Shown here: positions 1 to 64,000 of the stretch, one piece after another
How positions within the stretch are numbered: the stretch's first letter is position 1
Layout: each line of letters begins with the position of its first letter
DNA from: Pocillopora damicornis
Taxonomy: Eukaryota
Direction: 5' to 3'
Assembly (NCBI RefSeq): GCF_003704095.1
Contig: NW_020845694.1
Coordinates: 620,001 to 684,000 of the forward strand
Length of the DNA stretch: 64,000 nt
The notes under the pieces: generated by a model
The model's input: only the letters and a program-made list of their open reading frames with translations
The model's database searches: none
What the model was told of the DNA's origin: nothing
Program-made: the position numbers and the translations under genes

Positions 1-608
1 TCCAGAAAACTTTGCATCACTTTCTCAATCATCAAAAGTAAACACAATACCAATTGCAACCTGGTCACCTAGGTTTTCTTAGGTGGTAAGTGTTTTTTTT
101 TTCTTCAAATTTGAGTTCTCTTTGTTATACTTTTCTTCATTCAGATTGGACATTGTGATTTGTTTGATTTAAATCTTGTGACACAGAATCGAAAAAAGTG
201 CACCATCATCTTAACCTTGATATTTTCTTGCAATTCATTCTATAAATTTAAAAAGCTGTTTTTTAGCATTTGGTTGGATTTTTAAGAAAGGACTGGATAG
301 GAGTAACCTGCACTCATTCACTTTGTTGAAGGGCTAACACTCAGAACCTCAACTTTGAAACTCTTTACAGTGGCTAGTTTACATTGTCAACTCAATTGAT
401 AATACTTAGTTACCCTGTTATACTCTTCTGCCGACACAGCACCACAGTTTTTTTCAGAATTTTATTCCCTTTAAACTTCAACAAGTTTTGCTAGTAATGC
501 TCTCCTTTACTGAACTTTGTAAACAGCTAAATGGCCTTCAAATGTTTAATTCTAGATTTTTGGTTTTTATTCAATCATCACTAACAAGTTTTTCTTATAT
601 CCCCATAG

Positions 609-1653
609 TGAACAGCATAGCATTGGTTAAACCTGAAAAGGCAAAAATGATGGAAAGTATGCTAATCCAAATGGCTAGGTCAGGGCAGATAGCTGGAAAG
701 GTAACATTAGATAACTAATAGTTATATGTGTATGTTGTTTTTAAATCAATAATACAATAAACTCCTTCCATTGGGTTTGGACATGAAATTCTGGGAAACT
801 GAGGTCAGCTTTATAATTTAACACATTGGCACATTGAGTGTAACGCTTGCCTATCCAAAAGTTAAAATTTTGGAGGAACTGGAAAAATTTTTATTAGTCG
901 TCTTTTCTGCAAAACAAGTTCTAGTGAAAGAAAACTATGTAAATAACTTATTTTCAAGGAAAAAAGCTATTGATGCTTGTGAAAGCCATTTTTTCCAGAA
1001 AAAATTTTTTTCAACCTGCATTTATTTCTGTGACAAAAAATTGTGTTTCAGTTATCAGAGTCCCAATTGGTGAGTCTACTCCAGGAAGTTAGTGAGCGAA
1101 CCCAAAAGAAAACCACAGTCAAGGTAGCAAATCAGTTTTACATTCCACACTTTTTAATCCTTTACACCCTGACACCAGTACACATATTCTCTGTACTGTT
1201 CGCTATACATTTCCTAAGGTGCTGACATGGAGAATTTGTTTAATAATCAAGTGTTCCTTCACACAAGCACAGTGTTTCTTAAGTTGGCAATCATTTCCTT
1301 TATTCTTGTGTCCTTAATGCATCATTCAGGGATGATATAATGAGGAGAAATTAGATGGTAGTCACTCTTCCGGGTCAAAAGGTTAAAACATGGATATTTA
1401 GGTTACTTGTAGGTGCACCGCTGACATATTTTTCCAATTTTTTTATATGAGTCAGTCAGTACAAATACATGTAGCTGTCTGTAGAGAAACTTTCCCTTTC
1501 AATCAAATCACACATACTTGACACTCTTAGATGCAAATTTTTGCATTACCACTAACAGATATCAATTCAGTATAACTTCACATTTTAAAGTTAATTTTAC
1601 CTAACAATTAGTTCAATAGGAAGCGCCTTGATGATTCAGATGATGATGATTAA
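609..1653 (+). CDS. PDCD5: Programmed cell death protein 5, last three coding exons (609-700, 1052-1123, 1612-1653); 5' exons lie upstream of the window
   Basis: GT-AG exons translate to (L)NSIALVKPEKAKMMESMLIQMARSGQIAGK / LSESQLVSLLQEVSERTQKKTTVK / FNRKRLDDSDDDD*, the recognisable PDCD5 C-terminal half; phases are compatible. Confidence 0.95.
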
Positions 1654-1868
1654 TTTTAATTGAATCCCGAGTTGAAACCACTAGAGGTAAGTGACATATT
1701 TTTTTTCTGAGAATGGTCAAGTCTCTGAAATGAATGTATCATTATGCTCAAAGTATCACAGCTAATGCAATATTCACAGTAAAGCTTGAACATGTATATC
1801 AAACTATTTTCTTACCAGAAGGTTTCAAGCTGTTTATGGTAATGTCTATCCACTTCCAATCTAGAACT

Positions 1869-2020
1869 ATTAACCTTTCACTCTCAAGATCTAATTAGTA
1901 ATCAGCTAATAATCCCATAACTGATATTCTTCTCTATTCTCATCACCTGCCTGCTTGATATTGTATTGATATTGTAAGGAGAAATTTTGTCTTGGTCACT
2001 TGTGGGAGTGAAAGGGTAAA
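1869..2020. mobile_element. piggyBac-type (TTAA) MITE copy
   Basis: TTAACCTTTCACTCTC...GGGAGTGAAAGGGTAA termini; same family as 58005-58211. Confidence 0.5.
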
Positions 2021-4450
2021 TACAGAATTTTTATTACCTGAGCCCTATCAAAAATCTAGTTTTTTTCTTACTCTTTGTTGCTGATTTTCATTCAGTTAAT
2101 CCTTTCAACCCAAGATCTCCTAAATGATTCTCCTCACTATTTGTCATACAATTTTTATGATGTTGGTTCAGAGAATTTGGTGTTGGACCAACAAGTAATC
2201 CCCTAAGTGATATTTTTTTATTGTAAGGAGAAATGCTGTCCTAATCACTCATGGGAGTTCAAGGTTTAAATCTGGTTTGACTAAACATGTTTAGCTGGTG
2301 TGAATGGGGTAACAGAGTGTTTTAGGGCTTGAAATGTATTTTTACAATCATTTCTTTTTCTTCGTCATTGGGTTGCAATTTTTTGGTGTGTGATATTACG
2401 TCCATGAAATTTGTGGATGGTTTCCTTCTCTTGAAAAGTGGAATGGAACATTTTAATGCATTGTCCATACATTATCCTCAAGAGTTTTTTCTAATTTGCT
2501 AACAATGTCAAACTAAGCTCAGCTTATAAAAGAGTAACTGTGTGCAAACTTATTACTCCAAGCCACCTTGAATTATTAAAAATTATGGTTGTAAAAAAAA
2601 AAGTAACAAACAGGGTGCTGTTTTTAATGCTCTGAATTCAAAATCATCCTCTTCAAGACCAAAAAAAAATTCATAGTCAAAGATAATAACAATATATTTT
2701 TCTTCTTACTTCTTACATAGAATAGCACAATAGCACAATAATGAAAGCTATGATACCTTGAATGGTGCTGACTTGGAATCTGACAAGGAATTATCAAGAG
2801 GAGATTGAACTTTACCAGAATCTCACTGACAGATTTAAGCTGTTCAGTTGAGCTTGTCTTCTTATATGTAAAACCTAAGAGATATTTGTTTATTGCTTGT
2901 GTGTGAGAAAATACTACATAGAATTTAGAACTGAAGAATGTTGATGTCAAAAGCTTTGCAGATGGGATGTGTTTGCTCAGTTAGTTTGTAAGGTGTGATG
3001 ATATTAATAAGCCAAATGGTGATGTGGATGTTTTTTATGGCATTCTGATCATCTTTTAAGTACAGATATTCTGTACTTAAGTATCTTCTATTAAGTACAG
3101 ATAGTACTAGTGCAAAGGTGTTTTTTAATTTATTATGTATGGTTTTTTCCTTATCTTGCTGAGAAATGTTTCGTTTTGAATTACTATAACTCATTCTTAG
3201 TTCTGTTTTACAGGAGGTAAATTTTCTGGCCATCTCTACTTTCATAGTTTTATTTTTATTTGTTTGCCTGATTGTCACCCTTCTGTGTATATTTGATGAT
3301 AAGTGGTTGGAAAACAAAGATTTTCCAGCTTAGAACTTCATTCTAACCTGTATTTAGCGGCACCGTATTGGCGGTCACCCTGTATTAAGCGGTCGGTTTT
3401 CAAAGAAAATTTCCCCCAAGTACTGTAACTTTCACCTTTACTAAGCGGTCACCTTTATTAAGCGGTCGCGGTTACCCTTGACTGAACCCAACAGCCTGTT
3501 TGTACTGTCTTCACCTTTATTGAACGGTCACTTAGGCGGAAATACTTACATAAACTATAAATAAACTTATTTAGGGGGTAAGTTTCTAAAGAAAATGTGG
3601 TGCTTCGTTGGTGAGAGAGTATAACAGGATTATTTAGAATTATCAACGAGTTAATATCGTAAATTGGCCACCGTAAAGAGTTTACAAGCTGACGCTTCGA
3701 GCGTCAGCCCTTCGTCAGAGCGAAACTAATTATTTAGAGCCTCGATTACCTATGACTTGATATTTATCGTAACTCGCTTGTCATTTTAATCAATTTCCCC
3801 CTTAAATAGCCACTTTCGATTAGTAATCTATCTGTCTTTATCTCTCTTTTGAATTAGAAAAAAAAATAAAATACATTTATGGAGCGCCATACCCCGCTAA
3901 TTGTTATGACACTCTACAATAAGGAAGCTATTTACACTGCATTATTCAATGCTGTTCAAACTAAATGTTATGAAAATTGCATATCAAATGTTAAGCGACC
4001 TATCACGAAATAATATGTAACATTTCTGGTTTTCCAGTGTGATATTAACCTTGAAAACCCCGCACACACAAATGCAGGTGTAAACTAGCGAGGAACTTTC
4101 GACTTACTTCCGCTGTAGCAAATTGAGCAAATTTTGACCTAAAATATTGACCGATGTTTCTAGATTTCTAACACTGCAACATTTGCCTCGCCGATTTTTA
4201 TGTCAGGTCTAAAGGAAAAAACATTTAGAACCAGTGTCTCTAGATCTCTCAAGGCTCAGAATATCTGTTATGTGTTTACCTCGAAATTCACAAATTCACA
4301 ACGTTTCTTTATTGCTTCCTCTTGATGCATTCCGCACCGTTAATTTTATCATTTTTTTTGCCGGTCTTGAATCAGAAGTTAACGATTGACTATTACATTT
4401 AAAGTTAGTTCGTATCTCAAGCCTTGATACTCTCTATATCGACCGAATTA

Positions 4451-5350
4451 TCATGAGCAATGGAGAGTCTTTCGGCATATTAGAGCGTAAGCATCCCGGA
4501 AGTCACGAATCCTTGCACTGTAGATGATGAAGTTCATGGCTGAATTTGAAAGTGCCAAGGATCGGATCCACATGTAAGCAGTGCCATACATCTTAACAAG
4601 GGATTTACCAGCAGCAAAGAACACGACAATCATCGGCAGCCAACATGCGGTGAAGATAGCTATTACCACTGCCAGTGTGGACGCCACGCGGCGCTCGATT
4701 TTGGAATTAACGACTACTGTGGGTCGTGCTCTGAGTTTATTTTTTCTTCGCTTTTCTTTAACAAGAAAAGTCACGATGGTCGCGTAGCAGATAATTATCA
4801 ACCCATAGCTTATTACAAACATTACGAAGACTAGATAAGATGTCTCCTTAAGGAATGGAATGCGGCATGAAGCGAAAATGATAGATACGACCCAGACAAC
4901 TCCTAACATGATCTTCAAACCAGAACCGTTCATGATCCGTCCATGGCGAAGAGGGTAGACAACGGCAAGGAAACGGTCCACACTAATGGCTGCCAGGTGC
5001 ATGACTGATGCAGAGCACGAGAGGTTTGAGCCGATAACGTAAGCAAGCTCCAAGCTGGATGCACAATCATGGGAAAACGCTCTCTTAGCGACTATAGCAG
5101 CTACCAAAGGCTCGCAGATCATTGTCACTACCAAATCAGCAATGGCCAGGCTGAGAAGAAGGAAGTTGGAGCTGCGACGAAGACGAGTGCTCGTGAGCAC
5201 CGCAATACAAACCATAATGTTTCCACAGGTTCCGACCACGGCTGCTATAGAATTAACTATCATAAGAAGCACGCCATGCGTCTGCGGAAGGACGCAATCG
5301 TCTGCGGAGTCAATTGAAGTATTCGCGCTGTATTCCGAGGAAATATTCAT
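4451..5350 (-). CDS. Class A (rhodopsin-like) GPCR, subtype A copy 1, intronless CDS, 299 aa
   Basis: Seven hydrophobic segments; GN (TM1), SLAIADL (TM2), DRF (TM3), CWLP (TM6), NSAMNFIIY (TM7); splice acceptor tttgtttccAG just 5' of the ATG. Confidence 0.95.
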   Translation of the reverse strand: MNISSEYSANTSIDSADDCVLPQTHGVLLMIVNSIAAVVGTCGNIMVCIAVLTSTRLRRSSNFLLLSLAIADLVVTMICEPLVAAIVAKRAFSHDCASSLELAYVIGSNLSCSASVMHLAAISVDRFLAVVYPLRHGRIMNGSGLKIMLGVVWVVSIIFASCRIPFLKETSYLVFVMFVISYGLIIICYATIVTFLVKEKRRKNKLRARPTVVVNSKIERRVASTLAVVIAIFTACWLPMIVVFFAAGKSLVKMYGTAYMWIRSLALSNSAMNFIIYSARIRDFRDAYALICRKTLHCS

Positions 5351-7362
5351 TATTGATTAATTCTGGAAACAAAGCAAAGCTGAAGCAAAGCAAAACCGCT
5401 GTTTTACCTCCTCAAGAGCCAAGAAATTATGGCGTGATTCCCAATTGTTTGTCTGAACTACAGATTCTGTCGAGATATCTGAATATGTTCTGCGCGCGTC
5501 AAGGGAATAACAGATATTGGAGTTTCAGTGGTTTCACTTTTGCATTTCATATACAATCTTGCCAGTACACGAACCGTGACGTAAACAATGATCTATACTC
5601 TCAGAAAGGCAGGAATCTATTGTTTTGATCTTGAAAATCACGAGTGACCTTTTCAGTAAGAAGTAGGCGGAGGCAGGAGTAGGGGAGGGGGACTGGGTTG
5701 GGAGGGGACAGGGACTGAGGTGGGAGGGAAGGGTGACTGGGGTGGGTTAGCACTCCTGGTGGTATCCTATGACAATGCTGGATCAATCTAGTCTTCGAAT
5801 ACACGAGACAAATCAAGAAATTGGAAGTTCCTACCATTTCAATTGTCTTTTGGTAGGTGTTTCATCGGATCAGAGTGGAGTTCCGTGAGAGAATCAAGCA
5901 GAGTAATTTGATATTTTCGCCTCACGACTGGAAGGTCATTGGTCACCAAAAACGTGATGTTAGTATTTTAAGCCTCCTAGACAACATAAATATTTCCAGT
6001 ATTGTACATAGTTCAAGTGAATGAGCTTTTTCTGGTAAGAGGTAAAAACCCTGCTTCTCCTTAGCGGCCCTCCGCTTAAAAATGAAAAGACAATTCAAGG
6101 AAAAGTTCCATTTTGGCCATTTCTGAGAGTGAGAGGATCCAACGTAAGAGCGAATGGTTCGATGACGAAGGCCCAGAGCTTGGCCGCTCTTTACGGTAGC
6201 CAATTTACACTTCCAATTGCAGGGTCGCCTGCCTTATCAACATGATTAAAAGGTTGTCATGTTTGGTAGCGAATTTCATTCGTTGTAGCGAACTCTGGAA
6301 AAAACATATCAAGTGTTGTTTCACTTCAAGCCTGGTCAAAGCTGTAGTTTTTTTTAAATAAATGGTATTAACGTCAATCTACCTTCGTCGAGCAATCAAA
6401 AGTGGTACTCACGTGACAGGGTAATGTCACATACACGGTCCTCCCTCGACAAGGCAAAAAAAATTAATTGTCAAAGATGGCAACAATTTATTTTCCTTCC
6501 TATATCTTACATAGAACTGCAAAAGCACAACAATGAAAGCCATGATACCTTGTGTGACACTCTCTTGAAATCCGACAAGGAATGATCAAGAGGAGATTGA
6601 ACTTTACCAGAATCTCACTGATAGAAAAGCTGTTCAGTTGAACTTGTCATCTTATACGAAGGACCTAACAGATATTTGTTTATTGCTTGCGTGTAAGAAA
6701 ACACTACAAAGGATTTAGAACTGAAGACTGTTGATGTTAATATCTTTGCAGATAGGATGTTTCAGCTCAGTTCTTTTGTAAGATGTAATGATATTAATAA
6801 ACCAAATGACGATATGGATGTTTTTTATGGCACTCTGGTCATCTTTTAAGTACAGATATTCTGAAGACAAGTGCAAAGATGTTTTTTTAATTCAATATAT
6901 ATGGTTTTTTCCTTATCTTACTGAGAATGTTTTGTTTTGAATTACTATAACTTTTTCTTAGTTCTGTTTTACAGGAAGTAAGTTTTCGGGCCATCTCCAC
7001 ATTCACAGTTTTAATATTATTTGTTTGCATATTTGTCACCCTCCTGTCTATTTTTGATGATAAGTGGTTGGGAAACAAAGAATTTCCAGCTTAGAACTTT
7101 ATTCGAACCTGTATTTAGCGGCACTATATCACGCAATTACCCTGTATTTAGCGGTCGGTTTTCAAGGAAAATTTTTGGCTTTTTCCCTCAAGTACTGTAA
7201 CTTTCACCTCTACTAAGCGGTCATCTCTATTAAGCGGTCGTGGTCACCCATGACTGAACCCAACAGCCTGTTTACACTGTCTTTCACATGTATTGAACGG
7301 TCACTTGAGCGGAAATACTTACACAAACTATGAATAAACTTACTAAGGGAGGTTAGTTTCTG

Positions 7363-7393
<31 letters not shown>

Positions 7394-7617
7394 TATAACA
7401 GGGTAATTTTGTATTATCAAGGAGTTGATAACGTAGATATTTTACAAGCTGACGTTTCGAGCGTTAGCCCTTCGTCAGAGCGAAGCCAATTACTTAAGGC
7501 CTCGATTACCTTTGACCNNNNNNNNNNNNNNNNNNNNNNNNNNNNNNNNNNNNNNNNNNNNNNNNNNNNNNNNNNNNNNNNNNNNNNNNNNNNNNNNNNN
7601 NNNNNNNNNNNNNNNNN

Positions 7618-7717
7618 TCATAAGAAGCACGCCATGCGTCTGCGGAAGGACGCAATCGTCTGTAGATTCACTTGAAGTATTCGCGCTGTATTCCAGTGAA
7701 ATATTCTGTATGTTCAT
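7618..7717 (-). CDS. GPCR subtype A copy 2, N-terminus only (remainder in assembly gap)
   Basis: MNIQNISLEYSANTSSESTDDCVLPQTHGVLLM matches copies 1 and 3; 100-N gap follows. Confidence 0.75.
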
Positions 7718-10107
7718 TATTGATTAATTCTGGAAACAAAGCAAAGCTGATGCGTAATCCTCTGCTGTTAACTTTCTCAAGAGCCAAGAAATTATGACGG
7801 GATTCCCAATTGTTTGTGTGAACTACTAATTCTGTCGAGATATTGACAGATGTTCTTCGCGCAACAAGGGAATAACAGATATTTTTTCAGTTGTTTCGCT
7901 TTTGCATTCGATATACGATCCTTCCAGTTCATGGACCGTCACGTACACACTGATTTGTATTCCAAGGGAATAACAGATATTTTTTCAGTTGTTTCGCTTT
8001 TGCATTCGANNNNNNNNNNNNNNNNNNNNNNNNNNNNNNNNNNNNNNNNNNNNNNNNNNNNNNNNNNNNNNNNNNNNNNNNNNNNNNNNNNNNNNNNNNN
8101 NNNNNNNNNNNNNNNNNNNNNNNNNNNNNNNNNNNNNNNNNNNNNNNNNNNNNNNGATCGTTCAAATACACGAGATGATATATTAAGACAAATCAAGAAA
8201 TTTGAAGTTCCTACCATTTCAATTGAATTTTGTTTGGTGTTCCATCGGATGACATAATGACAGTGGACAGTGGAGTTCCGTGAGAAAATCTAGCCGAGTA
8301 ATTTGATATTTTCGCCTCGTGACTGGAAGGTTATGGGTCACCAAAAATATTTCCATTATTGTACATAGTTCAAGTGAATGAGCTTTATCCGGTAAAAGCT
8401 AAAAATTCTGCTTCTCCATAGCGGTTCTCCGCTTGAAAACGAAAAGATAATTCAAGGAAAAGTTCCATTTTGGCCATTTCTGAGAGTGAGAGGATCCAAC
8501 GTAAGAGCGAATGGTTCCATGACGGAGGCCTAAAGCTTGAAACGTCAGCTTTAAAAACTCTCTACGGTAGCCAATTTACACTTCCAATTGCAGGGTCGGC
8601 TGCCTTATCAACATAGTTTAAGGGTAGCGAGTTTCATTCGTTGTTGTGAACTCTGGAAAAAAGATATCAAGTGTTGTTTCACTTCAAGCCTGGTCAAAGC
8701 TGTATTTTTTTTTTAATTGATTGATTTCTAAATAATATTAACGTAAATCTACCTTGGTTGAGAAATCAGAGGCGGTGCTCACGTGACAGGGTAATGTCAC
8801 ACACAAGTCCTCCCTCGACAAGACAAAAAAAATTCATTGTCAAAGATGATAACGATTTATCTTTTTTCCGCAACAGCACGATAATGAAAGCTATGATAAC
8901 TTGTGTGGCACTGACTTGAAATCCGACAAGGAATGATCAAGAGGAGACTGAACTTTACCAGAATCTCACTGACAGATTTAAGCTGTTCAGTTGAACTTGT
9001 CTTCTTATACGTAGGACCTAAGAAATATCTTTTTATTGCTTGAGTGTAAGAAAACACAACATAGAATTTAGAATTAAAGAATGTTGATGTCAATACCTTT
9101 GCAGACAGGATGTTTCAGCTCAGTTCTTTTGTAAGATGTAATGATATTAATAAGCCAAATGGTGATATGGATGTCTTTTTATGACATTCTGACCATTTTT
9201 TGAGTACAGTGCAAAGGTGTTTTTTAATTCAATATATATGGTTATTTCTTATCTTATTTAGAATGATTTGTTTTAAATTACTATAACTTATTCTTAGTTC
9301 TGTTTTACCGGAAGTAAGTTTTCTGACCATCTCTACTTTACTATCTCTAGCGGTCGCTTTTCAAAGAAATTTTTCCCTCAAGTACTGTAACTTTCATCTT
9401 AAGCGGTCACCTCTATTAAGCGGTCGTGGTCACCCATGACTGAACCCAACGGCCTGTTTGTACTGTCTTTCATCTGTATTGGACGGTCACTTAAGCGGAA
9501 ATGCTTACATAAACTATCAATAAACTTACTTATGCACGAAAACCACGCAATTTATTTGCTGGTCATTCTATAATAAGCGGTCACCCCACTACTCCCTATG
9601 GGTGGCCGCTTAATAGCTAACCAAAAAATAATTAAATTAAACAATATAAATAAAAGAAAATAGTAGTTGTTGTAGCGATGTTTCGACAGGGACTCGGAAA
9701 AGGATTTGGTACTTTTGATTTAATAGTTCCTGAACCATCTCTTTTTTTTTTTTTTAATTACAAGTAGCTCCAATACTTATTTTTATCCTTTCACTCTCTG
9801 TGGAGGTACCAACTAGTATTTTCACCTTAAAATATCGATCCAAACCGTCAGAGCCTACCCTTAGTCATGAGAGATTTATGAAAGAGAGTAAACCAAATCG
9901 ACATTGAAATATTTGGGGTTAAATGTGCAGAATTTCTTCGACAGACATGTGCTCTGGGCTGAATGTAGCCGAAAATTTTCCAACGCTACTTTTTCCGCTA
10001 ATTATTTAGAGCCTCGACTACCTTTGACCTGATATTTAGCGTAACTTGCTTGACATTTTTATCACTGAATTTTCTTCTGAAATAGCCACCTTCGATCAGT
10101 AATCTGG

Positions 10108-11774
10108 TATGGGCGGCCGTCACCACTAAAATAACAGGCATCTTAAATGGTTTATAATAAGCAGAAATGGTCTAATTGTCTTTTAAGAGATTTATTTAAA
10201 CTTCAAATGGAAGATTCAAACAAGAAATGGTTTGTACAATTCAGAAAATGTGTAGCCATCCCTGATGAACTGATTCAATAAAAACACGAGTGGCCCAGCG
10301 CTGAAACGGTTCAGTGTCGAAATGACAAAGTCAAGTCTTGAATGGATCAGCGTGTTGTGACATTCATTGCTTTGCCAAACGGTCCAACTAACGGTACTTT
10401 GGTTCAGTGACATAACACAAACGGTTCAGAGCAGTGTGAATTGGCAAATAGTTAATTGTGAGCTGCAATGGTTCAGTATCAATCTGCATCAATCTGCTTA
10501 CCGTAAAGTGAAATGGTTTAGCGTAAGCCCAAATAGCTTAGCGTGACGACAACTAGTTTAGTACAAAGCGAAACGTGTTTTACAGCAATTGTTTTACAGC
10601 AATTGGTGTACGCCGTAACCACCAAAATGGATAAGTCAAGTTTGAAATCGAACAGTCTATGTCAGGTCTTACGTCACAACTTGCGTCATTCAGAACGAAT
10701 TTGGCGCGAAATTCGCCAGAATGAGGTATTCACCGCGCCGTCCACCCAAAGTTCAACAAAGGAAGAAATTATTTCTTATTTCCATAGCCTCGTCTACTAG
10801 ACTCAGTGAGCCTTATTCTGGAAAGAATCTTTTTTTTGTGTTTGCCTATTTGAGCTTGTTAGCGAGCAAATTTATATACCCTAATTATCTTGCCGCAATA
10901 TCAGCGAGTTAAGGATATTTCGGATGAAACCGTTTTTATCGAGGTGCTGAACGTTCAGTAGCTTAATAATCAGCTAATGAAAATGAAAGCAAGTTTAAGC
11001 TTATATTTCACCATAATATATTCTCCTATTATTTCTTACCACATATTTTTTTAATCTCCAATTCTTTCAGTTTTTAGCCGCCCGATGATTGTAGTTTCGT
11101 CGTCTTAAAACAATGAATCGCTTTATCACGTTTCTTAGCTAGGGTTATGACTGTCTAGACTGTCAATGTGCTGTCGCGTAAAGTGATGCTTTTTACCTGT
11201 ATTTTCATCATTCCTTTTGTTTCAGATTCTTATTTTATCATGAGACCGTCAAGTTTCCTATAGTTGTGGCTTAACTATGGTAAGAATTCTCCATTTAAAG
11301 TACAGCAGTTTTCACATTGAGAAACTGAAAAGATTAAAATAACAATTTGAAACTGGCTAATAGCAATCACGCTTAAGTGGCTTACGATTAACCATTTGCC
11401 GATAACTTAAGCCATTTCACACTACTCTGAACCGTTTGTGTCATGTCACTGAACCAAAGTACAGTTAGTTGGACGGTTTGGCAAAGCAATGAATGTCACA
11501 GTACGCTGATCTATTCAAGACTTGACTTTGTCATTTGACACTGAACCATTTCAGTTAACTCTGGGCCACGTGCGTTTTTATTGAATCAGTTCAACAAGGG
11601 TGGCTACACAGTTTCTGAATTGTATAAACCATTTTTTGTTTGAACGTTACATTTCACCAAAGGCAACTTGTCCATTTGTATTTTAAATCAATCTCTTAAA
11701 AGATAATTAGACCATTTCTGTTTATTATAAATCATTTATAATGCCTGTAATTTTGGCGGTGACGGCTGCCCATA
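10108..11774. mobile_element. Non-autonomous DNA transposon with long (about 350-400 bp) imperfect terminal inverted arms
   Basis: Left end TATGGGCGGCCGTCACCACTAAAATAACAGGCAT is the imperfect reverse complement of right end ATGCCTGTAATTTTGGCGGTGACGGCTGCCCATA; absent at the paralogous site (about 3829) in the first duplication unit. Confidence 0.88.
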
Positions 11775-12406
11775 TCTATGTTTGTGTCTCTTTTAATTAA
11801 AAAAGAGAAAAAATTAAAATAAATTTATTGAGCGTCATACCCCGCTATTTTTCCGTGACACTCTACGGTAAAATAGCCCTTTTTACACTGCATTATTCAA
11901 TACTGTTTAAACTAACTATAATAAAAATCACTGATCAAATGCTAAGCAACCTATCACGAAACAATATGAAACATTTCTGGTTTTCAGTGTGATATAAACT
12001 TTGAAAACCCCGCACACTCAAATACAGGTGTATTTGAGTAAATCGATATCGATTTACTTCCGCTGTAGCAAATTGGGTCAATTTTTACATAAAATATTGG
12101 GCGATGTTTCTAAATTTCTAATATGGACACTGCGTTAATTGCTTCATTGACATTTATGTTAGCTGAAAAGGAAATACTATATTTAGAACAGGTGTCTCTA
12201 GATCTCTCAAAGCTCTTAATATCTGTTGTCTGTTTACCTCTAAATTTACTTATTCACATCGTTTGTGTTGCATCCTCTTGATTCATTCTACACCGTTAAT
12301 TTTCTCATTGCTTTTTCCGATCTTTACTCAGAAGTTAACGATTGACTATAACATGTACAGTTAGTTCGTATCCCCAGCCTTAATACTCTCTAAAACAACT
12401 GAATTA

Positions 12407-13315
12407 TTACATGCAGTGGAGAGTCTTTCGGCATATCAGGGCGTAAGCATCCCGAAAGTCACGAATCCTTGCACTGTAGATGATGAAGTTCATGGCTGAA
12501 TTTGAAAGTGCTAAGGATCGGATCCACATGTAAGCAGTCCCATACATCTTAACAAGGGATTTACCTGCAGCAAAGAACACGACAATCATCGGCAGCCAAC
12601 ATGCGGTGAAGATAGCTATTACCATTGCTAGTGTAAACGCCACACGGCGCTCGATTTTGGAATTAACAACAACTGTGGGTGGTGCTCTGATTTCATTTTT
12701 TCTTCGCTTTTCTTTGACAAGAAAAGTCACGATGGACGCGTAGCAGATAATTATTAAGCCATAGCTTACAACAAACACCACGAGAACCAGATAAGATGTC
12801 TCCTTGAGGAAGGGAATGCGGCATGAAGCGAAAATGATAGATACGCCCCAGACAACTCCTAACATAATCTTCAAACCGTAACTGTTCATGATCCGTCTGT
12901 GGCGGAGAGGGTAGACAACGGCAAGGAAACGGTCCACACTGATGGCTGCCAGGTGCATGACTGATGCAGAGCACGAGAGGTTTGAGCTGATAACGTAAGC
13001 AAGCTCCAGGCTGGATGCACAATCATGGAGAAACGCTCTCTTAGCGACTATAGCAGCTACCAAAGGCTCGCAGATCATCGTCACTACCAAATCAGCAATG
13101 GCCAGACTGAGAAGAAGGAAGTTGGAGCTGCGACGAAGACGAGTGCTCGTGAGTACCGCAATACAAACCATAATGTTTCCACAGGTTCCGACCACGGCTG
13201 CTATAGAATTAACTATCATAAGAAGCACGCCATGCGTCTGTGGAAGGACGCAATCGTCTGTGGAGTTAATTGAAGTATTCGCGCTGTATTCCAATGAAGT
13301 ATTCTGTATATTCAT
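12407..13315 (-). CDS. Class A GPCR, subtype A copy 3, intronless CDS (ATG at 13315, about 302 aa)
   Basis: Highly similar to 4451-5350 with the same motifs; the ORF-track TTG start lies in the upstream splice acceptor. Confidence 0.95.
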   Translation of the reverse strand: MNIQNTSLEYSANTSINSTDDCVLPQTHGVLLMIVNSIAAVVGTCGNIMVCIAVLTSTRLRRSSNFLLLSLAIADLVVTMICEPLVAAIVAKRAFLHDCASSLELAYVISSNLSCSASVMHLAAISVDRFLAVVYPLRHRRIMNSYGLKIMLGVVWGVSIIFASCRIPFLKETSYLVLVVFVVSYGLIIICYASIVTFLVKEKRRKNEIRAPPTVVVNSKIERRVAFTLAMVIAIFTACWLPMIVVFFAAGKSLVKMYGTAYMWIRSLALSNSAMNFIIYSARIRDFRDAYALICRKTLHCM

Positions 13316-14774
13316 TATTGATTGATTCTGGAAACAAAGCAAAGCTGATGTACAAACCTCTGTCGTTTACTTCCTCAAGAGCCAAACAATTATGGCGTTA
13401 ACTACTAATTCTGTCGAGATATCTAAATATGTTCTTCGCGCGTCAAGGGAATACAGATATTGGAGTTTCAGTTGTTTCACTTTTGCATTTGATAAACGAT
13501 CTTTCCAGTACCTGGACCGTGACGTTAACACTGATCTATGGTCCAAATAAGGCAGGATTATATTGTTTTGATATTGAAAATCACGGGTGACTTTTGCAGC
13601 GAGAAGTAGGCGGGTACAGGGATGGGCAGGAGGGGGACTGGGATGGGCTAGCACTCTTGATGGTGTCTTACGATAATGCTGGATCAATCGAGTCTTCGAA
13701 TACAAGAGATGACACATTAAGACTAATCAAGAAATTTGAAGTTCCTACTATTTCAATTGACTTTTTGTTTGGTGTTGCATCAGATGACAGTGGATTTCCA
13801 TGAGAAAAGAGAGAATCATGCTGAGTAATTTGATATTTTCGCCTCATGACTGGAAGGCTATGGGTCACCAAAAACGTCATGTTACTATTATAGGCCTCTT
13901 AGACCACATAAATATTTTTTTAGTATTATATAGTTCAAGTAAATGAGCTTTTTTGGTAAAAGCTAAAAACCCTGTTTCTCCTTAGCAGCCCTCCGCCTGA
14001 AAATGAAAAGACATTTCAAGGAAAGTTCAATCCAATTTGGCCATTTCTGAGAGTGAGCGGATCCATCGTAAGAGCAAATGGTACGATGACGAAGGCCCAA
14101 AGCTCAAAACGTCAGTTTTAGCAACTCTCACACGCAGTCCCAACTTTTTTTTTCAAGGTCTTTTAAAAGTGTTCCCCACCAGAATGCAACTGAGGAGTTA
14201 AACTTATCTTAGGATTATGAATGGTCTATAAAAGTCGGGTATAGCCGACCACGTGCTGAAATAGAGACTCGAAACTCTTGTTGTTCGTCTAAGAGAAAGT
14301 GCCGGCGGCTGAATTCTCGAGACATGTAAGCATACAACGCGAAGCTGTTGTTTCAGTTTCAGCCATTTTCTATAACTTGATTTCCAAAATTAAACTGATA
14401 TTTTAAAATCAGCAAGTGAAGTTTTGCTTGTACAACTCTCCGCTGTTCGTCCCCTACACAACGAGATGGCCTTTGCCCCATTTTCACCTTAAATATGAGC
14501 AAAATGTGTGCAAAATGGTTGATTCCCTCCAACGCTCACGAAAAAATGGCCGCGACTGATGTCTTCTCTTTCTTACACCGAACGAATAAAAAAAAAAGGA
14601 TGAGAATGTAAGGTTAATGTCAGAAAGTATTGAAAAAGATTTTACTCTATACACACTGAGATTTACCTTGTGAAATCCTACTGTTCGTGTCTCTGATTGG
14701 ACGAACGATGTATTTTCACAGTCGTTCGCTTCGTACTTAAAAGTGTAAATCTCTGTGTGTATAAAATAAAAACA

Positions 14775-14920
14775 TAATACCATGGAAAGTGCACACGAAT
14801 GATTTTTAGTCACTCGTTGCGGTGTATCAAAAAACTCACCCGTTCGCTGCGCTCAGTCGTTCTTTTTTTTCGATTCAACGCTGATTCGTGAATAAAAATC
14901 GTTCGTGCGTACTTTCCAAG
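14775..14920. repeat. Small palindromic MITE-like repeat (second copy about 25530-25672)
   Basis: CCATGGAAAGTGCACACGA...TCGTGCGTACTTTCCAAGG inverted ends. Confidence 0.55.
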
Positions 14921-15996
14921 GATAGACAGATGTGACAGACTTCCCGTGCAACCTCATTAATAAACACATTTGAATGTTTAAAGAATTGGAATAATCAGGT
15001 AAGAGAAACGCGAGCACTATATGAGTGGTTGGCCTGCAGTACTAGGCCTGTATTTGAAAATGGGGAATTAACTGATTGAAGCAACTCAAGTGCTGCGAAG
15101 TCAGACACCTTTCAAATGCCCGATTCAAACATTTTCTAGCCGAGGCTAAGGCATCAATACACTGTGATGTAAAGTTTTGTCACTGTATAATATATGGAAG
15201 GCTTTTCCAGCAACTGAACTACTTATGACTACTGGATACTTGTTACAAGTAATAGGCTTTTTGTGGCAACCTGGGAGAATAGGCCTTTATCAAGGAAAAA
15301 TTGAAAATTGAGTAAGCTGCTGAACAGGCGTATTTAATATTTCATTTTATTTTATCTTTACCCTCTGTACACCTTTCCTTTGCATTTGCAAAGACCAGTT
15401 TGAAGCAAAATTAAGGTTCTTCTACACGCAACCGGATTGCTTTGACATGTTTCAATGCTTCGAATGGAAAAATGCCGAATGGATAAAGTCATTCGCGGTT
15501 TTTTATGTGTTCGAATGCGAGTTACGGTTGACTCATTGCGTTCTTTACATTAATCATTCTCGAGATTTCCAACTGTGAATAGAAAGTAGGATTGATTCGT
15601 GAATAAAAATCGTTCGTGCGCACTTTCCATGTTGATAGCTCACGACACTTGTGACAGACTTCCCGTGCAACCTCATTAATAAACAAATTTGAATGTTAAA
15701 AGGAATAATCATGCTTCGAATGGAAAAATGCCGAATGGATAAAGTCATTCGAAGTTTTTTATGTGTTCGAATGCAAGTTACGGTTGACTCATTGTGTTCT
15801 TTACATTAATCAGTTTCGAGGTTTCCAACTATGAATCGAAAGTAGGAAAATATTTGGATATAATTCATAAGCTTAACATAAGCGTATGATTTTTAATATT
15901 ATTAGAATAAATTGATCATTGCAACTGATCCCTTTACCACAGGACATAATATCAGAAGCTCTACCATACAATAGAACCGGTGTTTGCATTTTCAAC

Positions 15997-16622
15997 TAAG
16001 CAACCGAACATCTTGCGGGATATCGAGATATAGGCATCGCGGAAGTCTCGAATTCTTGCGCTGTAAATAACAAAGTTCATAGCAGAGTTAGAGAGAGCCA
16101 AAGATCTAATTCACATGTATGCTGGACCATAATTTTCAACCAGAGATTTTCCTGTGATGAAAAAAAACATCAACCAACGGAAACCAGCTGACAGAAAACA
16201 AACTGATGATCACAATTGCCAGTGTTAGTGCAACACGCCGTTCGACTTTCAAATTGACATTAATGGATGATTGCGCTCTTAGACGGCCCTTTCGTTTCCT
16301 TTCCCTGACCAAAGTAAGCAATATTGACAAGTAACACACGAACATGAGGGAATAACCAATGGAAAACATTACTGCAGCTAAGTAATAAGTTTTTTTCGGT
16401 AAGAGCTGTCGAACTGTGGCGAATGCAAAAGCGACAACCCACATTGTAGCCAGCATGATTTTCAAGCCATAGTTCTTCATGATCCGACCGTGACGGAGAG
16501 GGAAGGTGACAGCTAAGAGGCGGTCTGTACTGATAGCCACAAGATGCATAAACGACGAGGAACAGCAAAGTTGGCTAAAAGCGAGTAGACGAGTTCAAGA
16601 CTAGGCGCACACTCGTGTAGAA
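15997..16622 (-). pseudogene. GPCR subtype B pseudogene (5' third deleted, frameshifted, stop codon lost)
   Basis: Colinear with 26430-27052; indels in TM6; the TGA stop of the intact copy reads TTA here; homology ends abruptly at 16622. Confidence 0.9.
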
Positions 16623-17200
16623 TAATAACTTTCTTTATATAGTACTCGTATCCTCTGCTAAGACGCTTTACAATCATACAAAATCATACATTATTAATAA
16701 AAATTTACAAATTTACAACCATATCCTACTATATGATACTTAAACATAGCTAAAATTCATGCTGGTTAAAAAAGAAAAAGAAAACTAACGCCAGCCATAT
16801 CTTATGATAGGATACTTAAACATAGCTAAAATTTACAATGATTAAAAAAGAAAATTAAATCTAAAGCAATATATATAAATCTATAAAAATAATGGTCTGT
16901 TATTAATATATTTACTACACAGGAACGTCTTAAGTGCTCTTTTAAAAATTGAGATTGTGTTAGTTTCTGAGCTAAATAGCTAGGCGATGCCCCATTCAGT
17001 GATTTATACACTAGAAGCAGAATCTTGAAAATAATACGGTATTGGATCGGTAGCCAGCGAAGCTTCTGCAAAACAGGTGTGATATGCTGAAACTTACTCA
17101 TTTGACACACAACCCTAGCCGCCATGTTTTGTACATATTGCAATCTTTGTAACTGATACTTAGGCAAGCCATATAATAATGCATTACAAGCATTTGTAAG
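16623..17200 (-). mobile_element. 5'-truncated non-LTR retrotransposon (L2/CR1-like ORF2 C-terminus plus 3' tail)
   Basis: CNALLYGLPKYQLQRLQYVQNMAARVV..FQHITPVLQKLRWLPIQYRIIFKILLLVYKSLNGASPSYL is the typical post-RT region of L2/CR1-clade LINEs. Confidence 0.85.
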
Positions 17201-17322
17201 ATGGCTGAAACTAATTTGTTTCGAAACTATGACGGTCCTATTGTATATTAATACATAAAAACTCGAAGACACAGAGAGAAGCTGTAAGTATCGCAAAAAA
17301 ATATTTCAAAGATTCCAAAGAT

Positions 17323-17497
17323 TCCAACGTAGTGAATTTTCACTCGTTTTATGACTTTGTCTACGGCTGTAACAACGACAGGATAAAGTTTACGGTCGTT
17401 GGTTTTTGTTCTTATCTTCTTCTGAATAAACCCCCCCCCTTGAAAAGACCTCGTCGGAGTATCGTTTTGGGACTCTCCTTTCCCTTGCAGCCGCCAT
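17323..17497 (-). pseudogene. Truncated Tudor-knot/chromo-barrel-like ORF (not in the ORF track)
   Basis: ATG at 17497 in aaccATGGCG context: MAAARERRVPKRYSDEVFSRGG, then a 1-nt frameshift in the G9 run (17431-17439), then FIQKKIRTKTNDRKLYPVVVTAVDKVIKRVKIHYVG; the 'VKIHYVG' strand is a chromo-barrel signature; sequence breaks down after it. Confidence 0.6.
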
Positions 17498-18464
17498 GGT
17501 TACAAATTTAAATTGTTCCTAATGTGATTGATACTCTAATGCGCAAGCGCAGTAGGAAAAAACGTAGTCCGCGCCAGCCTGGACGCCACTTGGAGCAAAT
17601 GTTCGTGCTAATTATGGGAAGTAAGTTTGATATGGTAAAAATTCTCCATTTTAAGTACAGCAGTTTTTACATTAAGAAACTGAAAAGAATAAAAGAATAA
17701 TTTGAAACTGGCTAATAGCAATCAACAGAAAATCAAGTGCCAATGCAAACGCGGAGTTAACGCTTACGTGCAGGTTTTATTAAATGGCCCACAATTTTCA
17801 CGATGAAATACTTTGCGGTCCTTAACATCTAAGCGAGAACAATGAAGCAGTTCTCAATGATAGCAATCTTTTGTTTTTGTCATCAGACCTCATGGTGGAA
17901 GTTAACATTGCTATTAGCCACACGCCGGGGATTTCTGGCGGATTTTTCGGCCACATTATTTTCCAGTTTTTTCCCCGCCGCCATGTTGGCCGTGCGGAGG
18001 TCTGGCGCAAAGCCGGGAAATGATTAACTTTGCAGGCTCTCTATGAACTGTGGTTAAATGAAAGCGCGGTAAATTTGGAACCAACATCTAGATCCTCGCA
18101 AGAGCTTTTATTCAATACCAAACAAGGCGAAATAGGAGAAATATATTTGGTTTTCCCGTGGTTGAAAAGAGGAGACTGTCATGGCGTCGTGAAGCAAAGC
18201 ATATTTTTGAGGCATCTTAAAAAGATTTAAGCTTCAAAATGACAAGACGGCTAGAAGCTAGAGACAAAACTATGGAATCATGCGTTCATTGGTAAGGACT
18301 TCTCCGATTCAGAATTTTTTATTTTTGTCTCGTTTCCTTGATATCTGAACTTTTTAACGACTACCATGACTAGACTTTCGAGCATTTCGAGGTTTACTGA
18401 GCGAGCTACTCTCCCTTTGTCAACAGAATGTGGATTAAGACAGGTTGTAACAGAGTGCAGCGAC

Positions 18465-19239
18465 ATGCCACCAAGAAAAGGACAGAAAAATCGCTTCCCT
18501 TTGAATGAATATCTAGAGATTAAACGGAACCAAGATGCTCTTCTTGTGTCTGCCCTTGCCCGTGATAAAGAGTTTACGAAAAAGGCAAGGAAATTAAAGC
18601 GCCTCGAGTCAAAGGTAAACAACATCGAATATCAAATACTTGAATCTCCTGAACTTGCACGCATACATCTTCAATTGTTGTTAAGAGAAATAAAATATAA
18701 ATCAGAAGGCAGTTAAATTGCCTTTTACCTCTAAATACGTCGAAATGAGCAAATATTTTGGAAATTTCCACGAAATGACTCGTTTTCCTTTGATTTCAGT
18801 TAAACTCGGCTAATACTGTTGTGTTTTAGGCAAAATTGGTGAATGAGGATAACAAAAATGTGAAAGAAAAGGTCAGTACCTTCAATTCATGTGTACTCTT
18901 TTGAATATTATATTCTTGGAGAAAGCTTTCTCATTCCATGCGAACAGTTTATCAATAGAGTAATTTATGATTTACTCTGGCTGTGAAGTTATGCATTGAA
19001 ATAAAACTGAAGATTTGCATGGTCAAAATTTTTTGTCTTCCTCAGATCTCTGTTACAGACAACATTGTAGACAGAAGGACCCGCTCTCCAACAATTTTGG
19101 GAGATGAAGAGAAGATCTCTGGCCCTGGCCGTAACGCTAGACGAAGGAGGCTACAGACATTAAATGCTGCAAAAATGTTGCATGTAGCCACTGCTGAGAA
19201 TATGACACCAGCTTATGCAGGTCTCATAGCAGTTTTGAA
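18465..19239 (+). CDS. 5' exons of the RAG1/Transib-like transposase gene (18465-18614, 18830-18871, 19046 to gap at 19240)
   Basis: Three phase-0 GT-AG exons join to MPPRKGQKNRFPLNEYLEIKRNQD...KRLESK|AKLVNEDNKNVKEK|ISVTDNIVDRR...GRNARRRRLQTLNAAKMLH; the last exon overlaps the start of the copy at 19340. Confidence 0.6.
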
Positions 19240-19339
19240 NNNNNNNNNNNNNNNNNNNNNNNNNNNNNNNNNNNNNNNNNNNNNNNNNNNNNNNNNNNNN
19301 NNNNNNNNNNNNNNNNNNNNNNNNNNNNNNNNNNNNNNN

Positions 19340-20300
19340 TAGATGAAGGAGGCTGCAGACATTAAATGCTGCAAAAATGCTGCATCAAGCCACTGCCAAG
19401 AGTATGACACCAGCTTATGCAGTCTCATGGCAGTTTTGAATGAAAGAGCTTCAGTTTTGGTATTGAGTGATGCAATGATAAAGTGCGCTAAGTTCACAAA
19501 GATAGTTCTTCCTAAAATTGCAAAGCAGGAGATTAATATTTTTGAGAAAAGCCAAACAAATTGTATTAGAAGTGTAAATAATTTGTACAGTGGTGGCATT
19601 GCAAGCAAGCAGAAGTACAATTCAGTAAGGTCATTATTAATGATGTGCTTAGATAATGCTGAGGTTAAAAGGAAGCATATTGAATTCATGAGCAACAATC
19701 CAGTACCTAGACTTCTTTCCCATAAAGAGGTACCTAAAAAGAATGAATCAAATAAACACAGTTGATTTATATCATGTGAGAGAAACACTTTGCAAAGGGC
19801 TCAAGGATGAAGATATAGTTAATGGGAAGTACAGGGACCCAAAGCTAATGTTGAAAATAGCACAGTTTCATCTCAGTGCCAACAATTAGTGGAAAGATAA
19901 GCTTAACTGGTTTGGGACACTAGAGGAAACTTCTAAAGCTGCTATAGGGGGAATAGTACATCCTTTGGAAAGGATGACCAAGCATTGGCTTGGTTAGTTA
20001 GTTTCTTAAACTGTGGTCAGAGTGTGTGTAGCTCTGCAGAGAACTTTCTCTTAATCGGGGCCAATTACTCTGAAGACTGTGAGCCTGTTCGCAGATATGT
20101 GACACTGCTTGAAAGGCAAATGACTGAAATTGAGGGGAAATTGTTTTCAGTAGAAATTGAAGGTATGGAGAAGTTTGTTTCCTTCAATCTGAACTGCTAC
20201 CAAATGACATGAAATACAAATGAAAACACAATGGAGAGAAGGGAGGCAAAGCATGTTACTCTTGCCAAATTTACTAAAGCTATAGAAGCCATAAAATAGG
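19340..20300 (+). pseudogene. Degenerate, internally deleted copy of the RAG1/Transib-like transposase
   Basis: Multiple frameshifts; AIGG[D]..FGKDDQALAWLVSFLNCG (about 19941-20016, first catalytic Asp codon hit by a 1-nt deletion); PNDMK (about 20201) then jumps directly to NTM..REAKH and to the stop region. Confidence 0.75.
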
Positions 20301-21118
20301 TTAAAGGTGGCCTGTAATGAAACAGTTTCTTAGAATTTGCAAACTACAGACAAAAATATAACTTTTTTACTGTTACAATAATGTACTTAATATATGACCA
20401 TTTATGAGATATTCATTATATACCCCTACATACTATGTTAAAAGGAAAAAAACTATAAATGTAGATTATGAATACCTGTGTAATAATTTTTTTAATGTTT
20501 GCAAGAATAATTATTAAAATCAGAGCAAATTGTCAAGGAAAGTTGCTTTCTATCAAATACCTTAGTACCAATTATCATAGGATATGTATCACCTACTAGG
20601 CACATATGTTTGGGGTGCTGAAAGGAAAATTAATTTTGTGTCTCAATTCTCAATAATCAAAATGATTTCCATAGTATCTGAAGAATATTAATTTTATGAG
20701 TGATTCAAATGGAAGCAAATTACCAGTAGCGCATTGAATATCAATATAAAAAGTTTATAGTAATATATAGATATGTATATTTTAGATATATTCAGAGATT
20801 ACAAAAAAAATTTACTATTTCAATTTTTCATTAATATACAAAAATTGCATGCTGAATGTGCTGCCATCAAAAAATATTATTGTCTTAAATGTTACAATTA
20901 TAATAGTTGACTACAAAACTTTAAAAAGATATATGTATATCTAGCTGTCTTTGAGTTCCTTCTCAAAAGAGAACATAAATTTTGAAATATTAAAAATAAT
21001 TATAGCAATGTGTATGTTNNNNNNNNNNNNNNNNNNNNNNNNNNNNNNNNNNNNNNNNNNNNNNNNNNNNNNNNNNNNNNNNNNNNNNNNNNNNNNNNNN
21101 NNNNNNNNNNNNNNNNNN

Positions 21119-22392
21119 TTTAGTAGAAATTGATGGTAAGGAGAAGTTTGTGTCCTTTCAATTTGAACTGTTACCAAATGACATGAAATATTTGGCTTTT
21201 CTAGGAGGAGAACTAAGTATATCTGCCTCTTATTTTTCTCCATTTGCAGACATTAACAAAAAAGACATTGCCAACACTCAAGAAAATTTTGGTTCAAAAC
21301 CACAAGACAAATGGCATCCATAGAAATATTCAAAGACTTAGAGTGGCAGCTGCTGTGAAAGAGAAGAAAGAAGAGGTAAGTAAAACAACTCTGAAACCAG
21401 CCACAAAGCGTGAGAAAATAACATCTTTCATCTCACAGAAAAAATCCAGGCAAGAGTTTCTTCCTTTGGTTGGTAAATTTATTGATAGGGCCAAAGCAGA
21501 ACCCCTTCATTTGAAGAATAATGCTTGGCAACAATGGAATTCATCTGTCTTGATGTATTCTTTGTCACGCAGTCATCTTGGTGAACGTGAGTCTATTTCA
21601 GATGTTTCTCCGAACAGCTGTTTTGGTAAGTATTATCATACCATTAGATTCAATGTGAAAGCAACACGCTTGGCAAAAAAGATCAGGAAGTGGTTTGCAG
21701 GTGACAGAACAAAGAATAAACCCTTGGAATATCGCTTTACAGGTAAAGAGTCGCGTCTTTTTTGTCACAATTTCATGTATATCGTTGAAAGTCTGAAAAC
21801 TGATGAGGATCAGAATGTTCACACTTTCAAGTTACATGTTTTTGCCTACACAGGTTTGAATCTAAGAGATTCAGTCTCGCTTTTTAGTAGGATCTCAATG
21901 TCAAGTGAGCAGGTTCAAAGTCTCAGTCAAGTTTGTTCCAACTATTTCAGAGCTACTGCACTCTTTTTAAAGAGTACCCCTACTTCCTGGACAATTGGCC
22001 ATGTAGTGCCAGTTCATGCCCAGCAACTCCAGGAAACATTAGGTTTGGGCTTGGGAATAAACACAATGGAGGGAAGGGAGGCAAAGCATGTTACTCTTGC
22101 CAAATTTACCAACAATGCCCAGTATAACAACAGATGGAGTCAGGTTTTTAAGCATGAGTACATTTCATTATTCTGGTTACGAGAAAACGGGTGTGATGAA
22201 ACTGTGTACAAACACACTTCAAATGAGTATATACCTAAGAGGTGTTTCACCCATGACTTTTGTTACTGTGGTCTCCCCAAAGATGGTAATGTAGAGAAGT
22301 GTAGTTTTTGTTCCCGGCACTTTCAAAAATTAGTTTCAGACTGTGTTCTTCAAGGGAAAACCACACTTGAAGCTAAAGAGGCAATTAAATAA
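21119..22392 (+). pseudogene. RAG1/Transib/Chapaev-like DDE transposase core and C-terminus (one nonsense codon at 21321 plus a frameshift)
   Basis: FELLPNDMKYLAFLGGELSISASYFSPF (D at 21180), AEPLHLKNNA, KPLEYRFTGKESRLF, GHVVPVH...GLGINTMEGREAKH (E at 22078), C-terminal CYC..CSFC; motif order parallels the RAG1 core. Confidence 0.75.
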
Positions 22393-23084
22393 CTTAAAGG
22401 TGGCCTGTTATGTAACAGTTTCTTAGAATTTGCAAACTACAGACAAAAATGTAACTATTTTATTGTTATGATAATGTACTCAATATATGGCTACTTATTA
22501 GATACTCTTTATATATGCCAACATACAATGTTAAAAGGAAAACAAATTATNNNNNNNNNNNNNNNNNNNNNNNNNNNNNNNNATCAAAGCAAATTGTTCA
22601 AGAAAGTTGCTTTCTATCAAATGCCTTAGTGTCAATTATCATAAAGGATATGTATCATCTACTAAGCACATATGTTTGGAGTACTGAGAGGAACATTAAT
22701 TTTGTCTCAATTCTCAATAATCAAAATGATTTCCAGGGTATTGAAGATATATAATTTTATGAGTGATTCAAATGGAAGCAAATTACCAGTAATNNNNNNN
22801 NNNAGAGATTACAAAAGATAATTTACTATTTCAATTTTGCTATTAATATCCTCTAGTGCATTTAATATCAGTATGAAGAGTTTACAGAAATATATAGATA
22901 TGTATATTATCGATATATACAGAAATTACANNNNNNNNNNNNNNNNNNNNNNNNNNNNNCTATACAAAACGTTGCGTGCTGAACGTATTGCCATCAGAAA
23001 TTATTGTTTTTTTGAATGTTACCATTACAATCGTTGATATTAAAAGTATTATACTATAAGGATTGATCGTAGTTACTGTTCATT

Positions 23085-23741
23085 TCACACATGCTGCGGC
23101 CAGTCATGCTCNNNNNNNNNNNNNNNNNNNNNNNNNNNNNNNNNNNNNNNNNNNNNNNNNNNNNNNNNNNNNNNNNNNNNNNNNNNNNNNNNNNAATATT
23201 TTATTCCAAACTGTTTTTCATAACTTATGATTGCCTCTACGCGCTTGTTGCCTTTGATTTTTCTTTTCAAAAAGGTATTTTTACTCAGGTTTTGATCGGT
23301 ACAATCAGAAAATACCTTTCTCACTCTGTCACGAGAGGTGAAAGCAAACACACAGTTCTTTCGTGTTCGGTCAGCTATAACTCCGAAATTTGTCCTCGAA
23401 ACAATATTNNNNNNNNNNTGAAAAAGCTCTCTGTGCAGCTTCTCCTCCACGACCACCTGCCAAGCGTGTTTGACGGAACATCGTGNNNNNNNNNNTCGCT
23501 GAAATGTCTTAAGCCAATCTATGGCTTGCCTTTGAAACATTGGAAAATAATCTCCCAAGATGTGCTTAAATCCGGTTCGGTTATTGAAGTGTCGAAGCGA
23601 AACTGGTGCAGGCAACCCTCTTATATCATCTAGNNNNNNNNNNATATTATTACTTTGACCATCTTTGCCCGAAAGTTCAGCCTCTGCAACTACAAGCGCA
23701 CCACGAACAGTGTTCAAAAACACTCCACTAGTGTCCGCCAT
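23085..23741 (-). CDS. Uncharacterised ORF (about 200 aa) convergent with the transposase, interrupted by small gaps
   Basis: aaacATGGCG start at 23741; open frame MADTSGVFLNTVRGALVVAEAELSG...VVVEEKLHRELF...IISYEKQFGIKY maintained across four short N runs; 3' end uncertain. Confidence 0.6.
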   Translation of the reverse strand: MADTSGVFLNTVRGALVVAEAELSGKDGQSNNXXXXLDDIRGLPAPVSLRHFNNRTGFKHILGDYFPMFQRQAIDWLKTFQRXXXXRCSVKHAWQVVVEEKLHRELFXXXXNIVSRTNFGVIADRTRKNCVFAFTSRDRVRKVFSDCTDQNLSKNTFLKRKIKGNKRVEAIISYEKQFGIKYXXXXXXXXXXXXXXXXXXXXXXXXXXXXEHDWPQHV

Positions 23742-23904
23742 GTTTCGTTTGAAAAAAGCCAGTTTGAAGTTAGCCGCTGACGCATTACTTGAGCCCGTCG
23801 ATTTNNNNNNNNNNNNNNNNNNNNNNNNNNNNNNNNNNNNNNNNNNNNNNNNNNNNNNNNNNNNNNNNNNNNNNNNNNNNNNNNNNNNNNNNNNNNNNNN
23901 NNNN

Positions 23905-24023
23905 GCTGCTATAGAATTAACTATCATAAGAAGCACGCCATGTGTCTGCGGAAGGACGCAATCGTCTGTGGAGTCACTTGAAGTATTCGCGCTGTATTCC
24001 AATGAAATATTCTGTATATTCAT
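23905..24023 (-). CDS. GPCR subtype A copy 4, N-terminus only (remainder in gap)
   Basis: MNIQNISLEYSANTSSDSTDDCVLPQTHGVLLMIVNSIA matches the other A copies. Confidence 0.75.
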
Positions 24024-24290
24024 TATTGATTGATTCTGGAAACAAAGCAAAACTGATGTGTAAACCTCTATTGTTTACTTCTTCGGGAGTCAAGAAATTA
24101 TGGCGTGATTCCCAATTACTTGTGTGAACTACCAATTCTGTCGAGATATCTAAATATGTTCTTCGAGTGTCAAGGGAATACAGATATTGGAGTTTCAGTT
24201 GTTTCACTTTTGCATTTGATATACGATCTCGAGGGAGACTGGGGTGGGCTGGATCAATCGAGTCTTCGAATACAAGAAATGATGTATTAA

Positions 24291-25295
24291 GAGGGTGGCA
24301 AAGGAGGGGGGGAGGGGTTGCAATCACACATCACGCGAATTTTTCTATTAAATTACGCATCACGGAGGATTTTTTTAACCAATCTCGCGTCACGTAAAAA
24401 AGGAGTAAGTACGCTCAGCTAATACTGTAAGGTTTTTATCCCATCGGATGTATTATTAGAAATTGTATTGCATCCGACGTTTTCCTTCTGGTATGAATTG
24501 CGTTTCACATGACATATTGCTTTTGTTAGACAATAAAGACGACTTACTTGTTAAAACTAGACGCTCCGAGAGCGTTTACTCAGGCTTCGTATCGGAATGT
24601 TAAATCGTACTTTACAAGTATTGAACACAGTAAAAACGAAGAGTCTTGATTTTTTCAACATCTGAGGTGTTCGTCTGGGCATCATAGTCATCATAGTTCG
24701 TTGTTCAAGGAATCAGTAGTCGTAGCTTTGTCAATGTTTCCGTAGTTTGAACTTTTGTATGGTATAATGGTTGTCTCGTGAGAACTAGTATGAACTTTGT
24801 CAAATTGGCTATCTTTCAAGCTGTAGAATTCATGGACTGACCCGTGGACTTTACTACCACGACCACGAGATCGACAAAACTAACACAGAAGGTCATAGTC
24901 CATGTGCAAATTTTAACTTTATTAACTTATGCCTTTTGTGTCACGATTGTTTGGACCTACCGCGAAGATTAAAGACATCCAAGGTCAAGCAAAGCTTAGC
25001 AAAGGACGGAAAAGACCAGAAGACAGTGTCACAACTGCCCTGGTTTATTGATTTTTGTTAAGAGTCTATTTACTTTTAATGTCTGGTATCCTTCTTGGTC
25101 AAAGAGCGTTCACTTATCACGGAAATCTGATTAGTAAGTCTTGTAAATCACGCGTCACGGCTTGTAAAAATAGCAAATCACGCATCATGTTGTGATGTCC
25201 GGTCCCGCATCACGCGGATAATTTGGGTACAATCACGTGTCACCCAGCAAATTTTGGGGCCATCACGCGTCACGCAAAAACCCTTTGCCATCCTC
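24291..25295. mobile_element. Non-autonomous TIR element with GAG...CTC termini (Sola-like)
   Basis: GAGGGTGGCAAAGG at 24291 versus CCTTTGCCATCCTC ending at 25295 (13/14 inverted match); TTAA on the left flank; repeated subterminal ATCACGCRTCACG motifs. Confidence 0.75.
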
Positions 25296-26429
25296 CTTCA
25301 ACGCTCACGAAAAAATAGCCGCGACTGATGTCTTCTCTCTCTTAACCTGAACGAAATTTTAAAAAAGCGATGAGAATGTCAGGTTAGTGCCAGAAAGTAT
25401 TAAGAAAGATTTCATTCCCTGAACACTGATTTACCTTGTGAAATCCTATTGTTCGTGTCCCTGATTGGACGAACGATGCATTTTCATCGTCGTTCGCTTC
25501 GTACTTCAGAGTGTAAACATCATATCAGGGAAAGTGCGCACGAACAGCATGTTTTTAGTCATTCGTTGCGATGCATCAAAAAACTCACTCGTTCGCTGCG
25601 CTTAGTCGTTCTTTTTTTTTTTATTCAACGCAACTCGTGAATAAGAATCGTTCCTGCGCACTTTCCATGGAATAATCGCTATTTCTGCAACACAAGTTGA
25701 CAGATCACAACAGTTGTCAGTCTTCCCGTGCAACCTCATTGATAAAAACATTTGAATGTTTAATGGATTGGACGAAGCAGATAAGAGAAACTCGAGACCT
25801 TTCAAATGACCGATTCAAACATTTTCTAGCCGAGGCTAAGGCATCAATACACCGTGATGTAAAGTTTTGTTACTGTATAATATATGGAGGCTTTTCCAGA
25901 AACTGAACTAATTATGACTACTGGGTACCTGGCACTAGTATTAGGCTTTTTATTGCAACCTGGGAGAATAGGTCTACATCACGGAAAAATTGAAAGTTGA
26001 AAAAACTGCAGAACAGGCGTATTTAATATTTCATTTTATTTTATCTTTACCCTCTGTACACCTTTCCTTTGCATTTGCAAAGACCAGTTTGAAGCAAAAT
26101 TGAGGTTCTTCTACGTACAACCGGATTGCTTTGACATGTTTCAATGCATCGAATAGAAAAATGCCGAATGGATAAAGTCATTCGCGGTTTTTTATGTGTT
26201 CGAATGCAAATTAAGGTTGACTCATTGTGTTCTTTACATTAATCAGTTTCGAGATTTCCAACTATGAATCGAAAGTAGGAAAATATTTGGATATAATTCA
26301 TAAGCTTAAGTTAAGCGTATGATTTTTAATATTATTATAATAAATTGATCATTGCAACTGATCCCTTTACCACAGGACATAATATCAGAAGCTCTACCAT
26401 ACAATAGAACCGGTGTTTGCATTTTCAAC

Positions 26430-27326
26430 TCAGCAACCGAACATCTTGCGGGATATCGAGATATAGGCATCGCGGAAGTCTCGAACTCTTGCGCTGTAAA
26501 CAACAAAGTTCATAGCAGAGTTAGAGAGAGCCAAAGATCTAATCCACATGTATGCTGGACCATACTTTTCAACCAGAGATTTTCCTGCGATGAAAAAAAC
26601 AGCAATCAACGGAAACCAGGTGACAGAAAACAAAATGATCACAATTGCCAGTGTTAGTGCAACACGCCGTTCGACTTTCAAATTGACATCAATGGATGAT
26701 TGCGCTCCCACACGGCCCTTTCGTTTCCTTCCCCTGACCAAAGTAAGCAATATCAACAAGTAACAAACGAACATGAGGAAATAACCAACGGCAAACATTA
26801 CTGCAGCTAAGTAATAAGTTTTTTTCGGGAAGAGCTGTCGAACTGTGGCGAATGCAAAAGCGACAACCCACACTGCCACCAGCATGATTTTTAAGCCGTA
26901 GTTCTTCATGATCCGACCGTGACGAAGAGGGAAGGTGACAGCTAAGAAGCGGTCCATACTGATTGCCACAAGATGCATAATCGACGAGGAACAGCAAAGG
27001 TTGGCTAAAAGTGAGTAACCGAGTTCAAGACTAGGCGCACACTCGTGTAGAAAGGTTATTTTACCGACCATTGCCACGACCAAAGGCTCGCAGATCACTG
27101 TTATGATCAAGTCAGCAATGGCCAAACTAAGCAATGGGATATTCGAGCATCGGCGAAGACGAGGCTTGGTGAGTACCGCTATGCAAACAAGAAAATTACC
27201 AAACGTACCTAACAGGGCAATCAGCGTGTTAACTACCATTATAGCACAGCCATGGTATAGGGACAGGCAACAAACTTCAGCGCTAGAGATTGATGGATTA
27301 ACTTTGATCACCGAAGAGTTGTTCAT
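26430..27326 (-). CDS. Class A GPCR, subtype B, intact intronless CDS, 298 aa
   Basis: 7TM; GN, SLAIADL, DRF, TWFP, NSAMNFVVY; acceptor ttctttcAG just upstream of the ATG. Confidence 0.95.
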   Translation of the reverse strand: MNNSSVIKVNPSISSAEVCCLSLYHGCAIMVVNTLIALLGTFGNFLVCIAVLTKPRLRRCSNIPLLSLAIADLIITVICEPLVVAMVGKITFLHECAPSLELGYSLLANLCCSSSIMHLVAISMDRFLAVTFPLRHGRIMKNYGLKIMLVAVWVVAFAFATVRQLFPKKTYYLAAVMFAVGYFLMFVCYLLILLTLVRGRKRKGRVGAQSSIDVNLKVERRVALTLAIVIILFSVTWFPLIAVFFIAGKSLVEKYGPAYMWIRSLALSNSAMNFVVYSARVRDFRDAYISISRKMFGC

Positions 27327-28308
27327 AGTTTTGCCTGAAAGAAGACTAGGACTTCATTTTGCAAGTTCGATAAATGGACTCAAAGGAGAAAACAAACACG
27401 GTAATAGCGCGAGCCTGCAATGCTCATTGGCTTACTGAATAGCATTTCTAGAATGCCTAAAACTAATTTCTGTTTCGAAAATATGACGGTCCTATTTCCT
27501 CTCAAAAATCTAACTTCTTTTTTTTTTTTTAATCATTGGTCGTCTCCCTTTCGCGTATTCTTTTTTGTGCGTTTGTTATATGTTAACAAATCATTTGGGT
27601 GTAAGTTGGTAAACGAGCTTAACCCTGTAGGGTTTGTGCAATTTTCACTAATGCTAATTTACTCCAAAATGCACAAGAAATAGTTTCAATAGCACTCATC
27701 TTTTTTTTAACTTTCTACACCGAGTTTCCTATTTATTCATTCAGTCATATCGGTATCTCATTGGACTATACGGGATTAACTTTAGTTCTCACAACTAAAG
27801 AAAATGATTAAATTTTTGCATCCACTCTATTACCTATTAAATAAGTCGTGAAAAAAATAACCTGTCATTTCCGCAGCCACTTGGCAATCGCTCTAAACCC
27901 AGGCTTTCCATTCATCATGGTTTCGATACTAGAATTAAGTCAATTGTTTTGTTTAAATTGGTTTCTTATTATGAAGCGTTATGCAGGAAGAGTTAAGAAA
28001 TCAAAACTATTTGTGAATCACCCGCTGTTAGTTTCATCTTCATAGATAATCCGTTTTCAGTCTTAAGCCAATCAAATAAAATATTTAACCTCCTAGTGAG
28101 GATCCATTTCTTCAAAATAACGAACCAAACATAAAAAGGACTGTATAGACCATTTAATTGAAAAATTTCAATTAGTTTAAATAAGCTTTCCATAACTTTA
28201 AATTAGATTTTGTTTATACAACACGTGTTCACGCAAAAATTCATTAGTCCTGTAGCACTTGTCTTCTCGATTCCGTTAGCGAAGGTCTCTCACCATTGCA
28301 TTGTTTGA

Positions 28309-31300
28309 CTATGCAGCCTCCCCTTCTTCCGAAGATAGATGTGCATTGGGGTCTGAGTCGGAATCAAACATGCCACCTTTTTGACGAACTGTGTCCTTCA
28401 TTCGCCTGTTATCAGCGGCTGCTGTCTTCCAAACTTTTTCCAGTTCTTTGTCAACGTTCCTGTGGTACAGATGAAACTAATAAGTACTTCAGTATCAACC
28501 GACAAAATGAACTGCTATTGAATGACATGACATAAACAGCATCTGCAGAAAGACTTGACCATATCGCGAGAGAATCCTATATCTCACCTGTTGTCTCCAA
28601 TCATTAATTCCAACTGGCGTTGTTTTTGTCTGACCACAGCGCGAAGATTATTAATTTCCCCCTCGTACTGCTCTTTAAGTTTGTTGATTTCGGTTTCTTT
28701 CTCTCGCAGCCTGTTTGGATTTGGATGGATAACAAAACTTCGTTTTAACAGGTCATTTCTTGGTCTCAGCGCGTATCTATTTGAATAGTTTGGCTGTCTT
28801 CCTAGGCTTTTTGTCAGTTCTCACCAGAATTGCTTCTCAGCTGTGCTATAGAACTTCATAAAAAAATCAGTTCAAACAGAAAATTTCCTTTTCATATCGT
28901 TTTGCTCGGGAGCTTTATCAGCAAATCTCCTCTTTAAACGCTTGTCTGTCCTTTCCTAATTCAGGTCGTAACAAATCACATTTGAGAATTTCCATTTGAA
29001 GAACTAAACAATCTGTCACCTACCTTCCCGTTACTATGGCGACTTTATCCGTGGCCTTTCTCCTGTACTCCTGAAAACAATTAAAAAATTAATCACACTA
29101 AAATAGAAGTAGAGTGTGTTAGGAGGGAACAGCTTGATTAAGTCGATCGTACTGCGCATGTGCGAGAGTAGTTTTACGGACCTCGTGTTGTAAAATGAGA
29201 GCCAGAGTGAGAGAGATGAAGATGTACACATAGGACTTTCTTCGTGTCGAATTAAATTGTTATTGCTCCTGTTGCCCATACGTAGCGTCGTTGTGACATG
29301 GTGCAAGATGTGTAGTATTGTTTTTACAAAGATTATTCCTTGAGTAACCACTTAAATATACTCTTCCTAAAGCAAGTTGCTGAATGTATTACCAGATGTT
29401 TTTCTATTTTCCGTACCTGGAGTTTTTCCTCGAGTCCTTTGATGTTCTGAGTTCCGGCAAGAATTTTCGAGGCAGCTTTCTGTTGTTCCGCCTTCTGTGT
29501 CTTGGCCTGCGATGTATATCCAATTAATAAAATAGCAACATCACGGTATCTGGAAGAATATTTGAAAACGTACATGTACACGGAAAGCACAGAAGTAAAC
29601 TTACAAATTGTACGTAGTTGTCCCTCTCGGCTGCTGTTTTCTCCGCCTAAGGAAAGAAAATCTCAGTGAAATTCACTGAAAGCATTTAGTCTAGAAAGCG
29701 TAACACTCGTTTCCTTTATTTTTCAGCCAGGCCGAAGACCCTTTCCCTACCCCCTCCCAACCCCTGTTTGAATTTTTTTGTTTCTTTGGCCCTATGCCTT
29801 CGGATGCGCCACGTTCTCTCACTCATGCTTTTCTCGCTAAAAAAGGAAAAAGAAAAGCAGCAAACGATGCAAAGAGGGTGTGGTCAGGTTGGGACCAGAG
29901 GCATCTGGGTAAAGATCGACTAAAATTTAGTAGTAGTCACGCAATTCAGTGACACGTCACACTTACAATGGTTAGAACTTGTGACAGAGTCTCCTGCGCT
30001 GTCAGCTCTCGTTCCTGAATGTGCTCTAACTTTCTTTGAAGAAACAGAAACTTCCGCTCCGATTTCCTGTAGATTAAGACAGACGACGGTTCTCAGCCTT
30101 CTGGCTATAGAAAGAAATTAATCATCAACCCCCAATTTATGTTTATGCCAGCAACAGACAAACCAAATCGCGCTACTTTCGCGCGTACAGTTTGCGCTGA
30201 GCTACAGTTGCAAACTGATTTCTGATTTCAATCAGTCGTCTTCAAAGTGGGGCAGCTACCTGGGTAGGATGGGGGCACGGAGCGCGATGTGTAGGGAGAA
30301 AGTGAGAGAGGAAGACGACGTCTTCTCCTCCATTTCCTTCTCATGAGCCCTCTCTTCCCCACTTTGGCGCGCACCTTTTGGAGACGACTGGGAACGAGTC
30401 AATTACAAGAATGGAGGACGCCTGTCACATGTGTTCCTAATGATGGGTTGGCTCGCCATTGATTTCTCTGTTGCTCAGTTGGTAGAGCTCTGAAGCAAGA
30501 AATCAGAAGGTTTTGGGGATATCGAGTCCTCTCTGGACATTCAGATTTGTCTTGATCCTACGCTGGTAAAAAATCTTACCAACTTCCTAAAATTAAACTT
30601 GTACTCACTGCAGAGACTTCTTGTAAGCATCAAGCTCTCGTTCAAGTTGTGCGCTCTTAGCTTCGCCATCTGCAATCCAACAGTGGAGACTTTCAGATTT
30701 AATAAACAAATTAGAATCGATTAGAATTATTGAGAACTTATGAACATAGCCTGAAGAACAAGGGCTTTTTTGCCTTTTATTTAAAGGGCGAAGGAAAGCA
30801 TGAGGCGACAGCGTGGAGACCATGAATAGCGAGTCACAGGAGTCATGCACCTCTTCTTGCGCGCATGACAAACTTGCGTGAAAAGATGGCGCCTGTTCCG
30901 CCTGCCAAAATGCACATGACATATTTTCTATTGTTTTTAAAAATGCATTTACGTACACTACATAAACAACAAATACCTGCAAATTTTATGGCTAAGTTGC
31001 TCTTTTCTTTCTGGACTGCCTTTATTTTAACATGAAAAAGGCACCATACATTAGTAACTTTCAACAATGGCCTTCAAAGCAAAAGCGCAGCAGTATATAC
31101 AAGATGTTGAGCCATCTGAAGTAAAACTGAGGAAACATTCCTCAAAATTCGAATTTAAGAGCTCCTCGCAGCTAAGAGCACTACTGAACTAGTAGTTGAA
31201 AATAGGACCTGAAAAAATTCAGGCCCATACGGGATTTGAACCCATGACCTCTGCGATACCGGTGCAGCGCTCTACCAACTGAGCTAACAAGTCAACTATT

Positions 31301-34300
31301 CGTCTCTTCACTGCAGTGCAAATATGTGAATTTCACATATCTAAAATCATCATTCCTCAAAATTTTTGCGCGAGGGCAGACTTCAACTGCAAGGAGAGTA
31401 AGAAAACAAACTTGTCTTAAGTTGGTTTTGTGAAATCTTTTTAGTGCCAAAAGTAATTGTCCGTGTTGCTTCACTAAGCTTTGTGATTGGTCTAGGAAAT
31501 TCGCGCCATCCTCTCGACTAATCAGATGCAAAGCTAAAACTAATAAAGATGCGGTAACACGCGTTTTCTCGCGCATTAGGAAGTTAGCTTGTTTTCTCTG
31601 TGAGTTCTAATTGGGGCCTGGTAAATATTTCGGCTTCTCCTGATTGTCCGTTGTGATACAAAATTAACTTGAATGTTGCTCTATTATTCCTTGTGATGGG
31701 TAAAAAAAAACGACTCGTGCAAACTTTCCTTCTAACCAAACTACCAGTACCCTGTAATTTATACTGACAAACTGTGATGGTTTGTTAATTCACCTGTAAC
31801 TTCGAATTGTATTCCTCTGTCTCTGATTTCGTTTTCGCCTTCAAGTCTTCAAGTACACTAGAAAAAAGAAAAGCAAGAAAATCAGGTTATTATCCTACGC
31901 AGAACGCGCTCAAATTAAGCTGATGAGTAGTAGGCGCAGTAAAGATGAAGGTGCCTTCCCGCTCGTTCATGCCTCCTCCAAGCAATCGTGCCAACATATT
32001 TGGGCGTTACGCTGGGTAAGTTGAGAACACGAAGAGAAAACTGTCAACACTGCTGGGTCTTACAACATTTTCCACGTATGTCATTCACCAAATGGTCTCT
32101 AAGTACAGTGGTAAAAGCTGTTTCTGGAATTCGCACTTTTCATCGCTGCAATCTTTTGTCACCTTGTAATTTCTAATGCTAGTCAACGGATGCAAAATTT
32201 AATTCTACGCATTTCCAGTCAAACTAATGGATGTTTTTTATCGTTTCTTTCTCCATCACATGAAAGACGTGCTGGTAACCTCTTACCTCCTGCATTCATC
32301 CATTATTCTAAGATGCTCTTGAATCAACATCTTGTTTTCCTGATCAGCAACCATGGCCTCATGTTGACGCATTAGGTTGTTATGGGTACGACGCATGTCA
32401 TCTAGCTCCGTTTCAAGGCGCCGCCGAGTTGACTCTTGACTTGAAATCCGTTTGGACAACTTGGAGACTGAAAAGAAAATAGCGACAATATTCACCAATC
32501 AAAAACAGACGAAAAGGAAATATCTAAAACACTTGAATCAATGAAGTTAAAAACTTTGTCAGATTAGCGGTACAAAACAACATCGTAAGACCACAACGTG
32601 TCTCGAATATGAAAAAAATTATAACATTACCACGCTGGACACGCATCACTGACTTGCGTTTTTTCAGTCCAATGAACGCAAGCACGAAGGGGCGAGCCAT
32701 GCGCGTGTCACGTGTGTCTCTGCCCCTCACGCGCGAGACTTGTCTTTATTCGCGGGCGAAACAAAAAGATACCGTTTGTTTCGCAAGCTCTAAGTAACCT
32801 TTCGCGAACCAGCGTATGAAGCATGCGCCTTTAGCATTGCGTGAGAAAGGGAGGTAAAAGTTAGCGATAGCCACCTTCTAATCCGTGGATTCTCTTCATT
32901 TCCTTCATTTTTTTGTCTTGTATTTCTTGTTGTTCCATCAACAGAGCGTTCTCCTCAACCACTAGTTTTGCCTGTTCCTGCAGTTGTTGCCTGCAAGAAA
33001 ATAGAGTCAAACGCCGTTAAGTCAATCTGTTACAGACCTAGCAGAACACTTTGCAGCAGAGTATCACAAAACCAAAACCGAAGAAATCACAACGGCCAAT
33101 AAAAAAACCAAAGATTGTTGTTTGGAAAACTTAAAGTAAAGGCATGAACACAGTGCTAAACGCGAGAAAACGAGAGTAAGCAAGGTGCGATTGGTTGTCA
33201 AAGTGGTTCTGCAATTGATTGGTTAAAACGCTGGCAAGCTTTCTACGTTGTAGACTAATCACCAGTCATAGTAAAGTAAAACCAGTGCAATCAATTTGAA
33301 ATTGCTGGAAAAAATACGGGCAAAACTTTCAGTTCATCACAGGATCAATAAAAAAAAAATGGTGCTGTCAATACTAACAGTGCTATTTACGATATAAAAA
33401 AACAGAGGAAAAAATTTTACAGGAAATCAACCAAAACGAACCAGTTTCACGTGGTTTAGACAGCCACGAAACGATAAAAAAGTAAAAGTCCTTCATTATC
33501 AAAACAAAATATTGACGTCTCTTACCATTCATCCGGCCCCAATGCATCAGGACTGGCCTTACTGATGCTCTGTCATTAACAAATTAAACAAATTTTTATA
33601 AGAAACACAGGAAACCAGGTATAGAGGTCGAGATGATGATCAAAATCTAACTTTCTCGCGAACTATGTAGACAAACACAAATCAAAGTAGTATGAAAAAT
33701 GAAGCGCTGAAAAGAAATTATGTCCACAGATGGAAAAATTCTTCAACAGTTACAAATATGACAGCATTAGGAAAGTTGTCAGAGAATCTGTGTGTTGCCT
33801 GTTGATAGCCACGACTGAGACAAACTGAAGTTACCATATGAAGCTGCTGATTTTCCTTGACAACTTCCATGACTCGAGCCTTAAAAGAGTTCAACTCTTC
33901 CTACAAAGATAAATTGCAGCCAAATTACAATCGCAATTAAGAAGAAAACCGAAAAAGGGCAACTGTAAAAGAACAATGGAAAGAAAGAGCTCTGAGGCCG
34001 GCTGTTCGAAGGCCGATAACCACTAACCAAGGCTTAAATTTTATTCCGGGTTTCTTTACTTCTCTATCCAAGAGCTTTTTTCAAAGTAATTTTCTCTACT
34101 CTTTTCAGAGCATGCAATCATCAAATTTTTAGGCAAAAAGAATTAAACTGAATTTTCTTTAACAGCTGTCAGATCCAAAATCAAATTTCACACTAACCAT
34201 GAGTTTTCTTGACCCAGCTTTGAACATACCCAGCCCGGCTTGTTGTAGGAGAGAATTCCCAATTGACACTTATGGACCAAGCCTATATGCCTTTCACCTG

Positions 34301-37300
34301 TTTGTTGCTTATCCCGTTTATTCTAAGGAAACTCTATTTTCTTTAATCTTACTGAATAGGATGGCCATCATAAACCGAATTAATAATCGATAACGAAGCT
34401 TAAAACGACTTACATCGTAAGTTCTGATCATTTGTTCTTTTTCTCTCAATCGATCGTCGTACGCCAAGAAAAGCGGCGCCAAGAACTTGGTGTTTACCTG
34501 AAAAAAAAAGAGAGGAAATTACAGCTTACATGAAGCATCATTTAATTCATATATTCGTGACCAGATCCATAAAGTGAAAAAAAACAAGCAAATTTGCTCT
34601 ATTCCAAACTCGTGGTTCAGTAGGTACAGTAGTTGCGCAGATGCACGGATTGGAGCTTCGTCGAAGGATGGATTTCTTCAAGCTTCTTTTTCTGCATTTT
34701 CTTCAATAGCAGTTCACCTTTGACGATTATGGGATGGGAAAATATTCAGACTGGTTTATTTATTATAATGAAGCTATAAAGAAAATTGAACTGTGAATAC
34801 TTTGATAATTCAATTCACAACGCCCTTTCTTCATTTGTACAGTTATTGTTATACCTACCAGCCACGGAGCTGCCTCCTTCTTGTACGGCAATGCCATGCC
34901 TTCTACCTCCTGGAGAGAACAAAGTACGCGAGTTCCGAAACACAATCACAACCGTTTACTAATAAAAATGTTATTTCTGAAGTTTGAGTGACATGGGAAC
35001 GAATTGGTCGGAAATTAATACTCTGATGGCACGTTGAAGAGGTTCGCGTGGCATCATAGAAGTTTCGGATTATTTAAGCGTTTAGCGAGAAAATTAAGTC
35101 ATTCTAGCTCGGTCAGTCCTATGTTTGACCACTTTCTTTATTGTATTTGTTGTAATTTTGGTATTCCAACTTCCTGTAAAATATCATTACAATCATTGAT
35201 TTTTCTTTGTGATTAGCAGTGCCGTAAGGTTAGTTCATCTTTTCCTCAAAGTATTGTGCTGCTACATTATCAGGGTGCACATGTTAAGGTTGTATCAGGA
35301 TGCGTATACTAGAAGACTGACTGACTCATCCTAAATAAACTCTTTACATTGAATGTCTCGTATGAGTGTAGTCAGAAAGCAATATCTTTGAGTTCAGTAC
35401 CCGCTCGTTACCTCAAATGACACAGGGCGATATTTTGCTTGGTATCTGCTGAGTTCCACGTTGAGTCTGTGAACTGCAAGAAGAGCAAAAGCATACATAT
35501 CCCTCTAAATTTCTGTTCAACAGCTAATTGCTCAACTGAGAGTGTGCCTGTAGTTTGTAATTTCCACTGATCAGAAAAACAGCACCACGTAAAATGAAAA
35601 AGAAGGACACCAATGTAAGTAGGTAGAGGTCAAAGAAAGCAAAGAGAAAATAAAATTGGCAACAACTTTACCAGACCTGTATCACGTAAAACTTTCTGTT
35701 CTTGATGCAAGTCCTTGATTTGCTTTTGTAGAACTACAGAAGAAACACCTGGGTAAACAACAAGAAATATTTTTCACTCGACGTTGTCCACGCATAACAC
35801 GTATATAACTGCCAAATCAAATATAATCAATAGCCGCTGTTTAGCCCGAAAATAAGTACGGACAGTTCGAGCAAAATTGAGGCTATTGTGTTTATCATCC
35901 TTCAGATATTTTGCAACGCGTGTGAAAAAATGTTAACCAACATCTTACTGTTTGCTGCGTGGGATGTTTTCTTTTGAGTGCTCTCCGGTACGGCTTATGA
36001 ACAAACAAATATTTCCCTTCTTCTGTAACAACCACAAAACGCTCAAATTTTGAACGAAGACTTATATCGTAGTGGACATTAGGTTTGAAAATTGGGGAAT
36101 ATCAATTGGGAATATTCGGCCACGTGATGCGTTTAGACCAATTGCGCGCGAGCAAAAAGATTTGATGGATCCTAAAAAGAGTTCACCCTAACTTAGACGT
36201 GCAACCACTTAGTGTAGCAATCTCACCTGTTCCTTTTTGGAGAGAGAGTGATAGCTGCTTTAAAGCCTTGTTTTCTTCTTGTAACGACGTGTTCAGTTCC
36301 ATCATAGCCGACTTCTCTGACTCTAGCAGTTCAATTCGTCCTTTGGATAAGCGGTAAACTTCATCATCTCTCACGACCTGGACTCTGGTTATTTCTGCGT
36401 CTGTCTTCGTTATCACTGGTTCAGATTCAGCACTTCTCATTCGGGTTTTCCTTGAGTTTCTTTCCCCTTTTTCCCGCGCTTTCCTCCCGACTCTCTTGCC
36501 ATGCTTTGGGCTGTCGGCGTCTCCGTCGCTCCATCTTCCTTCTCTATCAACGTGGCGTGAGCTGTCCGCGCTTCGTTGCTTATGTCTGTCTCGTCTTCCT
36601 TCTATTTCATCACGATACGACAAGTTCGAGCTTTGACTAGCACTCTGAAGCGCATGCCTGACATCGTCAAATTGAGGAGAATCGTCCGTTGCTCGGTTAC
36701 TTTTTCTCCCTTTTTTATCTTGGTACGAACTTGCAACATTACCCTGGGTGTTTCTTTCGTCCAGTCTCTTCTCACCGTAACCATGATCATCTCCTCTGTC
36801 TAGTCGTTCCATTCTTTTTCTATCCGACGATTCAACACTCACAGCATTAAGTCTTTTCTTCCACTGCTCTTCAGACTCCACATGTTTTCGCCGCATTTCC
36901 TCGAGTTCCTCCTCCAGTTGCATCCTCCTTGTTTCCTGTTCTTTAATTTTTCCTTGAAGCATTTCTTGGTTTTGTTCTAGAGCCTAAGAAATCCCCGATA
37001 TGATGTGTCAGTGAAAAAAAAAAAAANNNNNNNNNNNNNNNNNNNNNNNNNNNNNNNNNNNNNNNNNNNNNNNNNNNNNNNNNNNNNNNNNNNNNNNNNN
37101 NNNNNNNNNNNNNNNNNNNNNNNNNNTGGAGATTGCAGCTCCTCCTGAAGTTCATAACCATCCAGACCAGAAAATGTTTGACCTAAACTTAGGTTTGCTT
37201 CCTCGATTGTTGCTTCAGACACTGGGACATTACTTTCTGTCAAAGTATCATTAAACTGCTCTCGCTCAAATGTCGTTTTTCCATTGAAGTCGATAGTATT

Positions 37301-39393
37301 CTTGGGCACCACTGGTGTCATATAACTTTCAGAATCTTCAGAGAGATCACTCAGAGCAAGTTTCTGAGACACTCCCTCAAACCCTAACCTCTCCACAACC
37401 TTCAGAGCTCTTCTCTGTTCATCCGTGAGCCTGTTCTCAGGTGGATCCCCAGGAATGGGAGGAAGGGGCTCACCTGGACCATCCAACTGATCCAGTGCTG
37501 ACCTCTGTCTACTCCTACGGCGACGTTCAGGAGCCTCTGGGGATGTGTCTTCCAAGTAAGGTGGAATAGGAGGAGGAGCTGCCCCATCTCCTTCCTCACC
37601 AGCATCTTCTGATACCTCCTGAATTGTGTCAGGGGTCTGCCGTTTAGTGCTCCCTTTTTTGCTGTGAGATCCTGGTCCATCAACAATATCCTGACCATCA
37701 TGACTTTCCTCTCTGCTGCCTTTCCTACTGCATCTTCGTCCACCAAAATCAAGAGAACGTTTTGCTCGTGATCCACTAGTTGTGCTCTCTTCATCATGAC
37801 TGGTAACATCTGTGAGCTCATCGCTACTATAACTGACCTCACTCAGTGATTCTTTCTATCAGTTAGAGAAAAAGAATACAGGAAAACTAATTTTCTTCAG
37901 ACTCAACATCTATATGCATATACATGCATGTACTTTAACATTTTAAACCCAGCAAGTGACCTGCATCTAATTTCTCCTTACATTAACACTGCAGAATCAT
38001 TCAATAAGATCATGAGAATAAAGGAAAAGATCAGGAACAAAGAGCTTTGATTGCTTTACCCTCTAACTCCCAAGATCTAATTGTTTATACTCCCCTCTCA
38101 CTACTACACATTTCCTTGTAAATATAGTACAAGGTTTTGGTGTTAGATCAAGGTAACAAATTCTACAGGATAAGTCTGAGTATTTTGATTACCTGTTTGC
38201 TGGATAATGTTTGAATACTATAGAGAGAAGTTACATGTAAATCACTTCTGAGAGTTTTAGGGTTAAACAATTTTCTCCTTGTCAGTACCAAAGGAAAGAG
38301 TATGGATACTGATAACAGGATGTAAAGGAGTGATAAATAGTTTTCCTGTAAGAAAACCTGAAAGCCTCAAGAAAATTTCAAATTTGCACATTTTGCAAGT
38401 TAAAAAAAAAGTGCATTTTGGAATGTGGTGTTTTATTAACTAGAGATAGTTAACGATGACTACAAAAGAACCTTTGATCAGTTTGTGCTTTGTTACAAGA
38501 CAACTCAGTGCAGTATTCGAGTCACCTTTGCTGTATTTGTTGCATTGAGCATAAAAATTATAGCAGCAAGTGGGTTTATACCGGCATGTGACGTCATCGC
38601 AAAGTTATGAAAAATTCAAAACATTATGCTGCTTGCTGTTAAAACCTACTATATTTTGAATGTATCATACAAGAAAATTTAATACTCATCAGGATCGACT
38701 CCATCTCGTACCTCTTCTTTGTCTCCATCAACAGATTGTTTTGCTGCACTTTTTTTCCTCTTGTCAACTCTCGAATATACAGGCTGAACGACCTGACCGC
38801 TGTCATGATCTAAAACATGGTAGAAATGTTGCGATGGTTCCCCACCGTTTTCGGCTGTTGCTCCTTCCATCTCCTCAGTTACAGCCAATGTACCTTCCTT
38901 AGTCATCTTGTGGTATTTTGTAGTCTTGTCAAACTTTTTGCTGCCATGAACGGTTTCATAGTCGTCCTCCCAATCTTCCCTAACCTTTTCGTCACGATCA
39001 TGTTCGTTGCCCTGTCGATCAGCTGATGCGCTGCGTTCATCGCCGTTTTCTCCTGGAACTGAAGGTAACTCCGCCCGCGGTCGTTTCGAAAGATCACCAA
39101 TTAAAACCCTACCGACGTTTCCTGCTTCGCCTATTGCCTGCTCGAGTGGAGATGGCGATCGACGAGGCCATGTTTGCGATAAACTGGATGATGTTCTCGG
39201 TACTGCTGCAAAAATGGCGCTTGGCACAAGAGTAGAGGCGATACGACTCTAAGATCCACAAAAATAAAATCAACCTTTCATAATTATATTCATCTCAGAA
39301 GGAAACACAAAAATTTTCGCTTACCAGTCCAGACTGGCTGCCTTTAGATTTTTTAGACTTCGTCTTTTTCTGCTTCTTACTACCCGGCGCCAT
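28309..39393 (-). CDS. CEP89: Centrosomal protein of 89 kDa (CCDC123), about 21 coding exons, one gap at 37027-37126
   Basis: Phase-consistent exons include 39393-39325, 39248-38712, 37855-gap, 36983-36227, 35748-35677, 35473-35412 (VHRLNVELSRYQAKYRP), 34909-34859 (APWL), 34497-34414 (KFLAPLFLAYDD), 33900-33835 (RVMEVVKENQQLH), 32990-32875 (QLQEQAKLVVEEN), down to 28459-28309 (ELEKVW..DNRR); these match CEP89 signature segments, as does N-terminal AAVPRT. Confidence 0.9.
30466..30570 (+). mobile_element. Degenerate tRNA-derived SINE head in a CEP89 intron
   Basis: A-box-like TTGCTCAGTTGGTAGAGC followed by a decayed B box. Confidence 0.4.
31160..31355 (-). mobile_element. tRNA-derived SINE
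   Basis: Minus strand: TAGCTCAGTTGGTAGAGCG (A box)...GGGTTCAAATCCC (B box), followed by non-tRNA body GCCTGAATTTTTTCAGG; no proper acceptor stem. Confidence 0.75.
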
Positions 39394-40129
39394 TTTGAAA
39401 TTCCAGAATATTTATGGCACCTATGCGCTTGCGCCAGCGTCGTTAGTTCAAATCAGTTGTCATGGAAACGCCATTGAAATCCTAAAGCAATAGTTGAGAG
39501 CTTGCTTCATAGCCTATATGGCTGGCGATTTTAAGCACCGTTTATGGTTTTTTGTGTGCCAAACGATGAGTGGCAAAATTGCGAGTCAAAAATAAATTAT
39601 GAATAACCCGTCTCTCTTCCGTTCAAAGCCTCGCACGGCTTCAGTTGCTCCCTGAAAATGCTTGCAGAAGTCCGAAGGGTATATTTTCGCCTTTAGGAAA
39701 TTTAACACCTCTCCGAAAATCGGCCGTGAATTTTATGGTGAGATATTCATTGTTCATTTTCATAATAATCTCTTTCTTTCTAGCGTCTGGATGTACATAA
39801 TGTCTAATCAATTATCTAAACGAGTGGGACGGTATCTCTTCCATGACTCTATCATGGAATGTTTTACGTGTTCCACATGTAATTTTCCGTGTCCAAATTT
39901 AATAAACTAGAGATTGTAAGTACAGGCTGGTGTCATCAAAGAAAACAAGAAATGCGTCTGGCGAATATTTTCCCTGCCATAATGATCGATGGACACGATA
40001 ATGATAGTACCTTTTGAGTCATTGATGAAACTGATTGTGGGAACTACAGTTTGGTTTCTTTGCTTAGCGTACCAAGCAAGATTATACAATCTGAAGTCAA
40101 TGATAACAGTATGCGACACACATTCAAAG

Positions 40130-41508
40130 AGAGCAGCCTAGTTTCAGATAGACAATGGTCATACCTTGCCCTCGACTTGGGAGAGGTACTTTCGAAAAGC
40201 ATTTGACAGTGTTTCCCACGATATATTGAAAATGAAACTGAAACGTGACTTTGGCATTATAGGCACGCTCCTTGATTGGATTAGGAGTCATCTAAATGGA
40301 AGACAGCAATTTACTGCGATGAATGGACCAACTGAGTCAAATCTGCCACCTGTGTCTTTTGGCATTCCTCGGGGATCGGTGCTAAGACCGATTCTTTTCA
40401 CACTAATCACAAACGACCTTCCATCCTCTGTCAGCTCAGGATAACTGTGTATGTATGCAGACGATACTACGGTCTACTGTATAAGAGTAACTGCACACAC
40501 AGCTATTACGCGGTTAAATGCAGCGTTGCAAGAATTACATGTATGGTGCCTTAGCAACCGTTTAACACCTCAACCAGGCAAGAGTCAGGTTTGTTACTCA
40601 TTAAAGGAACCCCGATGGAACCGATAGCTTCTGTGCTATTAGGAACCTCAATTCTTACGTGGGTTACGAATGCACACTTGCTGGGCTTGGCAGTTGACAA
40701 GAAACTCAGCTGGGTACCGCACGTACAAGAAAACGAAAAAGAGCTTTGCTAACAAACTGAACTCGCTAAAACGATCCAGATTTCTCCCATGGGATGTATG
40801 GAAATAATTTTTGTAAAGTAATTTTGACCTCTGTTGATGTGGTTTAGTTCTGTGGGGATCTTGTAGTAATTCTGATATATTTGGTTCAATAGAAAGACTA
40901 CACTACAGGGCAGCAAGAATTATATTTGATCTACCTAAAGCTGATGATATTATCCGACGTGAGTAGATATGACTAGTGGCCTACACTTTCTTTGTATTAC
41001 AAATTAGACATCTTCAAGTTTTTTCTACAAAGGCTATAACTATAATGCCAGTCTCCCCGACTCACTGTCTGAAAACATTCTTAAATGTTGCTCAAATGGT
41101 TACTCCCTGAGGGGACGCGACCTTTTAACAGTACCCAGGTTCCAAACAAGATATATGAAAGACTCGCTTAAATATCGCGGCGCTGTGTTATGGTACACTG
41201 TTTCCTATTGTGAACAAGAAGTTGGACGTTCGAGTCTCAATAACATGAAAAAGGCCTACTCACCAGAGACTACTTTGAGGAACTCAAATTTTACATACTT
41301 TCCGCTTCTACTACTCGCCTTGTATCGACTTATACATACCGATTTTGCTTTTACTTAGAAGTTGTAATATACGTAATTTTCTATTATCAAATTCAAGTTA
41401 TATTTACATAACGTGTAAGTTTCCTTTTTTCTTCACACGACCCCAAAAGCTCGTAGCATAAAATGCTATCGTGTATATATAAAGGTCATCTATCTATCTA
41501 TTTATCTA

Positions 41509-41541
<33 letters not shown>

Positions 41542-41561
41542 TTGTATATCTATCTATCTGT
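40130..41561 (+). mobile_element. Decayed 5'-truncated non-LTR retrotransposon (CR1/L2-like RT) ending in a microsatellite tail
   Basis: FRKAFDSVSHDIL, GIPRGSVLRPILF, MYADDTT (about 40452) RT motifs with stops and frameshifts; (ATCT)n/(GTCT)n at 41488-41561. Confidence 0.88.
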
Positions 41562-42851
41562 NNNNNNNNNNNNNNNNNNNNNNNNNNNNNNNNNNNNNNN
41601 NNNNNNNNNNNNNNNNNNNNNNNNNNNNNNNNNNNNNNNNNNNNNNNNNNNNNNNNNNNNNNNNNNNNNNNNNNNNNNNNNNNNNNNNNNNNNNNNNNNN
41701 NNNNNNNNNNNNNNNNNNNNNNNNNNNNNNNNNNNNNNNNNNNNNNNNNNNNNNNNNNNNNNNNNNNNNNNNNNNNNNNNNNNNNNNNNNNNNNNNNNNN
41801 NNNNNNNNNNNNNNNNNNNNNNNNNNNNNNNNNNNNNNNNNNNNNNNNNNNNNNNNNNNNNNNNNNNNNNNNNNNNNNNNNNNNNNNNNTTTTGTCATTT
41901 TGCCAAAAGAAGTCAGAATTATTATATTTGCTCCCTCTGGTCATTGCGTTCTTGAACCAGACCCCAGTTTGAATTCTTCTGGGAATCTCTCCAATTTTTA
42001 CTGTGATATATTCTTGATGGTATAGTAGCATAACCCGTTGACAGTCCTTTAATTAATTAATGGTAATGGATGGTCAGGACTCTTATTTACGCGTCGTGAG
42101 GATCAAAAGTAGTTTTGTCATTACTGAATTTTGATCTTCCAACAGTTCTTTCTTTTTTAATTGCGAATCTATATGGTTTTCCTGTGGTGTACTTGTTTTA
42201 GGCCATTGGTATTTCTTTTTATAAAATAATTCAAATAGTACGCGCGCTCNNNNNNNNNNNNNNNNNNNNNNNNNNNNNNNNNNNNNNNNNNNNNNNNNNN
42301 NNNNNNNNNNNNNNNNNNNNNNNNNNNNNNNNNNNNNNNNNNNNNNNNNNNNNNNNNNNNNNNNNNNNNNNNNNNNNNNNNNNNNNNNNNNNNNNNNNNN
42401 NNNNNNNNNNNNNNNNNNNNNNNNNNNNNNNNNNNNNNNNNNNNNNNNNNNNNNNNNNNNNNNNNNNNNNNNNNNNNNNNNNNNNNNNNNNNNNNNNNNN
42501 NNNNNNNNNNNNNNNNNNNNNNNNNNNNNNNNNNNNNNNNNNNNNNNNNNNNNNNNNNNNNNNNNNNNNNNNNNNNNNNNNNNNNNNNNNNNNNNNNNNN
42601 NNNNNNNNNNNNNNNNNNNNNNNNNNNNNNNNNNNNNNNNNNNNNNNNNNNNNNAACTTTCAACAGGTTGTTGTTATAGAAATGTAGCTGTGAGTGACAG
42701 CTCTGAAAACCGCGTTCACCGAGTGAGGAAAGTCTTTTGGTGTCCTAGGGATAGTGAAAATACTTTGAAAACTCAATGATGGAGTTTCCTTTGGAAAATT
42801 GGGTTTTCTGACACACAGAACGACATCGCCGTCTACTTTAGTGCTTAGGAA

Positions 42852-45800
42852 ATGGGTTGTGGCTCGAGTAAATCGGAAAACATACCAGATGATGTAAATA
42901 TTCACTCACAGCCGTCAACGGCTAACGGCGATACTTCCCATTTCCAGCCTGTCACTTGCGAAAAAAATTCAGAGAAGCCATCTGTTGATGTCCCTCAAGG
43001 TACAAAAGAAAACGGAATCGGTGCAAAGTCAGTTGAGCAGCGACACGGCTTTGATGGGACAAAAACTACAACCAAGGCATCTCAGATGACAATTTTGCAC
43101 TTCAATGATGTCTACAACATCGAGCCACGGGACAGGGAGCCGGTTGGCGGTGCGGCTAGGTTTGCTACCAAAGTAGCAAGTTTTAAACATTTGAACCCAT
43201 TAATTGCTTTCAGTGGGGACTGTTTAAATCCTTCAACGAGTGAGTATGCTCGTAATTTAGCGTCGCCGTACAATAACTTCAAACAGGGCAGCAGTTCACA
43301 AGTAATGGCTCAACAGACCCTTTTAGCTTGCATGTTTTGTTTACCCCATTTCAGATCATGTGATGATACTTTAGAGAACTGTTTCTTTCAAGTTTCCTCT
43401 TATTCACGTGCATATTTACGCATAATTTACAAAAGGTAGAGCAGGGAATCTCCAGAAGACCTGAAATGGGTAAACGAAACATACGAGCTAAGGAGGCCCA
43501 TTACCAGACAGATGAAGGAAATTGCTCCCCTGTCGTATTGCAAGTACACTGTGGCTTTGCAGTTGGTTTGTTGTCGACGTGCATTGTAAAAAATATAATA
43601 CCTTGTATAGGTAAAGGGATTGAACAGGGAAATTTGGGGATTGCCATCTGGGACCCTCTGTTGTGGTGAAGACCTGTGTTACTGTGTTGTGACATATTAT
43701 TGCTGTGTTGTGACATATCTTGGTGGTTGGGGAGGGGGAGGAGTGGGGGGCGAAGTTCTGTTGGCTATGTAATTCTAAAACTAATGGGGATAGCTACTTC
43801 TGGAACTCATAATGATGTGTGTTATTTTAACGATCGCTAGACTGCCCTCATATGAGAGACAAATGTAAAAATTAATGCCTCTCTAACCCTTCTTAGTTTA
43901 TTGAGAGAATTCAGGGACCAATTTTATGTTTTTTCCTCATAATTATCAGTGAGCAGTGTGACTGGTGGCAAACAGATGATCCCAATTCTAAATTCATTAA
44001 ATGTCCATGTTGCTGTATTTGGAAATCATGACTTTGGTAAGTGTTATGTGGGATTGTAGTATTAACTTTAATATTGCTTGCTTAACCTGCTAGAGGGATT
44101 GTAGTATTTCCATGTGTAATTTGTATGCAGTAAATGCAGTTTAAAGGGAGGATCGGCTCACTTTGTAGACACAGTCCTTGCAGGGACCACGTGCTGCTCT
44201 CCATGCAGATGCTTTTAATTTTACAGGGAGCATCTGAATCTAAAGTTATGTTCAGCCATTGTACTAGAACTCATTACCTACATGTAATGAAGACACAATA
44301 TCAGTGTACCATTTGTGGACTGCGTTGGTTGATTTTCTTATTTGCCATGCTTTTTCTAGTCAAAATTTTTTCTGGGTCAAGATATCATTCCTTGAGTTCC
44401 CATTTTTTTTTTTTTCTACAAGAGAATTTATCCTCTGATTGACAAGTCAAGTAGTCAAGCTTTAAAAGAAATATAAGTCTTCCTGGCGGCATTTGTAGTT
44501 AGTGACTAAGGTTTATTGGCTGCAGCTCTTTTATGCAACATTACTTGGATGAATTTGTCAATTTTTTTTTTTCAGATTTTGGTGTAGATGAGTTGATGGA
44601 GTTTAGTGCTGCTACCAATTGTCCATGGCTTCTTAGCAATGTGATCGACAATGTGACTGGAAAACAGCTGGCTGGTGGTGAAATCAAGTATGTTACAGAG
44701 TGGGGAGAAAGAAAGGTTGGTGAAGCCTCTTTGGTTTATTTCACTGTTTGATAATATGATGCTGAGTTAGTTTCTTTTTGATGAGAGGGGGTAATTTTCT
44801 TAAGATACAATGGTGCTGCATCAGTAAGGTGGTACAACTGAATAATTTGGTTTTATCAACTGAGTTGATAATGCAAATTGGCAACTGCAAGGAGTTTCTA
44901 AGGCTGCCATTTTGTGAGTTAACCATTATTCTTTTTACAAGCCCTTCTCAAAGGCTAGTACACATTTTTATCAAATTTCTTTACATTCAGGTCTATTTTG
45001 CTCAACTTTGCTCTGGAATTCATCTCTGTTTTCAACCAGTCAGATGTAATTATTATACTAAAACCAATTGCACCTTTGTTCCCCACATTTTTCTGTATCT
45101 TGGGCAGTTTCCTTTTTTCAATATAGGTTCAAAGCCCTCCTTGAGTTATTATTTTCCTAGCTTTGTTCTGACTGGCTGTTGTGATTAACCCATTAAAGTT
45201 TTGGTTTAGGAAAACTCAGTCAAAATGTGCTTAAATTACAACTCTTGTTTGGTTTAGATTGGTTTTATTGGCTTAGTGGAAGAAGAGTGGCTTGTTACCC
45301 TGGCAACAGTTGACAGGGAAGAGGTCACATACTTTGATTTTGTAACAGTGGGTACAAAGTTGGCAAAAGAACTTAGAGAAGAGGTGAGTATTTTCTTTAA
45401 CAATTCTTGTAACCAGAGAGACCTCCTTGCCTTTGAAATCCTCAGAATGTAGAGTTGAAAACCATCTTAGTTTCAAGAAAAAGGGTTAGTTTCCTTATAT
45501 CTCATGGTTGTTTTGACGATGTTGTTGATTGTGGGGTCTACCATTGGAATGTTGCTAATGATGATTAAGAAGAATACTGAAGAAGATCTGGCAGGCTTTA
45601 ACCCTTTAACCCTTCAATTATCATCACTTTTTTATTGTTGGTAAATATTCCTAAATAAATGTCACTTTGGAATAAAATTTCTAACTGACAAGAAATATTT
45701 CTTTCCCTATATAGGGAGCAGAGTTTGTGGTAGCCTTGACTCACATGCGAGGACCAAATGATCGTCGTCTAGCAGAGCAAGCAACTGGCATAGATCTAAT

Positions 45801-48800
45801 TTTGGGTGGTCATGATCATGATTACTTCACCGAGAAGGTTTAACATCTCTATCCTTTTGTATTTGAGCTTATTATGTACTTATTGACAAATTAAGGGTCC
45901 ACTTTTAGGCTTTACAAGAGTTAAGTACATTGACTATCAGAAATGACTAGGTATGGTTTTTTTTTGTACCTCCTAGATTAATGGTGTTAATGTCATTAAG
46001 AGTGGAACAGACTTCAGAGAATTTAGTATTATTACTGTCACCTTTTTTGATAACAACCACAACAGCAGTAGCAGTGGCAACAACTCTTTTTCAATAGATG
46101 TTGAAAGAGTCGAAGTCACAAGTGATATACCAGAAGACACTGAAGTGAAGTCCACTGTCGATAAATATGTTGGTAAGCTAATTACATTTTTATTCTTAGA
46201 AATTTTGAAACCATTCAGATTTTATTATTTCAGTGATTTAAAACCATCAGTGTTCTTGAGAGTTGTCTCAGAAGACCAACCATTAACTTGACTTCTAGAG
46301 TTTATGTTGCTCTGGTGTCTTCTGAGAATTTGATGTCTGCATTCAATTTCAATACTAGTCAGTATATCACAGTACATTTGAATAGATTCATTGTGTGAAT
46401 TCTGAAGTTCAAACTAGTGCTGTCAATAATCTTACCAACATTCTTGGCCTAACTGAAAAGAGACGTGAGACCTGAGACTTGTTTGCCCTTAATTTGATGC
46501 CGTGCTGAAATTATTTTATCTAACAAGGTGAGATGAACAACTTGATGGAAGAAGTGATTGGTGAAGTGCAAGTAGAGCTTGATGGAAGATTTTCCAGCAT
46601 GAGAACAAAGGAGACCAACCTGGGTGAGTTGCCTGTTGATGCCTTACTTTTTGGTGAAACTACATGCTTATTCCACCTTCAAACACTCACTTTTAACTTC
46701 CTACACAGCTACAGAACTCACTTACCTTTAGATGCTGTATTAACTCATTTAAATGAGGTGATTTTTGGCATTTATGCGAGGGATACTTTTGTTTCCAAAT
46801 TTTATTTTTTCAAATTAAAATCATTATGGCAAATCATATGTAAAAAAGTTTGTGACACAGAAACTTGTTTTAGATCCAATTATAGCTCCTTGCTTTTGAT
46901 ATAAATTTAAAAGTATGGTGTAGATTATTATATAGAATGTAGAGTAATAAATAATATTTTTGATCAATTGTGTTTCACTCACAACACTAGTACTTGACTT
47001 ACAATCCATAAACTATTCTCCAAGGCAATACCTACAATAGATTACCTTCTGTAAATTAATTACAACAAATTAAACTTCTTAGAATGACTAATGACAATGT
47101 CTCTTTCTTTTTGCTTTCTGCTGCACCATAGGAAATTTTATAACAGATATCATACAAAATGTTACTGAAGTGGACTGTGTTATTCTTAACTCTGGCACCC
47201 TCCGATCAGATTGCATTCATCCCCCTGGAAAGTTCAAAATGAAGGTGCAAATGTTAATATTTTCAAGGATGAAAAATCTTGTTTTACTTTGTAACATGTG
47301 GAGATAGTGAAAGCAATGTTTGTTCTGGCAAAAGCCAACCAAGTGCAATTAGGCTAGCTTTTGTGGTGACCATTCAACAATGACAACTGACTTGTATAGG
47401 GTGTCAATTTACCTTTTCCTTAACACCATTCTTTTGTTATTCATTCCTAACCCTTAAACTCCCAAAATCTGATTACTAATTCTCCCTTCTTGCTGTTACA
47501 CATTTCCTTGTAAATCAGTTCTGAGAATTTGGTGTTAGATCAAGAGAAAAACTCCTAACTGATAAGTTTGAGTTTTCCTATTACTGTTTGCTGGATAATG
47601 TATGGATAGTATTGGGAGAAGTGACATGTTAATCACCTTAGTGGGAGTTAAAGGGTTAATAAACACTGTATACCATGTATTTTCCAGGACCTCTCAGCCA
47701 TCCTTCCTATGCCTGATGTGTTGGTGGTGTTGGAATTGACAGGTATGTCAGCTCTACATAAGTAAAATTGTGATTTTTTTATAATGTTGGGTGATTTTCT
47801 GATGATGGTAATCTTGTGAATGATGTTGGCAGAGACAAACTGATGTTTCAACATTATCTGAGCTGAAGTTGTATTTGATCAAAGTCTGTTGCTTTCATTT
47901 GATATCATGCATTTGTGTTAGTGAGACAGTTACATGCAAATATGGATTTATAAAAGAGCCTTTGTTTTAGGTGATCAGATTTTAGAGGCACTAGAAAATG
48001 GAGTCAGCCAGTGGCCTAAACTTGAAGGAAGATTTCCTCAGGTTGGTAAAATAGATTTTAAGTTAAATACAAAATTTCAGAAGCAATTTAGATCATAATT
48101 TCCACTCTTGATTTTGAAATGGGTGTTGAAAAATGAATCTAAATTTTTGATACATTCATAGATTTTGTCAGTAAGGCTAAATAATAATTCTTACAATAAT
48201 GTACAAAATATTGCATGAAAAAAGTATCAATTTTGTTTGAATGCAAAAGTGATTGTGGATTACTTTGCTTTGCTCATTAATTGGTCTAGAAATCTTGCAA
48301 CACCATTTCAACTAATCAAATGTAAAACTAATCAACAGTTTGTTTTACAATTGCCTGTTTGTCTGCCAAGCCTTTGAACAGAAGTGAGGCTAAGGTTGAC
48401 CTTGTTATGATACAAATGTTGCTGCTTTTCAAATATAAATTACTTTGTTATCATGCCAACTAGATATTGGTCTCTATCACAACATGGTCACCTTCAGCCT
48501 CACTCCAAATCAAAGGCTTGGCAACTATAAATACACAACTGTAAAATGGCCAATTACCAACTTGGTCACTCACATTTTCCTGTGCTTCAAGCTGGTTGCC
48601 TGTTTTTACTTTGAGCTCTTATCAGTTAATAACCTTTGTTCTGATTAGTAACTGTGGAACTTGGTTTTGGTTTTTTCAACACACAATTTGAAAGTGCTCT
48701 CATTAATTGATGAAATTTTCCTTGCTGATAAATTGTAATGATTTCAAGTCATTGCATTGGGTATAGCCTCGAGAAAGTCATTTGGAACCCATGCAGCTAA

Positions 48801-51800
48801 GATGTAAATTGGGTGCTTAGCAGTACCTGATTCATCTGTATTTCCAAATATAGTCTTATGGACTGAAGTTCTTTTAACACTATTTTTAATTAGTAACTTT
48901 AATTTAGAATTGCTATAATTATAGTGCTAACTGATATGCCTAATTATTTTATTTTTTTATGTTGGTAGGTGGCAGGAATAAAATTTTCCTTCAATCCTGA
49001 CAAAGATCCTGGATGCAGAATACTGGAAGACTCTGTGAGCATCAACAATGAGCCACTTGTCAAAGATAAGGTTTGAACCTCTGAAGAAATGAATTCCTTT
49101 GTAAACTGATTTTAGGTTACTATGGTCTTCAACACTTCAGATATGTATGAGGAGTTCTGAGTTCCTATTTCATTTACAAATGTTTCTGAAATTTTGAATG
49201 TGACATAGAGATTGGTCTTCACAGTGTGACTTGTGGACATGTGGTTTGTTTGGTTGGTATTATTGCATTATCCACATTGTTATCACTGTGATAGACTAAA
49301 AGCAGAACCTCCTTTTCAGCAGAGTCTATCATTAGTCCAAAAAAAAACCAGTGGTAGAAATAAATGATTTTGGTTATTGAACCATGCAGAAGTCTGGGAA
49401 TGTGTTGCACTTCACTCCCAGAGTTCTGCATAACATGCTAACATCAACATTTCTTTTGCTCTTCCTTGCTCTTCCTTGCTCTTCCTTGCTCTTCCTTGCT
49501 CTTCCTTGCTCTTCCTTGCTCTTCCTTGCTCTTCCTTGCTCTTCCTTGCTCTTCCTTGCTCTTCCAAAAGTTCATATTGCATTCTTGCTGAATGACAAAA
49601 TAGAAGAATTTCTTATTTTAAATCCTTATAGAGTTACAAAGTATCTACAAAGTCATATCTTGCAAAGGGCAAAGATGGTTATCAAGTATTTACCAAGGGC
49701 AAAGTTCTGGTGAGTTAAATTTGAGATACCAAACAATTATTATATTGAGGGAAAAATTTGAACACAGGGTTGTTACTCTATGATAACTTTAAGTTGCAAG
49801 TGTTGTAAGCTTGTCGTTGGCGTTACAGGGAAAGGGAAGTTAATTTAAAACCTGTTTGTAGCCTAATATCATAATCATTTATCTTTAATGCCACCAGAAT
49901 ATATGATTTTTTAAAATATTTTGTTGGGGATAAACTATCTGAGGTGGTGGCCAAATGGACATGATTTAACACTTTCACACACAAGATCAAAAAATTAATT
50001 CTCTGGACCAGTGTCATACATTTCTTTCTTGGTTGGTCTTGAGAATTTGGTGTCTTATCAGGACCAGAGTTCTTAACCCTCTTACTTCTCATTCTCTTTT
50101 GGATTTCCTTTTTTGTAACCTTCATTATTTCCATCTAGGTTGATGAAGAGGATGGTTCAATTTTAAACACAATTGTCAGGAACCATTTTCACTCAATCAA
50201 CATTGTTAGAGGTGCTACAAAATCAAAATCCTCCCACAGACAAAGTCTAGCTATGTGAGTACTTATCAACACATTTCTGTTCATATTAAAGAGAGGTTGC
50301 ATGTCAAGAACCCTTGGTCAGGTGAAGAAAATAGTGACAGCTTTAGAAGTTTTGGCATGTAGTATTGTTGAATATTTTTTATGAGTTGTGTTGCACCTAT
50401 TTTGACAAGCCTGTAAGGCAAGTTAATATATAACTTACAACAATTGAAAATACTCAGCGACACTAGGCACCAAAACATCTAAATAATTATTTATTATCCC
50501 AATGTTTTACTTAATGCACATTTTAAAATGCACATAGAATAAATCATTTGGATAATAAATAATAGGGTGGGAAAAGCAAAGCAGATAAGGAAGCTTAGCA
50601 CATGCAGCCAAGTGGTTCAACAGGTGTTTTTTATGATATGAAATAACCAACCCACCCACATTGTGATAATTATTCATTATTAAGCACTCAGGAAATAAAA
50701 GATGAAGAGTTTTGCCTGTTAGTCACTAGGTAACCATACCATAACCAGCAACTCTCAGCAAAACTCTTGAGACACAAGAACAAAAGGGTTGAAAATAATC
50801 AAATTTAAAAACCATGTAGCCATGGGTACCCTCCTCTCCCTTTGCCGTGTTGATTAGAATTCTTGAATTATTCAGCAGAAGAGTTGCAGTTGATATCAAC
50901 TTTACTTAGGAAAGGCAAGGGGCTTGGAGCACTCTAATGAGATTAATATTTGCAATAATTTAAGTCTATTTCAAGAAAAGTTTTTCAGCCCTGTAACAAA
51001 TGACTCAAGTTAATTAACCTCTGACTGTGATAATGTAGTCTTAGTTTTATATTAAGTTACTAACCTGAAATAACTGTAACAAATTTAACTTTAACTTAAA
51101 CTTGCCATCACAATGTAAGCATTACACTTTACTTTGTAACATATAACATTGCCTTCTGGATCACTCTTGTACAGTAGAGATAATGGTTAACCAAGAAAAC
51201 ATAAGGTTTTAACAACCTAATTCCTTACTACCTTACTACCTGGTATACAACAAGTGCATGAGTGCTATATGCAAAAGGAATAAGTAAGCAATATAAGTAA
51301 ATAAACACAAAACACACAAAACTATTCAAACTAAATTGTGCAGACTCTAGCGAAGAATGCGTGGCATTTTACTAATTAGAGTTCTTTGCATGGAGTATAT
51401 CTGTTATTTTAATCACATTGAGTAGACAACAATCACCGGATGAAAATATTTGGCATTAAAACTCTTTCTGATTATGATTTCAAACATTTGGTTAAATAAT
51501 TAAAAAATAAATAACATATGGCTATTATTATGGCTCAGATTTAGGCTTCCTTCTGAAAGGTCTTAGTATTACTATAAGAAATAACTTACACAAGTAGGAA
51601 TAAGTCTTGTGCATACATGCACCAACTGTTACAAGCTTTTGTGTACTAATGTTTTTTTGAATAACCATAAATATAATTATTTAAAACATATTTTAAAAAT
51701 CTTTTAACAGGCGATGTAGATCATCTGACATTATTGATGATGGAAATAAAAAATCATCACTTCTTAGTCTGGAAAAAGAGCATATCAGCATTTCACCAAA

Positions 51801-54800
51801 GGTTGGTGTTGTAGTAGCTTACTAGTAAAGTCATCATTTAAGCCAAGAAAGCCACATACACCAGTATAGTATATCCAGCTTTCCCTAGCAGTAAGCAACT
51901 GTAACTTCCTACGGATGGAAAGCCAGTCCAATGCAGGTTACCCACATGCATTTCATCAGATCTCCTTGATTGCTTTCTTGGGTGAAGAGAGGCACATCAA
52001 GAGTGAAGAGTCATCTCTAAAGACCCAGCAAAAGACATGCAACATTTCATTGAAACATCTTGCAACATTAATTGTTGGATCATGTTGTGAGGGAGTTGGC
52101 CAAATGCATGCAACACCTTGCAACATCCAAAGATGTTGCAACAAAAATTTGATTATTTTCAAACTTGATTCAACACCATCAAACATCTTACAACATGTTG
52201 TTACAGGGTTGCCAAACTTATGCAGCACTTTGCATGCAACAGTGTTACAAGATGTTGCTTTGAAATGTTGAGTGTGTTTGACTGGGCCTTATAAGAATAC
52301 AAATCAACAACCTAACCATGCAGTGCTTATAATTTAACCAAAAATTTTGATTTGCTGTCTAGGGCACCAACTATTAGATCACTGCATCAAGGCTTGTGGC
52401 TGTAGCTAATAAATGAAGATTTAGATTTACTTTACCATTTGACTGCATGATTGAATAAGTGAAAGCTGTTGAGGCACCTCCAACAAGATAATACAATTAA
52501 ATTTCAATGCACTCATTGTTAGGTGGAAGGAAGAATTACAGTGGTCACAGAAGCAGATAAGGAAGCGAGTAGGACTTGCTTTCCAGAAAATGAGACTGTG
52601 CCTCTGAGTGAGCATGTTAAACAAACACAGAGTCAAGATACTTCACAGGGGGTATGTTTGAGAAGTTTCTCCTCTTTATGTTTTGTGCTGTAGATTGTAC
52701 TTTGAGTGTTTGTTATGTACATGTCAAACTCATGAGCTCAGGCAGAGGCTTTTAAGAGGGACCGTTACTTTCAAAATTTGGTCAATGGACTCTAAAATCT
52801 GATTGTTAGAGATTTTGATGGATTTAGTAGCACATGCAGTCTTGTATCTCATTTCTCAATAACCTCTTTTCTCATGAATTAGAATGAATGCTTAGAGAAA
52901 AGTGATTCTTCAGAACAAATAGCAACTCATCTAAATGGATCAGAAGTGGAAAAGACAGATCAAAATGGATCAGAAGTGGAAAATAGCACACAAGTTGAAT
53001 TGGGAACACACAAGAAACAAAATAAGGATAATGTTGAGTACACTTCAGATGAAATTTTAGCAATTGAAAAAGAAGTTACTTTACTGGACAATTTAGCGGG
53101 CAAACTGAAAAATGATCAGAATGAGGACATCATGAACAGAAACATTAAAAACACAACTGATAAACAAGTAAAAGAGGTAGAAAAACAACAAGAAGCAGGC
53201 AATGAAGATCAGCTTTTGACAGCTGATGTTAAAACTGAAAAAACTGGGCAAAGGATAGATAATTCTTTGGTAAGTTTTTACACTGATTTCTCATGGGCTT
53301 TGTCAACCAATTTATGATTGTTTACAGTAACACTCTTTCCCTTTGTGGAAAACACTTCACAACTCACCTCACAATGTACAACAGGACAACTGAGATTAAA
53401 CTGTATTATTTTTTAAATGCAGTTTGCCAAGACTTACAGTTGAAAGTGAATAATTTCATATTTTGTTATAACATCTTTCCAGGGACCAGATATGGCAACA
53501 GAGGATGAGTACTGGGATTTGTGGGAGGCAGTAAAAGAAGATGACATTGATGTGGTACGTGGAACAAGCCAATGTAGCATTTTTTTTGTTGAATTTTTTT
53601 GGCAGAAGATGATAAGTGCTTGAGGTTTCTAATTGTCCTTTCTTGCTGAGTTTTATAGGTGGAAAATCTTCGCCAGGAGAAGAACATTAGATTCACTCGA
53701 TGTCAGGATAACAAAACCATTCTTCATCTTGGAGCAGAGAGAAATGCAGTCAAGGTATTTGAAATTGAGTTGTGTCAGCATATCTGGGAAAATAATCTGC
53801 TCTTTTTCAATTCTGTCTTCAAGCTTAAAGCTTCCCTCTTTATTACCAATGCTGAGCACATCTAAAGGAGAAGTAATTTTTTAAGGTCTTGTGTCACCTT
53901 CCAAAAAGCTGTATTCAAGGACTTTTATCATTTCATCTACCCAGTGTGGAGAAAAAGACAATGAAAATGATAAAGACAATATTAATGATACTGAATGATT
54001 AAGTTAATCATTAAGGATAATTAATGATAATTATGATGATGACAGTGACATTGACATTGGCAATTAGAGTGATAATGATAGTGATAATGATAATGGTGAT
54101 GAAAATGAAACTTTTTTAAGGTGATCCAGTACTTGCTGACTCATGGAAAAATGGATCCAAATGTCAAAGATGAAATATTACAGGTTTTTTCATTAAGCAT
54201 TTTTAGTAGATTACTTAGTCCTGAAACAATTTTATCAAATGCATGTCATGCCAGGTCATCAGTTTGAATGAGTAGGTATTTTTTATTTAGTAATAAATCG
54301 TTATAAAGAAAAGATGGAGAATATTGGTAATTTTCAGTGAAGGAGTCCATAATAATGGGAGTTTATTTCAGTCATTTCTTTATGTGTCTTGTTGGGGGGC
54401 TGGTTCTTGTCCACAATGGACAAGCCAGGCGAGAGTCAACTGTACTTCAGTTCTCAATGAACACACAGCTAACACCCAAACCAATTGTTTCCTATATTTT
54501 AAACAGGGTAGTTTTAAGAAGAAATTCCAGTGATTTGTCTTGTCTATTTAGGGGGTCCCTCTCCATGGTGCAGCAGAATATGGATCAATTGATGCTGCCA
54601 GAGTTCTTTTAGAGCATGGAGCAGAGGTAAATCAAGTGAAACTTGCTGGAACTGTTGATAACAGACAATTTGTCCTGAGTAGGTTGTTCATCTTCAGTTG
54701 AGCCCTTTGTAAATTGAGAATTATTCTTTTTTTTTTTTAATTTACATGAAATTGAGTTTGATACCCTTATCTTCATCCAGATCAACAAGCAAGACCTAAT

Positions 54801-56099
54801 TGGGAATACAGCATTACATATTGCTTGCGAACATGAACAGGTGAGATGCCAAGAGGGAAGCAAAAGATTGATAGCCAATGAAGTAATGCTACATTCTATA
54901 ATAGAAAATAACATAAGTTATGGAAACTGTGACCTGATTGGTTGGATGCTTGTTTTGTATTTAAATTATGATGAAAAGTTAGATTTGTATTAATTATGGA
55001 GCAGAAAATCAGTTAAGCAGAATCTGATGAAATGTGCTGGTATATTGCTTCATTTTAAAAGGTTAAAATGAGAACATTCCTCATTGATCAAGGTGCTGAT
55101 AAAACTATAAAAAACTCAGGTATGTAATAAACTTATTTTGATTATATGATTGTTTTTTAAGGAGGAATGCTTTTTTAAAAATTTACACTCAGCATTTTTT
55201 GTTGTTCCAACATTGCATACTAAGAATATGATATCATAAAAACACTCTTTTTTATAGACATTTTATCTCTCCAGATGAAAGTATACCTTATGTCATCACT
55301 AGTGCATGATAAGGAGACTGGAAAACAACTCCTAGGAAACTCACAGATGTCCCTTTTCCAACAAATGGTCTTCTCATCCTGCAGGTCACTTTACCCTTTT
55401 GGTTTTCTCATCTTGTGTGTCTTCTTATCTAGTGCATCTTTTCATTCCATGGGCCCTCTCACCTTGTAGGTCTTCTTGTTCCATGGATCTTCTTGTTCAG
55501 CAGGTCTTCTCATCCAGCAGGTCTTCCTATCCTGCAGTTCTTCTCATCCAGTGGGTCTTCTCATTCCATGGGTATCTTTATCCCACATGTTTTCTCATCT
55601 CACATGTCTTCTTATCCAGTAGTTCTTCTCATCCAGCATATCTTCTCATCTCGTAGGTCTTCTCATCCAGTAGGTCTTTTTATTCCTCAGGTCTTCTCAG
55701 CCAGTGGGTCTTTTCATTCCTTGGGTCTTTTCATTCCTAGGCGTCTTCTCATTCTGTGAGTCTTCTAATCCAGCAAGTATCCTCATTGTGCAGGTTTTCT
55801 CATTCTGTGGGTCCTCTGATCTCTTGGGTCTTGTCATTCAATGGGTGTTCTTTATCCTGCAGGTCTTCTCAACAAGCAGGTCTGATCCTGTGCGTGTTCT
55901 CATCTTGTGCATCTTCTCATTCTGTGATCACTCTTATCCTGCATATTTTGGTCTACCCTTTCCACAGGTCTTATGATCTATATGCTATAACACAATGCAT
56001 TTTTTATAGGTGGTTTTTGTCCAGATAGTACTGAGATGATATGTAGTGTTCTTGTATTCCTTTTTTTTTCTTGCAGATGGTGAAACTCCTACTGTTTAG
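42852..56099 (+). CDS. 5'-nucleotidase-family metallophosphoesterase (UshA/CG11883-like) with N-acylation signal and C-terminal ankyrin repeats, 23 exons
   Basis: MGCGSSKS N-terminus; ILHFNDVY, FSGDCLNPS, GNHDFDFG, LTHMR, LGGHDH metal-site motifs; 5'-NT C-domain ETNLGNF, NSGTLR, GRFPQV, GKDGY, ISPKVEGRI; ankyrin exons 53483-55119; stop at 56097-56099; all GT-AG phases compatible. Confidence 0.88.
47447..47659. mobile_element. piggyBac-type MITE copy (intronic)
   Basis: CTAACCCTTAAACTCCC...GGGAGTTAAAGGGTTAA; similar copy at about 38058-38266. Confidence 0.65.
49461..49565. repeat. Perfect 10-bp minisatellite (CTTCCTTGCT) x10.5, intronic
   Basis: Directly visible. Confidence 0.97.
52018..52292. 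repeat. Palindromic MITE-like element with CAACA/TGTTG subrepeats
   Basis: TAAAGACCCAG...CTGGGCCTTA ends; repeated GCAACA/TGTTGC. Confidence 0.45.
55365..55975. repeat. Degenerate ~17-bp tandem repeat (consensus near GGTCTTCTCATCCWGCA), last intron of the nucleotidase gene
   Basis: Recurrent TCTTCTCATCC/TCATTCC units. Confidence 0.85.
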
Positions 56100-58004
56100 A
56101 TACAAATTATTAAATATGTATTTTGACATTTGTGTAGATTACTTGTGAAAATTTATGAAAAATCACTCAAGATTCTCTGAGATGCACAGCTAATCAAAAT
56201 TTGTCGTGAGATAAATTAAAAGTTTAGGGCTACTTCTTTAACATTCTTCGTAGGAAAATATAAACAGAAAGGATTTGCCTTTAAGTTGTTGTTAAGTGGT
56301 ATCCTAGGTTAATGTTTTCCTTCTTTTTTTTTTTTTACCTTAATTAGCTTTCTTAGCTCTCTGTCATTATCTTTCCAGTGATCAGGAAAGTATTTTGAGG
56401 GTGCTGGTGTACTAATAAATTATTTCAACTAGCAAGGTGAAAATATTGTTAATTAGTATATACAACACAGGTAAATAGTGCTTTTTGCATGTGCTGATTG
56501 GCTAGTTAGGAAGTGATTAGCAAGTACTATTCACCACTAAGCAGCAAAATATACAGAATTGCACATCTAGAGTTAAATCTCCAACCATATTTTGGTATAT
56601 TGACAGAAGTAAACTTATCTTTTTGGTTTTGTGGCATATACTAAAACAATTATGCACCTTAGTATTGGGAAAGGTGTGAATGCTTACTTACAAATATTTT
56701 TGATGTAAAATAATGGAAATTTGTATTTATAGTAGTTGTATTTAGGACAAAGATTATCCATTATTTGATTGTAAGATTTTTACTATTTGTTTGAAGGGAG
56801 TCCTGAAGAAGTTATTTATTAAATGAGTACTATTTTTTGACATGAAGGAATGTTATTAAGGGCTGTAAACAGTTGAAATTATGAACGTTTTCTTAATAAA
56901 TGGTTTCAATAAAGTAATACCTTGAAGGACATAGTGATGTGAATTATACAATATTATATATGACAGAGTGCTTGTACTGAATACTATTGGACACAAATCC
57001 CAGTGCAAGAGCAGTATGTGGTGTGAGCAGGGCCTGAAAAGGTCCTGCAAGATGCTAGTCAAAGGAAGGAATAGAAGGGGCGAAAGTCACTGCTAACACA
57101 TAGTAAAATGCTGATTGATCAAGCAAAGTTAGGCCTGACAGGAGCATTTTTGGCTTTTGATCATGTCACATGTACCTTGCTGGGTTTAATCAATTAGCTA
57201 CTAGTTCAAGCCAAATATTTATCTCTCCAGCCCATCCACTTAATTAACAATATCTCACATGAAGTCACAAAATCAGTCTTATAATTTGCCTTCTAGCTGC
57301 AATGCACTTCATTATAAATTGGTTTAAAGAATAGTTGTTTAACTAATTCACAAAGAAAAAAATGAACTGTACCATGGAGTTTGGTTTCAAACCAAATCAA
57401 AGAAGTGCATTGTTGAAGATTAAAGAGAAGGGAAAGTGCATTGTACAAAATTGAACTGCCTGAAGAGAAAGAACTAACTTTTTATCACACTGATGTGACT
57501 TTGACTTTATTTATATTACAAANNNNNNNNNNNNNNNNNNNNNNNNNNNNNNNNNNNNNNNNNNNNNNNNNNNNNNNNNNNNNNNNNNNNNNNNNNNNNN
57601 NNNNNNNNNNNNNNNNNNNNNNNNNNNNNNNNNNNNNNNNNNNNNNNNNNNNNNNNNNNNNNNNNNNNNNNNNNNNNNNNNNNNNNNNNNNNNNNNNNNN
57701 NNNNNNNNNNNNNNNNNNNNNNNNNNNNNNNNNNNNNNNNNNNNNNNNNNNNNNNNNNNNNNNNNNNNNNNNNNNNNNNNNGTGCATAAACTGTATTGCA
57801 GAAATTGCTAAAACCCTTTAAACCCTAAGTAACCAGCATCTAATTTCTCCCTACAGTATTATTGGAGAATCATTCATTAAGAACTACAGAATAAAGAAAA
57901 TGATTGCTAACCTAAGATGCTTTGATAGTTAAACAAATTGTCCCTGTCAATATCAAAGGTAATATAGAGAGGCGTATGGAGAATAAGGATTCTGGCTTTA
58001 GGGT

Positions 58005-58211
58005 TTAACCCTTTAACTCCCATGAGTGACCAAGACAGAATTTCTCCTTACAAAATTGATATGATATCAATCAGATAAGTGATAAGAACAAAGAAAAATA
58101 TCAATTTGGGGTTAATTAGTTGATCCAATGCTAAATTCTCTGAACTAACATAAGAATTGTATGGTTAACAGTAGGAGAATAACAAATTTGATCTTGGAGT
58201 TTAAGGGTTAA
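58005..58211. mobile_element. piggyBac-type MITE with TTAA target duplication (abuts a related copy at about 57815-58008)
   Basis: TTAA|CCCTTTAACTCC...GGAGTTTAAGGG|TTAA. Confidence 0.75.
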
Positions 58212-60437
58212 ATTATCACTCTAACAAAATTACAACTTCACAATATTTATTTTGTAAATTGGTATACATTTCTTGCACTTTCTTGAGACAATCTTCTCTC
58301 CAATAATATTATTTAACATCAAAAATTTCAGCATAAAGTACTTTGTTGAATTTTATCAAATAAGCTGGACAATTAATTTTGTGCCATTTCATTTCAGTTT
58401 GATAGATTCCAGATAATAAAAAAATATATTCAAATATTAACGAGCCAAAACTGAAACTGAATGCATAACATCTAATTAACATTACACAAGAATGAAAGGA
58501 CATTCTCAAATCCTTGTGCATCACTGCCAAAATCTGACAAAGAATTTAGTATATGTAAGCATTTTACAGCAATTTTTTGCAATGCTGACCTAAATCCGTT
58601 TGTTTCAAGCTCCTACAGCATGTGCATGCAGCTAATTCTATCATTCTTTGAAGTTGCATCAATGGGTTAGATGTTACACTGTTTCAGTATGACCACTTAG
58701 TTTGATGGGAAAAAGGTATTAACTTATTATTAAGGTATTATTGAATGTGACAATTAAATATTCAGAAGTGAGTCTGGATCAGTAAAAATTCCTTATAATT
58801 GAGGTTCAGATAATTTAAGTTTGATTTTATTCAATTTTCATAATCATATCCTTTCCAAAGGTGGAAATAAAATTGTATTGGTTTCTAAAGTGTGCTTTCT
58901 TAAGAGTGTCTTCTGAAAATCACAATTTTGAATAAATTGCTGCTGTAGTTCTTCCACATGGATGAAAGACATAAAATGTTGTACATTAAAATAATAAAAT
59001 GCTTTGGTCAACACACAAAATGTATCCAATGTTATTTACAGTATGTTTTTTCGAGTAAACCTCGATTTCCTAATAGAATATTTTGCAAAGAAACACCCAA
59101 GTATTAAAATCTTAGCCCAACCTTACAGTTTCTTTTGTTACATTGTTGGCTACATGGAAATGTGTTCAAACAACTTTTGAGGTAGACAAGTCTGTCTTTC
59201 GCAATATTTCTCTTGTGAAGTTTGCCTTGAAGCCTTGACTTCAAGAGCACAACCCCAGCTCTCTAGCTCATATTCAAACTGTCCAATGTGTACCATTCAC
59301 CCAGTGAGTTTTTCTGCACACCATAAATACAATGTTACTCAAAATAGTTAATCATACAGTAACATTAAGATAATAAAGTGAAAAATTGTACCACAATATC
59401 ATTTCTGTATCTTAAAGTTCCCAGTTGCTTCAGTCAATCAGTTCACTAGTGTCATGATGTTGGATAAGGTTGGCCCTACATTGGAGCTGGAGGCTCCTGT
59501 ATAAAATGCATGACCATTACTGATGAAGCGCAAAGTAAATAAATAAATTAATGATCCCTTATAAATCGTAGTGAATTAGGAATGAAATACAATAAGAATG
59601 TAGATATTAAGGTATATCTAAAAATATATAAAAGCTACTACCCATCAATATTAACTATGATAGGCTTTGCTTTTAACTATTGTTGAAAACACACTTGAAT
59701 TTTGAATGGAAGTAGGTTTATGTCTAAGTGTGCAGAGTATCATATGCAACATACCAGCAAATGTGACCATCAAGTGGTGCCAATCAACCATAACCATGAG
59801 ATATGTTGAACAAGGCTCAGTTGATCAAAGAGCAGATAAAGCGATCCAGAAGATAAGTGTTAGCAAAACATACTGCCCTTTCAACCAGACAGAGATTTAT
59901 CCAGTGCATAGTGTTATCCTCTCTTTTAACAACAAGGTACACAGATATTTCTTTGTATACACATATGTGTATTTTCAGATTCTACAATCAACTGTTGTCT
60001 TTTTCATCATTTGAAATGTCCCTTGCAGGTACATAAGTTTTCTGTGTTACAGATATTCTTTTGGGAAACACATTGCAAGAAGTTAAATATGTGTAGCCTC
60101 CAGGGCTCAGTTGTATTATGGGCCAATAATGCTATCTAATGGATAAATCGCTATCCAGTGGAAAAGGGAAAGCAAAATGTATAACATTATTCACCAGATA
60201 GAGTTTTATCCAGTGGATAGTGTTATCCAATCTTCAAAACAACTGAGACCAGGTCTGTATCCCCATTGTTCTCTACCATGGAAGGATGTGTACTTCAGAT
60301 TACAATGGATTTTAACATCCTTCAAGTACCCCAGCACAACCACTTGAAATGGACTGTCCAAGCTCTCACTTTGCAAGGAGCGTATCAGTTTGGTTGACTA
60401 GTTCCCACCAACAAATTCAACTACACCTGGTTAGATG

Positions 60438-62244
60438 TCAAACTGAAGACTTGACTGACGAAACAGTAACTGGAATAGCCTTGAGCTCAGTTCTCATACA
60501 AACAAATTCACCTATCACAGCCATCAATGCCATACATGTTAAGTTCAACATCCACCAGCTACCTGATGATGGAAAACCATCATAAATACAGCAGTTGACC
60601 AAGTGTATAAGATGTGCAGTGGCAGCAAAATCCAGACACTAGAGACAGGAAAAGATCAAGTTCTATCAGCTTGGCTTACAGAGCTGTAATTGGGCCTGGG
60701 GGAAAAACACCACAATCAGTTCCATGAGATAAGTGCGCCCAGTGATCTTTTTTGTCCTACCAAATTTTGTCCAGCCTTACCAATCTTCAAAAGTGCCATT
60801 CTCCTGCCTTGAGGCAGGACAAATTTTACATGTAGCAATAAACTGCAAGGAACCTGCTTCTTTTGAAAACCCTGGGGCAGGGCTTTATCAGAAACTCCTA
60901 ATATTTCTTCCTTGTAATTTTTTTTTTTTTTTTAAGTTTATGGCATTAAAATTTGAAATACAATGCATATTATACTAATTACATATTGTCTCTGAGTTCT
61001 TGAAATACTGGTATTTAAAAATTTAAGATAAAAATTCACTTACTTGCTTTGCTCTCCTAACAATAACCCACAATCCACCAGCCCTATGTAAAAATACACT
61101 TGGTGGTTGAGATTTGTCCTTGATTCAAATGTTATTTTCCCTTGTTTCCAAACCCATTATGATACATAGTCATACCCAAACAAAGGAAAATAACCATTAC
61201 AATTAACCCAGCATTTACCAGGGTATCCAGTTATTTCACACCCACAGCTGTTTGGAACTCAGTTGAGTTTGTACAAAAAATCCATGGGTACAAAACGACA
61301 GATAAGCTATCCAAGTTAAGGATCACTAAAAAATAAATTCCAAATTAAAGTTGAACCCCTATGACTCAAACCCTCAATTCCCTTGGCAATTTGAGTAACC
61401 AGGGCTCAACTGTGGGTTTGCACCCTTACAATGACACACTCGGACGAGCAACATCTCAAATAGACTAAACGCCCAAGGGGTCAGAAACCTCGGAAAATTC
61501 ATACATTGTAAAAACATCAAAAGTTTTGGAATCACTTTACATTCCTAAACCAACATTTGATATTTAAAGAATTTCGAAACAAATTTTCAGAGGAAATTCA
61601 GTGAAAATCTCTGACTAAGGGGGGATTTCGTCTACTTAGGTGGTTGCCAGCTGCCGGGCATGAGCGAAAGTGCAGACGCAATCAGGAAATTAGTTAATAA
61701 AATACCTCGACAAACGTGTTTCCACTCAAGACATTTTATGGATTGCGGGAAATAACTCAGTATTCAAGGCTTCAACAAACAATTGACACTGGCTGTCATT
61801 TTGATTGCGCCTTAATTAATAAATAAATCAAAATTTATTCGACTACAAAAGTGTACTATGTTCATTAGAAATAGACGGAGAAGAAAGTCTACGGTCGGTT
61901 ACCGTAGAATTGTTTACTGACCCAGTAAGCGTGTTCAGGCAAAAAGCCACCATCGTTATCTTTCCCCTAGAAGAAGTAAATTGAATATCCTGTGGGAAAA
62001 GAAGTATTTTTGATTAAAAATATGCTGCTAAAGGACATCTAAGGATGAAGGGGGATAAAGAGGGATAAAAGATGGTATTTACCTCTTCACTAAAAAATTG
62101 GTCTAGCGACCGCGAATTTCCCGTCGAAAAGTCAACGAACACAACCCAGAAAGCTAAGAATAAGTAATACACGCATTGAACGGCGACAATTTGCGAAATA
62201 ATAAGGCACGGATCCCAAACATAACTCCTAAATCCAGCGGCCAT
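60438..62244 (-). CDS. SYS1: SYS1 Golgi trafficking protein, 4 exons (62244-62083, 61989-61922, 61083-61044, 60638-60438), 156 aa
   Basis: MAAGFRSYVWDPCLIISQIVAVQ...VRRAKQCLDFAATAHLIH...WW...IGEFVCMRTELKAIP, characteristic of SYS1. Confidence 0.95.
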
Positions 62245-62406
62245 GTTCAGTGAGTTGGAAATACTTGACGCGTCGTGACGTCATTTCTGTAATGGGCGAC
62301 ATAATTTTCCCCTTCTATCTCCCCCAAAGAAGAGGGATCAAACTGATGAAACCCAGTAGTGAGACTGATTTCTTTTGCTTATTTCAATGTACAGATATTT
62401 TGTAGT
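62245..62406. promoter_or_regulatory. Compact bidirectional promoter region SYS1/WRNIP1 with a perfect CRE palindrome (TGACGTCA, 62276-62283)
   Basis: 162 bp between divergent ATGs; TGACGCGTCGTGACGTCA cluster. Confidence 0.6.
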
Positions 62407-63027
62407 ATGTTGCAAACCAGCAGTGTAGATTGTCCAGTTTGTGGGCGCTCGTTTTCAGCCTCGTTTGTGAACGAACACGTGAATAAGTGTCTGAACAGTC
62501 AAGATATTGAATTGCAAAGCAATGGAGGCAGCGGACAACATGAAAAGGGCATGTTAGCAAACAGTCTTCTCAAAGGGAACACTAAATCTCCAGATGGATC
62601 AACAGTCAAAAAATCGAAAAATGAAAAGGCTTCCAGCAGCTGGTTTGGTAATACTAGTCCTCCGACAAACGCCTTGAAAAGGAGTTCTTCTAATTTGGCG
62701 GGAAAAGCAAGTACGGATTCTTCTTCGAAAAGGTTGAAGTTGCACCAAAATAGTCAAGAAACGCAAAATAAAGTAACAGAGGAGCTCCTTTCTCTCCAAC
62801 ACTCTAGTTCGCCATCTCTCGGCCAAAAGAAAGGCATAGAACACAACAAGGGGCAAAAATCGAAAAGCAGTCAATTTACTCCATTAGCTGAAAGAATGCG
62901 GCCTAAAACATTAGCAGAGTATGTCGGTCAAACCCAAGCTGTTGGAAATAACAGTCTTTTGAGGACTTTGCTTGAGGCTGACGAAATTCCATCCATGATC
63001 TTTTGGGGACCCCCTGGCTGTGGAAAG
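62407..63027 (+). CDS. WRNIP1: ATPase WRNIP1 (Mgs1/RarA family), first coding exon; the gene continues downstream
   Basis: UBZ finger CPVC...NEHVNKCL, PLAERMRPKTLAEYVGQ, SMIFWGPPGCGK (Walker A), then a GT donor at 63028. Confidence 0.93.
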
Positions 63028-64000
63028 GTATTTCAAGAAATATCACAAAAAAGCGTGTTGGAAGGGGGGAAGGGGGGAGGGGAAGAGATGGAACTCCTCT
63101 CTAAAATGACAGAAGTGCCCAATTTGCTCTTGAAGAGACAAATTTTTATTAACTAAGACCCCTCTGCACTTTATTAGAGGAGTGCCACCCCCCTTATGAA
63201 ATCACTGATCTACTCACCCTTCCTTTCCCCCCCCCTCCTAGTGAGTGACCATTTGGAAAGGTTGTGAAAAATCCTCACATCATAAATTGTAAATCATCAA
63301 ACAAGAAAAACAAATAATATCACAGTTAATGCCACAATCTATCAATATGAGCTCGCTAACGTTATAAAAATTTAATTCTCTTTATGCACAAAATAATGGG
63401 TAAAATCATATTGGTCATATTAATCCAGTGTATAGAATCTAAGCTGTCTTCTTTTTGGTTAACTTTTGTTATGGAGTTGTCTCAAGGTTATCAGTAAGAC
63501 TAGAATATTAGGTTTAAACAGTTNNNNNNNNNNNNNNNNNNNNNNNNNNNNNNNNNNNNNNNNNNNNNNNNNNNNNNNNNNNNNNNNNNNNNNNNNNNNN
63601 NNNNNNNNNNNNNNNNNNNNNNNCGTGCAATTAATCCTTAATAGTACTTGGCCTCATGTGATTACCTATACTAATCAAAACTACAACAAAATTCTCAAAT
63701 GTGATTGGTTATCACCAGACTGATTTGAACACTAATAGGACAGTGTACATGTTGTGCTTGTAATTGGACAGTGTAATAGGACAGTTAAAGGGACAGTTAA
63801 CACATTATGCCCGTGTAAGTGAACAGAACACGTCGTGAGCATGCACTGTTGTCTCGCATTTTGCCAAGTTAACTGTTGATATTTTCATGAAAACGTATAA
63901 CTAATGTCTAGCTTCTTTCTCAAATTTTGTCATCATTTTAATTAATTGGTAACAGGACTTTGTGTCATCCAATTCAGTTTGTAATCATACAAGTGATCAA

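Follow-up and report, generated by a model that had tools for sequence, protein, structure and literature searches.

Which genes belong with the RAG1-like transposase gene on contig NW_020845694.1 of the coral Pocillopora damicornis, and do they together form a mobile element? We analysed a window of 64,000 nucleotides (positions 620,001 to 684,000 of the forward strand, assembly GCF_003704095.1); all coordinates below count from its first letter. An earlier note, made from the letters alone, had described positions 17243-23804 as a three-gene mobile cassette, in which a spliced RAG1/Transib-like transposase gene is flanked by a divergent chromo-barrel gene and a convergent partner. Sequence comparison bears out its starting point: homology to the upstream region of a paralogous GPCR-B gene stops at 17242. 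Our analysis leads to a smaller element. The segment that begins at 17921 and reaches the gap at 23805-23904 very probably represents one copy of a cut-and-paste DNA transposon with two genes.

Assembly of the locus and structure of the transposase gene

In the assembled window, a full-length form of the locus is interleaved with an alternative, internally deleted form. What had been described as partial copies of the transposase gene are these two forms of one locus, set in tandem by the assembly. Around the gap at 19240-19339, positions 19138-19239 and 19340-19440 are 90% identical, and one DNA run (X3) and two RNA runs (X15 and X16) join 19228 straight to 19430, a 201-base skip that keeps the frame. 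By this self-identity and these contig joints, 19229-19429 is a redundant block consisting of duplicated flank and the gap. The second such segment, 20146-21118, is the plus-strand tail of the internally deleted form together with the gap at 21019-21118, and does not belong to the full-length gene. It repeats later parts of the gene (20146-20216 corresponds to 21119-21190, 20224-20277 to 22059-22112, and 20277-20910 to 22370-23037), and contigs join 20145 to 21119 and 21018 to 23037. The sides of both gaps are therefore not continuous with each other: DNA and RNA contigs alike run from 19228 to 19430 and from 20145 to 21119. Among the smaller gaps, 22931-22959 and 23112-23194 are spanned by contigs, 22551-22582 is crossed by RNA-library contigs with different letters between its sides, and 22794-22803 has no clear contig bridge. 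The copy had been called decayed. It does have frame shifts, but much of the disorder is due to the two forms standing in tandem. At the exact sites of its frame shifts, transcribed forms from other samples carry small indels relative to the window.

The transposase gene has four exons on the plus strand, from an ATG at 18465 to a stop codon at 22390-22392; its product is a DDE transposase some 700 residues long. The earlier description of a plus-strand DDE-type gene between these points, with parts duplicated, was thus correct. The transcript of the gene is spliced, and its three introns all lie toward the 5' end. Exon 1 (18029-18291) is a non-coding leader, covered by a 3032-nucleotide RNA contig (X16 record 15) from an oligo-dT library; the joint from 18290 to 18426, with GT..AG borders, was found in two RNA runs and in no DNA run. 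Exon 2 (18427-18614), defined by RNA joints, translation and the splice donor, holds the start codon and 50 codons, and is conserved with positions 9143-9283 of the Porites locus L027. Exon 3 (18830-18871), placed by RNA joints and by splice sites in the sequence, adds 14 codons in phase 0. The corresponding joints, 18612 to 18828 and 18869 to 19044, have GT..AG borders after a two-place shift of the cut. All three introns (18292-18426, 18615-18829 and 18872-19045) are plus-strand GT..AG introns seen in RNA runs only. The intron-containing structure claimed for this gene is therefore real at its 5' side, but its remaining breaks come from frame shifts or from redundancy in the assembly.

Exon 4 is the main coding exon. 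It starts at 19046-19228, a stretch that matches residues 3-65 of the Porites protein P0072; with the exons read singly, phase arithmetic puts this stretch in the same frame as exons 2 and 3. The exon continues at 19430-20145, as judged from tblastn frames and contig comparison, in a diverged alternative form. Here the window has frame shifts near 19741 and 19951; the RNA contigs and the X3 DNA differ from it by about 10%, and the X14 DNA agrees with it. No single frame of this part gives a readable first-D motif (family form GxDGAPFGK). The remainder, 21119-22392, was assigned from motifs, the Porites match and RNA runs. It contains the second-D motif (21177-21188), SRQEF, PLH, the E motif (22069-22086) and a CxC...CxxC tail (22261-22311), and its reading frame is open over 21244-22392. 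This part is 70% identical in amino acids to P0072, and 83-86% of its sampled words are present in six RNA runs from four studies. The 3' untranslated region reaches from 22393 at least to 22735, judging by the extent of an RNA contig, and recurs at 20277-20728 in the alternative form.

Ends of the element and the chromo-like ORF outside it

Both genes are enclosed by inverted ends that begin with CAC. The left terminal inverted repeat lies at 17921-17937 on the plus strand. Its motif of 16-17 nucleotides is the same as at both ends of locus L028 and of the Porites element L027, where CAC ends bracket both genes; the two ends of L028 are identical to each other at 17 of 17 positions. The window matches the motif at 17921 and nowhere else, against a chance expectation of 0.10. 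From precisely this position onward the sequence resembles the Porites left end, and a DNA contig from run X14 diverges from the window at the same base. Further CAC ends were found on the partner side of a separate copy on contig C2503, and L054 and L055 each have one, on the right and on the left respectively. On the other side, the segment 23742-23804, past the start of the partner gene, leads toward the right end, as indicated by the Porites spacing and a subterminal alignment: the Porites right end is 95 bp past the partner ATG, and the last 12 bases of the window before the gap at 23805-23904 align to Porites subterminal sequence. The right inverted repeat of the window copy is expected within this unread gap. 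Of the two termini that gaps had seemed to conceal, the left one can now be read and the right one is still hidden.

Target-site duplications are 5 bp long in Transib and RAGL elements and 2-4 bp in CMC elements. The CAC-type inverted ends that had been proposed as a check are present, but the two flanks of L027, the sole locus offering both, differ from each other. At L056 and L061, scans for terminal inverted repeats returned no more than weak candidates. Genome-wide, matches to the end motif equalled the control, with no MITE-like end pairs.

The left end separates the transposase gene from the third proposed member of the cassette, a Tudor-knot-like ORF running leftward from 17497. A chromo-like frame is indeed present, but a nine-G run on the minus strand (17431-17439) interrupts the ORF 19 codons into its course from the ATG at 17497, leaving the chromo-like part as a frame of 45 codons (17296-17430). 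The whole ORF (17296-17497) sits inside a 380-bp repeat at 17257-17642, which has at least five other copies (on C3923, C3713 and C203, and two on C155) as well as more distant matches. None of the contigs with these copies has a match to the transposase family. The window fragment itself has no Pfam match, and for its relatives, L021 and L022, matches to MBT, SAWADEE and Tudor-knot all stay below threshold. That this ORF is the divergent third gene of the element could be argued from its position, head-to-head with the transposase gene and 968 bp upstream of its ATG, and from the chromo- or Tudor-like motif of the two relatives. The ORF lies, however, 424 bp outside the left inverted end, within a repeat that occurs elsewhere apart from the transposase; its frame is interrupted by the G run, and the Porites locus, with both of the other genes, has no counterpart of it. 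A three-gene cassette is thus highly improbable. The chromo-like ORF belongs to a neighbouring, unrelated repeat, outside the element.

The convergent DUF8238 partner

The second gene of the element occupies 23085-23741 on the minus strand and belongs to the DUF8238 family, as judged from a profile match, identity to Porites and a C-terminal motif. It runs tail-to-tail with the transposase gene from 23741, as the earlier note had it. The ORF crosses three gaps of 10 N and one of 83 N (23112-23194), past which it ends in a stop at 23085; since the N runs interrupt it, it was handled as separate pieces. These are 52-83% identical to an intact Porites ORF of 207 residues (L027, 13974-14597), and the C-terminal piece beyond the 83-N gap matches the last motif of the family. 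Membership in DUF8238 (PF26709) was determined with a profile built from proteins of related loci that carry this label precomputed; it matches window positions 23193-23741 with an E-value of 3.4e-34. The same label is found on the partner proteins of related loci, and the family has no described function. In the literature we found no paper that names DUF8238 or ties it to a transposase.

The partner protein is conserved, with a length of about 210 residues. The predicted model of a family member (pLDDT 91.9) forms a helical hairpin at its N terminus, with helices over residues 2-95, and then an eight-stranded alpha/beta domain at its C terminus. Structure searches (pdb, pdb_via_wide, pdb_via and viral) returned generic helical hairpins with Z up to 8.3 and matches to the C-terminal domain with Z up to 5.1, with no propeller, PHD or chromodomain among them; a search of the ESM Atlas gave no usable match. 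The description of a non-kelch convergent partner holds: the gene is conserved, lies inside the inverted ends, and its predicted structure is not kelch.

Is the partner tied to the transposase, or do two unrelated repeats happen to be nested here? Of 19 loci flanked by 1 kb or more of sequence, 14 have the partner downstream of the transposase gene in convergent orientation. It is found at all eight loci with an intact transposase and DNA, including those of Porites evermanni and the hemichordate Ptychodera flava, and in one genome four loci with an identical transposase (P0059) all have it at the same spacing. Fragments of the partner start do occur alone on the small contigs C2503, C1442 and C458, as chance nesting would allow. 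These contigs are short or rich in gaps, however, and two of the fragments adjoin the end motif of the element. Order and orientation stay the same between transposases with no more than 35-45% identity, in several species of two phyla and with shared ends, and we therefore give chance nesting next to no probability. The transposase and its partner recur together; the chromo-like ORF does not recur with them. Both genes are under purifying selection (dN/dS 0.11-0.16).

Selection also raises the question whether the pair is a fixed gene set, domesticated and kept by the host, instead of a mobile element. The window subfamily is single copy in the genome, the transcript is spliced and found in polyA RNA libraries of four studies, and L054 and L055 have one recognisable end apiece yet intact ORFs, all of which would fit such a history. 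On the other side, matches to the transposase family are spread over 29 contigs of the genome, most of them decayed, and some corals carry identical multi-copy elements. The Porites copy is inserted in a different context, an LDL-receptor intron; the window copy retains an intact left end, and the individual sequenced here has frame shifts in the gene. Domestication appears distinctly unlikely on balance, and we favor a transposon. In this element, gene 1 on the plus strand and gene 2 on the minus strand converge between the outer CAC ends. At these ends the transposase would cut in the manner of RAG1 and Transib, by nick-and-hairpin chemistry. The DUF8238 protein may act as a required accessory subunit, or as a factor that binds the ends or the target, and would fill for this enzyme the role of RAG2 for RAG1L, with no kinship to RAG2.

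Predicted fold of the transposase and comparison with known systems

Searches by sequence do not connect the transposase family, whose proteins are about 740 residues long, to RAG1. No Pfam match was found at E-values up to 10, and PDB sequence and profile searches gave none either. Pfam RAG1 (PF12940) identifies one other locus in the genome, on C3529, and no member of the family; hhalign of the family against this canonical RAG1L locus also gave no match. In RAG1 a zinc-binding pair of cysteines follows just after the second catalytic D. The family consensus has no cysteine there; in an alignment of 25 members the conserved cysteines are all C-terminal (C696, C698, C708 and C711), with no conserved Cys or His in the N-terminal part.

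The predicted structure gives a different picture. The AlphaFold model of family member P0001 (pLDDT 88.7) matches RAG1 in Foldseek with an E-value of 1e-11, and VIA-align superposes it on mouse RAG1 460-1005 with a Z score of 21.8 over 475 residues (rmsd 4.5 Å). Z is 19.2 for amphioxus BbRAG1L, 18.3 for HzTransib, 11.9 for the P element and 6 for Hermes. The model matches the multi-domain fold of the RAG1 core (DDBD, pre-RNase H, RNase H, zinc-binding insertion and CTD), from the DDBD through the CTD, and some alignments extend back toward the NBD. In the model the invariant residues lie at the end of strand 1 (D250), just past strand 4 (D331) and on a later helix (E635). Predicted fold and CAC-type ends support the RAG1/Transib-like character first proposed, with no link at the level of sequence.

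The likeness to RAG1 might merely reflect which structures have been solved, with the transposase standing on the Chapaev/CMC side. CAC ends are common to CMC elements, and the PDB holds no CMC or Chapaev structure, so the fold match is compatible with those relatives too. In the classification of Kapitonov and Koonin (PMC4411706), the Transib superfamily includes Chapaev and Chapaev3 as distant clades, with representatives in sea anemone and lancelet. Chapaevs bear an N-terminal Chapa zinc finger (PMC4411706), however, whereas the coral family has no conserved N-terminal cysteine or histidine, and the match covers RAG1 from DDBD to CTD and partly toward the NBD. We consider the Chapaev/CMC assignment unlikely. 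A RAG1/Transib branch, deep and so far undescribed, may be present in cnidarians and hemichordates, with an obligatory DUF8238 subunit gained independently and unrelated to RAG2; we regard this as tentative, a real possibility somewhat short of even. Of the different accessory set first proposed, the non-kelch partner stands and the separate chromatin or nucleic-acid reader does not.

If this is correct, there is a second, parallel way to run a RAG1-type enzyme as a two-protein machine. The dependence of RAG1 on RAG2 is central to the origin of V(D)J recombination, and a different partner in the same convergent position, in two phyla and under selection, is a natural comparison for the RAG1/RAG2 pair. 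With it one can test directly if such enzymes generally need a second subunit, and what that subunit does. The orphan Pfam family DUF8238 gains a lead to its function, and a sizeable part of RAG1-like diversity evidently escapes sequence profiles.

Three known transposon systems are closest. Chapaev and Chapaev3 are similar as distant relatives of RAG1 and Transib with CAC-type ends in sea anemone and lancelet (PMC4411706), and differ, judged by their description, in that the coral family has neither an N-terminal Chapa zinc finger nor a RING. Transib, represented by HzTransib, shares the fold, the CAC-type ends and a main coding exon in one block. The coral family differs from it by an additional N-terminal region and the C-terminal CxC...CxxC tail, and by the lack of detected sequence similarity. 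It has two genes where Transib has one, and for Chapaevs we are aware of no report of a second gene. RAGL/ProtoRAG elements carry RAG1L and a convergent RAG2L between RSS-like inverted ends. In place of a six-bladed kelch propeller, the coral partner has a helical hairpin followed by an alpha/beta domain, about 210 residues in all, and it lacks a PHD finger; the coral transposase is missed by Pfam RAG1 and has no cysteines past the second catalytic D. The two systems nevertheless have in common a transposase with a RAG1-core fold (predicted here), a convergent second gene and CAC inverted ends, and both occur in cnidarians and deuterostomes.

Transcript and reading frame of the transposase gene

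Six RNA runs, drawn from four studies, contain 83–86% of the words sampled from 21119–22550. One contig of 3032 nt, obtained with an oligo-dT library, aligns to the window at 18029–18290, 18426–18612, 18828–18869, 19044–19228, 19430–20145, 21119–22549 and 22583–22735. The first three joints are of the GT..AG type and are seen in RNA runs only, and are therefore introns. With the cuts shifted accordingly, the exons are 18029–18291, 18427–18614, 18830–18871 and 19046 onward; counted from the start codon at 18465, all are in phase 0. The joints from 19228 to 19430 and from 20145 to 21119 are found in DNA runs as well, and thus do not reflect splicing. Another joint, from 21018 to 23037, is present in other contigs. 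Together with internal repeats, the contig joints show that 19340–21018 is an alternative form, internally deleted and about 10% diverged, placed in tandem with the full-length form. The earlier note described a spliced DDE gene in partial copies; the splicing is borne out by the three introns, but the 'copies' are this alternative form assembled in tandem.

Compared with the window, the transcribed form lacks one base near 19741 and has an extra base near 19951 and two extra bases near 21325. All three sites coincide exactly with the frame changes of the window, and the reading frame is therefore continuous in the transcribed form. At 21325, the DNA runs X3 and X14 carry the window's version. 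The gaps at 22931–22959 and 23112–23194 are spanned by contigs.

In the deleted form of the window (20224–20277), a breakpoint lies at a MEGREAKH motif. At the Porites evermanni locus, 12460–12921 is a second copy of the C-terminal part of the transposase, and the ORF within it starts at the same motif (12595). Related breakpoints at MEGREAKH thus recur in two species.

The transposase family by sequence and predicted fold

The nearest relatives of the window are stony-coral sequences. The 382-residue ORF at 21244–22392, part of the transposase gene, has no sequence match in Pfam or the PDB. It matches 28 further contigs of the same genome at 27–77% identity, the majority interrupted by stops. 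A fragmentary second copy of the window's subfamily (contig C1536, 18533–20126) has 73–89% DNA identity, with similarity to the window from 18916. Protein searches identified a family of about 700–770 residues with mostly uninterrupted ORFs in Desmophyllum, Dendronephthya, Actinostola, Porites and the hemichordate Ptychodera; no member is named or carries a Pfam domain. In an alignment of 25 members, the invariant elements are GxDGAPFGK, P-D-K, SRQE...PLHxxNN, MxGRExK and a C-terminal CxCG...CxxC.

The family profile found nothing in the PDB. Pfam RAG1 matched none of the family's loci in the P. damicornis genome, its sole match there being a canonical RAG1L fragment on contig C3529, and hhalign of the family against that fragment gave nothing. 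By these searches, the family is not RAG1-like at the level of sequence. The RAG1L/Transib-type fragment itself (C3529:48–1611, on a 1.8-kb contig) matches Pfam RAG1 in three pieces, at 82, 76 and 50 bits, with one stop; the genome therefore contains a recognisable kind and a kind that is invisible by sequence.

The predicted structure is RAG1-like. The AlphaFold model of family member P0001 has a pLDDT of 88.7 and a pTM of 0.83, and all of the top 49 Foldseek matches are RAG1, BbRAG1L or HzTransib (best E 1e-11). VIA-align gives Z 21.8 against mouse RAG1 460–1005 (475 residues aligned, rmsd 4.5 Å), 19.2 against amphioxus RAG1L, 18.3 against HzTransib, 11.9 against the P element transposase and 6 against Hermes. 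Three invariant residues lie in the model at the end of strand 1 (D250), just past strand 4 (D331) and in a later helix (E635), a predicted arrangement that corresponds to an RNase H-type DDE enzyme carrying a large helical insertion. We know of no solved structure for CMC/Chapaev, so the fold alone cannot set the family apart from these distant relatives. Chapaevs have an N-terminal Chapa zinc finger (PMC4411706), whereas no Cys or His is conserved in the N-terminal part of the present family.

The convergent partner

In gene tables, a minus-strand DUF8238 (PF26709) gene lies downstream of transposases P0001 (L028), P0066 (L043), P0002 (L054), P0007 (L055), P0085 (L056) and P0037 (L062), the last pair being split by an LTR retrotransposon. 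An identical transposase, P0059, is found on four contigs of one genome, with the DUF8238 gene equally distant in all four. The window's own minus-strand pieces (23741 to 23085) are 52–83% identical to an intact, unannotated 207-residue ORF of Porites evermanni (L027, 13974–14597), located downstream of P0072, the closest relative of the window's transposase. Using profiles of both families, we examined 19 loci with at least 1 kb of flank. The partner is downstream and convergent in 14 and absent from four, all decayed; at the remaining locus, L006, it is on the transposase's own strand across a scaffold gap. It is found at all eight intact-transposase loci with available DNA sequence, including Ptychodera flava. 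The dN/dS ratio is 0.11–0.16 for both genes. The convergent partner is real. We found no paper naming DUF8238 or describing the pair.

In Ptychodera flava (L061), the unannotated DUF8238 ORF at 11052–11600 (minus strand; E 5.6e-41) is convergent with a transposase-family gene whose annotation reads 'uncharacterized protein'; a deuterostome thus has the pair too.

Clustering at 50% identity divides the partner family into 258 groups, and these are almost entirely standalone proteins of 200–275 residues or fragments of such. The model of the L028 partner, P0121 (pLDDT 91.9), contains a long helical hairpin (residues 2–95) and an alpha/beta domain (108–215). Fold searches with it gave no convincing match and no likeness to a kelch propeller, PHD finger or chromodomain, in agreement with the non-kelch partner proposed earlier.

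Element ends, neighbours and related systems

CAC-type inverted ends, which the earlier note had suggested looking for, are present. At L028 they are 17 nt long, mutually identical, begin with CAC at 309 and 5098, and are the points where two independent contigs stop or start. The same motif occurs in the Porites element at 8583 and 14692, with both genes between. The window has one occurrence, at 17921 (chance expectation 0.10). Similarity to the Porites left end begins exactly there, and an unrelated coral metagenome run yields a DNA contig that diverges from the window at the same base. The Porites right end is 95 bp past the partner's ATG; the equivalent position in the window falls inside the gap 23805–23904. 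L054 (10241–10256) and L055 (4918–4933) each have intact ORFs for both genes and a single recognisable inverted end, and may be immobilised or domesticated copies.

The chromo-like ORF, which the earlier note counted as the third gene of a mobile cassette, is a neighbour of the element. It lies outside the left end, within a 380-bp repeat (17257–17642), and has no counterpart in the Porites locus. Copies of this repeat with 79–85% identity are on C3923, C155 (two), C3713 and C203, with remoter matches elsewhere; none of these contigs has a transposase match. Transposase and partner form a unit to which this ORF does not belong, and the three-gene reading is rejected. From the ATG at 17497, the minus-strand frame is broken after 19 codons, where nine G follow one another; the chromo-like frame is 17296–17430. 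Relatives such as that at L021 have a chromo- or Tudor-like motif below the Pfam threshold.

The 94-bp repeat at 17631–17724 recurs at 11276–11369, and at least four other contigs carry it as well. Two 14-nt stretches (17709–17722 and 17907–17920) form a perfect inverted pair whose right arm abuts the element's left end; this may be a small element beside the insertion site. Further left, 15711–16622 is a GPCR paralog body (94% identical to 26144–27052). Between it and the chromo-like repeat are a 76-bp tandem duplication (16716–16867) and a minus-strand ORF (16826–17296) without a Pfam hit, which by eye we take to be the C-terminal part of a retroelement reverse-transcriptase-like ORF. On the right, another intronless GPCR paralog is represented at 23905–24229 by its start and upstream region (86–88% identical to 5241–5559, 7618–7920 and 13197–13502), which is cut off at the gap ending at 23904. 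Its body does not follow, so either the element or the assembly has truncated the paralog. Several short repeats of the type TCACGCGTCACG lie downstream, within 24324–25280.

The earlier assignment to the RAG1/Transib kind stands by predicted fold and CAC ends, but not by sequence, and it is on sequence that membership of Transib/RAG1 fails. Like RAGL/ProtoRAG, the element has a RAG1-type transposase and a convergent second gene within CAC ends. Unlike RAGL, its partner is a DUF8238 protein without RAG2-type kelch likeness, and RAGL membership fails on this partner. The element is a real two-gene transposon of the RAG1/Transib kind, a variant with a different partner.

What the first reader, a model, noticed from the sequence alone, without database searches (positions are those of the whole stretch)
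21119..22392. Transposase keeps RAG1 catalytic motif order but appears to lack the RAG1 Zn-binding cysteines
Seen versus recalled RAG1 core motifs: PNDMKYLAFLGGELSISASYFSPF aligns with [25 protein letters not shown] (D708); AEPLHLKNNA with IDALHCDIGNA (H795); KPLEYRFTGKESRLF with KPIMRMNGNFARKL; GHVVPVH..GLGINTMEGREAKH with FHKTLAH..SIGAWASEGNESGN (E962). The first Asp (IGG-D) is visible only in the decayed copy near 19950. The CxxC that pairs with HxxxxH in RAG1/Transib is replaced by FSPF, while a new Cys cluster (RCFTHDFCYC...KCSFC) sits in the C-terminal tail. This suggests a divergent branch of the Transib/RAG/Chapaev group.
Basis: partly seen in the sequence, partly recalled or inferred. 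Interest (0 to 1): 0.8.

Follow-up and report, generated by a model that had tools for sequence, protein, structure and literature searches.

The report
RAG1-shaped coral transposase without zinc cysteines
This stretch is the rear part of a broken copy of a coral jumping-gene enzyme that folds like RAG1, the enzyme that cuts antibody genes. Its whole, unnamed family has lost the zinc-binding cysteines that all known relatives keep, and it always travels with a small unknown partner gene.

Summary
ORF pieces 21150-21323 and 21244-22392 carry the reported motifs. They are split by TAG 21321 (in place of a conserved Trp) and a frameshift a few bases on.

In 102 members the D, D, E and the His matching RAG1 H795 are near-invariant. 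The CxxC is replaced by S..A/G, and only the second His of HxxxxH is kept. A C-terminal CxCG..CxxC is invariant.

Intact relatives are about 4.8 kb elements. They have CAC-initial inverted ends and 3-bp target duplications. A convergent partner gene (DUF8238) is also present in the window. One assembly holds five identical copies.

The window copy is unique in its genome, rearranged or mis-scaffolded, and transcribed. RNA contigs from four studies carry TGG and two extra letters at the break.

This is a new lineage of the Transib/CMC group. I could not compare it with Chapaev or CACTA. The scan met this family before on other DNA of this genome.

The parts
17919..17960 (+). Probable left end of the element. 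It starts with CAC, followed by GGGGATTT and a second GATTTTT..CCAC block.
   Evidence: It has the same block order as the left ends of L056 and L084, whose ends form proven inverted pairs. It lies on the right strand, 110 bases before exon 1. This is an inference; no right-hand mate was found in the window.
18029..18290 (+). Exon 1 (5' untranslated) of the transposase gene
   Evidence: RNA contigs of four runs. The GT..AG joint 18290>18426 is seen in all four.
18426..18612 (+). Exon 2, with the likely start codon ATG at 18465. The ATG at 18366 lies in the intron.
   Evidence: Joints; translation.
18828..18869 (+). Exon 3, 42 bases. It is skipped in one RNA contig.
   Evidence: Joints 18612>18828 and 18869>19044 in X16; joint 18612>19044 in X20.
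19044..19228 (+). Start of the large last exon (basic N-terminal region, RRRRLQTLNAAK...). It is about 99% like the RNA contigs.
19340..20300 (+). Second, diverged and internally deleted copy of the coding region. It runs from the N-terminal part to the D2 motif, then jumps to the GRE motif and to the stop. The first-Asp motif at about 19941-19975 is ruined.
   Evidence: It is about 90% like the RNA contig (72 differences in 716 bases) and has frameshifts at about 19741 and 19951. Repeats D7, D9 and D10 match copy 2.
20301..21018 (+). 3' tail of the diverged copy, repeated at 22393-23100
   Evidence: Direct repeats at 81-92% identity. The only other matches in the genome are local.
21119..21323 (+). 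Reading-frame piece with the second catalytic Asp (PNDMK, GAC at 21180-21182) and the site where relatives have CxxC (YFSPFA). It ends in TAG at 21321-21323.
21244..22392 (+). Main ORF of the finding, 382 aa. It holds SRQEF, EPLHLKNN (His 21508), YRFTG, GHVVPVH, MEGREAKH (Glu 22078) and the C-terminal CxCG..CxxC at 22261-22311.
   Evidence: It is 99.4% like the RNA contigs.
22393..23060 (+). 3' untranslated tail of the transposase gene
   Evidence: RNA contigs run on past 22545. Repeat of 20301-21018.
23088..23800 (-). Convergent partner gene of the family that the precomputed table labels PF26709 (DUF8238). It is partly masked by N.
   Evidence: BLASTP against the partner in L056 gives E 6e-6. 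The alignment runs end to end to a shared C-terminal ..PQ[FH][IV]. The same arrangement is seen in seven other lineages.

Best explanation
The finding is the rear two thirds of the transposase gene of a two-gene cut-and-paste DNA transposon in a coral genome.

**The enzyme.** It is a DDE enzyme with the RAG1/Transib architecture: dimerisation domain, pre-RNase H, RNase H, the two inserted domains that bind zinc in RAG1, and the C-terminal domain. By analogy with RAG1 and HzTransib, I infer the following mechanism. The conserved Asp (GADGAP), Asp (PxDMK) and Glu (GRE) hold two metal ions. These nick the CAC-initial ends, and cleavage is probably completed through a hairpin. The excised element then inserts with a 3-bp staggered cut.

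**What differs from known relatives.** The family has given up the Cys2-His2 zinc site that staples the two inserted domains together in RAG1, Transib and the CACTA/Mirage/Chapaev group. It carries instead an invariant four-Cys motif in its C-terminal tail, which is likely a zinc knuckle for DNA or partner contact.

**The partner.** A small convergent gene (DUF8238) is carried inside the element in every lineage examined, so it is probably needed for transposition or its control. Its role is inferred, not shown.

**This copy.** The window copy cannot work as assembled. It has a stop codon, frameshifts and a missing or replaced middle part, and no right end is visible.
For: **Fold**
- Foldseek: all 49 hits at E 0.001 or better are RAG1, BbRAGL or HzTransib. 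The best E-value is 4e-12.
- The model has pLDDT 88.4 and pTM 0.83.
- Language-model neighbours after the family's own clusters include RAG1_RNase_H clusters at 0.92-0.95.

**Residues**
- D250 ends strand 242-250. D331 follows strand 319-327. E635 lies in helix 632-644.
- Each is conserved in at least 100 of 102 relatives.
- hhalign, although not significant, pairs DMK with the DEK of RAG1-like proteins and YPCSFA with YLCTLC.

**Mobility**
- L056 has perfect 17-nt inverted ends 4790 bp apart, and two contigs stop exactly at them.
- L084 has the same ends 4795 bp apart, flanked by AAT/AAT.
- L085 has CACGCCGGGCTG ends flanked by GAA/GAA.
- Five identical copies with different neighbours sit in one assembly.
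- More than 50 decayed fragments lie in the window's own genome.

**Partner**
- A convergent downstream gene is found in the window, in L056, L046, L083, L084 and L085, in the five P0059 copies, and in Ptychodera (L086).
Against: - No sequence-based method links the family to RAG1 or Transib. Pfam, PDB phmmer and hmmsearch, and hhalign (E 0.13) all fail.
- No solved structure of a CACTA, Mirage or Chapaev transposase exists. The fold match therefore cannot tell 'nearest to RAG1/Transib' from 'nearest to that whole group'.
- The 3-bp duplication differs from the 5 bp of Transib and RAG-like elements.
- The target duplication rests on two clean cases only.
- The residue equivalences come from motif order, secondary structure and a non-significant alignment, not from a printed structural alignment.
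- Nothing shows that the partner binds the enzyme. Complex prediction gave no verdict.
Confidence: 0.8

Rival explanations
1. The family is not a new lineage. It is a member of an already named Repbase group of the CACTA/Mirage/Chapaev side (for example a Chapaev or Chapaev3 subgroup, or Lanisha) that has simply never been given a Pfam model.
For: - The 3-bp target duplications and CAC...GTG ends are those of CACTA-type elements, according to PMC12730594.
- Chapaev transposases are described as only distantly related to Transib (PMC4411706).
- Repbase could not be searched.
Against: - Every named lineage of that clade is reported to share the C(2)C and H(3-4)H motifs (PMC12730594). Here both Cys positions are non-Cys in all 102 relatives.
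- Chapaevs are defined by an N-terminal Chapa zinc finger. Here the first ~218 residues hold a median of 3 Cys and no conserved Cys or His column.
- There are no Pfam hits to CACTA or KDZ transposase models.
Confidence: 0.15
2. At this locus the gene is no longer a transposon gene. It is a host gene, or on its way to becoming one. It is kept, spliced and expressed, and the breaks in the window are peculiar to this individual or assembly.
For: - The locus is single-copy at DNA level in its genome.
- It has three introns and poly(A)-selected RNA contigs in four studies.
- In those contigs 21322 reads G (TGG), two letters follow 21325 and one follows 19951. Start to stop then measures 2370 letters, a multiple of three.
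Against: - DNA runs from several samples hold the window's own version, with all sampled words. The broken form is therefore real.
- Transposon genes are also transcribed and spliced.
- A terminal sequence like that of mobile relatives is still present at 17919, and the partner gene is still alongside.
- Contigs cannot show that the RNA form lacks other stops.
Confidence: 0.15
3. The resemblance to RAG1 is a generic RNase H-fold resemblance plus chance motifs.
For: Sequence methods find nothing significant.
Against: - The motif order and spacing are kept.
Confidence: 0.02

Closest known systems
RAG1 / RAG1-like (RAGL, ProtoRAG) transposases
   Same: - The order D...D(x)K...H...E is the same.
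- The ends begin with CAC, as the heptamer CACAGTG does.
- The element has two genes, with the second gene convergent downstream.
- There is a zinc-type Cys motif in the C-terminal tail.
   Different: - There is no Cys2-His2 site between the inserted domains.
- There is no N-terminal zinc finger or RING.
- The target duplication is 3 bp, not 5 bp.
- The tail motif is CxCG..CxxC, not Cx2Cx3GHx4C.
- It is not found by the Pfam RAG1 model, whereas a canonical RAG1-like copy in the same genome is.
Transib (HzTransib)
   Different: Transib is a single-gene element with a 5-bp duplication and a conserved CxxC/HxxxH site. It has no detectable sequence similarity to this family.
CACTA(EnSpm)/Mirage/Chapaev and the wider 'CMCT' clade (Kojima 2025, PMC12730594)
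   Same: - The termini are CA...TG.
- The 2-5 bp duplications include 3 bp.
- The first-Asp context DG-x-PF resembles that of CACTA transposases. This is from my memory and was not tested.
   Different: - The clade-wide C(2)C and H(3-4)H motifs are missing or reduced to one His.
- There is no Chapa domain.
- No structural comparison was possible, because none of these enzymes is solved.

Membership tests
RAG1/Transib-fold DDE transposases (structural superfamily) | RNase H catalytic core embedded in the RAG1 arrangement DDBD, PreR, RNH, ZnC2, ZnH2, CTD | tested here: met
   [not shown]
RAG1/Transib-fold DDE transposases (structural superfamily) | Conserved acidic triad D, D, E at strand ends and helix of the RNase H fold | tested here: met
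   D250 is conserved in 101/102, D331 in 101/102 and E635 in 100/100. Their positions relative to the predicted strands and helix are as expected. Residue-by-residue superposition on D600, D708 and E962 was not available.
Transib superfamily / RAG1 (Pfam RAG1, PF12940) | Significant sequence match to the RAG1/Transib core profile | tested here: not met
   No Pfam hit at E up to 10 for 28 members. PDB profile search gives nothing. hhalign against 21 RAG1-like/Transib proteins gives E 0.13. The same Pfam model finds a canonical copy in this genome at 82.6 bits.
Transib superfamily / RAG1 and the CMCT clade | C(2)C and H(3-4)H zinc motifs between the second Asp and the Glu | tested here: not met
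   The positions aligned to CxxC are S (92), N or C, and A/G (97) of 102, and never a Cys pair. The first His position is Y/H/V/K. Only the second His is kept, in 99/100.
Transib / RAG-like transposons | 5-bp target site duplication | tested here: not met
   Two complete elements show 3-bp duplications: AAT in L084 and GAA in L085. Extending either to 4 bp fails. There are only two cases.
RAG-like (RAGL) transposons | Convergent RAG2-like partner (six-bladed kelch propeller plus PHD) | tested here: not met
   [not shown]
Chapaev / Chapaev3 | N-terminal Chapa (NZD-like) zinc finger (PMC4411706; bioRxiv 2026.01.24.700457) | tested here: not met
   There is no conserved Cys or His column before residue 288. 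The first ~218 residues hold a median of 3 Cys. The N-terminus is helical and basic.
Chapaev / CACTA / Mirage | Sequence or structure similarity of the transposase core to named members | not testable with these tools
   Repbase sequences and structures of these enzymes are not on hand. Pfam CACTA-type models gave no hit.
Cut-and-paste DNA transposon | Terminal inverted repeats, target duplication, several copies at different sites | tested here: met
   Shown for relatives. In the window itself only a left end-like sequence is seen, at 17919.

The most novel reading that the evidence does not exclude
This would be a third kind of RAG-like machine: a RAG1-fold transposase that has dispensed with the structural zinc site and works as an obligate pair with an unrelated small protein (DUF8238). 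If so, a two-gene, convergent 'cutter plus helper' design arose more than once, or before RAG2 was recruited, in the Transib/RAG lineage.
Probability: 0.3. Interest if true: 0.8.

Novelty: new variant of a known kind. Interest (0 to 1): 0.62.

Why it matters

The family also repeats the RAG layout of a cutter gene plus a convergent helper gene, with a different helper. That bears on how RAG1 came to depend on RAG2.

Practically, the family has no Pfam model. Its many copies in coral and hemichordate genomes are now labelled only 'hypothetical protein'.

Tried and rejected
**Searches and comparisons that gave nothing**
- Pfam scans of the window pieces and of 28 relatives gave no relevant hit.
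- PDB sequence and profile searches returned only noise.
- hhalign of the family against single pieces of the genome's canonical RAG1-like copy, and against an alignment of 21 RAG1-like/Transib proteins, gave E 0.13 or worse.

**Partner gene**
- The model has pLDDT 52.
- The protein atlas gave no usable hit.
- Pfam shows no chromodomain, kelch or PHD.
- Complex prediction of transposase 100-741 with the partner gave no verdict (score 0.00). This is no evidence either way.

**Element ends**
- No inverted repeats of 25 nt or more lie within 17000-24500.
- No right end was found in the window by pattern search. It may lie under the N run 23805-23903, which I did not try to fill.
- Ends could not be sought in the window's own genome.
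- The end pattern is only weakly enriched genome-wide: 56 matches against 33 for the control.
- A left-end-like string at 24358 on the + strand was rejected as chance. About 0.65 such matches are expected, and it has the wrong orientation.

The pieces were searched apart and intact natural relatives were used instead.
- The loose-end letters that read laying printed beside the N runs were not used.

Full report
**What is in the window**

The window is AT-rich animal DNA with many N runs. Run labels and relatives point to a stony coral or a close cnidarian.

The finding covers two overlapping reading-frame pieces on the + strand: 21150-21323 (57 aa) and 21244-22392 (382 aa).

| Motif | Coordinates | Key codon |
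|---|---|---|
| PNDMK | piece 21150-21323 | Asp, GAC 21180-21182 |
| EPLHLKNN | 21499-21522 | His 21508 |
| YRFTG | 21730-21744 | |
| GHVVPVH | 21997-22017 | |
| MEGREAKH | 22066-22089 | Glu 22078 |
| FCYCG...CSFC | 22258-22311 | |

The first piece ends in TAG at 21321-21323, where relatives have a nearly invariant Trp. The frame shifts within about a dozen bases after it.

**The family**

A six-frame search of the window's own 234-Mb assembly found 52 matches. Most share 27-51% protein identity with the ORF, and most are broken by stops. Some keep long open frames (L003, L006, L002).

A word-based protein search with the longest of these gave 321 relatives, typically 700-760 aa. None has a precomputed Pfam domain. 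The few named ones are 'hypothetical protein' of Desmophyllum, Dendronephthya, Actinostola and Porites, and of the hemichordate Ptychodera flava.

An alignment of 28 sequences (A1), and then of 102 full-length members, shows the following near-invariant blocks (numbering of P0001):

- GADGAPFGK, with D250 in 101/102
- ANCxE, with C288 and E290
- PxDMK, with D331 and K333 in 101/102
- SRQEFxP
- EPLHxxNN, with H443 in 101/102
- RFTG
- VPxH, with H614 in 99/100
- GLGxNxM(Q/E)GRE(A/S)KH, with E635 in 100/100
- a C-terminal CxCG-x(8-10)-CxxC, with C696, C698, C708 and C711 in 96-98 of 98

**Is it RAG1-like?**

By sequence, nothing is significant.

- Pfam at E up to 10 gives no RAG1 hit for any member.
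- PDB phmmer and a family profile give only noise.
- The same genome holds a canonical RAG1/Transib-type pseudogene that the Pfam RAG1 model finds at 82.6 bits (L031). I used it to fetch 158 canonical relatives and aligned 21 long ones (A2).
- hhalign of A1 against A2 gives only E 0.13. Its single alignment nevertheless pairs DMK with the DEK of the RAG1-like set, and YPCSFA with YLCTLC.

By structure, the answer is clear.

- AlphaFold2 on A1 gave a confident model of P0001 (pLDDT 88.4, pTM 0.83).
- In Foldseek against the PDB, all 49 hits at E 0.001 or better are RAG1, amphioxus BbRAGL or HzTransib. The best E-value is 4e-12. The first other protein, P element transposase, comes at E 0.016.

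|---|---|---|---|
| Mouse RAG1 459-1005 | 22.4 | 468 | 4.1 |
| BbRAGL | 19.3 | 473 | 4.9 |
| HzTransib | 18.5 | 424 | 4.2 |
| P element transposase | 11.8 | 366 | 5.8 |
| Hermes, ISCth4, PFV integrase | about 6 | | |

The aligned RAG1 range spans the dimerisation/DNA-binding domain, pre-RNase H, RNase H, ZnC2, ZnH2 and the C-terminal domain.

- D250 closes strand 242-250. D331 follows strand 319-327. E635 lies in helix 632-644. These are the places expected for D600, D708 and E962. This is an inference; no residue-level superposition was printed.
- An independent language-model search lists RAG1_RNase_H clusters at 0.92-0.95, after the family's own clusters.

**The missing zinc site**

In the register, the two Cys of RAG1's ZnC2 correspond to positions 350 and 353.

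- Over 102 members position 350 is S (92), N (5) or C (4).
- Position 353 is A (75), G (22) or S (3). The two are never both Cys.
- The first His of HxxxxH (position 609) is Y/H/V/K/F. Only the second (H614) is kept.
- Between the second Asp and the Glu, the only conserved Cys or His columns are H443, C587 and H614.

[quoted passage not shown] Martin et al. (PMC7204232) note that the four zinc ligands are conserved in RAG1-like proteins. The window copy happens to have both His (GHVVPVH).

The invariant C-terminal four-Cys motif sits where invertebrate RAG1-like proteins have their Cx2Cx3GHx4C tail, but its pattern is different.

There is no N-terminal zinc finger. The first ~218 residues have a median of 3 Cys and no conserved Cys or His column. 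This speaks against Chapaev as defined by its Chapa domain (PMC4411706; bioRxiv 2026.01.24.700457).

**It is a mobile, two-gene element**

*Ends and target duplications*

- In contig L056 (P0001) a perfect 17-nt inverted pair, CACACTGGGGATTTTTG, lies at 309-325 and 5082-5098. One contig ends exactly at the right arm, and another (L057) starts within a base of the left arm's first letter.
- In L084 (P0005, 64% identical protein) the same ends lie 4795 bp apart and are flanked by AAT on both sides.
- L083 keeps the right end, also followed by AAT.
- In L085 (P0037) the ends CACGCCGGGCTG are flanked by GAA on both sides.
- The P0066 locus has (C)ACGGCGGGCTGGCG ends. Its flanks fit AAT only if one terminal base is lost.

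So the ends start with CAC, as in the RSS heptamer and CACTA or Transib ends. The duplication is 3 bp in the two clean cases.

*The partner gene*

Every examined element carries, downstream and convergent, a small gene that the precomputed table labels PF26709 (DUF8238):

- L056, L046, L083 and L084
- L085, where a retroelement has inserted between the two genes
- five copies encoding the identical 765-aa P0059 at different places of one assembly, each with the partner 4.3 kb downstream
- an unannotated tblastn match (E 1e-8) in Ptychodera

The window's minus-strand ORF 23088-24050 is a homologue. BLASTP gives E 6e-6, and the alignment runs to a shared C-terminal ...PQ(F/H)(I/V).

**The window copy itself**

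*Left end.* At 17919-17960 the + strand reads CACACGCCGGGGATTTCTGGCGGATTTTTCGGCCAC. It has the same block order as the left ends of L056 and L084, and lies 110 bases before exon 1. I take it as the left end. This is an inference.

*Right end.* No right end was found. It may lie under the N run 23805-23903.

*Copy number.* At DNA level the locus is unique in its genome.

*Transcription.* RNA contigs from four studies show a spliced mRNA:

- exons 18029-18290, 18426-18612 and 18828-18869 (the last optional), then a last exon starting at 19044
- ATG 18366 is intronic, so ATG 18465 is the likely start
- about 99% identity to 18029-19228 and 99.4% to 21119-22545
- only about 90% identity to 19430-20145
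- a direct jump from 20145 to 21119

*The segment 19340-21018.* It sits between two N runs of about 100 bases. It is a second, older copy that is internally deleted and carries its own 3' tail (repeats). Its first-Asp codon reads ATA, with a one-base loss. Whether it truly sits inside the gene or was placed there by scaffolding cannot be told here.

*The breaks.* In all four RNA runs, 21322 reads G (TGG) and two letters follow 21325. In the two runs whose contigs cover it (X16, X20), one letter follows 19951. Start to stop then spans 2370 letters, which is divisible by three. DNA runs from several samples hold the window's broken version with all sampled words. So both forms exist, in different individuals or close species. 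That step was left out on purpose.

**Verdict**

This is a decayed, oddly assembled but transcribed copy of a two-gene cut-and-paste transposon. Its enzyme has the RAG1/Transib fold and catalytic triad, but lacks the Cys2-His2 site common to all named relatives.

The family fails the sequence, zinc-motif, target-duplication and partner criteria of Transib and RAGL, and the Chapa criterion of Chapaev. I therefore file it as a new variant (lineage) within the wider Transib/CACTA-Mirage-Chapaev group, not as a member of any named family. Comparison with Repbase Chapaev or CACTA enzymes remains to be done.

Two earlier follow-ups of this scan on other DNA of the same genome reached the same family. 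One could not assign it to a named lineage, which agrees with my result. The other called the partner a chromodomain gene, which I could not confirm for the DUF8238 partner seen here.

Noticed in passing
window 21137-21248 and 19727-21248: Loose ends of RNA contigs suggest two alternative splices into 21249 (acceptor TTTGCAG). One comes from about 21136 (donor GGTAAGG) and removes the PNDMK second-Asp block. The other comes from about 19727 and removes the whole front of the catalytic core. Such isoforms would encode catalytically dead proteins.
   Followed up: no
L031 (own genome, contig C3529:1-1840): This is a canonical RAG1/Transib-type gene remnant. It matches Pfam RAG1 at 82.6, 76.4 and 50.5 bits, keeps CxxC and the GEGNE motif, and is broken by a frameshift and a TAA. 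Both the classical family and the zinc-less family therefore coexist in this coral.
   Followed up: partly
window 24340-25200, minus strand: There are five or more copies of a short motif, about GTGAYGCGTGATT, spaced over 850 bases just beyond the partner gene. They could be subterminal binding sites of this element or of a neighbouring one.
   Followed up: no
window 16826-17296, minus strand: This ORF has the C-terminal signature of a non-LTR retrotransposon reverse transcriptase (...LRWLPIQYRIIFKILLLVYKSLNG...). It lies left of the proposed left end.
   Followed up: no
Protein-atlas search result for P0001: A Mucoromycota cluster is the nearest neighbour outside the family's own clusters (score 0.97). 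It is 560 aa long, and 16% of its members carry Pfam DUF1280. It could be a fungal or nematode branch of the same zinc-less lineage. No DUF1280 hit was seen in the Pfam scans of the family.
   Followed up: no
L085 13221-18101: An LTR retrotransposon (RT, RNase H, integrase) has inserted between the transposase and its partner gene in one relative. This stretches that element to about 11.7 kb.
   Followed up: no
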